A model generated the notes under the pieces. That model ran no database searches and was not told the DNA's origin. It saw nothing but the letters and a program-made list of their open reading frames with translations. Both the position numbers and the translations under genes were made by a program. This document shows, one piece after another, positions 1 to 64,000 of a stretch of 64,000 bases of DNA. Positions within the stretch are counted from its first letter, which is position 1. Every line of letters begins with the position of its first letter. The stretch is from Pelagibacterales bacterium SAG-MED50. Its GTDB lineage: Bacteria > Pseudomonadota > Alphaproteobacteria > Pelagibacterales > Pelagibacteraceae. The stretch covers positions 60,258 to 124,257 of the forward strand of contig JACWER010000002.1 of NCBI GenBank assembly GCA_014653385.1, read 5' to 3'.

Positions 1-1068
1 ATAGAGCTTGATCTAGAACAAACAATAAAAGGAGGTTCTTATAAAATTGCTGGTAAAGTTAAAGATAACGAACAAAAGGATCCTCCTTATCTTTTTATCG
101 ATGATGAAAAGGTTAATGTAAATAATGACGGTTCTTTTGATTTTTCTATGTTTACATTAAATGATACTGAAGTAACAGTGCTTGCTGTTGATAAAAGAGG
201 AATACAAAAAGAAGTTGTTGTCAAAATTTTTGTAGAAAAACAAATTCAAACTGTAGAAAAACTTCAAAAATTAAATCCTGAAAAAATTAAATCTAAATTA
301 AAAAAAGATCGTCTAGCTGTAATTATTGGTATTGAAAAATATGTAACTATACAAAATGCAGCTTATGCAAAAAGTGATGCAGAATATTTTACAGAATATG
401 CAAAAAGAGCTTTTGGTATTGAGGGCAAAAATATTAAAACTTTAATAGATGATAAAGCAGATTTACTCTCATCAAAAAAAGCTTTGTTTAAATGGTTAAG
501 ACAAAAAATTAATAAAAATCAAACTGAAGTTTTTATATTTTATTCAGGACATGGACTAGCTAGTTTAAATGATGAAGAATTATTTTTGCTGACCAATGAT
601 AGTGATGGAGATTTTATTGAAGATTCAGCTCTATCTAGAACATCAATTATAGAAAGAGTAGCTTCATTTGAACCAAAAACAGTAACCATGTTTATTGATG
701 CTTGTTATAGTGGTGAAACTAGAGATTCTAATGATGATGAGCTTTTAATAGCATCAGCAAGACCAGTGAGAAAACTAGAAGATGATAGTCAATTACCAGA
801 TAATTTTAATATGTTTTCTGCATCACAAATTTCGCAAGCTTCGTCTTCTACTAAAAAGGAAACTGGTGTTAAGAATGGTATTTTCAGCTATTATTTGATG
901 AAAGGATTAGAAGGCAGTGCTGATATAAATAATGATAGAAAAATTACTAATGGTGAATTATATGAGTATCTTTCAATAAATGTTCCTAAAATCGCAAGAT
1001 CTTTACATAATAGAGATCAAGATCCTTTTTTTAAAGGAAATAGTGATTTAGTTTTAACAAGATTTTAA
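1..1068 (+). CDS. Caspase-family (peptidase C14) protein, 5' end outside the window; Ig-like beta segment precedes the peptidase domain
   Basis: Frame 1 is open from base 1 (IELDLEQTIKGGSYKIAGKV...) into the 148..1068 ORF; motifs LAVIIGIEKY, FYSGHG (His), FIDACYSG (Cys), GIFSYYLMKGLEG, DINNDRKITNGEL. Confidence 0.85.
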   Translation: MELDLEQTIKGGSYKIAGKVKDNEQKDPPYLFIDDEKVNVNNDGSFDFSMFTLNDTEVTVLAVDKRGIQKEVVVKIFVEKQIQTVEKLQKLNPEKIKSKLKKDRLAVIIGIEKYVTIQNAAYAKSDAEYFTEYAKRAFGIEGKNIKTLIDDKADLLSSKKALFKWLRQKINKNQTEVFIFYSGHGLASLNDEELFLLTNDSDGDFIEDSALSRTSIIERVASFEPKTVTMFIDACYSGETRDSNDDELLIASARPVRKLEDDSQLPDNFNMFSASQISQASSSTKKETGVKNGIFSYYLMKGLEGSADINNDRKITNGELYEYLSINVPKIARSLHNRDQDPFFKGNSDLVLTRF

Positions 1069-1085
1069 AGGTTAGTTATTAAGAT

Positions 1086-2348
1086 TTAAGCGCCACTAAA
1101 TTCAGCAACATATTGCTCTAACTCTTTGAAGGCTTCGGTATTTTTTAACTTATTAACTTGAGCTTTTACAGTTACATTAGTATCGATTTCAGTAATAAAG
1201 TTTTTGTAAGCAAGACTTACTGGATATTCAATCATAATAAAAGTTGTGTATTTTCCATTAGCTAACAGTGCCATTTTTGTTTTATAAACTTTATATCCTT
1301 TAATTGATGCATCTTTAATCACAATTGAAGTAATTCTTTCAGTTTCTCTTTTAAGTACAAGATCACCATCTACACCAGCTTCCTTAGCCATAATATTTAC
1401 TTTTCTATTAATTCTATTATTCAATTGCTGAGCTAATTTAATTAATGCATTTTCTATAGCTCTTTGCTCTGAATTATCTAAATCAGCAGATATTCCATTA
1501 CCTCTAGAATAAAGAACTGTTTCTGAACTAGCTGGAGGAGATTGATACCAATCTGGTATTTCAGCATTAATCTTAAATTCTTCTTCTTCTTTTAATTTTT
1601 TTAATTCTTCAACTTGTTTTCTAAGTGCTGCAATATACTCATCTTCAGATGTAAATTCATATTCTGACATAGGAGTTTCACCCATAAATAAAATTTCTTT
1701 TTTAACACCTTCAATAGCTTTTAATCTAGTTTGTTTCTTTTCTTCAGCTTTGGCTTTTTCTTCTTGTTTCTTTTTTGCCTCAGCTTTTTTTTCTTTTTTT
1801 TGTTTTTTGATATCTGCTATTTGTTTTTTTAGAGCTTTTATGGTTTCATCTGAGTCTATATCGCTAGTATCTATTATTGGTTCTTCGCCTAGTGAAGCTA
1901 TCTCATCTTTTAGCATTTCAATAGCAACTGCTATTTTTGCATCTTTTTTCTTTTTTTCCTCTGCTTCCTTTTTTTTAGCTTTTACATCTTCTAACAATTT
2001 TCTAAGAGCTATGATCTCTTCGTCTGCTTCCAATTCTTTTGCTTCTTCTGATAATGGTTTTTCACCTAATGCTTCTAATTCTTTTTTTATTTCACCTTTA
2101 ATAGCATCAATTTTTTTCAATTTTTCTAACTGAACTTCTAATTTTTCAATCCATTTGCTTAAAGAAGATAAAATATGTTTTCTTTTTTCAGGTTTGCCAC
2201 CAAGATCAATAATTTCTTTTTTTAATTCATTAATTTTTTCCCATCTAGGCGAATGATCATTAGCATAGGAAATTGACACAGATGATACACTGATTAATAT
2301 AGTGCACACAATAATACTTATTGATTTAAGAAATTTATTTAAGATCAT
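1086..2348 (-). CDS. Secreted coiled-coil repeat protein with C-terminal LPP20-like domain
   Basis: Signal peptide ending SYA-N; four helical repeats; C-terminal IPDWYQSPP...YSRGNG...AIENALIKLAQQL resembles LPP20-type domains. Confidence 0.55.
   Translation of the reverse strand: MILNKFLKSISIIVCTILISVSSVSISYANDHSPRWEKINELKKEIIDLGGKPEKRKHILSSLSKWIEKLEVQLEKLKKIDAIKGEIKKELEALGEKPLSEEAKELEADEEIIALRKLLEDVKAKKKEAEEKKKKDAKIAVAIEMLKDEIASLGEEPIIDTSDIDSDETIKALKKQIADIKKQKKEKKAEAKKKQEEKAKAEEKKQTRLKAIEGVKKEILFMGETPMSEYEFTSEDEYIAALRKQVEELKKLKEEEEFKINAEIPDWYQSPPASSETVLYSRGNGISADLDNSEQRAIENALIKLAQQLNNRINRKVNIMAKEAGVDGDLVLKRETERITSIVIKDASIKGYKVYKTKMALLANGKYTTFIMIEYPVSLAYKNFITEIDTNVTVKAQVNKLKNTEAFKELEQYVAEFSGA
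1590..2237 (-). repeat. Four protein-level repeats (xxLKxEIxxLGExP...ExIxALRKQIExLK)
   Basis: LKKEIIDLGGKP, IKKELEALGEKP, LKDEIASLGEEP, VKKEILFMGETP, each followed by a second amphipathic helix. Confidence 0.7.
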
Positions 2349-3121
2349 CTAATAAGCATATAACCAGAATAATGTTTTTCCATCAAGATATTTGTTTTTG
2401 AGAATTGTCTTTTTAATCCTTCAATTTGAGCATATTCATCAAGCCAATTAATAGGCTTTTCAGAAGCAACAAAAATAAAATACTCATCAACTTTATTCTT
2501 TTTAATTTCTTCAGGAAAATAAGCACTGTAGGCTAGTTCTAATTTTCCATTTACTAAATCATTGGTATTTTTATTGAAGTTTTCATTTGGAAAAATTTTT
2601 GTAATTACATTATATTTTTTTCCTCCATAAGGTAACCATTGAAAAATAGCCATATACATTTCTTTCGAAGTATTTATTTCAATCTTTACTTCTTCATTAG
2701 TTCTAAATATTTCTTCATTAAGCTTTACGTCAAAAAAGAAACTTGAGTCATTATTTTTTTTAATTGGAACCACATTCGCCTTAACTGTAACTTCACAAAA
2801 TCTTATTCCGTTTTCATCTTTTCCATCATCTTTTTCGATTATATTTAGACCAACTATATTTCCATTTAATTGAAATAAAGATAGTTGATTTCGCTCACAA
2901 TCATATTCACCATCAACTTCAGAACATTTAGAGACAACATCGGAGGATATTTCAATCCCTAAAGTTTCTCTAAGGGCTTTTTTTTGGGCCTTTTCGATTG
3001 CTATATTGCAGCTTTCATTAACTGAAAAATTCCCTAAGTGTTTATGCTTTTCAGATACTTCAACCCATTCTGCATTTGCTGGAAAAATAAATAATAGAAT
3101 TAAAATTAATAATCTTTTCAT
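2345..3121 (-). CDS. Secreted protein with C-terminal DUF4384-like beta domain
   Basis: Signal peptide (ANA-E); EIFRTNEEVKIEINTSKEMYMAIFQW...KIFPNE fits the DUF4384 pattern; overlaps the next gene by 4 nt. Confidence 0.55.
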   Translation of the reverse strand: MKRLLILILLFIFPANAEWVEVSEKHKHLGNFSVNESCNIAIEKAQKKALRETLGIEISSDVVSKCSEVDGEYDCERNQLSLFQLNGNIVGLNIIEKDDGKDENGIRFCEVTVKANVVPIKKNNDSSFFFDVKLNEEIFRTNEEVKIEINTSKEMYMAIFQWLPYGGKKYNVITKIFPNENFNKNTNDLVNGKLELAYSAYFPEEIKKNKVDEYFIFVASEKPINWLDEYAQIEGLKRQFSKTNILMEKHYSGYMLIR

Positions 3122-3182
3122 TAGTTACTTATTATTAAAGTCAAAATTAAAACAACTATTTCAATAGCAATTAAGGTATCCA

Positions 3183-4700
3183 TTATTTAGCTTCTGATAA
3201 AGTTGCAACTACAACTACACTTGGAAGCATTTTTTCATAGAGTGACGCTTTACTATATTTCTTTGAATTTGCAGGTGTAACTTTTTCATATTTGTGAACT
3301 TTATCAAGCATAGAACTTGAAATAGCATAGCCTAAATCTGTTGGACTTTTTCCATATTTTTTTTCTAAAGATTTATCAATTGATGCAAATGCAATGCCAA
3401 CTAAATTACCTTTTAAATTAAAAATTGGACCACCACTATTACCACTATTAATTGCAGCTGTTGTTATAAAAAACTCATCATTAAATGTTTTGCTGATTAC
3501 ACCTTGTGTTAACATTGGTATATATAATCCTTCACCAACGGCAGGGTAACCCATTACAATAACATCCTCTCCAGTTCGAGGTTTATCAAAATTTTTTGGT
3601 TCAAACGAATATTTTTTATCATATGGTTTTTCAAGTTCTAAAATTGCTAAATCATAATCTTTTGATGTTGCCACTACTTTTGCATATGAAACTTTTCCAA
3701 GACCATTTCTTACTGCAATTTTTTTAACTAAAATACCTTCTGGTTTAATTACATGGTTATTTGTTATTACATAATATCCCTCACCAATAATAATTCCACT
3801 TCCCCAGCCACTATGAGCAAAATTCCATTCCTCATAATTAGGAACAATTATATTATCGTTATATTCTGTTATTTCTTCTTCTTGATATTCTTCTTGTTCT
3901 TTTTTATCTTCTTTTTTAACTTTAACGGGTTTGTCAAAGTAGTTTGGATCAATAGATAATATCCAAGCTTTAGCTTGTTTTTGTTTATTTCTATTTCGGT
4001 TAAACTGGTAATATTGATAAACCTTTAATTTATACTCAATAGCTTTTTCTTTGTTTCCATCGAATAAGTAGAGGCTAGCAAGCTGGTTTAAAACTTTAAT
4101 ATTATTAGGGTCTCTTTTAATAAATTCTTCTAAAACTTTTATTGATTGAGCGCTATCATCAAAAGAGGAATAATAATCCGCTATGGCAAGAGCAACCTCT
4201 GCATCTTTTCTATTCTCATAGAGTTCATTTAATATTTTGATACTTTCTTCACCCTCACCAATTCTAGTTTTGGCAATTGCCAATATTATTTTAGGTCTAA
4301 TTTTATTAGAATTAATTTTGATAGATTTTTTCGCATAATTAATAGCATCATTTAATTTACCTTGGGCTAGTCTAACTTCTGCTAAACCAATGAATGTTCT
4401 AGCTTCAATTTCTTCATTAGAGGTAAAAAAGGTTTTTTGATAAAACTCTTCAGCTTTATCTATTTGATTAATTTTTAAATAAATATCTCCAAACAATATA
4501 TCAATTTTTTCTTGCTCATTTTCATTAGAGATTTTTATTTTCTTAATCTTTTTAATGGCTTCTTGTAAGTTATCTCTATTAATCTCAGCTCTAATTTCTC
4601 TTAAATCTTCGTTAAAACTAGCAGCACTAACAGGGTGAAAGTTAAGTAGTATAATTAAGCTTAAAAACAAGGTTAAATATCTTTTAAAAAGATCAGTCAT
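3183..4700 (-). CDS. Secreted TPR-repeat protein fused to a trypsin-like (S1C/HtrA-like) serine protease
   Basis: Signal peptide; TPR helices (LFGDIYLKINQIDKAEEFYQK; GLAEVRLAQGKLNDAINYAKKS); triad motifs ITNNHVI, DYDLAILEL, INSGNSGGPIFN; no PDZ domain. Confidence 0.85.
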   Translation of the reverse strand: MTDLFKRYLTLFLSLIILLNFHPVSAASFNEDLREIRAEINRDNLQEAIKKIKKIKISNENEQEKIDILFGDIYLKINQIDKAEEFYQKTFFTSNEEIEARTFIGLAEVRLAQGKLNDAINYAKKSIKINSNKIRPKIILAIAKTRIGEGEESIKILNELYENRKDAEVALAIADYYSSFDDSAQSIKVLEEFIKRDPNNIKVLNQLASLYLFDGNKEKAIEYKLKVYQYYQFNRNRNKQKQAKAWILSIDPNYFDKPVKVKKEDKKEQEEYQEEEITEYNDNIIVPNYEEWNFAHSGWGSGIIIGEGYYVITNNHVIKPEGILVKKIAVRNGLGKVSYAKVVATSKDYDLAILELEKPYDKKYSFEPKNFDKPRTGEDVIVMGYPAVGEGLYIPMLTQGVISKTFNDEFFITTAAINSGNSGGPIFNLKGNLVGIAFASIDKSLEKKYGKSPTDLGYAISSSMLDKVHKYEKVTPANSKKYSKASLYEKMLPSVVVVATLSEAK

Positions 4701-4778
4701 AATTCATCTTAATTCAGTAATTAATAAATTCAATAATCGAATTAATGAAAAAACTACAGTATTTGATAAGGTAATCCT

Positions 4779-4919
4779 ATGAAACGCTTACTAGCATATC
4801 TGTTCATCGTTCTTGCTTACATGGATGAAAATGTATCTCAGAAGGCAGCAGAACAGGGTAGAGAACAAAATCCATCGCTTGCAGGTGATCCTGATAAAGT
4901 TTTAATGAGTTATCGTTAA
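4779..4919 (+). pseudogene. 46-aa mini ORF, probable gene remnant (signal-peptide start joined to unrelated tail)
   Basis: MKRLLAYLFIVLAYMDENVSQKAAEQGREQNPSLAGDPDKVLMSYR*, AAGG 8 nt upstream; below ORF-track cutoff. Confidence 0.35.
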
Positions 4920-5031
4920 ATTTTTTCTTATAAGATAATGTCTGTACTATTCTCGATCGAAAAACGTGTTTTCCTGAATTTTTTATTATAACTAACTGTA
5001 TTTATTGATATATTAATGCTGATGCATGGAG

Positions 5032-5091
5032 TTGCTAAATGACCGTGCGAGGAAACTTGTACCGAGGGTTCGAATCCCTCCTCTTCCGCCA
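5032..5091 (+). mobile_element. 3' half of tRNA-Ser(GCT), probable att site at the right end of a tRNA-integrated island
   Basis: TTGCTAA anticodon loop, ATGAC, long variable arm GTGCGAG-GAAA-CTTGTAC, T-arm GAGGGTTCGAATCCCTC, CTCTTCCGCCA; the complementary 5' half (GGAAGAG, D-arm, GTCAT) is absent upstream. Confidence 0.8.
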
Positions 5092-7311
5092 TTAAAATAA
5101 TGGATGGTCCTTAAAAAAATCTTTCATAGGGATTGGTTTTTTTTCCAATATATATCTATACACATTATAATTCTCTAAAACCCGCTGCACATAATTCCTA
5201 GTTTCTCGAAATTTAATTAACTCCACCCAATCAACATAATTAATTTGTTTTTTTTGAGGATTTTTATTAATTTTCTTCCAATACTTAACTCTATTGGGGC
5301 CAGCATTATAAGCGGCAGTAGCAAAAGGGTAGGCACCATCATATTGGAGTATCAAACCAGCAATGTAGTGAGATCCTAAATTAATATTATATTCTGGATC
5401 AGTTGTTAATCTTGATTTTACGTAAGGTAGTTTAGCTTGTTTTGAAACTAGTTTTGCAGTGTAAGGCATTAGTTGCATTAAACCTTTTGCTCCAGCATGA
5501 CTATTTGCACTTAAATCAAATTCACTTTCTTGCCGTATAATAGAAAGAATAAAAGCACTTTCTGGAATTTTTCTACCATTAATAGTTTTAGGTGTACTAA
5601 TTATTGGATAATTAAATTTATTATGAAATCTTTTTTGGTAAGAAGCTATCTTAGATACTTGTATTGCAAAATCATATCTTTCAATATTTGTTGCAAGTTC
5701 AGCAGCTAAAACTTCACTACCTTTGGTTATATTGTCATTTGCAAGATGTCTTAAAATAAATTTGGTATATTTGTCTTTTTTTAATTCATCCAAAAGGTAG
5801 ACAATTTTTACTAGTTCTTTGTTAAAAAATAGATAACGGTATTTGTTATCAACTTCCATATCATCTTTAAGTTCAAATTTTCCATTAGGATTTAATTTTA
5901 AAAAAGCTAATTGACCATAATAGGTAGTTAAATATTTTGATGCTTCTTGATACCATTTATTAGATTGTTCTCTGTCACCTAATTTTTCATAAGATCTAGC
6001 AACCCAATAAGCACCTCTAGATGTGCTGATAGGATAGCTTACGTTATTATAAAAATTTTGAAAATGATCTTTTGCAATTAAGGGATCATTTAAAAAACTT
6101 AGAGAAATCCACCCACTCATCCATTCAGCTGCCGCAAAATTAGACCCTTCAGTCATTCCATGATTACTTGATATTTTATAAGCAGTCTCATATTTCTTTT
6201 TATAAATAAGTGCTCTTGAAATTATTTCTCGCTCTTTCCACCATTTATCAGGCATTACTAAATAATCTTTATCATTTCTAATTTTTAGTAAAATTTCTAC
6301 AGATGAATCTACACGACCTTTTTTTCTTCTCCATTTTAAACGGTCATAATTTAACCCAGCATCATTTTTAAATTTTTGTGGAACATTTTTGATTGCTTGA
6401 TCTACACCGTAACCTTTGCTGATTAATACTTGTCTTGCTGTGTATAAAAGCTCATAATCTTTAGGTAGATATCTAGTTAGTCTTTTAAGATCCCAATATT
6501 TACCATTCCAGGCTAAATAATCAGCTCTTTTAATATAATCCTCAGCATTAAGGTATTTTTTAAATTTTTTTCTAAAAAATTTTAAATCATTCTTAGACAG
6601 TTTAGCGGTAATCCATCCATCTTTTATTAAATTTGTTCCTTTTGCTTTGTCACCACTTAAAATATAGCTTTCACCAAGTATCATTTTGCCATATCCACTT
6701 AATGGATCTTTTTGATTAAACCAGTTGATTATTTTTTTTGGTGATACTTGAGATGTAGATAATTTATGTTCAGCAAGAAATCTCAGTTTATCAATACGAG
6801 GATATTGACTATTACGATCTATAAAAACTTTGTAATCATAAAAAGAGGCTTGATTTCCAGGGGTTGATAAGTGTCGCCATTGAATAAAATTATATATTGA
6901 TTTATCTTTAGCTTTTTTGGCTATTTTTAATGAAGATGACCACCTACTTTTTTGCATCTCTGAAATTGCTTTTCTTGCTATATTAAAATCTTTCTTACTG
7001 TAGTATTTTGATATTTTGACACTTCTCGACTCAGTTAAGCCAACTATAGAGGGTTTTTTTTTAGGAATTTTAAATGATAATTTTTTATCCTTTTTTACTT
7101 CTTTAATTTTCTTTTCTACAATTTTTATACTTTCAGTTTTTTTTGGCTTCTTTAGTGGTTTTAAAATGTTTTTAGATATTTTGTCTTTAAATTCATCATC
7201 AGAAAGAGATGGTTTTTTAAGAGGAATTACTAAACCTGTTTCAGCTGAAACATAATTAACATTTACTGAGATTAATATTAACAAGCAAAGAAATAATAAT
7301 TTTTTAAGCAT
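5092..7311 (-). CDS. slt: Soluble lytic murein transglycosylase (Slt70-like)
   Basis: IIRQESEF, GAKGLMQLMPYTA, AAYNAGP, ETRNYVQRV. Confidence 0.93.
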   Translation of the reverse strand: MLKKLLFLCLLILISVNVNYVSAETGLVIPLKKPSLSDDEFKDKISKNILKPLKKPKKTESIKIVEKKIKEVKKDKKLSFKIPKKKPSIVGLTESRSVKISKYYSKKDFNIARKAISEMQKSRWSSSLKIAKKAKDKSIYNFIQWRHLSTPGNQASFYDYKVFIDRNSQYPRIDKLRFLAEHKLSTSQVSPKKIINWFNQKDPLSGYGKMILGESYILSGDKAKGTNLIKDGWITAKLSKNDLKFFRKKFKKYLNAEDYIKRADYLAWNGKYWDLKRLTRYLPKDYELLYTARQVLISKGYGVDQAIKNVPQKFKNDAGLNYDRLKWRRKKGRVDSSVEILLKIRNDKDYLVMPDKWWKEREIISRALIYKKKYETAYKISSNHGMTEGSNFAAAEWMSGWISLSFLNDPLIAKDHFQNFYNNVSYPISTSRGAYWVARSYEKLGDREQSNKWYQEASKYLTTYYGQLAFLKLNPNGKFELKDDMEVDNKYRYLFFNKELVKIVYLLDELKKDKYTKFILRHLANDNITKGSEVLAAELATNIERYDFAIQVSKIASYQKRFHNKFNYPIISTPKTINGRKIPESAFILSIIRQESEFDLSANSHAGAKGLMQLMPYTAKLVSKQAKLPYVKSRLTTDPEYNINLGSHYIAGLILQYDGAYPFATAAYNAGPNRVKYWKKINKNPQKKQINYVDWVELIKFRETRNYVQRVLENYNVYRYILEKKPIPMKDFFKDHPLF

Positions 7312-7354
7312 AATGTTTTAGTATATGAATCTATAAACTATGTTATAAGTATTT

Positions 7355-8236
7355 ATGTTCAAAGGATCAAATGTTGCTTTAATTACACCATTTAAAAATA
7401 ATGGTCTTGATGAGGAGGCGTATATAAAATTAATTCATTTTCATATGGATAATGGTACTAGCGGCCTAGTACCTGCTGGAACTACAGGTGAGTCCCCAAC
7501 TCTTAGTCATGAAGAACACCAAAGAGTTATTGATTTGTGCATAAAAGAAAGTAATGGAAAAATACCTGTCATTGCTGGAACTGGCTCCAATTCAACAGAA
7601 GAAGCTATTTCCTTAACTTCTCATGCTGAAAAAGTCGGCGCAAACGGTGCTTTAATTGTTACGCCTTATTATAACAAGCCGACTCAAGAAGGTTTGTATC
7701 AACACTATAAAGCAATTAATGATAAATGTGGGATTCCAATTATAATTTACAATATACCTGGTAGGTCAGTAATTGATATGTCCGTTGACACAATGGCAAA
7801 ACTTTTTGAATTAAAAAATATTGTTGGTGTGAAAGATGCTACGGGTGATCTTGATAGAGTTGATCAACAACTATCAAAAATGGGAAAAGAATTTATTCAA
7901 TTAACGGGTAATGATGATAATGCCTTTGAATTCAATAAAAGAGGAGGTGTTGGAACTATTAGTGTAACTGCTAATATTGCTCCTAAATTATGTTCTGATT
8001 TTCAAAAACTTTCGGTTTCTAATGATCAAAACGAAATTAGTGAGGCTGATAAATTAGATAAAATTTTACAACCAGTGCATAGTGCAATGTTTATTGAAAG
8101 CAATCCAAGTCCAGTAAAGTATGCTGCTAAATTGATGAACTTATGTGATGATGTTGTAAGATTGCCATTAGTTAAAACATCTGAGAATGCTAAACCTACT
8201 ATTAAAAAAGCTTTAGAGACAGCAAAATTGATTTAA
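7355..8236 (+). CDS. dapA: 4-hydroxy-tetrahydrodipicolinate synthase
   Basis: GTTGES, PYYNKP, YNIPGRS, GVKDATG. Confidence 0.97.
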
Positions 8237-8706
8237 TGAATAAAAAAACCAATCCTGGTTTAAAAATTATTTGTTTGAACAGAAAGGCTAGCTTTAATTA
8301 TTTTTTTGAAGATCTTTTAGAAGCAGGAATTGTACTTAAAGGATCTGAAATTAAATCAATTAGAGATGGCAAGATTAATATTGCAGATTCTTATGCTGTT
8401 GAAAAAAATGGTGAATTAATTTTAATTAACTCTCATATATCAGCTTATAAGCAGGCAAGTTACTCAAATCATAATCCAACAGACGAAAGAAAACTTTTGT
8501 TAAATAAAAAAGAAATTAATAAATTAATTGGTAAAATGCAAAGGGATGGACTTACTATTGTTCCCACAAAAATGTATTTTAAAAAGGGAAAAGCTAAAGT
8601 TGAATTAGCCGTTGCAAAAGGAAAAAAGCAATTTGATAAAAGAGCCACAAAAAAGAATAGAGACTGGAACCGTGAAAAAGCAAGATATATCAGAAAATCA
8701 AGCTAA
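8236..8706 (+). CDS. smpB: SsrA-binding protein
   Basis: [35 protein letters not shown]. Confidence 0.97.
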
Positions 8707-9184
8707 AAATGTTTTCTTAGGAATTGGCTCTAATTTAGGAAATAGAATTATAAATATTGAAAAAGCAAAATCACTTTTATTGGAAAATCGTATAGATTTT
8801 ATATCTGTATCAAATTATTACGAAACTCCTTCATGGCCAGATCCAAAAAAACCAAAATTTATAAATATTGTATTAAAAGTTACCTGCGAGCAAAAACCTC
8901 AAGAAATGATTAATTTATGTAAACTTATAGAAGTTAAATTAGGCAGAAGGAAATCTCCTAAAAATTCACCAAGAATTTGCGATATAGATATCATTGACTT
9001 TGACGGTTTGGTTTTGAGAGATGAACTATGTCTTCCTCATGCAAGAATGCATGAAAGAAATTTTGTTTTATTGCCTTTATTTGAGATCGAAAAAGAGTGG
9101 GTTCACCCAATTAAAAATGTTAACATAAAAAAGTTAATTTTTTCCCTACCAAATAAAGATATTAGATCTATTAAACAAATTTGA
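8672..9184 (+). CDS. folK: 2-amino-4-hydroxy-6-hydroxymethyldihydropteridine diphosphokinase (start set at GTG 8672)
   Basis: [34 protein letters not shown]. Confidence 0.92.
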
Positions 9185-9203
9185 ATTAATGTTATAATAA
9201 ATA

Positions 9204-10949
9204 ATGCTTAATTCTAGTGAATTAATAAATAAAGTTAAAATCTATAATAAGTTTTTAAATCCTGAAAGATTAGATAAAGCTTTTAATTTTGCTGTTAAAG
9301 CTCATCAAAATCAAAAAAGAGCTTCAGGTGATCCTTACTCTGTGCATCCTATAGAGGTTGCTAATATTTTAACTGAACTAAAACTAGATAGTGCAACAAT
9401 TACCACAGGTTTACTTCATGACACAATAGAAGACACCTTCGCCACTTATGAAACTATTAAAAGCGAATTTGGTGATGAGGTTGCTGAGTTAGTTGATGGT
9501 GTAACAAAAATATCTGTATTTGAAAATACTGCTGGCTTAAATTCAAAAGTAGAAAATTTTAGAAAATTAATTTTAGCTACATCTAAAGATATAAGAGTTT
9601 TGTTGGTAAAAATCGCTGATCGTCTTCACAATATGAGAACGATTAAAGCAATTCCTAAAGAGGAAAAAAGACAGCGTATAGCACAAGAGACCATGGAAAT
9701 TTATGCACCCTTAGCTGACAGAATGGGTATGCACAGAATTAGAGATGAACTTGAAGATTTATCTTTTGAGATTTTAAATAACGAAGCAAGAAAATTAATT
9801 AAAAATAGACTAGATGAAATTAAATTAGATAAAAAAGATCTCTTCGAGTCTCTTTCTTTTGAATTAAGTTCGATTTTAAATGAAAATCATATCGATGCTG
9901 AAATACATGGTCGTGAAAAAACTCCTTTTTCAATTTGGCGTAAAGTTCAAAAAAAAAGAATTTCACTTGAACAAATCACGGACATAATTGGATTTAGAAT
10001 TACACTTTCGTCAGTAGATGAATGTTATAAAACACTTGGTATATTTCATAAAAAATGGAACTGCATTCCAGGTAAGTTTAAGGATTACATATCATCACCT
10101 AAAATTAATGGCTATAAATCTCTACATACATCTGTTATTGGCTCCAATCAAAAACCAATTGAAATTCAAATTAGAACAAATGAAATGCATGAATTTGCTG
10201 AAAGAGGAGTTGCCTCTCATTGGAAATATAAATCTTCAGAAAAATTTAATTCTTTAAGTTGGAAAGAATATGATTGGTTAAAGGATCTTGTTGAAATTAT
10301 CGAAAAAAATGAAAATCCTGAACATTCCTATGAGTACACAAAACTTCAAATGTTCCAGGAAAATGTATTTTGTTTTACACCAAAAGGCTCTGTTATAAAA
10401 TTACCAAAAGACGCAACACCAATTGATTTTGCATACGCGGTACACACAAAGATAGGTAACACTGCAATAGGATGTGAAGTTAATGGAAATAAATCTGAAT
10501 TACAGGAATTATTAAGAAATGGAGATAGGGTAAATATAATTACATCTAAAAATCAATCACCTTCATTGCACTGGATACCAACAACAAAAACAGGAAAAGC
10601 GAGAGCTGCTATTAGAAGATATTGGCACGATAAAGGAGAGCAAAAAGAGGAAAAAATAAAGAAATATAACACTACTTTATGGATTTCATTACCTGATCAG
10701 CCAGGTCAGTTGGGGGATATAAGTTCATTGATTGGTAGTCACAAACTTAATATTTCAAATGTTGAAATGGCAGGTAAAAGTACAAAATATATTAACTTTA
10801 AATTCAAACTAATCATAACGAACCTTAAAAACTTCACAAATTTTATTGCAGAGCTTAAACAAAAAGGTATAAAATTTAAGATAATTAGACACGAAGATAA
10901 AAGAAATGCTTTCACTCAAAAAATCCTTAAATATTTTAAAAAAGACTGA
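9204..10949 (+). CDS. spoT: Bifunctional (p)ppGpp synthetase/hydrolase (RelA/SpoT homolog) with shortened C-terminus
   Basis: LLHDTIEDT, KIADRLHNMRT, YKSLHT, EIQIRT, TGS (DFAYAVHT), C-terminal ACT. Confidence 0.95.
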   Translation: MLNSSELINKVKIYNKFLNPERLDKAFNFAVKAHQNQKRASGDPYSVHPIEVANILTELKLDSATITTGLLHDTIEDTFATYETIKSEFGDEVAELVDGVTKISVFENTAGLNSKVENFRKLILATSKDIRVLLVKIADRLHNMRTIKAIPKEEKRQRIAQETMEIYAPLADRMGMHRIRDELEDLSFEILNNEARKLIKNRLDEIKLDKKDLFESLSFELSSILNENHIDAEIHGREKTPFSIWRKVQKKRISLEQITDIIGFRITLSSVDECYKTLGIFHKKWNCIPGKFKDYISSPKINGYKSLHTSVIGSNQKPIEIQIRTNEMHEFAERGVASHWKYKSSEKFNSLSWKEYDWLKDLVEIIEKNENPEHSYEYTKLQMFQENVFCFTPKGSVIKLPKDATPIDFAYAVHTKIGNTAIGCEVNGNKSELQELLRNGDRVNIITSKNQSPSLHWIPTTKTGKARAAIRRYWHDKGEQKEEKIKKYNTTLWISLPDQPGQLGDISSLIGSHKLNISNVEMAGKSTKYINFKFKLIITNLKNFTNFIAELKQKGIKFKIIRHEDKRNAFTQKILKYFKKD

Positions 10950-11493
10950 TGCTCTTTTAGAAGGACATTTTGTATTATCTTCTGGTCTACACTCATCAAA
11001 ATACATTCAATGTGCAAAACTATTAAGTTTTCCGTTTTTTGCTGATCAAATTTGCAAATCATTAGCTGGTAAAATTAAAAAGAAATACAAAAATATTGAT
11101 TTGATCTTAGCGCCAGCTATGGGTGGTGTAATTATTGGATATGAAATTGGTAAACTCTTAAAAAAAGAAACAATATTTTGTGAACGTGTTAATGGAAAAT
11201 TCAAGTTAAGAAGAGGATTTAATATTAAAAAGGGTGCAAAAGTCTTAATTATCGAAGATGTTATAACAACAGGAAAATCAAGCTTAGAATGTGTCAAATT
11301 AATTAAAAAAGCTAACGCTAAGCTTTTAGGTTTTGCCTCTATAATTGATAGATCTACAAAACAATCACTCAAAATTAAAACAGGTATTATATCACATCTT
11401 AAAATTAACGTTCCAACTTTTAGTGAAAAACAATTGCCACAAAGCCTTAAATCAATTCCTATTACAATACCAGGAAGTAGATTTATTAAGTGA
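10906..11493 (+). CDS. pyrE: Orotate phosphoribosyltransferase
   Basis: GHFVLSSGLHS, LIIEDVITTGKS. Confidence 0.95.
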   Translation: MLSLKKSLNILKKTDALLEGHFVLSSGLHSSKYIQCAKLLSFPFFADQICKSLAGKIKKKYKNIDLILAPAMGGVIIGYEIGKLLKKETIFCERVNGKFKLRRGFNIKKGAKVLIIEDVITTGKSSLECVKLIKKANAKLLGFASIIDRSTKQSLKIKTGIISHLKINVPTFSEKQLPQSLKSIPITIPGSRFIK

Positions 11494-12209
11494 AAAGACT
11501 TGGTGTAAATATAGATCATATTGCAACTGTTAGAAATGCCAGAGGTGAAAATCATCCTGATCCATATCATGCAGCTTTACAAGTGGTTAAAATGGGAGCT
11601 GATTCAGTCACTATTCATCTTAGAGAAGATCGAAGACATATCAATGACTTAGATGCTAAAAAAATTTGTAAATTAAAAAAAGTCTTAGTTAATCTTGAAA
11701 TTTCAATGAATGATAAGATTATTAAAAATGCTCTTAAAATAAAGCCTAATTATATTTGTATTGTACCTGAAAATCGAAAAGAGGTTACTACAGAAGGTGG
11801 ACTGAATTTAGTTAAAAATAAAAAGAAATTAAGTAAAATAATTGAAAGATTTAAAAAAGTAAAAATTCGTACTAGTTTGTTTATTAATCCAACTTTAAAA
11901 GATATTAAATTATCAAAAGAGTTGAATGTTGATTGTGTTGAAATTCATACAGGTAAAATATCAAATTTAGTAAAGTTAAAGAAAAAATTTCATAATGAAT
12001 TAGATAGAATAAAAAAATGTTCTATTTTTGCAAAAAAACTTAATATTGAAGTTCATGCTGGTCATGGGCTTGATTATAAAACAACAAAAATATTAAGCAA
12101 AGTTAAGGAAATTGAAGAATTTAATATTGGTCATTTTATAATTGGAGAGTCAATATTTATTGGTCTATCAAGTGTAATTAAAAAATTTAAAAAGATTATA
12201 AAAAATTAA
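11490..12209 (+). CDS. pdxJ: Pyridoxine 5'-phosphate synthase
   Basis: LGVNIDHIATVRNAR, HLREDRRHI, TTEGGL, HAGHGL. Confidence 0.97.
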   Translation: MKRLGVNIDHIATVRNARGENHPDPYHAALQVVKMGADSVTIHLREDRRHINDLDAKKICKLKKVLVNLEISMNDKIIKNALKIKPNYICIVPENRKEVTTEGGLNLVKNKKKLSKIIERFKKVKIRTSLFINPTLKDIKLSKELNVDCVEIHTGKISNLVKLKKKFHNELDRIKKCSIFAKKLNIEVHAGHGLDYKTTKILSKVKEIEEFNIGHFIIGESIFIGLSSVIKKFKKIIKN

Positions 12210-12212
12210 TTT

Positions 12213-12599
12213 ATGAAAATTCTTGGTATTGGGGTTGATATAATTGAAAATAAAAGGATAAAAAAATCAATCAAAAATAGTAGATTTAAAAAAAGAGTTT
12301 ATAGCTCAAAAGAACTTAAACAATCAACCTTATCCAAAGATAAGATTGGATATTTTTCTAAACGATTTGCAGCTAAAGAGGCTTTTGCTAAAGCTTTAGG
12401 TACTGGTTTTCGAAATAACTTAAACTTTAAAGATATTGAAATAATTAATGATAAACTTGGCAAACCTCATTACTCAAAGACCAAAAAAATAACTAAAATA
12501 GTAAAAAAAGAGTTTAAAGTTAAAAGTTTTAATTGTTTTTTATCAATATCTGATGAAAAGGAATATTCAACTGCATTTACAATAATTCAATCAATATGA
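12213..12599 (+). CDS. acpS: Holo-ACP synthase
   Basis: GIGVDI, RFAAKEAFAKALGTG. Confidence 0.96.
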   Translation: MKILGIGVDIIENKRIKKSIKNSRFKKRVYSSKELKQSTLSKDKIGYFSKRFAAKEAFAKALGTGFRNNLNFKDIEIINDKLGKPHYSKTKKITKIVKKEFKVKSFNCFLSISDEKEYSTAFTIIQSI

Positions 12600-13333
12600 A
12601 ATTAGATAAAGATTTTTTTTTAGATAATATAAAGACGCTTTTTTATGCTTTAATAATTGCTGTTATAATAAGATCTCTTTTTATACAGCCATTTTATATT
12701 CCTTCTTCATCAATGGAACCTACTTTACTTGTGGGCGATAGGTTATTTGTAACAAAGTATTCCTATGGTTATAGCAAACATTCTTTTCCATTTAGTCCAC
12801 CAGTTTTAAATAAAAGAATTTTTTTCAATAATCCAGAGAGAGGTGATGTGATAGTTTTTAAAACACCAGCAGATAATAGAACTGATTATATTAAAAGATT
12901 GATAGGACTACCCGGTGATAGAGTTCAGTTTATTAATGCTAATTTATATTTAAATAATAGCGAGATAATGAAATCAAAAGTTAAAAATAAAACAAAAATA
13001 AACTGTGGAAGTAGACTAATCGATGTCTATAGATTTGAAGAAAAATTAACTAATGGAAAAAAATTTCATACAGTTTACTTAAAAGATTACACTTATCAAA
13101 ACTCAGATGTTTTCACAGTACCTAATGATCATTATTTTTTTTTAGGAGATAATAGAGATTGCTCTAAAGATAGTAGATTTTTGTCAAGTGTTGGTTATGT
13201 TCATAAAGATAATCTTGTTGGAAAAGCTCAATTTATTTTCTTTTCATCTGATAAAAAAATAGGAAATATGTTTGCTTTCTGGAATTGGCACAAATCAATT
13301 AGATTTAATAGAACATTTGATCGAATTAATTAA
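12596..13333 (+). CDS. lepB: Signal peptidase I
   Basis: IPSSSMEPTL, YIKRLIGLPGD, GDNRDCSKDSR. Confidence 0.96.
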   Translation: MKLDKDFFLDNIKTLFYALIIAVIIRSLFIQPFYIPSSSMEPTLLVGDRLFVTKYSYGYSKHSFPFSPPVLNKRIFFNNPERGDVIVFKTPADNRTDYIKRLIGLPGDRVQFINANLYLNNSEIMKSKVKNKTKINCGSRLIDVYRFEEKLTNGKKFHTVYLKDYTYQNSDVFTVPNDHYFFLGDNRDCSKDSRFLSSVGYVHKDNLVGKAQFIFFSSDKKIGNMFAFWNWHKSIRFNRTFDRIN

Positions 13334-13995
13334 TGAAAATTAACTATCAAGATTTACAAAAAAAAATCAATATTAGATTCAAGAATTTAGATTTGTTAAT
13401 ACAGTCGCTTACACATAAAAGTTTTGATACAAAAAAAAATAATGAAAAAATGGAGTTTCTTGGTGATAGAGTTCTAGGTTTAGTGATTGCAAAAAAACTT
13501 TTAGAAATATATCCAGATGAAAAAGAAGGAATTCTTGATAAAAAATTTGCTGCTCTTGTAAATAAAAAAACTTGTTTACAAGTTGCCAAAAAAATTAATC
13601 TAGAAAAATTTATTTTAACTTTTAATCCAAATAATAAGAAGATTAAAATTGAAGATAAAATAATATCAGATAGTTGTGAGGCTTTAATTGGTGCTATACA
13701 TCTTGATAAAGGCTTAACAATAGCTGAAAAAATAATTTTAGATTTATGGAAAAATCAAATAAGAGAGAGTGTTATTACTCAAATTGATGCAAAAACAAAA
13801 TTACAAGAATTAGCTTTAAAAAGTTTCAAAAAACTTCCAACTTATAAACTCATCTCTAATACTGGACCACGTCATAAGCCATCATTTAAAGTTGGTGTAA
13901 AACTTCCAGATACAAAATATTATTTTGGGTTAGGTAAATCAAAAAAAGATGCTGAACAAAATGCTGCTATAGAATGTTTAAAAAGTATAAGGTAA
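13333..13995 (+). CDS. rnc: Ribonuclease III
   Basis: NEKMEFLGDRVL, dsRBD with KTKLQE and KKDAEQNAA. Confidence 0.96.
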   Translation: MKINYQDLQKKINIRFKNLDLLIQSLTHKSFDTKKNNEKMEFLGDRVLGLVIAKKLLEIYPDEKEGILDKKFAALVNKKTCLQVAKKINLEKFILTFNPNNKKIKIEDKIISDSCEALIGAIHLDKGLTIAEKIILDLWKNQIRESVITQIDAKTKLQELALKSFKKLPTYKLISNTGPRHKPSFKVGVKLPDTKYYFGLGKSKKDAEQNAAIECLKSIR

Positions 13996-14002
13996 TTACT
14001 TA

Positions 14003-14683
14003 ATGAATTGGATTGATGAAGGGTTTATAATTAACAAAAATAGATATAGTGAAAATTCATTAATTGTAGAAATATATACAAAAGATCGTGGTAAAATATC
14101 AGGTATAATTTTTGGAGGAACTTCTAAAAAAATTAAGAATTATCTTCAATTAGGAAATAGACTACATATTAATTACAATTCTAAAAGTGAGAATAGAATT
14201 GGTTATTTTAAAGTAGAGATTTTAAATGCGTACACCCCTTTATATTTTGATCATAAGCAAAAATTATCTTGTATTACTTCTGCAATAAATTTGATTAAGA
14301 TTCTAACTGTGGAGTCCCAAGTAAATATTAAAGTTTATAACTTAATAGATGATCTTTTTATAATTTTAAAAGACAAAGAGTGGTTAAAAAAATATATTTT
14401 TTGGGAATTAGATCTCTTAAAAATTCTTGGGTACGATCTTGAATTAGAAAATTTTGTTAAAAAAGACATAGTTGAAAATAAAACTATTTATTATGCAAGC
14501 TCATCAAATGAAAAAAAATATGTTCCTAATTTTTTAATAGAAAAAGAATTAGAGGTTGATGATGTAAAAACTTTGTTAACCGGCCTAAAGTTAGTCGGTG
14601 ATTATCTGGATAAGACAATTTTAAAACCAAATAATTTAAACTATCCTAATAGTCGGTTACTATTTATCAATTCTTTAAAATAA
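14003..14683 (+). CDS. recO: DNA repair protein RecO
   Basis: MNWIDEGFII, LQLGN, WELDLLKILGY; follows rnc. Confidence 0.88.
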   Translation: MNWIDEGFIINKNRYSENSLIVEIYTKDRGKISGIIFGGTSKKIKNYLQLGNRLHINYNSKSENRIGYFKVEILNAYTPLYFDHKQKLSCITSAINLIKILTVESQVNIKVYNLIDDLFIILKDKEWLKKYIFWELDLLKILGYDLELENFVKKDIVENKTIYYASSSNEKKYVPNFLIEKELEVDDVKTLLTGLKLVGDYLDKTILKPNNLNYPNSRLLFINSLK

Positions 14684-15673
14684 TTATTTCAAGATTTTGT
14701 CAATTCTATCTGCATAGTAACTAACAATAGCATTAGCTCCAGCTCTTTTAAAAGCCATTAAGCTTTCAACAACAACATCTTTATTAACAATTTTTTTTTG
14801 TATTGCATTTGAAATTAAACTGTATTCACCTGAAACTTGATAAGCAAAAACTGGTATTTTAAATTTTTCTTTTACTGATTTAATAATATCTAAATAAGGC
14901 ATACCAGGTTTTACCATTACCATATCTGCACCTTCTTTAATATCTAGTGCAACTTCCCTCATAGCCTCATCACTATTTCTAAAATCCATTTGATAAGTTT
15001 TTTTGTCACCTTTTAAAGATCCTTTTGATCCTACTGCATCTCTAAAAGGTCCATAGAAACTTGAAGCATATTTGGCAGCATAGGATAAAATTTGGACATT
15101 TTGATAACCTGATTTATCTAAAGCTTTTCTTATCTTTCCAATTCTTCCATCCATCATATCGGAAGGAGCCAATACATCACATCCCATTTCTGCTTGTAAT
15201 AAAGATTGATTAACTAAAATTTCTATTGTTTCATCATTTACAATCTGATTTGATCTAATTAGTCCATCGTGACCATGTGATGTATAGGGATCTAATGCAA
15301 CATCACACATGATACCTATTTTATTTTTATATCTTTTTTTAATTTCAATGATTGCTTTACATACCAAGTTATTTTCATTGAGTGATTCTGAACCAATTTC
15401 ATTTTTAAGACTATTTTTAGTTTTAGGAAAAAGAGCTACCATTGGTATCCCAATTTTAATGGCTCCATCCACAACTTGAGATATCCTATTTATTGTGTAT
15501 CTATATACTCCTGGCATTGTTGATATTGACTCTTTTTTATTTGAGCCATCTATTAAAAATATAGGTAATATAAAGTCGTTTGGAGATAATGTGTTCTCTT
15601 GAATTAGTCTTCTAGACCAAAATTCCTTTCTGTTTCTTCTCAATCTTAAGTTTGGATATTTACCTGTAATCAT
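14684..15673 (-). CDS. hemB: Porphobilinogen synthase (Asp-type, Zn-independent)
   Basis: DVALDPYTSHGHDG, APSDMMDGR, MVKPG, AYQVSGEY. Confidence 0.97.
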   Translation of the reverse strand: MITGKYPNLRLRRNRKEFWSRRLIQENTLSPNDFILPIFLIDGSNKKESISTMPGVYRYTINRISQVVDGAIKIGIPMVALFPKTKNSLKNEIGSESLNENNLVCKAIIEIKKRYKNKIGIMCDVALDPYTSHGHDGLIRSNQIVNDETIEILVNQSLLQAEMGCDVLAPSDMMDGRIGKIRKALDKSGYQNVQILSYAAKYASSFYGPFRDAVGSKGSLKGDKKTYQMDFRNSDEAMREVALDIKEGADMVMVKPGMPYLDIIKSVKEKFKIPVFAYQVSGEYSLISNAIQKKIVNKDVVVESLMAFKRAGANAIVSYYADRIDKILK

Positions 15674-15746
15674 GTTTAAATTTATTATAATAATGCGACA
15701 AATGTAGTATACAAAAATTTAAAAAAAAGGGTAGAAAACAAATCAA

Positions 15747-16388
15747 ATGAATGCTGATAATAAAAACGTTGTAAGTCTTAATCTTAAAAAAGAAGAAAAG
15801 ATTTTAGATTTTAGTGATTTTCAAAAACAGAATATAAAGTTTGATATTTCTAAATTACAAGAAGCATATAACCAAATAGTTCAGACAAAAAAGTTTGACG
15901 ATGGTGGGGGTATTGCTCATTTTGGAGCAATTTCATTAACACAAATACCCGGGGATCCAGACTCTGTAAAAGGGAACAAAGCAAGAGGTGTATATTGGAC
16001 TAAGCCTGATAAATCTGGAAAAGAAGTTTCAAGAGATGTTGAAATTGATGAATCTGCTTATTCAGAATTTATTAAAGACTACGAAAATACTTATTTTAAA
16101 GAAGTTTATGATATCATCTCTTCTAAATATAAATTAGGCAGAGTAAGAATTTTACTGAAAGAACCTAGATCGACATTGAGTTGGCATAGAGATCCTGAAC
16201 CAAGATTGCATATACCAATAATTAGTAATCCTGGGTGTTTGATGGTTATAGATAATGTTGCAAAGCATATGCCTGCTGATGGTTCTGTTTGGGTAACTAA
16301 TAATACTAAATATCATAACGCATTTAATGGTGGAGAAGAAAATAGAATTCATTTAGTAGCATGTGTACTTGATTACAAATTTAATTAA
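15747..16388 (+). CDS. Aspartyl/asparaginyl beta-hydroxylase-like 2OG-Fe(II) oxygenase
   Basis: HxD (WHRD), RLHIPI, distal His in KYHNAFNGGEENRIHLV. Confidence 0.75.
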   Translation: MNADNKNVVSLNLKKEEKILDFSDFQKQNIKFDISKLQEAYNQIVQTKKFDDGGGIAHFGAISLTQIPGDPDSVKGNKARGVYWTKPDKSGKEVSRDVEIDESAYSEFIKDYENTYFKEVYDIISSKYKLGRVRILLKEPRSTLSWHRDPEPRLHIPIISNPGCLMVIDNVAKHMPADGSVWVTNNTKYHNAFNGGEENRIHLVACVLDYKFN

Positions 16389-16389
16389 T

Positions 16390-16815
16390 TTGAAAAAGAT
16401 ATTTATTTCATCTGACCACGCTGGTTTTAAACTTAAAGAAGCTATAAAATCTTATTTATCTAATAAAAAATTATCATTTACTGATATGGGTCCTTTCAAG
16501 AAAAGTAGAGTAGATTATCCAGACTTTGCTCATAAAGTTGCTAAAAGAGTTAAGCTAAATAAAAATAATGTTGGTATTTTAATTTGTGGCTCAGGTATGG
16601 GAATGAATATTGTGGCAAATAAGCATAAAAATATACGTGCTGCACAATGTTTTAACTTAAAATCTACCAAATTATCAAGATTGCATAACGATGCAAACAT
16701 CATTACATTAGGGTCTAGACTGTTAACAAAAAAGAATGCCCTCAGTTGTGTGGGTGTTTTTTTGAATACTAAATTTGAAGGTGGAAGACATTCAAAAAGA
16801 ATTAAGAAAATTTAA
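16390..16815 (+). CDS. rpiB: Ribose-5-phosphate isomerase B (start set at TTG 16390)
   Basis: SDHAG, ICGSGMG, HNDAN, FEGGRH. Confidence 0.95.
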
Positions 16816-16817
16816 TT

Positions 16818-18125
16818 ATGTCCAGTGAAAAAAATTATTTAAACGATAGTTATAAAAGTTTTTTTGAGGACAATCTGTCTAAAAAAGACCCTGAACTTTA
16901 TAAAGCAATTCAAGATGAGCTATTAAGACAACAACAGCATATAGAGCTAATAGCTTCTGAAAATATTGTTTCACAAGCCGTTCTAGAGGCTCAAGGTTCA
17001 GTTTTAACTAACAAATATGCAGAAGGTTATCCTGGTAAAAGATATTATAACGGATGTGAACACGTTGATGTTGCTGAAAATTTAGCAATTGAAAGATTAA
17101 AAGAATTATTTAATTGTAAATTTGCTAACGCCCAACCACATTCTGGTGCACAAGCTAATGGTGCTGTATTTTTAGCATTATTAAATCCTGGTGATACTTT
17201 TATGGGTATGAGTTTAAATTCTGGTGGTCATATTACTCATGGTCTTAAAATTTCTATGTCAGGTAAATGGTTTAATCCAATAGGTTACGATGTTGATAAA
17301 GACTCAGAACTTATTGACTACGATAATGTTGAAAAACTTGCTCTAGAACATAAACCAAAATTAATAATTTGTGGCGGTAGTGCTTATTCAAGGGTAATTG
17401 ATTTTAAAAGATTTAGAGAAATAGCTGACAAAGTTGGAGCATATCTAATGGTTGATATGGCACATTTTTCTGGTTTAGTTGCTGGAAAAGGATATCCAAA
17501 CCCATGTGATCACGCTCATGTTGTGACTTCTACAACCCATAAAGTTTTTAGAAGTGCAAGAGGTGGAATTATTTTAACTAATCATGAAGATTTAGCTAAA
17601 AAATTTAATACAGCAGTTTTCCCAGGTTATCAAGGTGGTCCATTAATGCATGTGATTGCAGCTAAAGCTGCTGGTTTCTTAGAAGCACTTCAACCTGAGT
17701 TCAAAGAATATATTAAATCTGTTTTAGCTAATGCAAAAATGCTAGCTGAGACTCTAAAGAATAATGGTTTTAAGATTTATTCAGATGGTACCGATACACA
17801 CTTAATGTTAGTAGATCTAAGACCTTACAAAGTTAAAGGTAATTTAGCAGCAGAAAGTTTATCCAGAGCAAATATAACATGTAATAAAAATGGTATTCCT
17901 TTTGATACTGAAAAACCGATGATAACTTCAGGGATTAGACTTGGAACACAAGCTATAACGACAAGAGGTTTTGGTCTTAATGAATGTCAAAAGGTGGGTG
18001 AACTAATAACTAAAGTAATAAAAGGTCTTTCAGAAAATCCAGATGATAATAGTAAAATTGAAAGCGAAGTCAGAAATGAAGTTATTTCTTTAACTTCATC
18101 ATTTCCTATATATAAGAATTTATAG
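16818..18125 (+). CDS. glyA: Serine hydroxymethyltransferase
   Basis: [21 protein letters not shown]. Confidence 0.98.
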
Positions 18126-18129
18126 AAAT

Positions 18130-18588
18130 ATGATTTGTCCTTGTGAAAAAAAAGGTGAAACTTCTGTAGTAGACTCTCGACCTACGGAAGATGGTACCGC
18201 AATAAGAAGAAGACGATTGTGTGTTTGTGGTGAAAGATTTACTACTTTTGAAAGAATCCAAATAAGAGAATTAATGGTTATCAAAAAAAATGGCCGAAAA
18301 TCATCCTTCGATAGGGATAAATTAGCTAAATCAATTTATATTGCTTTAAAGAAAAGGCCTATTGATACAGAGACTGGTGAAAAGTTTATAAGTAAAATCT
18401 CAAGAGCACTTGAGGAATTAGGGCAAAATGAAATTTCAACAAATACGATTGGAACAATGGTAATGGAGGGTCTAAAAGGATTAGATCCAGTTGCATATGT
18501 TCGATTTGCATCTGTTTACAGAAACTTTAGAGAAGAAAAAGATTTTGTGCAATTCGTGGACAAACTTGATGTCTACAAAAAAAGATAA
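18130..18588 (+). CDS. nrdR: Transcriptional repressor NrdR
   Basis: VVDSR, IRRRR, RFTTFE, ATP cone, [13 protein letters not shown]. Confidence 0.95.
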
Positions 18589-19675
18589 ATTTTCATTAAA
18601 AGATAAATTTTATATGGAGATAGCCCTAAAGCTGGCTAACTCACGTCAAGGACTTACAGGAACAAATCCATCCGTAGGTTGTGTAATAGTTAAAAATGAT
18701 AAAATAGTTTCTATTGGCCAAACATCATACAATGGAAGACCGCATGCAGAATTTAATGCAATAGAAAATTGTATAGATGATTTAAATGGTTCAAAAATGT
18801 ATGTTACTTTAGAGCCATGTTGTCATCATGGTTTGACACCACCATGTACAAATATAATAATTAAATCTAAAATCTCAGAAGTAATATATTCTGTTTCGGA
18901 TATTGACAAAAGAGTAAGAAATAAAAGTTTAAAGATTTTAAAATCAAACAAAATCAAAGTTAAGAAAGGTCTTCTTGATGATAAGATTAATAATTTTTAT
19001 TCAAATTATTTTTTTAATAGGAAAAATCAACTACCTTATGTAACTGGAAAAATTGCTGTTTCAAAAAATAATCTTATTTACAGTAAATTAAATAAAAAGA
19101 TTACAAATAGACACTCTGATAAATTTACACATTTGTTACGATATAAGAATGATGCATTAATGGTTACATACAAAACTTTAAATAATGATAACTCAAAGTT
19201 AAACTGTAGAATTAAAGGTTTTAGTAATTTCTCACCTAAAAGAATTATTTTAGATAACAAACTTCAAACTAAAATTAATACCTACGTAATTAATACTGCA
19301 AACAAAAATAATACTTTAATTTTTTATAACCAAGCTAAAAAATCTAAGATTTTAGAATTTAAGAATAAAAAGATTCAATTAATTAAATCTAAGGTAAATC
19401 AACAAGGTAAGTTTGATATTAAAGCTATATTAAAAAAATTATATACACATAATTGCAGAAATTTACTAATTGAAGGAGGGGATAGTTTAACTAGTCATCT
19501 TTTAAAAAATAAAATTTTTAATAGATTTTATTTATATAAATGCCCTAAAAATATTTCTAAAGAAACAGAGTATTTGAAATTTAATAGTTTAGATGTATTA
19601 AAGAAAAATTATAAAAATAAGTTTAATTTGAACCTATATTTAGGCAAAGATAAAATAACATTGTATAAAAACTAA
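18569..19675 (+). CDS. ribD: Riboflavin biosynthesis deaminase/reductase (start set at ATG 18569)
   Basis: [31 protein letters not shown]. Confidence 0.93.
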
Positions 19676-19676
19676 T

Positions 19677-20270
19677 ATGTTTAATGGAATTATATATAAT
19701 CAGGGCATTGTTACAAAGATTATTAAAAGACCAAAAGGGCTAAATATATTTGTAAAGAGCAATCTTAAAGTGTCAAAAAAAGATATGGGTTTGTCAGTAG
19801 CTTGTGATGGCGTATGTCTTACTTTAATTTCATTTAAATCAAAACTAATGGAATTTTATCTTTCTAAAGAAACTTTGGTTAGATCAAAATTTCAATATTT
19901 AAAAACCAAAGATGTCTTAAATCTTGAGCTACCTTTAAAATACGGAACAAAAATTTCAGGACATATATGTCAAGGTCATGTTGATACAATTGCTAAAGCA
20001 ATTAACATAAAGAAAATTGATAAATCTTATCTATTTGAATTTGAAGTTCCAATTAAAGAGCGAAAAAATTTAATAGAAAAAGCCTCAATATGTGTAAATG
20101 GTATTTCTCTTACGATATCAAAAGTTTCAAAAAAAAGTTTTCAAATATGGGTTATCCCTCACACTTATAATGAAACAAATCTATCAACTATTAAAAAAAA
20201 AGATCTTGTTAATATAGAGATAGATATCTTATCGAAATACGTTAGAAATTATTTTAATGCCAAAAAATAA
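19677..20270 (+). CDS. ribE: Riboflavin synthase (alpha chain)
   Basis: MFNGII, DGVCLT, GHICQGHVD, NGISLT, VNIEID. Confidence 0.95.
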   Translation: MFNGIIYNQGIVTKIIKRPKGLNIFVKSNLKVSKKDMGLSVACDGVCLTLISFKSKLMEFYLSKETLVRSKFQYLKTKDVLNLELPLKYGTKISGHICQGHVDTIAKAINIKKIDKSYLFEFEVPIKERKNLIEKASICVNGISLTISKVSKKSFQIWVIPHTYNETNLSTIKKKDLVNIEIDILSKYVRNYFNAKK

Positions 20271-21357
20271 TTTTGCATCAATCGAAAGTATCATTAATGT
20301 AGCCAAGAAAGGTGGAATGTTTATTCTTGTTGATGATGAAAAAAGAGAAAATGAAGGAGATCTAATTATCTCAACATCAAATTCTAATGCAAAAAATATA
20401 AATTTTATGGCAAAGTATGGCCGTGGTTTAATTTGTTTGGCTCTTGATACTGTTCAAGCAAAACGTTTAAATTTAACTTTGATGTCAGCAAATAATCAAT
20501 CACGAAATAAAACTGCTTTTACAGTGTCTATTGAAGCTAAAAAGGGGATCACCACTGGAATTTCTGCTAAAGATAGAGCAAAAACTATCAGTATCGCATC
20601 AAAAAAAAATGTTAAAAAAAATGATATTGTTTCACCTGGTCATATATTTCCAATAATTGCAAAAGATGGTGGTGTTTTGGTAAGGGCTGGTCACACAGAG
20701 GCGTCAGTAGATATATCTAAATTGGCTAAAAAAAATAATTCAGCAGTAATTTGTGAAATTATGAATGAAAATGGGACAATGGCTAAAGGTCAAGAATTAT
20801 TTAATTTTGCAAAAAAACATAAACTTAAAATTGGTAAGATTGAAGACTTGATAGCTTATCGATTAAAAAAAGAAAAATTAATTAAATTAAAGAAACAAAG
20901 TCACATTGAAGTAAAAAATCAAAAGTATAAAATTAGAATTTATGAAAACCTTCTTGATGGATCTGAGCATTTTGCTTTAATTAAAGGAACAATAAAAAGA
21001 GGGATTACTCCTAGAGTTAGAGTAATTTCTTCAAATGTAGTGCAAAATTATTTAATAAATCAGCAATTACCTAATTCTTTCAATAAAACACTTAACTATT
21101 TTAAAAGATTTAATAATTGTGCTTTAGTTTTTATAAAAGATACAAATCTTAAATCAGTTACCCAAACTCTTAAAGATTATAAAAATAAAGACTTTTATAA
21201 AAAAGGAAAAGATAAACTAATTAGAAATTATGGTATTGGCGCTCAAATAATAAAGGATTTAAAAATTAAGAATATGACTTTAATCACAAAATCTCCTAAA
21301 AAAGTTATAGGTTTAGATGGTTATGGTATAAGAATTACCAAACAAGAAATTATTTAA
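20257..21357 (+). CDS. ribB: 3,4-dihydroxy-2-butanone 4-phosphate synthase with degenerate GTP cyclohydrolase II-like domain (RibBX type)
   Basis: DDEKRENEGD, RAGHTEA, ICEIMN; C-domain keeps RNYGIGAQI but lacks the Zn-binding Cys motif. Confidence 0.92.
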   Translation: MPKNNFASIESIINVAKKGGMFILVDDEKRENEGDLIISTSNSNAKNINFMAKYGRGLICLALDTVQAKRLNLTLMSANNQSRNKTAFTVSIEAKKGITTGISAKDRAKTISIASKKNVKKNDIVSPGHIFPIIAKDGGVLVRAGHTEASVDISKLAKKNNSAVICEIMNENGTMAKGQELFNFAKKHKLKIGKIEDLIAYRLKKEKLIKLKKQSHIEVKNQKYKIRIYENLLDGSEHFALIKGTIKRGITPRVRVISSNVVQNYLINQQLPNSFNKTLNYFKRFNNCALVFIKDTNLKSVTQTLKDYKNKDFYKKGKDKLIRNYGIGAQIIKDLKIKNMTLITKSPKKVIGLDGYGIRITKQEII

Positions 21358-21746
21358 TGAAAAAAAAATACTTAATAGTTGTAGCAGATTACTATAAAGA
21401 TATTGCAAAAGGCCTTCTTGATAGTTCTTTAAAACTAATCCCAAAATCTAACGAAATCAAAATTATTAGAGTTCCAGGTGTTTTTGAAATTCCCGTTACT
21501 ATATCTAAAAATATTAAAAAATATGATGCTTTTTTAGCTCTTGGATGTGTTATTAAAGGTCAAACACCTCATTTTGATTTCATATCACAAGCTTCAACAA
21601 ACGCCATAATGGATTTGTCTATTCACAATAAAAAACCCATTGGTAATGGGATCATAACTTGCTTGAATATGAATCAAGCTAAAGTTCGAAGAAAAAAAGG
21701 TGCAGAAGCTGCTGATGCTGTAAATTCAGTTTTATTACAAAAATGA
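21357..21746 (+). CDS. ribH: 6,7-dimethyl-8-ribityllumazine synthase
   Basis: VPGVFEIP, LGCVIKGQTPHFDFI. Confidence 0.95.
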   Translation: MKKKYLIVVADYYKDIAKGLLDSSLKLIPKSNEIKIIRVPGVFEIPVTISKNIKKYDAFLALGCVIKGQTPHFDFISQASTNAIMDLSIHNKKPIGNGIITCLNMNQAKVRRKKGAEAADAVNSVLLQK

Positions 21747-22147
21747 AAACTCATTTTAATCCAAAGAATAATCCAAGAGTTATTATAATTCAAAAATTAT
21801 ATGGCAAATTTTATAATGAAGATAATGATATAGAATTTCCAAAACATAGATTTAAAAAATTTATTAAAGATATCGTTTCTGGCACTATAGAACGTAACGA
21901 TCTAATTCTTGATGAATTAAATAATAAACTTGGGGATGATTTCGTTTTAGATAATTTAGATAAAGTATTTCAAACCATATTAAAAGCAGCAACATACGAA
22001 TTTCTATATAAGCCCAATATATCTATCAACATAATAATCAAAGAATATTTAAATTCATCTAATTTTTTCTTGGAAGACTCTCAAACTAAATATTTAAACG
22101 CCTTACTAGATAATGTTGGGAAAAAATTAAGAATTTCAAATGCATGA
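21743..22147 (+). CDS. nusB: Transcription antitermination factor NusB
   Basis: ribH-nusB-thiL order; IIKEY, YLNALLD. Confidence 0.88.
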   Translation: MKTHFNPKNNPRVIIIQKLYGKFYNEDNDIEFPKHRFKKFIKDIVSGTIERNDLILDELNNKLGDDFVLDNLDKVFQTILKAATYEFLYKPNISINIIIKEYLNSSNFFLEDSQTKYLNALLDNVGKKLRISNA

Positions 22148-23099
22148 ATTTGATCTAATTAAAAAATATTTTTCAAAATTATCCAAACTTAATAAGTCTT
22201 CATTAGATTTAAATGATGATGTTTTTTTTGATAAAAGAAAATCATTAGTGATTTCAATTGACACATACAATGAAGGAGTTCACTTTCTTGATTTTAAAAA
22301 ACCAGATTTAGTAATTAAAAAAATCTTAAGATCGTCTATATCTGATTTAATTTGTAAAGGTGTTTTACCAAAATATTATTTCATATCAGGTAGTGGCAAT
22401 AAAAAAACATTTACACATAAAAATTTATCTAAAATTTCTACCTCATTAAAAAAAGAGCAAAAGAAATATGGAATTTTTTTATGTGGAGGTGATACAACTT
22501 TTTCAAACAAAGTAAGTTTCTCGATTACATCTGTGGGTTTTTCAAAAAATATTATTTATAGAAATAAAGCTAAATATAATGATGATATATATGTTTCGGG
22601 AAATCTTGGTGATAGTTTTGTTGGTTTAAAAATCTTGCAAAACAAGGTTAAAACAAATAAAAAACTTAAAAACTACTTCGTAAAAAAATATTTTGAACCT
22701 GAAATTCAAATTAAACTAACAACAGAACTATTAAAGTTTGCAAACTCATCTATAGATATATCTGATGGCTTAGTTGGTGATCTTGAAAAAATGATTAATA
22801 GACAAAAATTATCATATAAAATTTTAGAAGAAAAAATTCCTGTATCTAAAAATTTACATAATTATTTAAAAAAAAATAATCTTAAAAAATCAAATTTCGT
22901 ATCTAATGGAGATGACTATCAGATATTATTTACTGCCAGTGTTGATAAATCGAGAATCATTGAAAGCACATCAAGGAGGCTAGGTGTTAAAATATCCAAA
23001 ATTGGTAAAATTAGTCGAAATAATGAAAAATCATTCTTCATTAACCAAAAAGGTGAGCATTTACTGATCAAAAGCCCTGGTTATAAGCACCAATTCTAA
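22140..23099 (+). CDS. thiL: Thiamine-monophosphate kinase
   Basis: MHEFDLIKKYF, EGVHF, GGDT, DISDGL, GYKH. Confidence 0.93.
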   Translation: MHEFDLIKKYFSKLSKLNKSSLDLNDDVFFDKRKSLVISIDTYNEGVHFLDFKKPDLVIKKILRSSISDLICKGVLPKYYFISGSGNKKTFTHKNLSKISTSLKKEQKKYGIFLCGGDTTFSNKVSFSITSVGFSKNIIYRNKAKYNDDIYVSGNLGDSFVGLKILQNKVKTNKKLKNYFVKKYFEPEIQIKLTTELLKFANSSIDISDGLVGDLEKMINRQKLSYKILEEKIPVSKNLHNYLKKNNLKKSNFVSNGDDYQILFTASVDKSRIIESTSRRLGVKISKIGKISRNNEKSFFINQKGEHLLIKSPGYKHQF

Positions 23100-23177
23100 A
23101 AGTTAATTATTGTCTTTTTTAGCTTTTTTTGTATTGTCCGGGCTTAAAATTTAACAATCAACAAACTTAAGGTTTAT

Positions 23178-25283
23178 ATGAGCGAAACAGTAGAGACTAT
23201 TTTATTATACACAATCGGAGCTGGATTATTATCCATAGTTTATGGATTTTTTACTGGAAAAAATATTTTAAGTCAAAGTGCAGGTAATGCAAAGATGCAA
23301 GATATAGCATCTGCAATTCAAATTGGTGCTAAAGCTTATCTAGCAAGACAATACAAAACAATAGCTATTGTTGGTGTAGTTGTTTTAGTAATTGTAAGTA
23401 TTGCATTTAGTCCTTTAGTTGGTTTGGGTTATTTAGTTGGCGCAGCATTATCTGGTATTGCTGGTTATGTTGGTATGCTAGTTTCTGTTGAAGCTAATGT
23501 TAGAACTGCAGAAGCTTCTAGAAAAGGACTAGCACAAGGTTTATCTGTTGCATTTAAATCAGGTGCTGTAACTGGAATGTTGGTTGCTGGTTTGGCATTA
23601 TTGGCTATAGCTGTTTATTATTATTATTTATTAAAATTTAATATTGATGAAAGAGAAATAGTTAATGCACTTGTTGCCTTAGGTTTTGGTGCTTCTCTTA
23701 TTTCAATTTTTGCACGACTTGGTGGTGGCATATTTACAAAAGGTGCTGATGTTGGTGCTGATTTAGTTGGTAAAGTTGAAGCTGGTATTCCAGAAGATGA
23801 TCCTAGAAACCCAGCTGTTATCGCAGATAATGTTGGTGATAATGTGGGTGATTGTGCTGGTATGGCTGCAGATTTATTTGAAACATATGCTGTTACAATT
23901 GTTGCAACTATGGTTTTGTCATCTATTTTTTTTCAAGGTGACATGGACATGATGATTTATCCTCTTTCAATTGGTGGTGCTTGTATCCTAACTTCAATTT
24001 TAGGAACTTTTTTTGTTAAGCTTGGTAAAGATAAAAATGTAATGAATGCTTTATATAAAGGATTTGTAGTGTCTGCTATTGCTTCAATAATTATTTTATA
24101 TCCAGTAACAGATCATGTAATTGGTTTTGCTACTGAATATAAAGTTAATGGTAAAAACTTTAATGGAATGAGTTTATATTACTGTGGAATAATTGGTCTT
24201 GTAATTACAGGTTTATTAATTTGGATCACAGAATATTATACAGGTACAAATTATAGACCTGTAAAATCTGTTGCTGCTTCTTCAACGACAGGTCATGGTA
24301 CTAATGTTATTCAAGGTTTAGCTGTTTCTATGGAAGCAACTGCCGTGCCTGCATTAATTATTGTTTCTGGAATATTAGCTACTAATGCAATCGCTGGACT
24401 TTTTGGTATAGCAATTGCAGTAACTACTATGCTAGCTCTAGCTGGTATGGTTGTTGCTCTAGATGCTTATGGTCCTGTTACAGATAATGCTGGTGGTATT
24501 GCTGAAATGTCTAATCTAGATAAAAAAGTTAGAAAAACTACTGATGCACTAGATGCAGTTGGAAATACAACAAAAGCAGTAACCAAAGGTTATGCTATTG
24601 GTTCTGCTGGTTTAGGAGCTTTAGTTTTATTTGCAGCTTATGTTGAGGATATCAAGCATTTCTCCAATGTAGCTGGTTCAAAACTAGAAGGTATTGTTGT
24701 AACTTTTGACTTATCTAATCCATACGTAGTTGTTGGGTTATTAATTGGTGGAATGTTACCTTACTTATTTGGTTCTATGGGTATGCAAGCAGTTGGAAGA
24801 GCAGGTGGAGCTGTTGTTATAGAGGTAAGAAGACAATTTAAAAAGTTCCCTGGTATTATGAAGAGAAAACAAAAACCAGACTACGCTAAATTAGTTGATC
24901 TACTAACTGTAGCAGCAATTAAAGAGATGATAATACCATCTTTATTACCTGTTTTATCTCCTGTAGTTCTGTATTTTATAATTCTATCAATTGGTGGTCA
25001 GGTAGCAGCTTTAGCAGCCGTTGGAGCAATGTTGTTAGGAGTTATTATCACAGGATTATTTGTTGCACTTTCAATGACTGCAGGAGGTGGTGCTTGGGAT
25101 AATGCTAAAAAATATATTGAAGATGGAAATCATGGTGGAAAAGGTTCTGAAGCTCATAAAGCCGCTGTAACTGGTGATACAGTTGGAGATCCATACAAAG
25201 ATACAGCTGGTCCAGCTATAAATCCAATGATTAAGATTACTAATATTGTGGCTTTACTTTTGTTAGCTGTTATCGCTGGCTAA
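23178..25283 (+). CDS. hppA: Membrane-bound H+-translocating pyrophosphatase (K+-independent type)
   Basis: [36 protein letters not shown]. Confidence 0.96.
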
Positions 25284-25755
25284 TTTTATTTCGTTTTTTG
25301 GCCCTCTGTCCAAGAGGGTCATTAATCTTCTGTCTCATACTTGACATAAAACTGTATATAAAATTATTTTTTTTAAATCCAGTTTCTGTAGTAGATTTTA
25401 CTAATTTTAATTTTCTCATATTTTCTTTATTGTAGAATTCTTTTTTTTTAAGAATTCCATAATTATCAATTTCCAAAACCAAAACATGATTTTTATAAAT
25501 TTTCATTTTACCTAACTCTTTTAAATCTGATTGTGTTTGTTTGCGCTCAATATAAATCCAAACATCATTATCAAATTTACTAGTTGTTGATGGATATCCT
25601 AAAATAGTTCTTATCTCATTTTTATTAGTTTTGTTAACTATTAATGATATTTGTTTTTTCTCTAAAAATGGTACCCCATGATGTTTTGAAACTTTCTTGA
25701 ATGAACAATTTGAAACTATCAATAAGATAAAAATTATATATAATATTTTAAGCAT
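25270..25755 (-). CDS. bamE: Outer membrane protein assembly lipoprotein BamE
   Basis: Lipobox VSNC; [14 protein letters not shown]...WIYI. Confidence 0.85.
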
Positions 25756-26221
25756 GAATGAAAAATATCTTTATACTTATAACAAATTGATTAATTTCAC
25801 TAGGAATAAAGATTTATATAAATCTCTAAATCGTGTTGATAATTTTTCAGATCGTTTAACCTTGTTTTTACTACATTTTGCATTTTTTTTGAAAAATTAT
25901 AAAAATGAGAAAAATAAGATTATTTTGCAAGAAATTTATGATTTTAATTTTAGACAGCTTGAGCTTAGTATAAGGGAAATTGGATATGGTGATCAATCGA
26001 TTAATAAAAAAATGAAAGATTATATAAATCTATTTCATTCAATGGTTTCGGAAATTCATTTTTGGGACAAACTATCAAAAACCCAAAAGATTGAAAAGTT
26101 TTCAATTTTTTTAACTGATTTTCAAGAAATTGATTATTTGCTTGATTATTTTGAGTTATTTGATGACAATTTATCAAAAAAAACTTTGAATTCTTATTTA
26201 AAAAGTGTAAGTAACCAATAA
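25754..26221 (+). CDS. Ubiquinol-cytochrome c chaperone (Cbp3 family); start set at ATG 25754
   Basis: [32 protein letters not shown]; divergent from bamE as in other alphaproteobacteria. Confidence 0.8.
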
Positions 26222-26223
26222 TT

Positions 26224-26406
26224 ATGGCCGTACCAAAACGTAAACAAACCCCATCCAGAACTGGAATGAGAAGGGCTCAAACGATGAAATATTCAACAAA
26301 AAACATTGTTGAAGATAAAAAATCAGGTGAGTATAGATTGTCCCATCATTTAGATTTAAAAACTGGAATGTATAAGGGCAGACAAGTTTTAGACCCAAAA
26401 GAATAA
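26224..26406 (+). CDS. rpmF: 50S ribosomal protein L32
   Basis: [32 protein letters not shown]. Confidence 0.96.
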
Positions 26407-26419
26407 TATAAAATCTAAA

Positions 26420-27421
26420 ATGACTGATCTGATTAAAATTGCAGTTGATGCAATGGGTGGTGATAATTCACCGAATAAAGTTATTAATGGAATAATACTC
26501 AATCATAAATCAAATAAGAATGTATTTTACAAAATTTTTGGTGACGAAAATAAAATAAACAATCTTATTGGTAATAAAATTAGTAATGATTTTTTTGAAA
26601 TCATAAACACCACAGACATTGTTAAGAGTACTGATAGTCCTCTTGAGGGAGCAAAAAGAGGTAAAAATACTAGTATGTGGCTTGCAATCGAAAGTGTTAA
26701 GAGCAAAGAAGCGGATATTGTAGTTTCAGCAGGCAATACAGGTGCATTATTAGTTATTTCAAAACTCAATCTTAAAATGATAGAAAATATTGATAAGCCT
26801 GCATTGTCTGCTTTATGGCCAAACAAAAAATCAATGAGTGTTGTTTTAGATTTGGGAGCAAATATTGAATGTAGTTCTAAAAATTTATTAGATTTTTCTA
26901 TAATGGGTGCTTCTCTTTACACTTCTTTATATCCTGGGGTTAAACCAAATGTAGGTTTACTAAATATAGGTTCTGAAGAACTCAAAGGAAATGAAATTAT
27001 AAAAGAAACTTATCAAATCTTAAACGAAAAGAAGTCTCATAATTATGATTTTGCTGGATACATTGAGGGTAATCATTTAATGGATGGTGAAATTAATGTG
27101 ATTGTGTCAGATGGATTTACTGGAAATGTTGCTTTAAAAACTGCTGAAGGTACTGCTAATTTTATTACAAGTGAGCTCAAAAAAGCTATGACGGGATCAC
27201 TAATTGGAAAAATCTCATCTTTGTTAAATATTTCAAATTTAAAAAGATTCAAAAAACGTCTAGATCCAAGACTATATAATGGAGCAATATTCATTGGACT
27301 TGACTCACCTGTTGTTAAAAGCCACGGAGGCACTGATTATATTGGATTTTCAAATTCTTTAGATGTTTGCCATAGAATAGTAAAAGGTAATTTGATAGAA
27401 AAGATTAAACAAAATATTTAA
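26420..27421 (+). CDS. plsX: Phosphate acyltransferase PlsX
   Basis: AVDAMGGD, SAGNTGA, DLGAN, DGFTGNVALKTAEG, KSHG. Confidence 0.97.
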   Translation: MTDLIKIAVDAMGGDNSPNKVINGIILNHKSNKNVFYKIFGDENKINNLIGNKISNDFFEIINTTDIVKSTDSPLEGAKRGKNTSMWLAIESVKSKEADIVVSAGNTGALLVISKLNLKMIENIDKPALSALWPNKKSMSVVLDLGANIECSSKNLLDFSIMGASLYTSLYPGVKPNVGLLNIGSEELKGNEIIKETYQILNEKKSHNYDFAGYIEGNHLMDGEINVIVSDGFTGNVALKTAEGTANFITSELKKAMTGSLIGKISSLLNISNLKRFKKRLDPRLYNGAIFIGLDSPVVKSHGGTDYIGFSNSLDVCHRIVKGNLIEKIKQNI

Positions 27422-27424
27422 TTA

Positions 27425-27724
27425 ATGAGAATAAATTTAACTAAAAAAGACTTAGTTAATTTAGTTTATATGCAACTAGGTTTTTCTAAACAAATTTCAG
27501 AAAACTTAATAGAAGATTTTTTATCAACAATTGTTTCAAATATTAAAGAAGAAAAAAAATTAAAATTATCAAAATTTGGAACATTTAGTATTAGACAAAA
27601 GAAATCTCGAATAGGAAGAAACCCTAAAACAAAAGAAACTAAAATGATTTCAAGTAGAGAAGTTGTGTTATTTAAACCTTCAAAAGAATTTAAAGAATTT
27701 GTAAATTTGAAAGATAATGGATAA
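27425..27724 (+). CDS. ihfA: Integration host factor subunit alpha
   Basis: LTKKDL, FGTFSIRQKKSRIGRNPKT; plsX-ihfA-MerR context. Confidence 0.88.
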   Translation: MRINLTKKDLVNLVYMQLGFSKQISENLIEDFLSTIVSNIKEEKKLKLSKFGTFSIRQKKSRIGRNPKTKETKMISSREVVLFKPSKEFKEFVNLKDNG

Positions 27725-28088
27725 GTCTGATAGCGCCTATAAAACGATAGGAGAGGTTGCTAAAATATTAAACTTAAAATCTAATAAGAAAGGTGAACTT
27801 TCAACTCATATAATTAGATTTTGGGAAAAACAATTTAAGCAAATAAAACCAAAAATCTTAAATTCAAATAGAAGGTATTATGATGAAAATTGCATTAATC
27901 TTCTTAAAAAAGTTAAATTTCTTCTTAAGGAACAAGGTATGACTATTAATGGTGTGAAAAAAGTACTTAATGGAGATCAATCTTTAGAACTTGACGAAAT
28001 GGCAAATAATTCTATAAAAGCAGATAATTTAAGAAATAAATTAGTTAAAATTTCTAAAATTGTTAAAAACTTAAAAAATTTAAAATAA
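27717..28088 (+). CDS. MerR-family transcriptional regulator
   Basis: KTIGEVA, HIIRFWE, RRYY, GMTINGVK. Confidence 0.9.
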   Translation: MDKSDSAYKTIGEVAKILNLKSNKKGELSTHIIRFWEKQFKQIKPKILNSNRRYYDENCINLLKKVKFLLKEQGMTINGVKKVLNGDQSLELDEMANNSIKADNLRNKLVKISKIVKNLKNLK

Positions 28089-28089
28089 A

Positions 28090-28281
28090 ATGGCAAAAAA
28101 AACACACGTAAAAGTAAGATTGGTTCCAGAGTCAAAGCCAGATAGCCCATTCTTTTACTATGTAAAAAAACCTGCGGGTGGTGAAAAAGCTAAAGTAAAG
28201 CTCTCAGCCAAAAAATATAATCCTGCTACAAGAAAACACGAAACATTTGTGGAAAAAAAACTTCCACCTCACAGTAAGTAA
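28090..28281 (+). CDS. rpmG: 50S ribosomal protein L33
   Basis: KVRLV...FYYVKK...KKYNPATRKHETFVEKK. Confidence 0.88.
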   Translation: MAKKTHVKVRLVPESKPDSPFFYYVKKPAGGEKAKVKLSAKKYNPATRKHETFVEKKLPPHSK

Positions 28282-28572
28282 TTACTTTTTTTTAAAATTC
28301 CTTCTTTCGTAATCAATATAAGACCAGATCATATTCTTCCATACACGATTAGTAATTTTTGGGTCTATTTTAAGTTTTTTAGATTTTCCTCTAATTTTTT
28401 TTAAAATAGAATTAATTCTTTTTTGATCAACTATTTCTTTTTTAAATTCTTTTAATTTAAGTACTTCTTCAACTAGAGAAGTCCGATACTTAATTAAAGC
28501 TAGAAGTTTATTATCTAATTTATCTAGTTTCGTACGTATTCCTTCTAATTTTTTTTTATTTTTTGGCGACAT
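28282..28572 (-). CDS. Chorismate mutase (AroQ type)
   Basis: IRTKLDKLDNKLLALIKYR, IVDQKR. Confidence 0.85.
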   Translation of the reverse strand: MSPKNKKKLEGIRTKLDKLDNKLLALIKYRTSLVEEVLKLKEFKKEIVDQKRINSILKKIRGKSKKLKIDPKITNRVWKNMIWSYIDYERRNFKKK

Positions 28573-28615
28573 TTAATTTATTGGATTTATTAACAAATAT
28601 TATATTTATCTATAT

Positions 28616-29638
28616 ATGTACAGTCAGAATAGTCATTTAAATAATCAATTAAAAGTTTGGTTACTTACACTTATTGTACTTATAATTCTTATAATTTTAG
28701 TTGGTGGTTTAACAAGATTAACTGACTCTGGACTATCTATAACAACATGGGAATTATTTTTGGGAATTATTCCACCTCTTACAAATGATAAATGGATTGA
28801 TTATTTTGAACTCTATAAAACTATTCCTGAATTTAGTGAACAAAATTTTAATATGACGCTTAATGAATTTAAGGTAATTTTTTGGTGGGAATGGGGTCAC
28901 CGTCTATTGGGTAGATTAATTGGTTTATCTGTATTGTTACCACTTATATTTTTTTCAATCAAATATGATCTAAGAATTTTAAAAGACTATGGATTGATCT
29001 TTTTATTAGTTTGTTTTCAAGGTTTTATTGGTTGGTACATGGTATCTAGCGGTTTATTTGATAGGATTGATGTTAGTCATTACAGACTTTCATTACATTT
29101 AGTAACAGCCTTTATAATTTTGTCTGTAATATTTTGGAAATTTCTTAAATTAACTAAAATTCAAGCACAATATATTTCAATTAATACTAATTTAATAAAG
29201 GTTTTTCTTTTTTTATTATTTTTACAATTAATAATAGGTGCCTTTGTATCGGGAATGGATGCTGGGAAAATTTACAATACTTGGCCTTTAATGGGCTCAT
29301 CCTATTTTCCTGACGATAGTCAATTTATTGAATTTTTAAATGTAAACGTTTTTGACAATCCCTCTATAGTTCAATTTATTCACAGAAATTTAGCTTATTT
29401 AATTTTAGGTATTTATATCTACTTTCTTTTTTATGTTGTCAAAGACAGCAATAAAATATTCAGAAAACCTATGTTGATAATTGGAATTAGTTTATTTCTA
29501 CAAGTTGTTTTAGGGATATTAACTCTGTTATCTGGAGTAAAGATTTTTTATGCATCTCTACACCAGATAAATTCTATTTTAATTATTTTATCAACTTTGT
29601 ATTTTCTATATTTATCAAATTATAGAAAAGTTAATTAA
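28616..29638 (+). CDS. ctaA: Heme A synthase (COX15/CtaA)
   Basis: GGLTRLTDSGLSI, WEWGHR, GWYMVSSG, QFIHR, ASLHQ. Confidence 0.95.
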   Translation: MYSQNSHLNNQLKVWLLTLIVLIILIILVGGLTRLTDSGLSITTWELFLGIIPPLTNDKWIDYFELYKTIPEFSEQNFNMTLNEFKVIFWWEWGHRLLGRLIGLSVLLPLIFFSIKYDLRILKDYGLIFLLVCFQGFIGWYMVSSGLFDRIDVSHYRLSLHLVTAFIILSVIFWKFLKLTKIQAQYISINTNLIKVFLFLLFLQLIIGAFVSGMDAGKIYNTWPLMGSSYFPDDSQFIEFLNVNVFDNPSIVQFIHRNLAYLILGIYIYFLFYVVKDSNKIFRKPMLIIGISLFLQVVLGILTLLSGVKIFYASLHQINSILIILSTLYFLYLSNYRKVN

Positions 29639-29668
29639 TCTCTGCATGTTGACATATAAATCCTATAC

Positions 29669-30997
29669 TTAGCTTACAGCTTTTAGATTACCTTTAGAAG
29701 ATTTGTCTAAAGCTTGATCTAAGTCATCAATAATATCATCTATATGTTCTAAACCTATACATAATCGTACATATCCAGGTGTTACACCCGCTGCAGTTAA
29801 CTCATCCTCTGTTAATTGACTATGAGTAGTAGTTGCTGGGTGAATAGCTAAACTTCTAGCATCACCAATGTTAGCTACATGGTAAAACATTTTTAAAGAT
29901 TCTATAAATTTTTTACCAGCCTCTATGCCACCTGCTAATTCAATACCAACTAATGCACCATTTCCATTTTTAAGATATTTCTTCGCTCTACTAGAAATTT
30001 CTTCATTATGTTCAGTTGCATAAATCACTTTAGATATAGCCTTATGTTTTTTTAGATAATCAACAACTTTTGCTGCATTTTCACAGTGTTGTTTCATTCT
30101 TAAAGCAACAGTTTCTAAGCCTTGAATTACACCAAAAGCGTTATCAGGCGATAAAGCTGATCCTAGATCTCTTAACAAAGTTACTCTAGCTCTTACAGCA
30201 AAAGAAACATTTGCACCTGTTAATTCAGGCACTGCTTTACCCCAAACTACACCTCCATAACTTGCGTCTGGTTCATTAAATAGCGGTTGTCTTTTTGGAT
30301 CCGCTGTCCAATCAAAATTTCCTCCATCAACTAATGCTCCACCAACAACTGTTCCATGACCAGCTATATATTTTGTAAGCGAATAAACAACTACAGCTGC
30401 TCCATGTTCAAGTGGTTTACAAATAACAGGTGCTGCTGTGTTATCAACAATTAGAGGTATATTGTATTTCTTACCAATATCTGCAACTTCTTTAATTGGA
30501 AAAACCCTCAAATAAGGATTTGGTAAAGTTTCCCCATAAAAAGCTCTTGTCTTTTCATCAATTGCTTTTTCAAAGTTTTTTGGATCAGAAGGGTCTGCGT
30601 ATCTAACTTCAATACCAAGTTTACTTAATGTATGCGTAAATAATGATACTGTTCCCCCATACAGATCTGTTGAACTTACAACATTATCACCTGCTTGAGC
30701 TACATTTAGAATTGCGAAAGTAGATGCTGTCTGTCCTGATGAAACCGTCAAACAAGCTAAACCACCATCAAGTGCGGCAACTCTTTTTTCTAAAACATCA
30801 TTGGTTGGATTCATTATTCTTGTGTAAATGTTTCCAAATTCCTTTAGCGCAAACAAGTTTGCAGCATGTTCAGTGCTATCAAATTGATACGATGTAGTTC
30901 TATATATTGGAACAGCTACTGCGTTAGTTGATGGGTCGCTTCTATAATCTCCACCATGAATTGCTATTGTTTCTGGATTATTTCTTTTTGTACTCAT
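29669..30997 (-). CDS. metY: O-acetylhomoserine sulfhydrylase
   Basis: GNIYTRIMNPT, YSLTKY (PLP Lys), ANIGDARSLAIHPATTTHSQL. Confidence 0.95.
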   Translation of the reverse strand: MSTKRNNPETIAIHGGDYRSDPSTNAVAVPIYRTTSYQFDSTEHAANLFALKEFGNIYTRIMNPTNDVLEKRVAALDGGLACLTVSSGQTASTFAILNVAQAGDNVVSSTDLYGGTVSLFTHTLSKLGIEVRYADPSDPKNFEKAIDEKTRAFYGETLPNPYLRVFPIKEVADIGKKYNIPLIVDNTAAPVICKPLEHGAAVVVYSLTKYIAGHGTVVGGALVDGGNFDWTADPKRQPLFNEPDASYGGVVWGKAVPELTGANVSFAVRARVTLLRDLGSALSPDNAFGVIQGLETVALRMKQHCENAAKVVDYLKKHKAISKVIYATEHNEEISSRAKKYLKNGNGALVGIELAGGIEAGKKFIESLKMFYHVANIGDARSLAIHPATTTHSQLTEDELTAAGVTPGYVRLCIGLEHIDDIIDDLDQALDKSSKGNLKAVS

Positions 30998-31001
30998 TTT
31001 T

Positions 31002-31055
31002 CTCCTTTTTAGTGCTTTAACTTAATGTAAGGCGCACAATACAGTTCAAATGCCT
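31002..31055 (-). ncRNA. SAM-V riboswitch overlapping the metY Shine-Dalgarno
   Basis: Minus strand AGGCATTTGAACTGTATTGTGCGCCT...GCACTAAAAAGGAG, ending 4 nt before the metY ATG. Confidence 0.9.
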
Positions 31056-31077
31056 ACCGATAATGTAATGAAAAATT

Positions 31078-31120
31078 CCTGTTTAGCAGTTATATGCCCG
31101 CAATAGGATCAAATCGGCAA
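31078..31120 (-). ncRNA. SAM-II riboswitch aptamer, 5' of the SAM-V
   Basis: Minus strand TTGCCGATTTGATCCTATTGCGGGCATATAACTGCTAAACAGG: GATTT, TTGC/GCTAAA and CCT/AGG pseudoknot elements. Confidence 0.75.
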
Positions 31121-31125
31121 CTTAA

Positions 31126-31194
31126 ACTTATCAGATAAGTCCTATATTACAAGTCAAATATCAAATTGACTTTGTAATTAATAATAGTATTAAT
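31126..31194. promoter_or_regulatory. Divergent metY/rplM promoter region with back-to-back TTGACT -35 boxes and a perfect palindrome
   Basis: TTGACT at 31166 (+) and at 31157 (-); ACTTATC-A-GATAAGT at 31126-31140. Confidence 0.45.
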
Positions 31195-31203
31195 CCTCGC
31201 ACA

Positions 31204-31662
31204 ATGACAAAATTTGTAAAAAAAGACCAAGTAACTTCATCATGGTATGAAATAGATGCTACTAATGCTGTAGTTGGAAGATTAGCTACTGTAATATCTA
31301 AAATTATTAGAGGAAAAAATAAAACTACTTACACACCTCATATGGATCATGGTGATTTTGTTGTGGTTAAAAATATTGAACAGGCTAAATTTACAGGAAA
31401 AAAATTTCAAGATAAAATCTATTATAGACATACTGGACACCCAGGTGGAATTAAAGAGACAACTCCTGAAAAATTACATGAAAAAAAACCAGGTGAAACC
31501 TTAAAACTTGCTGTAAAAAGAATGCTTCCTGGTGGAGTTTTAGGTAGAAAACAATTAACTAAATTAAAGATTTATTCTGGAAGTGATCACCCACATTCAG
31601 CTCAAAATCCTCAAGTTATTGAGCTAGCTAAATTAAACAGTAAAAACTTAGTTAGAAATTAA
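31204..31662 (+). CDS. rplM: 50S ribosomal protein L13
   Basis: VVGRLA, YTPHMDHGD, YYRHTGHPGG. Confidence 0.98.
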   Translation: MTKFVKKDQVTSSWYEIDATNAVVGRLATVISKIIRGKNKTTYTPHMDHGDFVVVKNIEQAKFTGKKFQDKIYYRHTGHPGGIKETTPEKLHEKKPGETLKLAVKRMLPGGVLGRKQLTKLKIYSGSDHPHSAQNPQVIELAKLNSKNLVRN

Positions 31663-31663
31663 T

Positions 31664-32101
31664 ATGGAAAATATTCAAACTTCAACAAAAACACCTAAGC
31701 TAAAATTGGATTTTAAAGATAGTAAATATGCAACTGGTAGAAGAAAAACTTCAATAGCAAAAGTCTGGTTAAAAAAAGGGTCTGGTAAAATTTATGTTAA
31801 TGGAAAATTATTTAATGAATATTTTTCTAGTGAATTTCATCATCTTCAAATAACAAGACCTTTTGATATAATTAATCAGTCTACAGATTACGATGTAAGA
31901 TGTAGTGTTAGTGGTGGGGGACCCACAGGTCAAGCGGGGGCACTAGTACATGGTATTTCTAAAGCTCTAGTTATGTTTGATGAAAATTTAAAATCTACAT
32001 TAAAAACTGAAAAACTTACAACCAGAGACTCAAGAGCAGTTGAGAGAAAAAAACCCGGTAGAAGAAAAGCTAGAAGAAGCTTTCAATTCTCTAAAAGATA
32101 A
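31664..32101 (+). CDS. rpsI: 30S ribosomal protein S9
   Basis: ATGRRK, GGGPTGQAGA, FQFSKR. Confidence 0.98.
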   Translation: MENIQTSTKTPKLKLDFKDSKYATGRRKTSIAKVWLKKGSGKIYVNGKLFNEYFSSEFHHLQITRPFDIINQSTDYDVRCSVSGGGPTGQAGALVHGISKALVMFDENLKSTLKTEKLTTRDSRAVERKKPGRRKARRSFQFSKR

Positions 32102-32134
32102 TTTTTTTTTAAATTTAAACTGTTATAATAAATT

Positions 32135-33157
32135 ATGCCTAAGCTTAATGCATTAGTTGCTGGATCAACTGGATATATTGGAGTTCAATTAATTAAATTA
32201 TTGGTTAAACACAAATATATTAACATTAAATATCTGTGCGGAAATAGTTCTGTTGGAAAAAAAATTTCTAATTATGACATATCTCTATCTAAAAAAAAAT
32301 TACCAACAATTATCAAATTTGATAAAAAACTTTTAAAAGATGTGGATATAGTTTTTACCGCTTTACCTAATGGTGAGGCTCAAGATATATCAAACCATTT
32401 AACAAAAAATATTACTTTAATAGATTTAGCAGCAGATTTCAGATTAGAAAAAGGATCTGAATATCTAAAATGGTATAAAAAAAAACATAGAGCATTAAGT
32501 TTAATTAAAAAGAGTTTATATACTCTTCCAGAAATTAACGGGCACAATCTTAAGAAATATCAAATTATATCTTGTCCAGGTTGTTATCCAACGTCAATAT
32601 TACTTCCTTTAATTCCACTTTTCAAAAATAAATTAGTAAAAGTAAATAATATTATAATTGACTCTAAATCTGGTTATTCAGGTGCTGGAAGAGGTGTCCA
32701 CAAAAAGTATAGAAATAAAAATTTATATGAGTCTTTAAGTGCTTATGGCGTTGGTTTTCACCGTCACAATTCAGAGATTGATCAAATGCTAAAAAAATTT
32801 ACCAAAAAAAAGCTGGGTTTTAATTTTACACCACATTTAACTCCTATGTTTCGTGGAATTTTAAGTACAATTTATATTGATTTAGAAACTAATGTAACTC
32901 AATCAAAAGTTATTAAAATTCTTAAAGATTTTTATAAAAATGATATCTTTGTAAATATTTTGAAAGCAGATAGTTTAATAAGTACAAATGATGTGATTAA
33001 TTCAAATAATTGCCATATATCTGTTTGCAAATCTAAATACAAAAATAAAATCATAATCTTATCTGCCATTGATAATTTGATTAAAGGAGGTGCAGGTCAA
33101 GCTGTTCAGAACCTTAATATGAAATTTAGATTTCCTTTGAAAACTGCTTTATCATGA
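32135..33157 (+). CDS. argC: N-acetyl-gamma-glutamyl-phosphate reductase
   Basis: GSTGYIG, CPGCYPT, SGYSGAG, DNLIKGGAGQA. Confidence 0.96.
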   Translation: MPKLNALVAGSTGYIGVQLIKLLVKHKYINIKYLCGNSSVGKKISNYDISLSKKKLPTIIKFDKKLLKDVDIVFTALPNGEAQDISNHLTKNITLIDLAADFRLEKGSEYLKWYKKKHRALSLIKKSLYTLPEINGHNLKKYQIISCPGCYPTSILLPLIPLFKNKLVKVNNIIIDSKSGYSGAGRGVHKKYRNKNLYESLSAYGVGFHRHNSEIDQMLKKFTKKKLGFNFTPHLTPMFRGILSTIYIDLETNVTQSKVIKILKDFYKNDIFVNILKADSLISTNDVINSNNCHISVCKSKYKNKIIILSAIDNLIKGGAGQAVQNLNMKFRFPLKTALS

Positions 33158-33381
33158 AACTAGTTTTAATTTTATCTATAATATTATTTTTAAATAACTG
33201 TTCATTAAATAAAGATTCTAAATACTGGACAGAAGATGGTGTTAAAAAAGTTGAAGATCAAAAAAAACTATCTAGCATATTAAAAAAGTCAGCAGATATA
33301 ACAACTATGACCTATGAAGAATATAAAATTTATATAGATGACTTTACAAAAACAAGTAAATATCCTGATATCAATCAATGA
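33154..33381 (+). CDS. Small hypothetical lipoprotein
   Basis: Lipobox LNNC; 4-nt overlaps with argC and hom. Confidence 0.7.
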   Translation: MKLVLILSIILFLNNCSLNKDSKYWTEDGVKKVEDQKKLSSILKKSADITTMTYEEYKIYIDDFTKTSKYPDINQ

Positions 33382-34670
33382 ATAATACAATAAATATTGC
33401 AGTAGTGGGCTTAGGTCAGGTAGGTATTTATTTGCTGAATGAATTAAATACTAAAAAAAAAGATATTGAACTTAAAACTGGAAAAAAAATTAATATTGTA
33501 GCTATATCAGCAAGAAATATTAATAAAAAAAGACAATTTAAAATTAATAAAAAAATTTTTTTTAAAAATCCTTTAGAAATTTTCAATAAATCAAAAGTTG
33601 ATATTTTATTCGAAGCTATAGGTCAATCAGATAGTGTATCAAAAAAAGTTGTTGAAACTGCATTAAAAAAAAAAATTCATGTTATTACACCTAACAAAGC
33701 ATTAATTTCAAAACATGGAAATGAATTAGCAAAAATTGCAGAAAATAATAATGTTAATCTGGAATTCGAAGCTTCTGTTGCCGGAGGTATTCCCATATTA
33801 AGATCAATTAAAGAAGGTTTAGCTACTAACAAAATCTTAAAAGTTTATGGAATATTAAACGGCACATCTAATTATATTCTTTCAGAAATGGAAAATTCTA
33901 ACCAAAGCTTTTCTAATGTTTTGAAAAATGCCCAAAAACTTGGTTATGCTGAACCAGGAAACTCAAAATTAGATTTAAATGGATTTGATGCATTTGCAAA
34001 AGTTAGAATTTTATCAGCACTATCTTTTAATAGTAAAATTTCTAAACACAAATGCTTGATGGAAGGAATTGAAAAAATTGACCTTAAAGATATCAAGATT
34101 GCCAACCAATTGGATTTAAGAATTAAACTTCTAGGAATATCTGAATTAAAAAATGGTCATTTGTTTGAAACTGTGCATCCATGCCTGGTTAGTAAAAATT
34201 CTTATATTGGTAATGTTTCTGGTGTAATGAATGCTGTTATCCTTGAAGGAAAACCTGTTGGTGAAAGTATTTTACAAGGTGAGGGCGCTGGGCCAGGACC
34301 CACATCCTCAGCATTGCTTTCTGATTTATTATCTATTTTGAGAGGTGGTATTAAAAAACCTTTAGGCGTTTCTGTTAATAAACTTAAATCTTTAAAACCA
34401 TATAATGTTAACAACTATGTTAATTCTTTGTATTTAAGATTTGAAGTTAAAGATAAGCCAGGTGTTTTATCTAAAATTACTAACCGTTTAGCTAAATACA
34501 AAATATCTGTAAAAAGACTTATTCAAACACCTAATAAAAAAGATAGTAAGGCTACTATTGTTATAATAACTCACAAAACATCCGAACTTAATTGTAATAA
34601 TTGTTTGTCTATATTTAAAAAAAACAAAGATATTCTTAAAACACCCGTATTAATAAGACTGTATAATTAA
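33378..34670 (+). CDS. hom: Homoserine dehydrogenase
   Basis: GLGQVG, NKAL, FEASVAGGIP, GILNGT, GAGPGPT, C-terminal ACT. Confidence 0.95.
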   Translation: MNNTINIAVVGLGQVGIYLLNELNTKKKDIELKTGKKINIVAISARNINKKRQFKINKKIFFKNPLEIFNKSKVDILFEAIGQSDSVSKKVVETALKKKIHVITPNKALISKHGNELAKIAENNNVNLEFEASVAGGIPILRSIKEGLATNKILKVYGILNGTSNYILSEMENSNQSFSNVLKNAQKLGYAEPGNSKLDLNGFDAFAKVRILSALSFNSKISKHKCLMEGIEKIDLKDIKIANQLDLRIKLLGISELKNGHLFETVHPCLVSKNSYIGNVSGVMNAVILEGKPVGESILQGEGAGPGPTSSALLSDLLSILRGGIKKPLGVSVNKLKSLKPYNVNNYVNSLYLRFEVKDKPGVLSKITNRLAKYKISVKRLIQTPNKKDSKATIVIITHKTSELNCNNCLSIFKKNKDILKTPVLIRLYN

Positions 34671-35569
34671 TGGATATTTATTTAAAACTCTTTGAAGTTT
34701 TATTTCCAGTATTTTTTATAGTTGGTATTGGCTTTTTATTAGGAAAAAAGAACCCAAATTTTGATACTTCTTTTATCACAACATATGCAGGTAACTTTGG
34801 AACTCCCGCATTGGTAATATTCGCACTTACTGCTGGTGGTGTATCTTTTGAAGTTTTCAAAGAGATCTTTTTTTATGCTTTAATTCTACTTAGTGCATTT
34901 GGGATAGTTGGACTAATTTTTTTAGTTTTAATGAAAAAAGATTATATAAGAGAACTACCACCATTTTTTTTGCCTAATACGGGAAATATGGGTATTCCAA
35001 TTTGTTTATTTGCATATGGAGAACTAGGTATGGGTATAGCAGCTGCTATTTCTTCCTTAGTTGTATTATTACACTTTACCCTTAATATTTTTTTAGCTAA
35101 AAGAGCTTTTGATTTTCAAACAATTTTTAAAAGTCCAGCTTTTTATGCAATTATCGTTACAGTTTTATTTTTATATTTTGAACAACCTGTTCCTCAATTT
35201 GTAATGAATACTGTAATGCTGCTAGCATATGGAATGATTGTCATGATATTAATGTCTTTAGGTGTTGCACTTACTCAAATGAAAGTCTTTTCTTTTAAAG
35301 ATGCTGTTATAACTTCAACGGGTCGAGTTATAATTGGTCCTTTAATTGGATTGGCAGTTATAAAATTATTTGATCTTTCTGGTGTTTCGGCTGGTGTAAT
35401 TTTAATTCAATCATCAATGCCTAGTGCTATATTATGTTATTTAGTTGCTTCAATGTATTCACCTAAAGTCATTGTTGATAATATTTCTAGTACAATTGTC
35501 GTTTCTACTATTATGTCATTAGTCACAATTCCAATTACTTTATTCTTTGCTTTAAAATACTTCTATTAA
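34670..35569 (+). CDS. AEC (auxin efflux carrier) family transporter
   Basis: About 10 TM segments; PNTGNMGIPI, QSSMPSA. Confidence 0.88.
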   Translation: MDIYLKLFEVLFPVFFIVGIGFLLGKKNPNFDTSFITTYAGNFGTPALVIFALTAGGVSFEVFKEIFFYALILLSAFGIVGLIFLVLMKKDYIRELPPFFLPNTGNMGIPICLFAYGELGMGIAAAISSLVVLLHFTLNIFLAKRAFDFQTIFKSPAFYAIIVTVLFLYFEQPVPQFVMNTVMLLAYGMIVMILMSLGVALTQMKVFSFKDAVITSTGRVIIGPLIGLAVIKLFDLSGVSAGVILIQSSMPSAILCYLVASMYSPKVIVDNISSTIVVSTIMSLVTIPITLFFALKYFY

Positions 35570-35585
35570 AAGGTATCCTTCTATT

Positions 35586-36437
35586 ATGAAGGCAATAATT
35601 TTAAATGCTTCTGCATGGATGATTGTTCCTGTTATGGATGCTTTTGCAAAATACTTAAGTTCATCTATGGATGTTCTCCAAATTACATGGGCTAGATATT
35701 TCTTCACTGTGGTTTTTACTTTATTTTTAATGCTAATTTTCTACAGACACACATTGGTATGGACAAAAAAACCCGCCCTTCAGTTAATAAGAGGATTAAT
35801 TTTTGTTTTTTCTACGTATTTATTCTTTTATGCAATATCAGAAATTTCCCTTCCCAAAGCTTTAACTTTAGCTTTCGTTGCCCCTATATGCGTAACAGCT
35901 TTGTCACCTTTTTTCCTAAATGAGAAAGTAGGGGTGAAAAGGTGGACGGCCGTATCCTTAGGGTTTATTGGAACATTGATAGTAATAAGACCTGGTTTTA
36001 TTGAGTTAAACTTACCTACAATGGCTGCGTTAGGTAATGGAATTTGTTACGGATTTTATCTTATAATTACAAGGAAGCTCAGTACTTCAGATAATCCACT
36101 TTTAACGCTTTTGTTATCGGGTTTGATAGGAACTATCATAATTAGCCTATTTATACCTTCTGTTTGGGTTAATCCGACCTCAAATCAATGGATTTTAATG
36201 GCTTTAATCGGCCTTGTAGCTTCCGTAGCGCATCTTTTCATAATTTTATCCCTCAAATATGCTGATGCATCTAAATTAGCTCCTTTGGGCTATACAGAAA
36301 TTATTACAAATATACTTATCAGCTACTATTTCTTTCATGAATTACCTGATAACTGGACTTATTTAGGTTTATTCATCATTGTTTTAAGTGGGTTATATAT
36401 TTCTAGGAGAGAATACTATTTAAATAAATTTAATTAA
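35586..36437 (+). CDS. DMT/EamA family transporter
   Basis: ITWARY, LNEKVG, GTLIVIRPG, ADASKLAP. Confidence 0.9.
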   Translation: MKAIILNASAWMIVPVMDAFAKYLSSSMDVLQITWARYFFTVVFTLFLMLIFYRHTLVWTKKPALQLIRGLIFVFSTYLFFYAISEISLPKALTLAFVAPICVTALSPFFLNEKVGVKRWTAVSLGFIGTLIVIRPGFIELNLPTMAALGNGICYGFYLIITRKLSTSDNPLLTLLLSGLIGTIIISLFIPSVWVNPTSNQWILMALIGLVASVAHLFIILSLKYADASKLAPLGYTEIITNILISYYFFHELPDNWTYLGLFIIVLSGLYISRREYYLNKFN

Positions 36438-36905
36438 TAGTAATTATTTATTTACTATATATTAATGTATTACATTAATTAATATATATAAATTTTTGTA
36501 ATTATTACATTATTTAATTTTATTAAATATTTATATTTTTGATAATCTACAAAATAAATAATACTATGTTTCTAAAAATTTATCAATAATTAGAAAAAAT
36601 TAAATTAATGATTTATTAAATATTGAATTATTTAATTATTAAAATTGGATTAATAATTCAAATATCTAATTATTGTTAAAAGTCTTTATTATCAACATTT
36701 TTTTAGCATCAGAAAATATTTATGTCACCAATTAATATTACATGACGAAAGGAGAGGGAAAATAAGTAAAAAAAAATGGGATTTTTATCGTCCTCTATAA
36801 TTGTTGGTATTATTGAAAACTGGAGCAATGCACTATCAGAATATATGGTTTAAACGGCCATAGAGTACCTTATTTTAAGCAAAGATCGATATATAGTACA
36901 ACTGA

Positions 36906-36933
36906 AGGGTGCATAATACCATTTATGGGAAAA
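36906..36933 (+). other. dif-like site (11-6-11)
   Basis: AGGGTGCATAA-TACCAT-TTATGGGAAAA, inner GCATAA/TTATG as in proteobacterial dif; lies at the gene-orientation switch. Confidence 0.5.
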
Positions 36934-36999
36934 AAGATTAAAATAGCTTAAAAGTGTTTATTTTAAGGGTTAATTTAAGGATTTGGTGTTTATAAAACG

Positions 37000-37320
37000 C
37001 TATTTAATTAAGACCTTTTCTAACATCAGTAATCGCCTTTTTTGCTGAATACCGCCTTTTCCTGAGTAGCCACCAAGGCTGCCATCAGATCTTATCACTC
37101 TATGGCACGGTATTTTGGGAGGATAGGGGTTTTTACCTACAGCATTAGCAACTGCCCTGAAAGCTTTAGGTTTTCCAATTGCTTTAGCAATTTCTAAGTA
37201 GGTTTTAACCTTACCTTTGGGTATTTTTTTTATGTAATTCCAAACTTTTAGCTGAAACTTAGTTCCCTTATATAATTTCTTCCATTTCACTTTATCTTTT
37301 TGCCTCAAAGATCTAATCAT
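37000..37320 (-). CDS. ogt: Methylated-DNA-protein-cysteine methyltransferase (single C-terminal domain)
   Basis: GTKFQLKVW, IPKG, RAVANA, PCHRV active site. Confidence 0.88.
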   Translation of the reverse strand: MIRSLRQKDKVKWKKLYKGTKFQLKVWNYIKKIPKGKVKTYLEIAKAIGKPKAFRAVANAVGKNPYPPKIPCHRVIRSDGSLGGYSGKGGIQQKRRLLMLEKVLIK

Positions 37321-37338
37321 AATTATTAAATAAGAAAT

Positions 37339-37515
37339 TTAACCCACTGAAATTATTGCCAAATAACTAAATAAGAAAATAATTGATAAAATTGATAAAT
37401 ATATCGTTTCTTTTGTTTTTCCCGATTTCTTATAATGGACTACACTTAAAAATATAAAAGCTATTGATGTTATTAAAAAATTTATCGGCTCAATAATGCC
37501 ATCTAAACCTGCCAT
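37339..37515 (-). CDS. 58-aa hypothetical two-TM membrane protein (not in ORF track)
   Basis: MAGLDGIIEPINFLITSIAFIFLSVVHYKKSGKTKETIYLSILSIIFLFSYLAIISVG*; two hydrophobic helices joined by a Lys-rich loop. Confidence 0.6.
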   Translation of the reverse strand: MAGLDGIIEPINFLITSIAFIFLSVVHYKKSGKTKETIYLSILSIIFLFSYLAIISVG

Positions 37516-37535
37516 AATTATTTAAATTTATACTA

Positions 37536-37596
37536 TTGACATTAAAAATCACTTGTTATATTACTAACGATAATTAATGGTTATCAATAGTAATAT
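37536..37596 (+). promoter_or_regulatory. sigma70-type promoter overlapped by a 16-7-16 inverted repeat (lox/dif-like site or operator)
   Basis: TTGACA at 37536; ATATTACTAACGATAA-TTAATGG-TTATCAATAGTAATAT at 37558-37596 with 14/16 arm symmetry. Confidence 0.7.
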
Positions 37597-38551
37597 GAAT
37601 GATATAATAAAAAATATAAAAGCATTACAGGAAGAAACATTATTAAACCTTCAAAGCTCAAAGGCAGATAATACTATAAGGGCTTACAAATCAGACTTTA
37701 ACGACTTTGGTTTATTTTGTGTGCAAAATGGTTTTAAATCACTTCCATCTGAACCAAAAATAGTTTCACTCTATTTAACTTATTTATCAACTAAAGGTAT
37801 TAAAATGAGTACTTTAAAGAGAAGATTAGTATCAATAGGCCTCATACATAAAATAAAAGGACACTACCTAGATACAAAACATCCCACAATTATTGAAAAT
37901 ATAATGGGTATTAAGAGAAGGAAAGGTAGTACTCAAAAAGGTAAAAAACCATTATTAATCAATAATTTAAAACAAATTATTAATGTTATAGATAATGAAA
38001 TAAATGAGGAAATAAAAAAAATTAGGGATAGAACAATAATCTTAATTGGTTTTTCAGGAGGGTTTAGGAGGAATGAGTTGGTATCACTAGACTTGGAAGA
38101 TATTGATTTTGTAGAAGAAGGTCTAAAAATAAATCTTAAGAGATCAAAAACAGATCAATTTGGAGAAGGGTTTGTAAAAGGACTGCCCTACTTTAACAAT
38201 CAAGAATTTTGCCCTGTAGTTTCAATAGAAAAATGGATTAAAATAGCAAAAATTAATTCAGGACCATTATTTAGAAGATTTACAAAAGGGTTAAAATTAT
38301 CTGAGAATAGATTGACAGATCAAACAGTTGCTTTGCTCATAAAAAAATATCTTAAATTAGCAGGTATAAATAACAAAAACTATTCTGGACATAGTTTAAG
38401 ATCAGGATTTGCAACTTCTGCAGCCGAGTCTGGAGCCGAAGAAAGGAATATAATGGCGATGACAGGACATAAGTCAACTGAGATGGTGAGAAGATATATT
38501 AAAGAAGCCAATCTTTTTAAAAATAACGCATTAAATAAAATTAATTTATAA
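37595..38551 (+). CDS. Tyrosine recombinase, Cre-like subfamily (start set at ATG 37595)
   Basis: NTIRAYKSD, RDRTIILIGFSGGFRRNEL, RSKTDQFGEG, CPV, GHSLRSGFAT, TGHKSTEMVRRY; R-K-HxxR-H-Y all present. Confidence 0.93.
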   Translation: MNDIIKNIKALQEETLLNLQSSKADNTIRAYKSDFNDFGLFCVQNGFKSLPSEPKIVSLYLTYLSTKGIKMSTLKRRLVSIGLIHKIKGHYLDTKHPTIIENIMGIKRRKGSTQKGKKPLLINNLKQIINVIDNEINEEIKKIRDRTIILIGFSGGFRRNELVSLDLEDIDFVEEGLKINLKRSKTDQFGEGFVKGLPYFNNQEFCPVVSIEKWIKIAKINSGPLFRRFTKGLKLSENRLTDQTVALLIKKYLKLAGINNKNYSGHSLRSGFATSAAESGAEERNIMAMTGHKSTEMVRRYIKEANLFKNNALNKINL

Positions 38552-39734
38552 ACTTAGGAAATGGAACATGTGAAATAAATTTAAGTCCTTTTTTAATAAA
38601 TTTTTTTTCTTTTTTAATAATTTCCTTACTAAAATTCCATGCACCTAAAAAAACATAATCATAATTTTTCAGAATATTTTTATTATATTTCAAAATTTTA
38701 ATATTTCGTCCAGGTATATAATTGTTAATTTTTTCTGGTGTTGTATCAGTAAAATTTGAAATTAGATCTTTATTAATATTACAATAATTTAATACAGTTA
38801 CAGCTTTTGCAGTTGCACCATAACCAATTATACTTTTATTATTTTTTTTAATTTTATTGAGAATTTGTATAAGTTTTTTTTTAGATTTAGAGACGTTATT
38901 TGAGAATTTTTTATAAGTTTTAAATTTATGTAATTCATAAAAGATTTCTTTTTTAATTTGAATATTAACTCTATTTGTAACCTTAAAATTTTTATTTTTT
39001 TTTCTTTTAATATAGTATCGTAGAGAACCACCATGAGTTGGTAAATTTTCCAAATCAAAAATTTCAAGATTAAATTTATTTAGTAAATAATTAACCGCTA
39101 TAGCTGAAAAAAGATAAATATGTTCATTATAAAATTGATCATAGGAATTTTTTTTAACACATTCAAGTAATGAAGGATCTTCAATTATCAAAACCCCGTC
39201 ATCAGACAATAAGAGACAAATTGATTTAAAGACATCATTTAAATCACTAATATGAGTTAATGTATTAGCAGAATATATTACATCAACAAATTTAAATTTT
39301 TTTTTGATTTTTGAGGCTAAATTCAAATTCCAATAATCATCATATGTTAGAAAATTATTTTTTTTTGTTATTTGGGCCAAGTTTTTACATGGTTCCACCC
39401 CTATTACATTATCTTTGTTAAAATTTTTTATCAAAGCACCATCATTACTTCCAATTTCTAAAAGTAAATTTGGATTGAATCTTTTTTTTATTATTTGTGA
39501 TAAATTTTTAAAAGAAGCTTTCATCGTAAGTGACATAGAAGATCTGTAAGGGTATTTGGAATTAAACATTTTTTCTGACGGTATTCGTTTTGATATTGAG
39601 ACAAGTTTAGTGTTAGTGTTAAAACAAACTTTTAAATTGTATAATTGACCTTTTTTGATAGATAATTTTTTTGGACTTTTTTGATATTCATTTGCCAAAG
39701 GTTGAAGACCTAAGTTTAAAAAAGGCTTAATCAT
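38541..39734 (-). CDS. NDP-sugar C-methyltransferase (class I SAM-dependent)
   Basis: LNLGLQPLAN, YPYRSS, EIGSNDG, YDQFYNEH, THGGSLR, GYGATAK, AWNF. Confidence 0.88.
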   Translation of the reverse strand: MIKPFLNLGLQPLANEYQKSPKKLSIKKGQLYNLKVCFNTNTKLVSISKRIPSEKMFNSKYPYRSSMSLTMKASFKNLSQIIKKRFNPNLLLEIGSNDGALIKNFNKDNVIGVEPCKNLAQITKKNNFLTYDDYWNLNLASKIKKKFKFVDVIYSANTLTHISDLNDVFKSICLLLSDDGVLIIEDPSLLECVKKNSYDQFYNEHIYLFSAIAVNYLLNKFNLEIFDLENLPTHGGSLRYYIKRKKNKNFKVTNRVNIQIKKEIFYELHKFKTYKKFSNNVSKSKKKLIQILNKIKKNNKSIIGYGATAKAVTVLNYCNINKDLISNFTDTTPEKINNYIPGRNIKILKYNKNILKNYDYVFLGAWNFSKEIIKKEKKFIKKGLKFISHVPFPKFIN

Positions 39735-40543
39735 GATTTCAAACCCCAAACTTTTAAACGAATTAAGTATTTCATATTATTATTTAATTTTAAATACTTA
39801 CGTGTATGTTGGTCAGATATTATTGATTTATTATTTTTTTTATAGCAATAAGTTTCGCTAAACTTCCAGTTATATTCATCGAATTTATCACCATCTGAAT
39901 TTACTACAAAAATTTTTATTTTTTTCTTTTTTAAATACTTTGTTAAACTATTTTTTCCACTTTCTATTTTTAATGTATCTTCTTTATTTCTTAATTTTTT
40001 ATTCTTAATAAAATTTAAAAAAATTTTTGAATTAATTAAAAAACTTGAAGTACGCATATGTGGATTCGGAAATTTATCAAAATTTTTTAAAAAATAATAT
40101 TTTCTTATCAAGAATCTAAATATTTTATGAAATTTATTTTTAAGTTTAATAGAGTCTACCATACTTTCATAAGATGCTGTTGGAGCTATAACAGTATTTT
40201 TTTTTTTAAATAAAAATAATTTTTTTAACCAGTTATGACAAGTTGGATATGAATGACTATTTAGGAATAAGATATCTTTATCAAAAAATAAATTAGAAAC
40301 TCTTTTATAGCTGCCAAAATCCCAATCATTAGCTTTTCCTGGATCAATAAACTCAACGTAATTAATACTAATTAATTTTTTTTTTAATTTAATCACTTCA
40401 TTAATGCTAAATAATTTAAAACAAATAACTAGTTGGTGATTTAAACCCGATTTATACTTTTTGTAATTTTTAACAAAATTTGTAAGTGATTTTTTTTTAT
40501 CAAAAGAAGTATAATGATAACAAACAATATTATTAGTTGACAT
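39731..40543 (-). CDS. Hypothetical polysaccharide-synthesis protein, possibly RgpF-like glycosyltransferase
   Basis: WDFGSY, ILFLNS, PHMRTSSF, IESGKNSLT; located in a sugar cluster. Confidence 0.4.
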   Translation of the reverse strand: MSTNNIVCYHYTSFDKKKSLTNFVKNYKKYKSGLNHQLVICFKLFSINEVIKLKKKLISINYVEFIDPGKANDWDFGSYKRVSNLFFDKDILFLNSHSYPTCHNWLKKLFLFKKKNTVIAPTASYESMVDSIKLKNKFHKIFRFLIRKYYFLKNFDKFPNPHMRTSSFLINSKIFLNFIKNKKLRNKEDTLKIESGKNSLTKYLKKKKIKIFVVNSDGDKFDEYNWKFSETYCYKKNNKSIISDQHTRKYLKLNNNMKYLIRLKVWGLKS

Positions 40544-40667
40544 AAATAATTTATAATGGATTTTTCGATAAATAAAACACTTAAGAGAATAAATTATTAT
40601 TAAGTTGGAAAGTAATCAAAATTAATATATTGAATAATTTCATTAACTTTTAATTTAAAAATTCTTT

Positions 40668-41864
40668 ATGAAAAAAATTTATTATGGTCGAGCTGTATAT
40701 GATCATAATGAGATTAATGCTGTTTTAAAAGTATTAAAAAATAATAGTTTATCTTTGACTGATGGTAAAAATGTTAAGGAATTAGAGAGAATATTTTCTA
40801 AAATGTTTGGAAAGAAATATGGCTTGATGGTTAACTCAGGTTCTTCAGCTAATTTATTGGGTTTAGCATCTTTTAATTTTAAAAAAGGTTCTGAGATAAT
40901 TACTCCAAATTTAACATTTTCTACAACAATTGCTCCTATTTATCAGCTCGGTTTAATCCCTCACTTTATTGGTGTAGAAAAAAATAAATTCGTTGCCGAT
41001 GTTAATCATATAGAAAAATGTATTAACAAAAAAACTGTGGCTATTATGATACCTAATCTACTAGGGAATATTGCTAATTGGGTAAAAATTTCAAAAATAG
41101 CAAAGAAATATAAGCTAAAAGTTTTTGAAGACTCAGCTGATACTGTAGGGTATTCATTAAATAAAAAAAATACAGGTAAATACTCAGATATTGTAACTAA
41201 TAGTTTCTATGCTTCACATATTATTAATGGTGGTGGCACTGGTGGCATTGTATGTTTTAATGATTATAAATTATATCAAAAAGCAAAATTACTTAGAGGA
41301 TGGGGAAGATCTTCTGCAATATTTAATGAGTCAGAAAATATTGATAAAAGGTTTAATATTAAAATATCTGGTATTAATTATGACGCAAAATATGTCTTTT
41401 CTGAAATGGGATACAATTTTTTACCATCAGAAATTTCTGCAGCATTTGCATTAGAACAATTAAAAAAATTAGGTGATAATATTAAAATAAGAAATAGAAA
41501 TTTTACAAAATTGCACTCCTTTTTTGGTAAGTATAAAAAGATGTTTAACTTACCTGAGATGTATCCTGGTATCAAAACACCATGGCTTGCTTTTCCAATA
41601 GTTATAAAAAAAAACAAATATTTCGATAGAAAATCATTACAAATTTACCTTGAGAAAAATAAAATTCAAACAAGGACAATTTTTACTGGAAATATCCTTA
41701 AGCAACCAGTTATGAAAAATAGAAAATATAAGTTTTATAAAGGTTGTAACGATGTTGCAGATGATGTTATGAAAAATGGAATTCTTATAGGATGTCATCA
41801 TGGTATGTCCATTGCTGATGTTAATTTTATTTGTAGGACTTTTCAAAAATTTATTAATAAATAA
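40668..41864 (+). CDS. DegT/DnrJ/EryC1/StrS family enzyme, NDP-4-keto-6-deoxyhexose 3-dehydratase type
   Basis: MVNSGSSANL, PNLLGN, EDSAD, SFYASHII (His in place of the Schiff-base Lys), RGWGR, GYNF. Confidence 0.85.
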   Translation: MKKIYYGRAVYDHNEINAVLKVLKNNSLSLTDGKNVKELERIFSKMFGKKYGLMVNSGSSANLLGLASFNFKKGSEIITPNLTFSTTIAPIYQLGLIPHFIGVEKNKFVADVNHIEKCINKKTVAIMIPNLLGNIANWVKISKIAKKYKLKVFEDSADTVGYSLNKKNTGKYSDIVTNSFYASHIINGGGTGGIVCFNDYKLYQKAKLLRGWGRSSAIFNESENIDKRFNIKISGINYDAKYVFSEMGYNFLPSEISAAFALEQLKKLGDNIKIRNRNFTKLHSFFGKYKKMFNLPEMYPGIKTPWLAFPIVIKKNKYFDRKSLQIYLEKNKIQTRTIFTGNILKQPVMKNRKYKFYKGCNDVADDVMKNGILIGCHHGMSIADVNFICRTFQKFINK

Positions 41865-41907
41865 AAATGATAAAAATATTATTTTTTAATGAGATAGTCA
41901 AAACTAT

Positions 41908-42609
41908 ATGAGAAATAAGATATTAGTAACAGGTGGCAATGGTAGATTTGCAAAAGTTCTAAAAAAAAGAAATAATTTATTAAATTTAAAATTTCTATCA
42001 AAAAAAGAAATGAATATATTAAATATAAAATCGATTGAAAAATGTATAACTAAACATAAACCAAAAATACTGATACATACGGCTGGTTTATCAAGACCTA
42101 TGCAAGAACATGAAATCAATATTTCAAAAAGTATTGATTTAAATATTATTGGTACAGCAAATATTGTTAAAGCATGTGAAAAGCATAATATAAAATTAAT
42201 TTATTTTTCAACTTGTTATGTTTATGATGGTATAAAAGGTAATTTTAATGAAACAGATCCAGTCAAACCAATTAATAATTATGCTTTATCAAAATTGGGG
42301 GGTGAAAGTTCAGTATTAATGTATAAAAATTCATTAGTTTTGAGAATTCAAATGACCGAAAAACCATTTTTTCATAAAAAGGCATTTACAAATCTTTTTT
42401 CAAACTACATTTTTCATGACGAAATGGCCGATATATTACCAAAATTATTAAATAGTTTTGGTATTATCAATGTTGGCGGCAAACTTCAGTCTATATACAA
42501 TTTTGCTAAACAACATAATACAAAAATTATTAAAGATAAATGTATAAATAAAAAGATTCCTTTAAAACAAACTATGAATTTAAGTAAACTAAAAAAAATT
42601 CTTAATTGA
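41908..42609 (+). CDS. dTDP-4-dehydrorhamnose reductase-like SDR (short)
   Basis: VTGGNGRF, STCYVYDG, ETDPVKPINNYALSK. Confidence 0.8.
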   Translation: MRNKILVTGGNGRFAKVLKKRNNLLNLKFLSKKEMNILNIKSIEKCITKHKPKILIHTAGLSRPMQEHEINISKSIDLNIIGTANIVKACEKHNIKLIYFSTCYVYDGIKGNFNETDPVKPINNYALSKLGGESSVLMYKNSLVLRIQMTEKPFFHKKAFTNLFSNYIFHDEMADILPKLLNSFGIINVGGKLQSIYNFAKQHNTKIIKDKCINKKIPLKQTMNLSKLKKILN

Positions 42610-42765
42610 AAAAATTATTTAGCAGTTATTTGAAATAACTATATATAAGTATTAAGATAATTAAAGACTAGAATGATATGATTTTAATATATAAATTTAA
42701 AATAGATTATGTCAAAATCAAAAAAATATATTTAAGTTAATAAATAGTTATAAAAGATTTATCCA

Positions 42766-43290
42766 ATGAAAATTTTAAAAACAAATTTTAAAGATTTTTT
42801 AATTTTTGAATCAATGAATTTCTATGATAGACGTGGTTTTTTCAGGGAGTTAATTCATCAGAAATATATTAAAAAAAAATTAGTTTTTACTGTTGTTTCC
42901 AAATCAAAAAAAAATGTTTTAAGAGGCTTACATATGCAAGTAAAAAAACCACAAGGAAAATATGTATCTGTTATTAAAGGTAAAATCTTAGATGTAGTAG
43001 TCGATTGTCGCAAAAATTCTAAAACATTTGGAAAACATTTTAAAATTATCTTAAGCCAAAAAAATTGTAAATCAGTTTATATCCCACCAGGTTTTGTTCA
43101 CGGGTTTCTTGGTTTAGAAAAAGAAAATATTATTGTCTATAGTTGTACTAATTATCGAGATAAAGATTCAGAAATGGGAATATTATGGAATGATAAAAAA
43201 TTAAATATAAATTGGTCAATTAAAAAACCCATACTATCCACAAAAGATAGAAATAATATTTCATTTGAAGATTATCTAAATAAGATATGA
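42766..43290 (+). CDS. rfbC: dTDP-4-dehydrorhamnose 3,5-epimerase
   Basis: DRRGFFRE, VLRGLH, DVVVD, PPGFVHGF, LSTKD. Confidence 0.93.
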   Translation: MKILKTNFKDFLIFESMNFYDRRGFFRELIHQKYIKKKLVFTVVSKSKKNVLRGLHMQVKKPQGKYVSVIKGKILDVVVDCRKNSKTFGKHFKIILSQKNCKSVYIPPGFVHGFLGLEKENIIVYSCTNYRDKDSEMGILWNDKKLNINWSIKKPILSTKDRNNISFEDYLNKI

Positions 43291-43352
43291 CATAAAAATT
43301 CAATCAAATTTTTATTTTTCAATTTAATTAAACATATACATTTAAAAAAAAA

Positions 43353-44228
43353 ATGAATAAATCACTGACTATTATAATCCCATCATATAGATCAAAAAAA
43401 TTGATCCTATCACACATAAAAAATCTTTCCAAAAACTTTAGGATTATTATTGTTGAGAATTCATATGATAAGATATTAAAAAAAATAATTAATAATAAAT
43501 ATAAAAATGTTAAAATATATTTAAAAAAAAATATTGGATATGGTAGAGCCGTTAACTTTGCTGCAAAAAAAGTAAAAACAAAATATTTTTTTGTGATAAA
43601 TCCCGATACTGTAATTTATGATCGCACTCTAAAAAACTTAATAAATGCTGCTAATAAAATCGGTGAATTTGGTGCAATTGGCCCTGTTTATAAAAACCAA
43701 AATCAAAAAAAATCAATTAAAAATTTTATTGAAAAAAAAAAACTTGTTGCAGCAGCAATGCTAATTAAAACTGAGATATTTAAAAAAATTAAGGGGTATG
43801 ATGAAAATTTTTTTCTTTACTATGAAGATGATGATTATTTTGCAAAATGTAATTATCTAAATTTAAAGTTGTACTTAATAACAAACTCATTTCTAAGACA
43901 TCCAAAAGTAAAAAAAATGAAAAAAACTCTTAATTTACATTCAACAACTTTTATGAACTTGAATGAGAAAAATAGCACCTATTGTGTTGGCGGTTGGCAT
44001 GGACAATGGTCAAAATTTTATTATTTAAAAAAGTATAAAGGTTTTTTAAAAGCTTCATTTTTATGTTTGCCAAATATTTTTTTGAATTTATTTCAATTAC
44101 TTCCTTTTTTATTTTTTAATCTAAACAAAGCTAAATATAAATATTTTAAAATTGAAGGTTTTTTATGTTCAATGATTGGAACTAGCTCGTTCAAAAGATC
44201 AATATTTGATAAAAAAAATATCTATTAG
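43353..44228 (+). CDS. Glycosyltransferase family 2
   Basis: IIPSY, VENS, NIGYGRAVN, NPD, GYDENFFLYYEDDD. Confidence 0.9.
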   Translation: MNKSLTIIIPSYRSKKLILSHIKNLSKNFRIIIVENSYDKILKKIINNKYKNVKIYLKKNIGYGRAVNFAAKKVKTKYFFVINPDTVIYDRTLKNLINAANKIGEFGAIGPVYKNQNQKKSIKNFIEKKKLVAAAMLIKTEIFKKIKGYDENFFLYYEDDDYFAKCNYLNLKLYLITNSFLRHPKVKKMKKTLNLHSTTFMNLNEKNSTYCVGGWHGQWSKFYYLKKYKGFLKASFLCLPNIFLNLFQLLPFLFFNLNKAKYKYFKIEGFLCSMIGTSSFKRSIFDKKNIY

Positions 44229-44235
44229 ATATAAT

Positions 44236-45117
44236 CTAATTTTTTTTTAGATTTATTTTTCTATAGAAAAATTTAACATAAAAATAATTTAATTTACATT
44301 TAATAAAGTTTATTAAAAAATTAAAACTATGTTTAGGTTTTATTAACGGGCCTGTATATTTTGTGTTAGATTTTAAATAAAATTTCTTAAAAAACTTAAT
44401 ACTTATCCCCCACTTTAATAGAAAAACTTTTCCACTTCTACTACCATAATTTGGTTTATTCTCTAACTTATTAATTTTTTTTCTTAATACAACTGATCCA
44501 AAGTGGTAAACTTTAAAATTATTTAAACCTTTAAAAATACGTATACCTTCATTCCAAAGTTTTATATTAAAATCAGGATCTGATCCTACACCGGGAAAAT
44601 ATTCTTCACTAAATCCACCCACTTTATTCCAAATTGATTTATGAACTAATGTAGGTGCCCATGTTGAACCTTGAAAATCATAGTAATTAAAATCTTTATA
44701 ATTTTCTAAAAACTTTTTTTCATTAAATTCATTAGGTTTTTTACCACAATCAAATTTAATTTGACCTTCATTCATCATTGTTCCAGATAAGTAAAAATTG
44801 TTATGACCAATTTTATTTATTTCATTTAATAAGACTAAATCCCATTCTGGACAAAAATAAAAATCATCATGCGCATAGAGAAAATAATCAAATCTAGCTA
44901 ATTTTGCAGCCGTGTTAATACCCTCACATATACCTGAATTATAAATAGTGTGTGAAAAATTAATTTTTTTATTTTTTAAGTACTCAGTAGTTCCATCGTT
45001 TCCAACATTTACATGACAAACTATTTGATGATCAAATTTAGAATTTTTTTTAATACTATTGATACAAAATTTTAAATATTCAATATTATTAAAAGTAGGA
45101 ATTAAAATTGAAAACAT
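44236..45117 (-). CDS. Glycosyltransferase family 2
   Basis: SILIPTFN, AHDD, VGGFSEEY, SDPD, VYHFGS. Confidence 0.9.
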   Translation of the reverse strand: MFSILIPTFNNIEYLKFCINSIKKNSKFDHQIVCHVNVGNDGTTEYLKNKKINFSHTIYNSGICEGINTAAKLARFDYFLYAHDDFYFCPEWDLVLLNEINKIGHNNFYLSGTMMNEGQIKFDCGKKPNEFNEKKFLENYKDFNYYDFQGSTWAPTLVHKSIWNKVGGFSEEYFPGVGSDPDFNIKLWNEGIRIFKGLNNFKVYHFGSVVLRKKINKLENKPNYGSRSGKVFLLKWGISIKFFKKFYLKSNTKYTGPLIKPKHSFNFLINFIKCKLNYFYVKFFYRKINLKKN

Positions 45118-45122
45118 TTAGT

Positions 45123-47207
45123 TTAGACAACTGAATGCCAAAAAGGTTTTTTTGATTGATCTAATTCTGCACAAGATAAAATATAATTAGAAATAACTAT
45201 GTTGCTCATATGTCGGTGATATTTTTCATAACCAGATTTTGCAATTTTAATTCTTTGTTTATCATTATTGTTGTAGAATTTTAATTTTTTTATCAAATCT
45301 TTTTTATTTTTGTAATAAATAACATCCTTATTAGATAAAATTTTTTGAAAATTAGTGTTTTGGTTAATAAATACTAAAAGACCATTACCAATAAGAGATG
45401 AAATTCTATCGCTAGAATATTTATTTTGGTATTTACCTCTACTTATATTTAGAGCCATTTTTGTTTTAGACAAATAGTGATAATAATTACTACCCCAAAT
45501 AGGTTCAAAATTATTTAATCCAAATTGAGCAAACTTAAACTGAGGTAGATCTGAAATAACTTCATTAATAAATTTTTCACGTTCATCAAATTTACCTTTT
45601 TTAAGAATACCTCTATTTTGACCATGACTTACTGCTACAAAAATATCATATTCGTTAAAATTATTTTTATAATTTTTATAATGATCGATAGCAGCATCTA
45701 CTGGATTTGGAATAAATTTTAGTTTTTTATAATGTTTATGATTCCTAAAAATACTTGGAGATGACGTTAAAAAACAATAATCAACAAAATCAAGGTTTCT
45801 CAAAAAATTAGTTTTAGTATTATCTTTTAAAAATTCTGGTGATACGGAGTCTATAAACCAAGAACATATTTTGATACTATTATCATTGCAGTACTTAAAG
45901 ATCTCATCTGTGATATTAAATACATGACCAATAACAATAATGTGTGGTGAAAAATTTTTGATTGTATTAAAAATTTTGTCATTAAATTTTTTAATTGGAC
46001 TAAAGGGTTGAATTATTGATCTATTAGATTTTAAAAACGATCTATTACTTATTGTTTCAACAATATGGTTGTTTTTAATAAATCCATTATTAAGTTTATT
46101 TGCAAATGAGTAATAAAGCCTACCATCTGAATTTTCATTAAAATTTGCTATATGTAAAATTCTTTTTTTATCAGAAAGGTATATATTATTTTGATTATTT
46201 AATATTTCAGATCTTGCATCATCTAACATTTTAGAAATAATTTTAATATTAAAATTATTATTTTTATGAAATAATTTTTGTTTTTGTCTTCTTAAATATT
46301 TATTTTTTGTAATTTTTTTTAAGATATTAACTAATTCAGAGGATGAATTTTCTTTTAAAACTAAAGCAATATTTTTAGACTCCGCTAAACCACCTTTATT
46401 AGAAATTATAGGCAAGCATTTTCTACTACTTGCTTCAATAGCTATTCTGCCTAAAGGTTCATCCCAAACTGAATTTCCAACAGCAATTTCTGATTTACTA
46501 TAATAATTCAAAACTTCACTATTTTTTTTATAACCAATTTCACTAACAATACTTTTGTCTGGGAATATTTCTTTTCTTGCTTCATTACCAATGGCAATAA
46601 AATTCCAACTTGGATCAAATTTTTTGAATTTTAAAGCTGCTTCAGAAAAAATATGGTATCCTTTTGCATGATTTAATTTACCTACAAATAAAATATTTTT
46701 TTCTTTTTTAGATAAATTTATTTTATAATTTTTGTCAATTCCATGAGGAATTATTAATGTATGTGATAAATTTGCATTTTTAAAAGATGAAAAAAATCTT
46801 TGCTGAATCCATCTACTTATAAAAATAACTTTATGGCATCCGCTAACAATATCCTCTCTTTCCTTTAAAGAAATTGAACCTCTTAGTGATAATGGATCAT
46901 TATGGAAAATTAATTTAATTTTTGTTTTTGGAAAATATTTTTTTATATAAGTATAATATTCAGGTCTATTATGTATTTCAATTATTTTAATATTTAAAGA
47001 TTTATATTTTTCACAAAAATTAATTATATAGTTTTTGTTTCTAAATAACTGGCTTTTACTTTTAAAATCATCAGATGAAATTATTGAAATCTTTTTTTTG
47101 AATTTTGAATAATTAGTTGTATCTTTAACATATAATGAAACAGCTCCTGCATAATTTGGATTTAAACTTTCCTTAAAAGGAAGAATAATAAATATATCTT
47201 TTTTCAT
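45123..47207 (-). CDS. Two-module GT-B glycosyltransferase fusion (GT4-like plus CgeB-like)
   Basis: FVGKLNHAKG, SVWDEPLGRIAIEA, KGGLAE; second module ALNISR, YSSDRI, IAKSGYEK. Confidence 0.85.
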   Translation of the reverse strand: MKKDIFIILPFKESLNPNYAGAVSLYVKDTTNYSKFKKKISIISSDDFKSKSQLFRNKNYIINFCEKYKSLNIKIIEIHNRPEYYTYIKKYFPKTKIKLIFHNDPLSLRGSISLKEREDIVSGCHKVIFISRWIQQRFFSSFKNANLSHTLIIPHGIDKNYKINLSKKEKNILFVGKLNHAKGYHIFSEAALKFKKFDPSWNFIAIGNEARKEIFPDKSIVSEIGYKKNSEVLNYYSKSEIAVGNSVWDEPLGRIAIEASSRKCLPIISNKGGLAESKNIALVLKENSSSELVNILKKITKNKYLRRQKQKLFHKNNNFNIKIISKMLDDARSEILNNQNNIYLSDKKRILHIANFNENSDGRLYYSFANKLNNGFIKNNHIVETISNRSFLKSNRSIIQPFSPIKKFNDKIFNTIKNFSPHIIVIGHVFNITDEIFKYCNDNSIKICSWFIDSVSPEFLKDNTKTNFLRNLDFVDYCFLTSSPSIFRNHKHYKKLKFIPNPVDAAIDHYKNYKNNFNEYDIFVAVSHGQNRGILKKGKFDEREKFINEVISDLPQFKFAQFGLNNFEPIWGSNYYHYLSKTKMALNISRGKYQNKYSSDRISSLIGNGLLVFINQNTNFQKILSNKDVIYYKNKKDLIKKLKFYNNNDKQRIKIAKSGYEKYHRHMSNIVISNYILSCAELDQSKKPFWHSVV

Positions 47208-47461
47208 TTTTTTAAAAAATTTATTTTAATATTTTTTCTTAACTTATAATCCTTTTTAAGTTTATATTCATCTTTCATTGCACAAGATTTAGTTAAATAT
47301 TTTTTTTTATAAATAACTTTCCATATTTTACCTTTTGTAAATTTTGCACCTTTTGAATTATTATGAAGAGTTAGTCGTTTCTCTAAATTACCAGTGTATC
47401 CAACGTAAGAAATATTCTTATTTTTATGTTTTGCTAAAATCATGTAAACAAAATAAGGCAT
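47204..47461 (-). CDS. GIY-YIG nuclease family protein (UPF0213-like)
   Basis: YFVYM, SYVGYT, RLTLHNNSKGAKFTKG. Confidence 0.9.
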   Translation of the reverse strand: MPYFVYMILAKHKNKNISYVGYTGNLEKRLTLHNNSKGAKFTKGKIWKVIYKKKYLTKSCAMKDEYKLKKDYKLRKNIKINFLKK

Positions 47462-47464
47462 AAA

Positions 47465-47539
47465 TGGCGGTCCCTGGGGGAATCGAACCCCCCTTTGCAG
47501 GATGAAAACCAGCTGTCCTAACCGATAGACGAAGGGACC
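47465..47539 (-). tRNA. tRNA-Glu(TTC)
   Basis: GGTCCCT...anticodon loop TTTTCAT...GTTCGATT...AGGGACCGCCA. Confidence 0.95.
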
Positions 47540-47589
47540 ATTGATGGGTCTTTTATTTTAAAAGTTAATATAATTCAAGACTTATTAAG

Positions 47590-49284
47590 TTATAGTATTA
47601 AATCTTTGATCTTTAATTGAATTGATTTTTTATTATTCCAAATATTTTCATGTATCTGTACAATAATATTAAATTTATTTTTATAAAATAATAAATAATG
47701 ACCAATTTTAGAATTTATGCAATTAAAACATATTGCATTAATAAAATTACCTGTATCAGTTTTTATAATAACTGATACATGTCTGTTATTAATAATTTTA
47801 AATTTAATTATTCTAAGATTTCTAATAAGAAAAATTGGAGCTAAATTATAATTTCCAAAAGGTCCTAATTTATTAATATCATTCATAATTTTGCTTTTAA
47901 TTGCTAATGAAGAAAGTTCCATATCATATTTGTTTGAATTTTTGATATGAGGTATTTTTTTTAAAAAATCATTTTGGATAAAGTTATTTAAAAGTAAAAT
48001 ATTTTTTTTTTTTAATGTGAATCCAGCAGCCATATTATGTCCACCGCCTTTATCAATAATGTTTTTATCAATTAATAATTTTATTAAATTTCCAATATTA
48101 TAGGATGACGTAGATCTAGCTGAAGCTTTAAGAAGATTATTGGAGTTTGTGATTACAATTGAAGGTTTATCAAAATAATCTTTTAATCGTGACGCAATAA
48201 TACCTATTAATCCTTCATTCAAATTATTTTTATAAAAAATTAATACATTTTTATTTTCTTTTTTAATCTTTTCAAAATCAATGTCATTTAAAATATCCTC
48301 TTCTATTTTCTTTCTTTTATTATTAAGATTTATTAACTTTTTAGATCTATCTTTTATAATTTCCTTATTGTTTGTAGTAAGCAATTCAACACCATATTTA
48401 GAGTAATTAAGTCTTCCACCGGCATTAATTATAGGTCCAATTAAAAAACCTAAATCTTCAACAGTTATTTTTTTTTTTAAATTATATTGATCAAATATAT
48501 AACTAAATGCTGCATTATTTTTTATATTAAAATCATCAAGTGTATTACGTGCTATAATTTTATTAATTTTCCTTAGTGGCATTACATCACATATCGTTGC
48601 AAGTAATACATAAATTAAAAAATTTGATAATTTGAAATTTGTTTTTTTTTTTTTAATTATAATATCTATATAAAAATAAGTTAAAGCAGTGGCACATAAA
48701 AATGAATTTTCTTTATATGTTAATTGTTTTTTTGGGTTAATTATGGCGTCAGATTTTGGATAAGGTTTATTAATTTCATGATGATCTATAATTATTGATC
48801 GAATATTATGTTGATTCAAATAGTCGATTGCTTCATTTGAAGTTGATCCACAATCAACCATTATTATCAATTTAGGTTTTTTTAAAATTAATTTTTGAAA
48901 AAGTTTTTTGCTAGCTCCATAGCCGTCATTGACTCTGTCAGGAATATAAAAAAAATGTTTTTGATTAATATGATTAAAATATCTTACTAATAAAGATGTT
49001 GCACATACACCATCAACATCATAATCACCTAAAATACAAATATTTTCATTTTTTTTTATTGTGTCTAAAAGAATTAATGATGCTTTTTGATAGTCGTAGT
49101 CATTTTCAAATTTATTAACTAATTTTTGATTATTTTCAATACCGTATATCTCTGAGGCATCATAATTTTTTGAAATTATTAAATGTGATAAAATGTCTCC
49201 AAAACCATAATCTTGTCTAATTTTTTCAACTAAATTTTTATTAACTATTTGTTTCTCCCATCTTTTTCCAGAAACAGATATCAT
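47590..49284 (-). CDS. recJ: Single-stranded-DNA exonuclease RecJ
   Basis: GDYDVDG, DGYG, VDCG, IDHH, NAGGRL, GGGHNMAAG. Confidence 0.95.
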   Translation of the reverse strand: MISVSGKRWEKQIVNKNLVEKIRQDYGFGDILSHLIISKNYDASEIYGIENNQKLVNKFENDYDYQKASLILLDTIKKNENICILGDYDVDGVCATSLLVRYFNHINQKHFFYIPDRVNDGYGASKKLFQKLILKKPKLIIMVDCGSTSNEAIDYLNQHNIRSIIIDHHEINKPYPKSDAIINPKKQLTYKENSFLCATALTYFYIDIIIKKKKTNFKLSNFLIYVLLATICDVMPLRKINKIIARNTLDDFNIKNNAAFSYIFDQYNLKKKITVEDLGFLIGPIINAGGRLNYSKYGVELLTTNNKEIIKDRSKKLINLNNKRKKIEEDILNDIDFEKIKKENKNVLIFYKNNLNEGLIGIIASRLKDYFDKPSIVITNSNNLLKASARSTSSYNIGNLIKLLIDKNIIDKGGGHNMAAGFTLKKKNILLLNNFIQNDFLKKIPHIKNSNKYDMELSSLAIKSKIMNDINKLGPFGNYNLAPIFLIRNLRIIKFKIINNRHVSVIIKTDTGNFINAICFNCINSKIGHYLLFYKNKFNIIVQIHENIWNNKKSIQLKIKDLIL

Positions 49285-50228
49285 TCATTTATTAAATTAA
49301 CACTTTTAACTACTTTTTTAAAATTACTATTTTTGTGTGTAATTAAAGTTTCACTTATAAATTTGTTCCCTTCAATTACTATGCCTTTTAAAACTTCACT
49401 ATTAGTTATACCTGTTGCACAAAATAGAGAATCTCCTTTAATAATTTCTTTTAATTCATATTTTTTGTTTAAATCAGTTACACCCATTGATTTAGCTTCA
49501 GATATATCTTTTTCTTTATCGAAAATAAATCTTCCTTGAAAATGACAATCAAAAGAATCAAGAGCACATGCAGCAATAACACCCTCTGGGCCACCACCAA
49601 TACCCAAAAACATATCAACATCATATTTTGGATCAGAAACATATAATGCACCTAGAACATCACCATCTGTAATAAGTTTAATATTTACCTCTAAATCTTT
49701 AAGATTATCAATGATATGTTTGTGCCTAGGTCTATCAAGTACACAAACATTTAATGAAGATATATCCTTATTTTTGAATTCTGATAAATTTTTAATATTT
49801 TTTTCTAGTGGATAATCTAAGTCAATCATGCCTTTATCAATTTTACCAGTAGCTATTTTATTCATATAAGTTTCTGGTGCATTAAATAAATTACCTTTTT
49901 CTCCAATCGCTAAAACTGCTATTCCACCAGGTAAATTATTTGCTACGAAATTAGTTCCTTCAACTGGATCTACTGCAATATCAAAAATTGGGCCTTTTTT
50001 AGTACCAAGTATTTCTCCAGTATAAAGCATAGGAGCCTCATCCAAAGTACCTTCCCCTATTACAACTTCGCCAGTCATATTTATTTTATTTAATTCAGAT
50101 CTCATTGAATTAACAGCAGCTTGATCAGTAGCTATTTTATCTTTTTTACCAATAAAAAATGAGGATGCATAAGCTGCTTTTGATGTTACGTTAATAAATA
50201 GATCAATGAATCTTTTATCTATTGCCAT
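49281..50228 (-). CDS. glpX: Fructose-1,6-bisphosphatase class II
   Basis: VIGEG, DEAPML, DPVEGT, DRPRH, GIGGGPEGV. Confidence 0.96.
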   Translation of the reverse strand: MAIDKRFIDLFINVTSKAAYASSFFIGKKDKIATDQAAVNSMRSELNKINMTGEVVIGEGTLDEAPMLYTGEILGTKKGPIFDIAVDPVEGTNFVANNLPGGIAVLAIGEKGNLFNAPETYMNKIATGKIDKGMIDLDYPLEKNIKNLSEFKNKDISSLNVCVLDRPRHKHIIDNLKDLEVNIKLITDGDVLGALYVSDPKYDVDMFLGIGGGPEGVIAACALDSFDCHFQGRFIFDKEKDISEAKSMGVTDLNKKYELKEIIKGDSLFCATGITNSEVLKGIVIEGNKFISETLITHKNSNFKKVVKSVNLINE

Positions 50229-51220
50229 TAAATTTTTTCATCAAATAATTCTTTATCATTAATTTGAGACTCAAATTCTCTTAATCTTTTATAAACACTA
50301 GCTAATTCAATTATCGTTGGCCAAGATTTTAAAAGATATTGCATAGAACCTTCTACCCTACCAAAAGCTCTAATAATTTGCTGCATAACACCTAAAGTTA
50401 CTACTCCTGCTACAATAGCAGGTGCTAAAAATACATATGCCGACAATACATTTGCCTGCAAATATGCCATTCTACCAATATTGAAGTATAAATAACGCAC
50501 ATAACTCAAAAAATGAATTGAACGAACATCTAAAAACAACTCATTAATTGTTTTAGGCCTTACATTTTCATCATCTTCAGCTATTACTAATATTTTTCTA
50601 TATGCTGCTTCTTTTTTTTGAAGATCATACTCAACTCCAACTAACCTCAACAACCAACCCAGTCCAATTAAAAATATTGTTCCACCAAGTGTCCAAAGTA
50701 AAGCTCCTGTTATTAATCCATATTGCCAATCTCCAAAAAAGAAAATCGGAATACCAATGGATAATCCAAGCAAAATTGGAACAAACTGAAAAAGAACCAT
50801 CACTGATTCAATAAAACTAGTACCCAAACCTTCCATAATTCGTGTAAATTTAATTGTATCTTCTTGAACCCTTTGTGATGCACCCTCTATTTTAGAAGCT
50901 TTATCATAAACACTATGATACCATTCTACCATAGCCGTTCTCCATCTAAAAAGATAGTGAGCTGTAAAAAAACTAATAGCAACATAAAGAGCTATATACA
51001 TTCCAGCCAAAGTAATAAATGAGGCTAAACTTGACCAATATTCTTCTATTGTAATCGCATTAGGTGTAGCCAGAGCTTTTTGTATCATGTCATAAAAAAC
51101 ACCAAACCACTCGTTAATTTTTACATCAATTTTAACTTGAACCCATAAAGATAACAAAATAATTAGAGATCCTAACCAAGACCAAACAAACCATTTTCTT
51201 ATTTTAAAAAATCTAAACAT
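50228..51220 (-). CDS. sbmA: SbmA/BacA-like peptide transporter
   Basis: INEWFGVFYD, FRWRTAM, IEGASQRVQED, SWPTIIELASVYKRLREFE. Confidence 0.9.
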   Translation of the reverse strand: MFRFFKIRKWFVWSWLGSLIILLSLWVQVKIDVKINEWFGVFYDMIQKALATPNAITIEEYWSSLASFITLAGMYIALYVAISFFTAHYLFRWRTAMVEWYHSVYDKASKIEGASQRVQEDTIKFTRIMEGLGTSFIESVMVLFQFVPILLGLSIGIPIFFFGDWQYGLITGALLWTLGGTIFLIGLGWLLRLVGVEYDLQKKEAAYRKILVIAEDDENVRPKTINELFLDVRSIHFLSYVRYLYFNIGRMAYLQANVLSAYVFLAPAIVAGVVTLGVMQQIIRAFGRVEGSMQYLLKSWPTIIELASVYKRLREFESQINDKELFDEKI

Positions 51221-51223
51221 TTA

Positions 51224-51505
51224 TTATTTTAAAAAATTATCTGCATAAGATTTTTTTACAGTCCTTCTTTTTTTTGGTTCAATTAAATCAAAATCAATTT
51301 TTTTCTTCTTTGCATAATTTATTGCCAATTCTTTTGATGAAAATTCTAATTTTAATTCAGTTAAAGTATCAGAAGAGCTTTCCCAACCCATTAATGGGTT
51401 TCTTGTTGGGTCTTTAGCAATAAATTCTAGAATCCATTTATTGCTTTTTGCAGCACCTGACTGCATAGGGTTCTTGTTAGGTATATAAATTATTGCTTTA
51501 CTCAT
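51224..51505 (-). CDS. ETC complex I subunit (NDUFS4-like)
   Basis: MQSG, NPLMGWESSSD, KSYADNF. Confidence 0.92.
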   Translation of the reverse strand: MSKAIIYIPNKNPMQSGAAKSNKWILEFIAKDPTRNPLMGWESSSDTLTELKLEFSSKELAINYAKKKKIDFDLIEPKKRRTVKKSYADNFLK

Positions 51506-51511
51506 AATAGC

Positions 51512-51588
<77 letters not shown>

Positions 51589-51682
51589 ATCCGTGTACTA
51601 ATACAGTAGTTATTGATAATTTCAAAGTATAAAGATATCAAAATTAAAAGAATTTTAATAAAAATCTGATATATATCGAAGC

Positions 51683-52183
51683 ATGATTATCACTTGTCCC
51701 AATTGTAAGAAAAAATTTAATATTGACCTTACTCTAATACCTGAAGATGGAAGAGATTTAAAATGTGGATCGTGTGATCACGTTTGGTTTTATAAAGTCG
51801 AAGATGAGAACTCAAAGCCTCTAACACTTAATGAAAATAATGATAATAATGAAATTAAACCTAATGAAGTTGAAATAGAAAGTGATGATGAAGCTAAAAA
51901 AAAACAACCTTTATCAAAAAAAATAATTGAAAAAGAAGAGGTAAAAAATACAAAAAAATTTCTAGAAAAAAAAAAAACAATATCTAAAGATAAGTCTAAA
52001 AATACTGGGGGTAAATTTTTTTCTTATTTAATTGTATTTATAATAACTTTTGTAGCATTAATTATTTTACTTGATACACTAAAAACTCCACTAATTAATG
52101 TGTTTCCTGCAATAGAAATTATACTATTTAACCTTTTTGAAACATTGCAAGATATAAAACTATTTATTATAGACCTAATTTAA
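51683..52183 (+). CDS. MJ0042-type zinc-ribbon membrane protein
   Basis: MIITCPNC...KCGSCDHVW, charged linker, C-terminal TM. Confidence 0.85.
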   Translation: MIITCPNCKKKFNIDLTLIPEDGRDLKCGSCDHVWFYKVEDENSKPLTLNENNDNNEIKPNEVEIESDDEAKKKQPLSKKIIEKEEVKNTKKFLEKKKTISKDKSKNTGGKFFSYLIVFIITFVALIILLDTLKTPLINVFPAIEIILFNLFETLQDIKLFIIDLI

Positions 52184-52188
52184 TTTTA

Positions 52189-53370
52189 ATGATTAATTAT
52201 ATTTCTAAACCTTTTAGATGGTTCTTTAAATTAGAAGCTGCAAGTGGTCTTGTACTATTTTTTGCTGCAATAATTGCATTATTTATAAGTAATTCTGAGC
52301 TAGCAGATTTATATTTTGCTACTCTAAATAAATATTTATTCATAGGAATTAATAATTTTGGATTAAAATTATCTGTGTTACATTGGATTAATGATGCCTT
52401 AATGGCAATTTTCTTTTTTTTCGTTACTTTAGAAATTAAAAGAGAATTTTTACAAGGAGAGCTTTCAAATATAAAGCAAGCTTTATTGCCAATAATAGCT
52501 GCTGTAGGAGGAATGTTAGTTCCTGCATTATTTTACGTTTTCGTAAATTTAGGTGATAGTGAAACCTTAAATGGATGGGCTATTCCATCAGCTACTGATA
52601 TTGCTTTTTCATTAGGAGTTTTATCTTTGTTGGGTAAAAGAGTTCCATTATCATTAAAAGTATTTTTAACTGCATTAGCTATAATTGATGATTTAGGAGC
52701 GATAGTAATTATTGCCCTGTTCTACTCCGGAGATTTGAGTATTAAGTATTTAACTTTAATGTTATTAGCTTTTATTGCTTTATTGTTAATTAACAAATTT
52801 AATATTAAAAAGTTTCTACCTTATTTGGTTGTTGGACTTTTCCTTTGGGATTTTACACATAATTCTGGTATCCATGCTACTATTGCAGGTGTTTTGTTAG
52901 CTATGACAATTCCTCATAGAACAAAAGAAAAAGATTTTTCTTTGTTAATCAAAATAGAGCATTCAATTAGTCCATATGTTGCTTTTGGAATAATGCCTCT
53001 ATTTGCATTTGCAAATGCTGGCGTGTCTTTAGAGGGCTTATCTTTTGCATCTTTATTAGATAAGGTTCCCCTAGGAATCGTGCTAGGCCTATTCCTAGGT
53101 AAACAACTTGGTGTATTTATATTTTCTTATCTATCTATAAAACTTAAAGTAGCTCAGATGCCAAGCGATACAAGTTGGTACAATTTTTATGGCGTGGGAG
53201 TTCTTACTGGGATCGGTTTTACAATGAGTTTATTTGTTGGAAACTTAGCATTTGCTGAAAATATGCAATATATGGATGGTGTAAAAATAGGAGTATTAAC
53301 TGGATCATTGTTATCCACTTTATTTGGTTATTTTTTAATATTACTTACCCCAAATAAACCTGGTAAATGA
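52189..53370 (+). CDS. nhaA: Na+/H+ antiporter NhaA
   Basis: WINDALMA, ATDIAF, LAIIDDLG, GIGFTMSLF. Confidence 0.97.
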   Translation: MINYISKPFRWFFKLEAASGLVLFFAAIIALFISNSELADLYFATLNKYLFIGINNFGLKLSVLHWINDALMAIFFFFVTLEIKREFLQGELSNIKQALLPIIAAVGGMLVPALFYVFVNLGDSETLNGWAIPSATDIAFSLGVLSLLGKRVPLSLKVFLTALAIIDDLGAIVIIALFYSGDLSIKYLTLMLLAFIALLLINKFNIKKFLPYLVVGLFLWDFTHNSGIHATIAGVLLAMTIPHRTKEKDFSLLIKIEHSISPYVAFGIMPLFAFANAGVSLEGLSFASLLDKVPLGIVLGLFLGKQLGVFIFSYLSIKLKVAQMPSDTSWYNFYGVGVLTGIGFTMSLFVGNLAFAENMQYMDGVKIGVLTGSLLSTLFGYFLILLTPNKPGK

Positions 53371-53909
53371 GAAAAGTAATATTTCTATTATCTATATTTA
53401 TGTTATTTTTTAAAACTTCAGGATCTGCAAACTACGAAAAAAAAATTTATGATTTCAATATAGAGAGTATAACTGGTGAGACAATTAATTTTAAAGAATA
53501 CAAAAATAAAGTTATTTTAGTTGTGAATACAGCAAGTTATTGTGGGTTTACCAAACAATATGATGAATTACAGGAATTATGGGACTTGTATAAAAAAAAA
53601 GGTTTGATTGTTCTTGGTGTTCCATCTAATTCATTTAATCAAGAAAAAAATAACAATGCTGATGTTAAAGAATTTTGTGAAGTAAATTTTAACATTAACT
53701 TTCCACTAGCAACTATAACTGAGGTTAAAGGTAAAAACGCTCATGAAGTTTTTAAATGGGCAAAAGAAAATCATGGTAAATCGGCTGAACCTAAATGGAA
53801 TTTTCATAAAATTTTAATTAATAAGGAAGGAAAAGTTGAAGATACATTTGCATCTTTTACAAAACCGATGTCAAAAATAATGATTAAAGCTATAGAAAAT
53901 ATCTTATAA
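53367..53909 (+). CDS. Glutathione peroxidase family protein with signal peptide
   Basis: VNTASYCGFT, PSNSFNQE, PKWNFHK. Confidence 0.93.
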   Translation: MRKVIFLLSIFMLFFKTSGSANYEKKIYDFNIESITGETINFKEYKNKVILVVNTASYCGFTKQYDELQELWDLYKKKGLIVLGVPSNSFNQEKNNNADVKEFCEVNFNINFPLATITEVKGKNAHEVFKWAKENHGKSAEPKWNFHKILINKEGKVEDTFASFTKPMSKIMIKAIENIL

Positions 53910-54674
53910 GTTTACAGTTAATCCATCATATGCTGGAATAACATTTTTTGGCATCATCTTTTTAAGCACTTTATAATCTAATACTGGTGATAAATTTGTT
54001 AGAATTGCCTTTTTAGGTTTAAATTTTTTGATTACAGCTAGTGAAGTTTCTAAATTAAAATGTGATGGATGAAAATTGTACCACAAGCAATCAATAATTA
54101 AACATTCAAGATTTTTAAAATATTTATAATCTTTATTATAAATTTTACTTACATCACTTATATAAGCTAATTTTTTATTAATAATAAAGCAATTTGATTT
54201 TACTTTGCCGTGTTGAACCATAATTGATTGGATACCGACTTTTTTATTATTATTTTTTGTAAATATATTTTTCGGCAACTTATTAAGCTTTAGTGTTGCA
54301 GGATACTCTTTTGAATAACTTTTAAATATATAAGAAAATGTAGATTTAAGGTATTTAGAAGTATGTTTATCAGCATAAACATCAAGTTGTTTTCTGCTAT
54401 TTATATAAAAAGATCTCAAATCATTTATTCCATGAGTTTGATCACCATGCATATGCGAATAAAGTACTTTATTAATTCTTTTTATTTTATGTCTTAAAAG
54501 TTGTTGTCTTAGATCAGGAGATGTATCTATAAGAATATTTTCATCTGTAGTTTTAATTAATGCTGAGCATCTTGTTCTATAATTTTTTTTATTATATGGG
54601 TCGCAATTTCCAAAAAAACCATCTGGTCTTGGTACACCCATTGAACTACCGCAACCTAAAATTATAAATTTCAT
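53904..54674 (-). CDS. MBL-fold metallo-hydrolase (PhnP-like)
   Basis: LGCGSSMGVP, DTSPDLRQQ, HMHGDQTHG, AYDG; follows tatD. Confidence 0.9.
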   Translation of the reverse strand: MKFIILGCGSSMGVPRPDGFFGNCDPYNKKNYRTRCSALIKTTDENILIDTSPDLRQQLLRHKIKRINKVLYSHMHGDQTHGINDLRSFYINSRKQLDVYADKHTSKYLKSTFSYIFKSYSKEYPATLKLNKLPKNIFTKNNNKKVGIQSIMVQHGKVKSNCFIINKKLAYISDVSKIYNKDYKYFKNLECLIIDCLWYNFHPSHFNLETSLAVIKKFKPKKAILTNLSPVLDYKVLKKMMPKNVIPAYDGLTVNL

Positions 54675-54678
54675 AATT

Positions 54679-55440
54679 TTAATTAAAAAAAAGTTTATTA
54701 AAGTTATCTGTAGTTTTTCTAATAAGATCTTCTTTGGATATATTTTTAATCTCTGCTAATTTTGCAGCAGTAAAATCAATGAATGATGGTTCATTTTTTT
54801 TACCTCTTTTAGGTACAGGTGCTAAAAAAGGACTATCAGTCTCAATTAAAATATTATCCATTGGAATAGTTCTAAAAGTTTCTTGTAAATCCAATGAGTT
54901 TTTAAAAGTAATAATACCACTTGCTGAAAAGAATGAATTTAAAGTTATCAATTTCTCAGAAAATTCTTTTGACCCTGTGAAGCAATGCATAAGAATCTTA
55001 ATTTTCTCATTTTTATATTCATTTAAAATTTCAAAAGTTTCTTTTTCAGCATTTCTTGAATGAACAATTAATGGGATATTTGTTTGAATGGATGCCTCTA
55101 TATGTTCTTGAAAACTTGTTATCTGTTTGTCTTTTTCACTATTATTGTAATAAAAATCCAACCCTGTTTCGCCAATTCCAATAATTTTTGAATTTTCACT
55201 CAGACTATCAATTATCTGTTTTGAAGTTATTATATTAGTTGAGCTTTCGTGAGGATGAATTCCAATAGTTCCATAGATCATCTCGTCTCGTTTGATTAAT
55301 TCTTTAACTCTGGAAAAACTTTCAAAAGATGTTGATATAGTTAATAATTTTTCTATACCTACTTCTTTAGATCTTTGCAGTACATTAGATAGGTCGCTAA
55401 TTAATGGTTCGTGATCTAGATGACAGTGTGAATCAATCAT
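54679..55440 (-). CDS. tatD: TatD family DNase
   Basis: IDSHCHL, GIHPH, GETGLD, HCF, ETDSPFL. Confidence 0.95.
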   Translation of the reverse strand: MIDSHCHLDHEPLISDLSNVLQRSKEVGIEKLLTISTSFESFSRVKELIKRDEMIYGTIGIHPHESSTNIITSKQIIDSLSENSKIIGIGETGLDFYYNNSEKDKQITSFQEHIEASIQTNIPLIVHSRNAEKETFEILNEYKNEKIKILMHCFTGSKEFSEKLITLNSFFSASGIITFKNSLDLQETFRTIPMDNILIETDSPFLAPVPKRGKKNEPSFIDFTAAKLAEIKNISKEDLIRKTTDNFNKLFFN

Positions 55441-56974
55441 TATTTTTCTCTATTTTTTTAAAAAGTATATCTATTTTATTTAAGTTGTTACCTTTAGTTA
55501 AAAATTCATTATTAGTGATAGCATTTAATTTAACTTTATTTTCTTTAATATCAAAAATCTTTAGTGCCTTTAAAGAAGATGCTGGAATAATTGGATATAA
55601 TAAAAAACTTATTTTTCTAACAATTTCTAATGCAGTATAAACAATTGTATTTAATCTAAGTAGATCATCTTTCTTTTTCCATGGCTCTTGATCATTAAAA
55701 TATTTGTTAGCTTCAAAAAGAGAATTAATAATATAATCAATATAAAAATTAATATTTTGGTCATCAATTTTAGCCCTTATATTGTCTAAATTATCTTTAA
55801 ATTTATTTAATATTAATAAGTCTTCATCCTGGAACTTAATTATTGATGGAATTTTTCCATCACAATTTTTAGCTGCAAAAGCTGTTACACGTTGACATAA
55901 ATTCCCATAATTGTTAGCTAAGTCACTATTAATACAGTCTTCCAATCTTTCTTGAGAAATATTACCGTCATTTCCAAAAGAAACTTCTTTTATCAAATAG
56001 TATCTTAAAGGATCTAAACCATACTCTTTAATTATTTCAAGTGGATCAAGTATATTTCCTTTAGATTTAGACATCTTTTCTTCACCTGATAATATCCATC
56101 CATGGCCATAAACCTTCTTTGGTAAATCAATTTTTGCTGCTAACAAAAAAGCAGGCCAATATACAGCATGAAATCTTAATATATCTTTACCAATTAAATG
56201 TATTGAGGCTGGCCAAAATTTTTTAAATAAATCATCATCTGTATTAGGATAATTTAATGCACTTAAATAATTTGTAAGTGCGTCAAGCCAAACATATATC
56301 ACATGACGTTGATTATTTGGGACAGGTATTCCCCACGAAAAACTTTTTCTGCTTATTGAAAGATCTTTTAGGCCACTTTTTACAAAACTAATAACTTCAT
56401 TTTTTCTAGATACCGGAGAAATGAAATCTGGATTGGCTTCATAATAATTTAATAAAGGTTTTTCCCACTTTGAAAGTCTAAAAAAGTAGGATTCTTCTTC
56501 AATCCATTCAACAGAAGATTTTGAGGATAAAGCTATTTTTTTTCCATCTGTTTCTTCTATTTCATCTTCGCTATAGAAGGCTTCATCTGATACTGAATAC
56601 CATCCAGAATAATTGGATAAATATATATCGTCATTTTTTTCAAGTTCACTCCAAAGATGTTGGACTGTTTTTTTATGTCTTGCTTCTGTAGTTCTTATAA
56701 AATCAGTATTTGATAGATTTAAAGTGTCTGAAAGATCACGAAAAGTTTGACTAATTTGATCACAAAACATTTGAGGATCCTTACCTGCTTTTTCCGCAGA
56801 TCTTTGAATCTTTAATCCATGTTCGTCTGTACCAGTTAAAAAGTGAACATCAAAACCATCAATTCTTTTAAATCTTGCAAAAAAATCAGCAATAATACTT
56901 GAATAAGCATGTCCCATATGTGGTTTTGCAGAAGGATAATAAATCGGCGTAGTTATATAAAATTTTTTATCCAT
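55433..56974 (-). CDS. metG: Methionyl-tRNA synthetase
   Basis: ITTPIYY, HMGH, GTDEHG, GKDILRFH, KMSKS. Confidence 0.98.
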   Translation of the reverse strand: MDKKFYITTPIYYPSAKPHMGHAYSSIIADFFARFKRIDGFDVHFLTGTDEHGLKIQRSAEKAGKDPQMFCDQISQTFRDLSDTLNLSNTDFIRTTEARHKKTVQHLWSELEKNDDIYLSNYSGWYSVSDEAFYSEDEIEETDGKKIALSSKSSVEWIEEESYFFRLSKWEKPLLNYYEANPDFISPVSRKNEVISFVKSGLKDLSISRKSFSWGIPVPNNQRHVIYVWLDALTNYLSALNYPNTDDDLFKKFWPASIHLIGKDILRFHAVYWPAFLLAAKIDLPKKVYGHGWILSGEEKMSKSKGNILDPLEIIKEYGLDPLRYYLIKEVSFGNDGNISQERLEDCINSDLANNYGNLCQRVTAFAAKNCDGKIPSIIKFQDEDLLILNKFKDNLDNIRAKIDDQNINFYIDYIINSLFEANKYFNDQEPWKKKDDLLRLNTIVYTALEIVRKISFLLYPIIPASSLKALKIFDIKENKVKLNAITNNEFLTKGNNLNKIDILFKKIEKNND

Positions 56975-57896
56975 TTAATACTCTTTCATCGAATTCCATT
57001 AATAAAGTTTCATCATCTAAATTATAAATTTTAGTGTTATTAATTTTTTTCAAAAAGTAATTATGAATATCTATCAGTTTTGTATTTTTAATTGATATAT
57101 TTTTTCTGAAATAAATCTCAATTAAAGAATATAATAAATGTTTTATTGAAAGATCTTTTTTATATTTTTTGTCCATTATAATTTCTTTAATTAATTCTTT
57201 TAAATTAATTTCTTTTAAATCAACATCATTTTGTTTCGCAAAATTTAACAGATTTAAGATTTTACCAGGTGTACTATAACTATTTATCAGCTCTGGATTA
57301 ATTAAATTCATAAAATTATCATTTAAAATTTGATTTGTTATGTCAGAAGATTGACTTGATGATAGTTGAATTTTAAAGTTTAGACATCTAGATTTAAGTG
57401 TAGGTAAGATTTTCTTATTATTATTGATTAATATAAAATAAATATTATCGTTTGGTTCTTCAAGAATTTTTAATAATGCGTTAACTGAATTAATATTTAA
57501 TAGCTCAATATTATCAATCAGTACGAATCTAGGTTTATTATTAAAAGATGATTTATTTAAAGTTGAAATCAAATTTCTAATTTGATTTATATCTATACTT
57601 TTTTTTTCATCAATAATATCAATTGAAATAAAATTTGGATTAGATTTATTTATGATCAATTTAAAAGATTTATTTTCAGGATTAATTACAAAATTTTTTA
57701 CATCATAAGGAAGATCTTCATCCGTAGATAAAATAAAGTTAACAAGATGGTATGCCAATGTGGATTTTCCAATACCCTTTTCTCCAGATAACAATATCTT
57801 ATTTGGTAATCTTTTATCTAAATAAAGATTTTGAAAATTTTGAAAATCACTATGGTGACCAAACAAACTTAATTGATTTGAGGGGTTTAAATTCAT
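56967..57896 (-). CDS. holB: DNA polymerase III subunit delta'
   Basis: GEKGIGKST, NALLKILEEP, LPTLKSRC; tmk-holB-metG order. Confidence 0.9.
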   Translation of the reverse strand: MNLNPSNQLSLFGHHSDFQNFQNLYLDKRLPNKILLSGEKGIGKSTLAYHLVNFILSTDEDLPYDVKNFVINPENKSFKLIINKSNPNFISIDIIDEKKSIDINQIRNLISTLNKSSFNNKPRFVLIDNIELLNINSVNALLKILEEPNDNIYFILINNNKKILPTLKSRCLNFKIQLSSSQSSDITNQILNDNFMNLINPELINSYSTPGKILNLLNFAKQNDVDLKEINLKELIKEIIMDKKYKKDLSIKHLLYSLIEIYFRKNISIKNTKLIDIHNYFLKKINNTKIYNLDDETLLMEFDERVLNG

Positions 57897-58507
57897 TAAA
57901 TTAATTTTTCAATTATATTTAAAATTAATTTTTCATTTTTTTTAATTTCTAAATTTGAATTTATTAATTTATATTTATTTCTTTTTAGCTTTGACAATTT
58001 TATAAATCCATTTTGAACTTTGTTATAAAAAGTCATATTAAATCTATCATATCTGTTAAGTGATTTTCTTTTTTTTAATCTTTCGTATAAATTGTTTCTA
58101 TTGACTATATTTAGGAAAGTAAAATCTACTTTAATATTATTAAGTAAATACTTATTTAAAGATTTTATTAGATTAATACTTACACCCATACCATAATGCT
58201 GATATGCTATTGTTGAATCTGTAAACCTATCGATAAGTATAACTTTTTTTTTATATGAACTCTTTATCAAATCTATATTTTCACTTCTTGCCGCCATATA
58301 TAAAAGCAAATCTGTATTTTTATTAAAATCAGATTTATTATTTAAGATTAACTTTCTAATTTTTTCTGAATTTACATTGCCACCAGGCTCTCTTATCTTT
58401 ATGTGGCTTATTTTTTTTTCTTTAAGATATTTAGATACTCTTGATATGTGGTGACTTTTTCCACTACCCTCAATACCCTCAAAAACTATAATTGGTTTTT
58501 TAGACAT
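57896..58507 (-). CDS. tmk: Thymidylate kinase
   Basis: FEGIEGSGKS, REPGG, DRFTDSTIAYQ. Confidence 0.96.
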   Translation of the reverse strand: MSKKPIIVFEGIEGSGKSHHISRVSKYLKEKKISHIKIREPGGNVNSEKIRKLILNNKSDFNKNTDLLLYMAARSENIDLIKSSYKKKVILIDRFTDSTIAYQHYGMGVSINLIKSLNKYLLNNIKVDFTFLNIVNRNNLYERLKKRKSLNRYDRFNMTFYNKVQNGFIKLSKLKRNKYKLINSNLEIKKNEKLILNIIEKLI

Positions 58508-59651
58508 CGCCCCAGATTAGATAATTAAGTGATTTAAGTAATCTTGAAACAAAATTTACTTTTTTAACTTCTATCGAAGCTAGCAAATCGTACTCACCAA
58601 CTATCTCATCATCATAAACAACTTTTAAAATAGCAACTTTTTCACCTTTTTGAATTGGAGCTTCTACTGGGCCTTCGTATTTGACAGATACTTTTAATAG
58701 TTTTTTTTTAGCTTTTTTTATAGTTTTATATATATCTTGATCTGTATAAACATCAATTTTATCAACTTTACCTTGCCACACATCAACTTTTTGGAATGGT
58801 TCTTTGGCTATAGAAATATTAACAAGGTCATAATTAGTTAGACCGTATGTAAGTAATTTCGTGCTTTCTTTTGATCTTGAATTTTTTGAATTAAATCCAC
58901 TGCCAACAGCTATTAATCTTCTACCATTTCTAACTATTGAAGAAGCTAATGAATATTTTTCAGCAGCTAAATAACCAGTTTTAATTCCATCGGCACCTAA
59001 ATTTTTATATAAGAGAGGATTTCTATTACCTTGGGTTATCGGATCACCACCTGTTCTATCCCAAGTAAATTTTTTTTTTGCGAACATTTTGTAAAATTCA
59101 GGATGTTTATTGATTAAATATTTAGACATTTTTAAAACATCTCTTACTGTTGAATAATTATCTGTGTCATTGATACCAGATGAATTTGCAAAATTTGTAT
59201 TTTCCATTCCGATTTCCTTAGCTTTTGTAGTCATTAAAATTGCAAACTCTTCTTCTGTGCCTGCTATACCCTCTGCTAACGCTATACATGCATCATTGCC
59301 TGAGGCAATTACTATACCTTTAAGTAAATTTTCAACAGATACCTGGTCCCCTACCATTATAAACATAGAGGAATAACCAGATGTTGATAATCTCCATGCC
59401 TTTTCAGAGATTATAAATTTTTCATCTAATTTTAAATCACCAGATTTAATTAAATCAAAGGCAATTATTGATGTCATTATTTTAGTCATAGAAGCTGGAT
59501 TGATTGAAGTATCAGCTTCTTTTTCATATAATATTTCACCTGAATAATAATCTTGTAAAATTGCAGTCCTAGCTTTTAAATCAAAATTAGCACTAGCTAA
59601 TTCTACCAAAAAAAAAGTAGTAAATATTATTAAAAATAATTTTTTATACAT
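58500..59651 (-). CDS. dacA: D-alanyl-D-alanine carboxypeptidase
   Basis: PASMTK (SxxK), SGN, KTG. Confidence 0.95.
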   Translation of the reverse strand: MYKKLFLIIFTTFFLVELASANFDLKARTAILQDYYSGEILYEKEADTSINPASMTKIMTSIIAFDLIKSGDLKLDEKFIISEKAWRLSTSGYSSMFIMVGDQVSVENLLKGIVIASGNDACIALAEGIAGTEEEFAILMTTKAKEIGMENTNFANSSGINDTDNYSTVRDVLKMSKYLINKHPEFYKMFAKKKFTWDRTGGDPITQGNRNPLLYKNLGADGIKTGYLAAEKYSLASSIVRNGRRLIAVGSGFNSKNSRSKESTKLLTYGLTNYDLVNISIAKEPFQKVDVWQGKVDKIDVYTDQDIYKTIKKAKKKLLKVSVKYEGPVEAPIQKGEKVAILKVVYDDEIVGEYDLLASIEVKKVNFVSRLLKSLNYLIWGDV

Positions 59652-60405
59652 CTTTTAAAATTTCAATATTTTCAAAATTTAATGATTTAATTTCATTAAA
59701 TATTTTTTCAAGTTTTTTTATATCATTAAAAGGTCCTAATAATACCCTATATTTTGTTTTAGATAATGTTTGGATAATAGGGTTCTTAACATTAGTTTCA
59801 CTTATAATTCTACGAGACATATTTTTGGCTGAGTCTTTATAATAAAAATCTGCAATTTTTATTGAATATGCAAAAATTCTATCTTTTGAAACTTCTTCAC
59901 TTTTTACATCATCACCTATGTTGTCGATTTTAATTCCAGCAACAGGTGCTTTTTCTGCAACTTTTTTCTCTTCATCAAAGGTCTTAGCTTTTTTAGCAAC
60001 AAAAGTTGAATTATGAGAAATTAATACTAAGTCAACATATGGCTCATTTAAATCTAGTGATAATTCTTCAACTATCCTTGAAGTAATAACGCAGTTATAG
60101 AAATCAGAAAAATCAACATTATTTGAAATAACTTCTGCTATTATTGTTTTTTGATTCATTGGATTAGTTATTTTAACAAATGAATTCTTTTTTAAATTTT
60201 TGTGAAATATAAGCAGAGATCTATTATCAATTTTTTTTGTAATTTTTTTTTCTTTTTTTAAGCTATCTGTATAAATTAAAGCAAATCCTGTGTTTGTATA
60301 CTTATCGAATAATTGTTGATTAAAAATTTTTTTATCAACATTATTTTGTTCACAACTGATTAAAAAAAAAATTGAAATTATTATTATTAAAATTTTATAA
60401 TTCAT
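59644..60405 (-). CDS. Lipoprotein with degenerate RlpA-like DPBB domain and C-terminal SPOR domain (start set at 60405)
   Basis: Lipobox LISC; HKNLKKNSFVKITNPMNQK; KYRVLLGPF; mltB-rlpA-dacA position. Confidence 0.7.
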   Translation of the reverse strand: MNYKILIIIISIFFLISCEQNNVDKKIFNQQLFDKYTNTGFALIYTDSLKKEKKITKKIDNRSLLIFHKNLKKNSFVKITNPMNQKTIIAEVISNNVDFSDFYNCVITSRIVEELSLDLNEPYVDLVLISHNSTFVAKKAKTFDEEKKVAEKAPVAGIKIDNIGDDVKSEEVSKDRIFAYSIKIADFYYKDSAKNMSRRIISETNVKNPIIQTLSKTKYRVLLGPFNDIKKLEKIFNEIKSLNFENIEILKDV

Positions 60406-61396
60406 TTTTAAATTTATCTTTAAGTGTGCACACAGCAAGTGAAAATCTCAGAGATCTATTCCACTTTAAAATAATTTCATAATTATTAAAAACTACATAA
60501 GCTGGACTTAGGTTTTCTGCCTCTGGTATAATATCTTTATCAGGAGTTATTAATGCAGCAGTTAAATTGTTAAACCTTTTATCTAAAATATCATCATTTG
60601 TTATGTACTTTCTTAAATATTCTAATTTTTTTTTGTCATGTAATTTTTTTGCAGAAACATTTAAGTATTTTTTAGGAACTTCATTTGATAAATTTATCTT
60701 ATAAAAACAGGGCTCCTCATTATTCCATCCTATTTTGTTTAAATAGTTTGCGGCTGAGGCATATGCATCATTGTTATTTTTTAAATCGATATAACTATTT
60801 TTATCATAATCTATTGCAAAGTTTTTCATTGTTGAGGGCATAAATTGAAAATAACCAAAAGCCCCGGCCCAAGAACCATATAACGTTTTGTAATCAATTT
60901 GATTATTTTCTATTAGTTTTAACAAAATGATTAATTCATTTGAAAAAAACTCAGATCTTCGTTTATCAAAACTTAAAGTTGATAATGAGGATAATATATC
61001 CATTTTGCCAACGTAAGTTCCAAAATTAGTTTCTATTCCCATTAAAGCCAAAAGAAGTTCTTTATTTATATTGTATTGATCTTCTACAGTATTTATCAAA
61101 TTAGAGTTTTTTTTATAAAACATTAACCCTTTAGAAACTTTTTTTGACGACGTTCTTTTGGTTATATATGTTTTGGTATCTTCATAAAATTCTGGTTGAT
61201 ATCTATCGTACTTAATAACATTAGGTAAAAACTTTACATTAGCCATTACTTTATCAAAAGTTTTTTCGGAAATATCATTTTGTAAAGCTACTTTTTTAAA
61301 ATTTTCTTTCCAAACTAAAAAGTCAGAATGATTATCAGCGAAACATGGAGCAATACTTAAAATTATAAATATGAGTATATAGTTAATTAGTTTCAT
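60395..61396 (-). CDS. mltB: Lytic murein transglycosylase B family
   Basis: DRYQPEF, GIETNFG, GSWAGAFGYFQFMPST, WNRS. Confidence 0.93.
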   Translation of the reverse strand: MKLINYILIFIILSIAPCFADNHSDFLVWKENFKKVALQNDISEKTFDKVMANVKFLPNVIKYDRYQPEFYEDTKTYITKRTSSKKVSKGLMFYKKNSNLINTVEDQYNINKELLLALMGIETNFGTYVGKMDILSSLSTLSFDKRRSEFFSNELIILLKLIENNQIDYKTLYGSWAGAFGYFQFMPSTMKNFAIDYDKNSYIDLKNNNDAYASAANYLNKIGWNNEEPCFYKINLSNEVPKKYLNVSAKKLHDKKKLEYLRKYITNDDILDKRFNNLTAALITPDKDIIPEAENLSPAYVVFNNYEIILKWNRSLRFSLAVCTLKDKFKNEL

Positions 61397-62261
61397 TCAG
61401 ATCCTTTAAATATATAATTACAGCAATCCATATTAAAATAAAACTAACTAATTTTGCCATTGAAAATACTTCATCATAATAAAAATAACCAAGTAAAAAT
61501 TGAAATGTTGGTGTTATATAAAAAATCATTCCTGTTGGACCTAAACCACATAATTCAACTCCTCTAACGTATAAAAATAATGGGATAACAGTCATAGGTC
61601 CTGCTAAAAAAATAAATAACATCATTGGTGGATCTGATATCGTAAAGTCATTATGGCCATTAATGGTTATTAAATAAAAAGCGGCTAAAGCAAACGGTAA
61701 TATATAAAGACTTTCTATTAAAAGACCTACATCAGTATCAATATTTATTTTTTTTCTAACTAAATTATAAAAACCCCAACTTAAAGCAACTATAATACCA
61801 ACCCAAGGTAATGACTTAAAGCTTATCAAAACTAAATACAAAATAGATATAATAACCAATATAATTGATAAAATTCTCATCTTATTAAGTTTTTCTTTAA
61901 AAAACATATAGCCAAGCATTACGCTTAGGATAGGCATCATAAAATAACCAAAACTTGCATCAATTATTTTATTCGTTGCTATTGCATAAATCCAAACCGT
62001 CCAGTTAACAAAAATAAGAAAGCCAGACAAAAAAAGATAAAATAAATTTTTTTTGCTTTTAATTATTGAGAAAAAAATATCCCATTTAGAAAAAATGAAG
62101 GTTGTAATTATTAAAGTAAATGTTGTCCATAAACATCTATGAACAACAAGTTCTATGTGACCAATAAACGTTATATACTTAAAATAAATAACTCCAAAAA
62201 AACCCCACCAAAAAGAACCAAAACCAGCTAAGAACAGTCCTTTGTTAAATTCATTATTCAT
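61383..62261 (-). CDS. rarD: RarD family DMT permease
   Basis: NWTVWIYA, ASFGYF, YNLVRKK, YITPTFQF. Confidence 0.88.
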   Translation of the reverse strand: MNNEFNKGLFLAGFGSFWWGFFGVIYFKYITFIGHIELVVHRCLWTTFTLIITTFIFSKWDIFFSIIKSKKNLFYLFLSGFLIFVNWTVWIYAIATNKIIDASFGYFMMPILSVMLGYMFFKEKLNKMRILSIILVIISILYLVLISFKSLPWVGIIVALSWGFYNLVRKKINIDTDVGLLIESLYILPFALAAFYLITINGHNDFTISDPPMMLFIFLAGPMTVIPLFLYVRGVELCGLGPTGMIFYITPTFQFLLGYFYYDEVFSMAKLVSFILIWIAVIIYLKDLNETN

Positions 62262-62347
62262 AGGAGTTAACAGATTAATTAGTTATAGCTTTTATTAGAC
62301 TATTTTATGGTTGAATTAAATAATTATAATAATAAAACACTCCTCAC

Positions 62348-62437
62348 GGAAGGATGGCAGAGTGGTTGAATGCACCGGTCTTGAAAACCGGCAAAGGGGC
62401 AACTCTTTCCTGAGTTCGAATCTCAGTCCTTCCGCCA
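62348..62437 (+). tRNA. tRNA-Ser(TGA)
   Basis: GGAAGGA...CCGGT-CTTGAAA-ACCGG, long variable arm, GTTCGAATC, TCCTTCCGCCA. Confidence 0.96.
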
Positions 62438-62443
62438 CTAATT

Positions 62444-62710
62444 TTAATCAGCATTAAATTTAAAATCTTTAAATAGTGTGTATATGTAATTATCTTTAAT
62501 TTTAATGTCACAATCTAAACCATTATAGAAATTATATAAGTTAGTATCATCAATATCTAATAATTCTTCCAAATGTTTAAGATCCTTAAGGCTCAATGAT
62601 TCAATGTACTTTTTTGTGAACGCACCTAATAGTTTATCCATTTCTTTTGTGCCACGATAATTCGATCGATAAATAATTTTTTTTTTTAATTGATCTATAT
62701 TGAGAGACAT
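62444..62710 (-). CDS. sdhE: Succinate dehydrogenase assembly factor 2
   Basis: YRSNYRGTKEMD. Confidence 0.9.
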   Translation of the reverse strand: MSLNIDQLKKKIIYRSNYRGTKEMDKLLGAFTKKYIESLSLKDLKHLEELLDIDDTNLYNFYNGLDCDIKIKDNYIYTLFKDFKFNAD

Positions 62711-62732
62711 AATTATAATATATTATTAGTTT

Positions 62733-64000
62733 ATGGCTAATAAAAGTAATTATGAATATTTATTGTCAGATTTATCTAATCTTAAAGGTGTTGGTACTAA
62801 AACAACCAATTTGTTAAAGAAAAAGAAAATTAATAATATTTTTGACCTATTATGGAAATTACCAAAATCGTATACAGACAGAAGTCACTCAACAAAAGTA
62901 AAAGATTTAAAAATTGGTGAAAGTCAAACAATTACTATCTTACCTCAAAAATATCAATTTCCAAGAATTAGAAATCTTCCAAATAAAGTTTCTTGCTCTG
63001 ATGAAACAGGTCTAATTGATTGTATTTTTTTTAATAGTTATGAGGGATATGTAAGAAAAATTCTTCCTCTAGGTAAAGAAATAACAATTAGTGGAAAAAT
63101 TGGTTTTTTTAGAAATAAATACCAGCTAACAAATCCAAAATATGTTTCTGAAGATTCATCTCTTATAAAACAAAAACATAATACGTATTCTTTAACGGAG
63201 GGTATTACTGAAAAAATTTACAATAAAATTATCAACCAAATAATAACCAATTTACCAATTTTAAACGAATGGCACTCAAAAAATATTTTAGAAAAATTTA
63301 AAAATATAAAATGGAATGAAGCAATTATTGAATTACATAAACCAGAAAATATAGGAAAATTCAAAAAAAATTTTTATCAGCGTTTAGCATTTGATGAAAT
63401 ATTTTCTACATTTTTGGTGAATTCAGAAATTAGAAAAAAAATAAAAAAAATAAAAAAAAAAAGAAAACTTTTAGATAAAACTAAACAAAATGAAATTATA
63501 GATATGTTAGAATTTACTTTAACAAAAGATCAAAAAAAAACATTAGAAGAAATTAATAATGATCTTTCTTCATCAAATAAGATGTTTCGATTACTTCAAG
63601 GAGATGTCGGAAGTGGTAAAACTATAGTATCTTTAATTGCTGCTTATAATACTATCAATTCAGGATTTCAAGTAGCTGTTATGGCTCCTACCGAAATACT
63701 AGCAAGGCAACACTATAATTTTGCACAAAAACTATTTCCTAAACAAATAAATATTGAATTAATTTCTGGTAAATCTGAATACAAAACTAAAAAAGAAATT
63801 TTAAAAAAATTAGCTAATAATCAAATAGACATAATTTTTGGAACACATGCTATTTTTCAAAAAAAAGTGAATTTTAATAACTTGGGATTAATAATTATAG
63901 ATGAACAGCATAAATTTGGTGTTAATCAAAGAAAACGTTTGTCTGATAAAGGTGGAAATAATTGTGATGTATTATTAATGACAGCAACACCTATTCCTAG
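62733..64000 (+). CDS. recG: ATP-dependent DNA helicase RecG, truncated by the window end (not in ORF track)
   Basis: LKGVG, RLAFDE, RLLQGDVGSGKT, MAPTEILARQH, GTHA, DEQHKFG, MTATPIP. Confidence 0.95.
   Translation, partial: MANKSNYEYLLSDLSNLKGVGTKTTNLLKKKKINNIFDLLWKLPKSYTDRSHSTKVKDLKIGESQTITILPQKYQFPRIRNLPNKVSCSDETGLIDCIFFNSYEGYVRKILPLGKEITISGKIGFFRNKYQLTNPKYVSEDSSLIKQKHNTYSLTEGITEKIYNKIINQIITNLPILNEWHSKNILEKFKNIKWNEAIIELHKPENIGKFKKNFYQRLAFDEIFSTFLVNSEIRKKIKKIKKKRKLLDKTKQNEIIDMLEFTLTKDQKKTLEEINNDLSSSNKMFRLLQGDVGSGKTIVSLIAAYNTINSGFQVAVMAPTEILARQHYNFAQKLFPKQINIELISGKSEYKTKKEILKKLANNQIDIIFGTHAIFQKKVNFNNLGLIIIDEQHKFGVNQRKRLSDKGGNNCDVLLMTATPIP

What the first reader, a model, noticed from the sequence alone, without database searches (positions are those of the whole stretch)
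37531..38551. Cre-like recombinase with its own lox-like site at the terminus: candidate single-enzyme dimer-resolution system
Seen: a catalytically complete tyrosine recombinase with Cre-subfamily motifs (RSKTDQxGEG, CPV, GHSLRSG) rather than XerC/D motifs (no LLGH). A 16-7-16 palindrome, ATATTACTAACGATAA-TTAATGG-TTATCAATAGTAATAT, with asymmetric spacer covers the -10 and start codon, and a third partial half-site TACTATTGA lies on the -35. There are no phage or plasmid genes nearby, and it sits at the orientation switch. Known: XerS/difSL and XerH/difH use one recombinase with a nearby site, and P1 Cre/loxP resolves dimers without FtsK. Inference: this lineage may have domesticated a Cre/lox-type pair for chromosome dimer resolution with built-in autorepression. 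It would also be a new recombinase/site pair for engineering.
Basis: partly seen in the sequence, partly recalled or inferred. Interest (0 to 1): 0.85.

Follow-up and report, generated by a model that had tools for sequence, protein, structure and literature searches.

The report
SAR11 Cre-like chromosome dimer resolver
SAR11 ocean bacteria, once reported to lack the usual XerC/XerD-dif machinery for separating fused sister chromosomes, carry a single Cre-like recombinase next to its own palindromic target exactly where replication ends, and this pair very probably does that job.

Summary
The window encodes a catalytically complete tyrosine recombinase. A 16-7-16 imperfect palindrome lies between its conserved -35 box and its start codon.

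- **Sole recombinase:** it is the only tyrosine recombinase found in this genome. It is single-copy in most of the family (50 of 57 high-quality genomes).
- **Conserved, co-varying site:** the site occurs once per genome, always just upstream of the gene, and is far better conserved than the gene. Its two arms change together between two classes, while the 7-bp centre varies.
- **Terminus position:** in three complete genomes of three genera, the site lies 2-3 kb from the local GC-skew maximum, where gene orientation flips.
- **Displacement of XerCD:** the sister family of the same order has canonical XerD plus XerC. No genome of this family searched has either.
- **Cre-like:** by profile and predicted fold, the enzyme is nearest to P1 Cre, not Xer. 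Relatives in many phyla have the same palindrome type upstream of the gene.
- **Phage copies:** pelagiphages without an integrase carry copies of both site classes.

Corrections: the real start is ATG 37595, not the ATG in the spacer. The "third half-site" is the -35 box. The nearby dif-like 28-mer is not conserved.

No paper in the searched library describes this. This scan reached the same reading earlier on other SAR11 genomes. The function is inferred, not shown.

The parts
37536..37541 (+). -35-like hexamer TTGACA of the recombinase promoter
   Evidence: Conserved in nearly all 50 related loci whatever the arm class, so it is promoter and not half-site. Metagenome contigs start to match here (loose ends at 37536).
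37559..37564 (+). -10-like hexamer TATTAC, 17 nt after the -35, inside the outer left arm
   Evidence: Read from the sequence. The same spacing is seen in relatives. It was not called by the strict consensus scan, which is uninformative in this AT-rich DNA. Inferred.
37558..37573 (+). left arm of the site (class A: ATTACTAAC-GATAA)
   Evidence: Nearly invariant in class A genomes. Replaced together with the right arm by ATTTCC-GATAA in class B genomes.
37574..37580 (+). asymmetric 7-bp central region TTAATGG, the presumed crossover region
   Evidence: Length is fixed at 7 but the sequence varies among genomes: TTAATGG, TTAATTG, TTAATAG, TTAAAGG, TTTATTG. Its orientation relative to the gene is fixed.
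37581..37596 (+). right arm of the site (TTATC-AATAGTAAT); its last two bases are the first two of the start codon
   Evidence: Arms are 14/16 complementary here and 15/16 in some relatives.
37595..38551 (+). Cre-like tyrosine recombinase gene, 318 aa. Catalytic codons: R 38066, K 38147, H 38390, R 38399, H 38468, Y 38495.
   Evidence: Pfam PF00589. Below all Xer equivalog cut-offs. Nearest solved relative is Cre by sequence, profile and fold. AlphaFold model pLDDT 91. Start confirmed by conservation and by called products.

Best explanation
This is a one-enzyme chromosome dimer resolution module. It replaced XerCD/dif in the ancestor of the SAR11 family Pelagibacteraceae.

The proposed mechanism is as follows. 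The gene encodes a Cre-like tyrosine recombinase. Two monomers bind the inverted arms of the single site just upstream of the gene. When an odd number of crossovers fuses the sister chromosomes, the dimer carries two copies of the site in direct orientation near the septum. Four monomers synapse the two copies and exchange strands across the 7-bp centre, which releases two monomeric chromosomes. The site also covers the -10 box, the transcription start and the start codon, so bound enzyme should repress its own gene and keep its level low.

What is shown:
- Gene and site are linked, unique in each genome and conserved.
- The two arms co-vary.
- The site sits at the replication terminus.
- XerC/XerD were not found in this family but are present in the sister family.
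- The enzyme has Cre-like sequence and fold.

What is inferred: recombination at the site, dimer resolution, autorepression, and any control by FtsK.
For: 1. It is the only tyrosine recombinase in this genome. It is single-copy in 118 of 151 family genomes, and in 50 of 57 high-quality ones.
2. The XerD model finds XerD (308-326 bits) in 20 of 20 sister-family genomes and XerC (about 250 bits) in 19 of them. In 180 genomes of this family it finds only this gene, at 70-90 bits.
3. The site core occurs once per genome in 86 of 151 genomes, always just upstream of the gene, with none in the reversed control. There are no further site-like copies in the flanks or in the genome.
4. The arms co-vary as two classes that cluster on the protein tree and go with protein length. 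The centre keeps its length but not its sequence.
5. In three complete genomes of three genera, the site falls in the 60-kb bin where GC skew and gene strand flip. It is 2-3 kb from the local cumulative skew maximum. In the window's own contig it is 6 kb away.
6. The profile gives Cre 8e-30, against XerD 1e-18 and XerH 3e-5. The fold gives Cre TM 0.76.
7. FtsK with a gamma domain is present.
8. Pelagiphage contigs carry copies of the arms, some with 0 of 28 mismatches, so the site is used in trans.
9. In marine metagenomes the 65 bp holding the promoter and site recruits 8-20 times more contig depth than its flanks.
10. Precedents exist: XerS, XerH and XerL (PMC5357621, PMC9765430). Also, from my own knowledge (Leslie and Sherratt 1995), Cre/loxP placed at the dif locus replaces dif in E. 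coli.
11. The HTCC1062 gene annotated xerD rises together with recA in the light (PMC3090418). This is weak support.
Against: - No experiment shows binding or recombination.
- 7 of 57 high-quality family genomes gave no match with this protein. 14 of 180 gave none with the XerD model. Most of these are multi-contig assemblies, so a gap is possible but not shown.
- A conserved palindrome over a promoter is also what a pure operator looks like.
- Cre-like enzymes need no FtsK. Without such control they could make dimers as well as resolve them.
- The genes flanking the module are mosaic among genomes, as at a recombination hot spot or island edge.
- The terminus was mapped in only three complete genomes and from skew alone.
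Confidence: 0.78

Rival explanations
1. Operator only. The palindrome is just the autoregulatory binding site of the recombinase gene. The enzyme recombines somewhere else, or no longer recombines at all.
For: The site overlaps the -10 box, the likely transcription start and the start codon. Arm conservation with a free centre also fits a dimeric repressor site.
Against: All six catalytic residues are kept across the family and beyond. No other site-like sequence exists in the genome. The centre keeps a strict 7-bp length and a fixed polarity. Phages without any recombinase copy the site, and an operator for a host gene would be of little use to them. In Cre, XerS and XerH the target also lies next to the gene (PMC10250229, PMC5357621).
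Confidence: 0.07
2. Host-kept integrase for mobile DNA. The pair is a domesticated integrase with its attachment site. Its main role is to let phages, satellites or islands enter and leave the chromosome at the terminus, not to resolve dimers.
For: Nearest relatives are called site-specific integrases and sit in prophage or defence-island contexts. The genes flanking the module differ among genomes. Pelagiphages carry the site.
Against: No integrated element flanked by two sites was seen in 151 genomes. The related prophages found in 400 genomes have their own 420-aa integrase and lie far from the site. The loss of XerCD exactly in the lineage that has this gene calls for a housekeeping role. 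The terminus position is kept in three genera. This role could also exist alongside dimer resolution.
Confidence: 0.08
3. Site-specific inversion or cassette shuffling. The enzyme flips or shuffles DNA near the terminus, in the manner of an invertase, shufflon or integron.
For: The neighbourhood is mosaic. Another first-reader note proposes a terminus-spanning inversion with TTAATGG at both ends (not tested here).
Against: Inversion or cassette capture needs at least two sites. Only one exists per genome, and no degenerate copies lie in the flanks above the level of a reversed control. TTAATGG alone is a common stop/start overlap.
Confidence: 0.02

Closest known systems
Cre/loxP of phage P1 and validated Cre-type pairs (Dre/rox, Vika/vox and others; PMC10250229)
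   Same: It is the nearest solved relative by sequence (E 2e-10), by profile (8e-30, full length) and by fold (TM 0.76). It is one enzyme of about 320 aa. Its palindromic target lies beside the gene, with a GATA motif next to the centre as in active Cre-type sites. Resolving dimers of a replicon is Cre's natural job.
   Different: Identity to Cre is about 20%. It has His where Cre has Trp315. The centre is 7 bp between GATAA and TTATC, not 13-8-13. It is chromosomal, universal in a free-living lineage, and sits at the terminus. The site overlaps the gene's own promoter.
XerS/difSL of streptococci and XerH/difH of Helicobacter and Campylobacter (PMC5357621, PMC2731167)
   Same: These are single recombinases with the target right next to the gene, as one module at the terminus, in lineages that lack XerCD. 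The left arm of difSL as quoted in PMC5357621 (TTTCCGAAAA) resembles the class B arm here (TTTCCGATAA). This is a resemblance only and was not tested.
   Different: The enzyme is not a member of those families: XerS model 54 bits against a cut-off of 267, and XerH is only a remote match (E 3e-5). The site geometry differs: 11-bp centre in difSL against 7 bp here. Their dependence on FtsK is shown; here it is unknown.
XerL/dif of Legionellales (PMC9765430)
   Same: It is another lineage first listed as lacking dif/Xer. It was later found to use one unusual recombinase and a site with long uninterrupted inverted arms near the skew maximum, in variable gene neighbourhoods. A mobile element mimics the site.
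   Different: In L. pneumophila, xerL lies more than 400 kb from its dif site. That system has been tested by genetics. Homology between XerL and this enzyme was not tested here.
XerC/XerD-dif
   Same: It has the same presumed task and the same chromosomal position. The sister family of SAR11 still has XerC/XerD.
   Different: XerCD uses two paralogous enzymes and an 11-6-11 site. Here the XerD and XerC models score 75-79 bits, against cut-offs of 330-335.

Membership tests
Tyrosine recombinase superfamily (Pfam PF00589) | Catalytic domain with R-K-H-R-H/W-Y | tested here: met
   PF00589 at 82.5 bits against a cut-off of 27.1. R164, K191, H272, R275, Y307 are invariant and H298 nearly so in 26 relatives. 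They align to the Cre catalytic residues.
Cre-type recombinases | Closer in sequence and fold to Cre than to other tyrosine recombinases, about 300-400 aa, two domains only | tested here: met
   Profile: Cre 107 bits, XerD 71, XerA 60, XerH 26. The top 33 Foldseek hits are all Cre.
Cre-type recombinases | Trp at the position of Cre W315 (used as a criterion in PMC10250229) | tested here: not met
   His298 aligns with W315. His is nearly invariant in the family.
Cre-type recombinases | lox geometry: 13-bp inverted arms around an 8-bp spacer | tested here: not met
   In 50 of 50 SAR11 loci, 7 bp lie between GATAA and TTATC, with arms of 11-16 bp. The same 7-bp form is seen in relatives from other phyla.
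Cre-type recombinases | Recombines two targets without accessory proteins | not testable with these tools
   Needs an excision assay.
Xer recombinases (XerC, XerD, XerS, XerA equivalogs) | Scores above the curated NCBIfam cut-off | tested here: not met
   XerA 88 against 220, XerD 78.5 against 329.6, XerC 74 against 335, XerS 54 against 267.
Chromosome dimer resolution systems (functional class) | Single target at the replication terminus | tested here: met
   One site per genome. It is 2-3 kb from the local skew maximum and at the gene-strand flip in G012, G146 and G037.
Chromosome dimer resolution systems (functional class) | Core gene of the lineage, with no other candidate system | tested here: met
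   50 of 57 high-quality genomes have it. No XerC/XerD in 180 family genomes, against 20 of 20 in the sister family.
Chromosome dimer resolution systems (functional class) | Loss gives filamentation or segregation defects; the enzyme excises DNA between two sites | not testable with these tools
   Experimental.
Chromosome dimer resolution systems (functional class) | Activation by FtsK | tested here: inconclusive
   A 697-aa FtsK with a gamma domain is encoded. No interaction can be inferred from this.
Integron integrase / attI | IntI-specific model, and cassette arrays with attC sites beside the site | tested here: not met
   IntI models score 15-26 bits against cut-offs of 265-435. No further site-like repeats lie in the flanks.

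The most novel reading that the evidence does not exclude
Integrase-less pelagiphages of the very abundant HTVC010P and HTVC106P types, so far called strictly lytic, exploit the host's Cre-like recombinase. They carry copies of its target between terS and terL, often both arm classes side by side, so that hosts of either class are covered. The copies may serve to circularise or monomerise the incoming genome, as loxP does for P1, or to integrate at the host terminus as Xer-hijacking elements do. If so, the host module is a shared host-phage recombination system, and lysogeny or pseudolysogeny in SAR11 is underestimated.
Probability: 0.4. Interest if true: 0.85.

Novelty: new variant of a known kind. 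Interest (0 to 1): 0.8.

Why it matters
- **An open question becomes testable.** A 2009 survey listed Pelagibacter ubique as lacking any dif/Xer system and took this as a sign that genome streamlining can remove it (PMC2731167). A concrete gene and a 39-bp site now make that question directly testable in the most abundant bacteria of the ocean.
- **A different enzyme lineage.** It would be a fifth independent single-recombinase solution, after XerS, XerH, XerA and XerL, and the first drawn from the Cre-like branch. It would be a natural counterpart of the classic experiment in which Cre/loxP replaced dif in E. coli.
- **Tools for engineering.** It offers two natural enzyme/target pairs with different arm specificity and a 7-bp centre, plus many relatives across phyla. 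These are candidate orthogonal tools for genome engineering. Published searches that require an 8-bp spacer would have missed them.
- **Phage biology.** The phage copies of the site point to an unrecognised dependence of dominant marine phages on a host recombinase.

Tried and rejected
Rejected as a resolution site.
- **'Third half-site' on the -35:** it does not co-vary with the arms. It is read as the promoter.
- **ATG in the spacer as start:** not conserved.
- **Integrated phage at the site:** the terminase of a site-bearing phage found 9 of 401 family genomes. The five examined have their own integrase and lie far from the site. The site-bearing viral contigs hold no host flanks.
- **Close homologues of the enzyme in viral contigs:** none found with the single protein.
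- **Alignment A1** was too diverse for a locus scan, so A2 was used.
- **Consensus promoter scan:** 12 hits against 10.1 expected. It is uninformative in this AT-rich DNA and did not call the conserved promoter.
- **Public runs:** only assembled contigs were on offer, so no transcript start, strand or recombination joint could be read. The listed 'joints' have short sides and low depth, and I give them no weight.
- **Integron-like or inversion models:** there is no second site.

Full report
**What is in the sequence**

The ORF at 37577-38551 (+) translates to a 324-aa protein, P0001. It matches the Pfam Phage_integrase domain and, weakly, the N-terminal SAM-like domain. It scores far below the curated cut-offs of the XerA, XerD, XerC and XerS models.

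Against solved structures, the best sequence match is P1 Cre over nearly the full length (E 2e-10). That alignment places R164, K191, H272, R275, H298 and Y307 on Cre R173, K201, H289, R292, W315 and Y324.

The palindrome lies at 37558-37596. It has 16-nt arms that are 14/16 complementary, around the asymmetric centre TTAATGG. A TTGACA box lies at 37536-37541. A TATTAC box follows 17 nt later, inside the outer left arm.

**Conservation of gene and site**

A search of 151 genomes of the same family found the protein in 118, and in 50 of 57 high-quality ones. It is almost always single-copy.

In 50 loci taken from these genomes, the proteins are 53-84% identical to P0001. The DNA between the TTGACA box and the start codon is nearly invariant.

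Several features of the site stand out:
- The ATG inside the spacer is not conserved, because spacers also read TTAATTG, TTAATAG, TTAAAGG and TTTATTG.
- The conserved start is the ATG 4-20 nt after the TTATC core. In the window this is 37595, which gives the 318-aa product that gene callers report.
- The core pattern occurs exactly once per genome in 86 of 151 genomes. It is always directly upstream of the gene and in the same orientation, with no hit in a reversed control. The remaining genomes carry the TGATAA variant or are incomplete.
- In the window's own genome, the next best site-like sequence has 6 of 28 arm mismatches. The flanks of the 50 loci hold no extra copies above control level.

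**Two arm classes that change together**

Class A is the window's type, with arms ATTACTAAC-GATAA and TTATC-AATAGTAAT. Its proteins are 317-334 aa.

Class B has arms ATTTCC-GATAA and TTATC-GGAAAT, in some genomes an almost perfect palindrome (up to 15 of 16 arm positions). Its proteins are 301-308 aa.

On a tree of the proteins:
- The SAR11 sequences form one clade against outgroups, with full support.
- The two classes need only 2 changes, against 13-17 when labels are shuffled (a quick tree, since the careful search did not finish).
- Both classes occur within one genus, so the module seems to move between SAR11 lineages as a unit.

Changes on both arms together, a centre of fixed length but free sequence, and a fixed polarity are what a target bound by two identical monomers and cut in the centre should show. 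The TTGACA box does not change with arm class, so I read it as the promoter, not as a third half-site.

**Position at the terminus**

On contig C12 the cumulative GC skew rises for 104 kb and then falls. The site is at 97.8 kb.

I sampled three complete single-contig genomes of three genera at 60-kb steps. In each, the site falls in the one interval where GC skew and gene strand flip from plus to minus. Fine mapping over 60 kb around each site puts it 2.0, 2.0 and 3.0 kb from the local cumulative skew maximum. The recombinase is the last or second-to-last long plus-strand ORF before the long run of minus-strand ORFs.

**Displacement of XerCD**

The window's genome is 86% complete, and its only tyrosine recombinase is this gene.

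I ran the XerD model across 201 genomes of the order:
- The 20 genomes of the sister family each give an XerD-grade match (308-326 bits), and 19 of them a second, XerC-grade match of about 250 bits.
- The 180 genomes of this family give only this gene, at 70-90 bits, or nothing.

A clean swap between sister families, together with the terminus position, is the strongest argument that this gene took over the XerCD task. FtsK with its gamma domain is present.

**Kinship**

A full-library search gave 2,774 cluster representatives below E 1e-30. Their identities of 35-45% over the full length lie well outside SAR11. The named ones are 'site-specific integrase' of unrelated bacteria.

- A profile of 26 members matches Cre at 8e-30 (107 bits). 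XerD scores 1e-18, XerA 2e-15 and XerH 3e-5.
- The AlphaFold model has pLDDT 91. Its first 33 structural neighbours are all Cre chains (TM 0.65-0.78), followed by XerA, XerH and IntI at 0.43-0.63.
- A Sporomusa prophage member and a viral contig member have the same layout: promoter, then a TTCC-GATAA, 7 nt, TTATC palindrome, then the gene. A third member sits beside BREX genes.
- Of 80 members from many phyla, 20 have a GATAA-N7-TTATC palindrome with 9-11 of 11 symmetric arm positions within 250 bp upstream. A control window gave 1 of 80.

So the pair belongs to a widespread Cre-like family with a 7-bp centre, and class B looks ancestral. It fails two Cre criteria: His replaces Trp315, and the 13-8-13 geometry is absent. 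I therefore call it Cre-like, not a Cre orthologue.

**Phage copies of the site**

A scan of viral contigs with the site core returned 120 loci.
- 38 hold a class A site (5 or fewer of 28 mismatches) and 44 hold a class B site.
- 22 hold both within 80 bp, although about 5 of these are one site that matches both definitions. The reversed controls gave 1 and 1.
- Three hold class A arms with no mismatch.
- The loci were chosen by part of the site, so the independent evidence is the second, other-class site next to it.

These contigs are low-GC podophages related to cultured pelagiphages of the HTVC010P and HTVC106P types. In the two contigs with both terminase genes identified, and apparently in HTVC106P, the sites lie between terS and terL. 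Only 3 of the 120 loci encode a relative of the enzyme. Two near-complete records have no tyrosine recombinase at all.

Among cultured phages:
- HTVC100P has a class A site with 1 mismatch next to a class B-like site.
- Greip has a class A-like site.
- HTVC106P has degenerate versions of both classes.
- HTVC010P has only a half-site.

Many phage class A sites have a 6-bp centre. I found no integrated copy at the host site. What the phages do with the site therefore stays open; integration and P1-like circularisation are both possible. Either way, the copies argue that the site is used in trans and is more than an operator.

**Community data**

Contigs of three marine metagenomes and one metatranscriptome were laid on 36400-38800. 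Summed depth in the bin holding the promoter and site (37534-37614) is 7,500-10,000. Most other bins show a few hundred to about 1,500, and a second, lower peak of about 3,100-4,400 sits at 37939-38019. Contigs diverge at 37536 and at 37595-37602. This agrees with the comparative result. Because these are contigs, it says nothing about transcription.

**Literature**

Carnoy and Roten state that P. ubique has no dif/Xer system (PMC2731167). Papers on SAR11 call the gene xerD, or 'XerC and XerD', without analysis. One reports it induced together with recA in the light (PMC3090418). Searches for SAR11 or Pelagibacter with dif, Xer or tyrosine recombinase found no description of this module.

The XerL story in Legionellales is the closest precedent. 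A survey of tyrosine recombinases notes that lineage-specific simple recombinases may stand in for Xer. Published Cre-type discovery pipelines demand an 8-bp spacer. From my own knowledge, Cre/loxP inserted at the dif locus replaces dif in E. coli (Leslie and Sherratt 1995).

**Earlier notes of this scan**

I looked these up only after the above was done. The same module had been flagged in several other SAR11 genomes, and at least seven follow-up reports reached the same reading, including the phage copies. They agree with this report but are not independent evidence.

**Verdict**

Function is inferred from comparative evidence. I put 0.78 on dimer resolution by recombination at this site.

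Noticed in passing
L114-L233 (viral contigs), e.g. L124:4571-4630, L207:503-570, L219:3954-4020; cultured phage HTVC100P near record position 34319-34380 (L342:5320-5385): Pelagiphage contigs of the HTVC010P and HTVC106P types carry copies of the host site, often class A and class B side by side, near terL (between terS and terL where both were identified). Most encode no recombinase. Many class A copies have a 6-bp rather than a 7-bp centre.
   Followed up: partly
L003-L052, upstream of the recombinase gene: There are two arm classes of the site. They go with protein length (317-334 aa against 301-308 aa) and cluster on the protein tree. Both occur within one genus, which suggests that the whole module is exchanged between SAR11 lineages.
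   Followed up: partly
L261:5941-5975, L137:8564-8598, L257:2700-2735, and 20 of the loci L262-L341: Relatives at 40-50% identity in many phyla have the same GATAA-N7-TTATC palindrome just upstream of the gene. They include a Sporomusa prophage, Armatimonadota, Bryobacterales and a Parachlamydiaceae genome. One member lies beside brxA and brxB.
   Followed up: partly
G406-G425 (sister family of the same order): The 20 genomes of the sister family each have an XerD-grade gene and, in 19 of them, an XerC-grade gene. They have no third match, so the swap maps to the base of the window's family.
   Followed up: yes
   Followed up: yes
window 38541-48000: A low-GC stretch (0.22-0.24) directly downstream of the recombinase encodes sugar-modifying enzymes: C-methyltransferase, DegT aminotransferase and an RmlD-like reductase. 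It looks like a cell-surface glycan island abutting the terminus.
   Followed up: no
window 36438-36999: About 560 bp hold no ORF of 60 aa or more, between the EamA transporter gene and ogt. The stretch is very AT-rich and includes the non-conserved dif-like 28-mer. Metagenome contigs cover it unevenly.
   Followed up: no
L003-L052 flanks: The genes on both sides of the module are a mosaic of a dozen recurring families in different orders and orientations. This resembles the variable neighbourhoods of the Legionella dif site.
   Followed up: partly
window 37574-37580 compared with difSL as quoted in PMC5357621: The class B arm TTTCCGATAA differs by one base from the left arm of streptococcal difSL (TTTCCGAAAA). 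This may be chance in AT-rich DNA.
   Followed up: no
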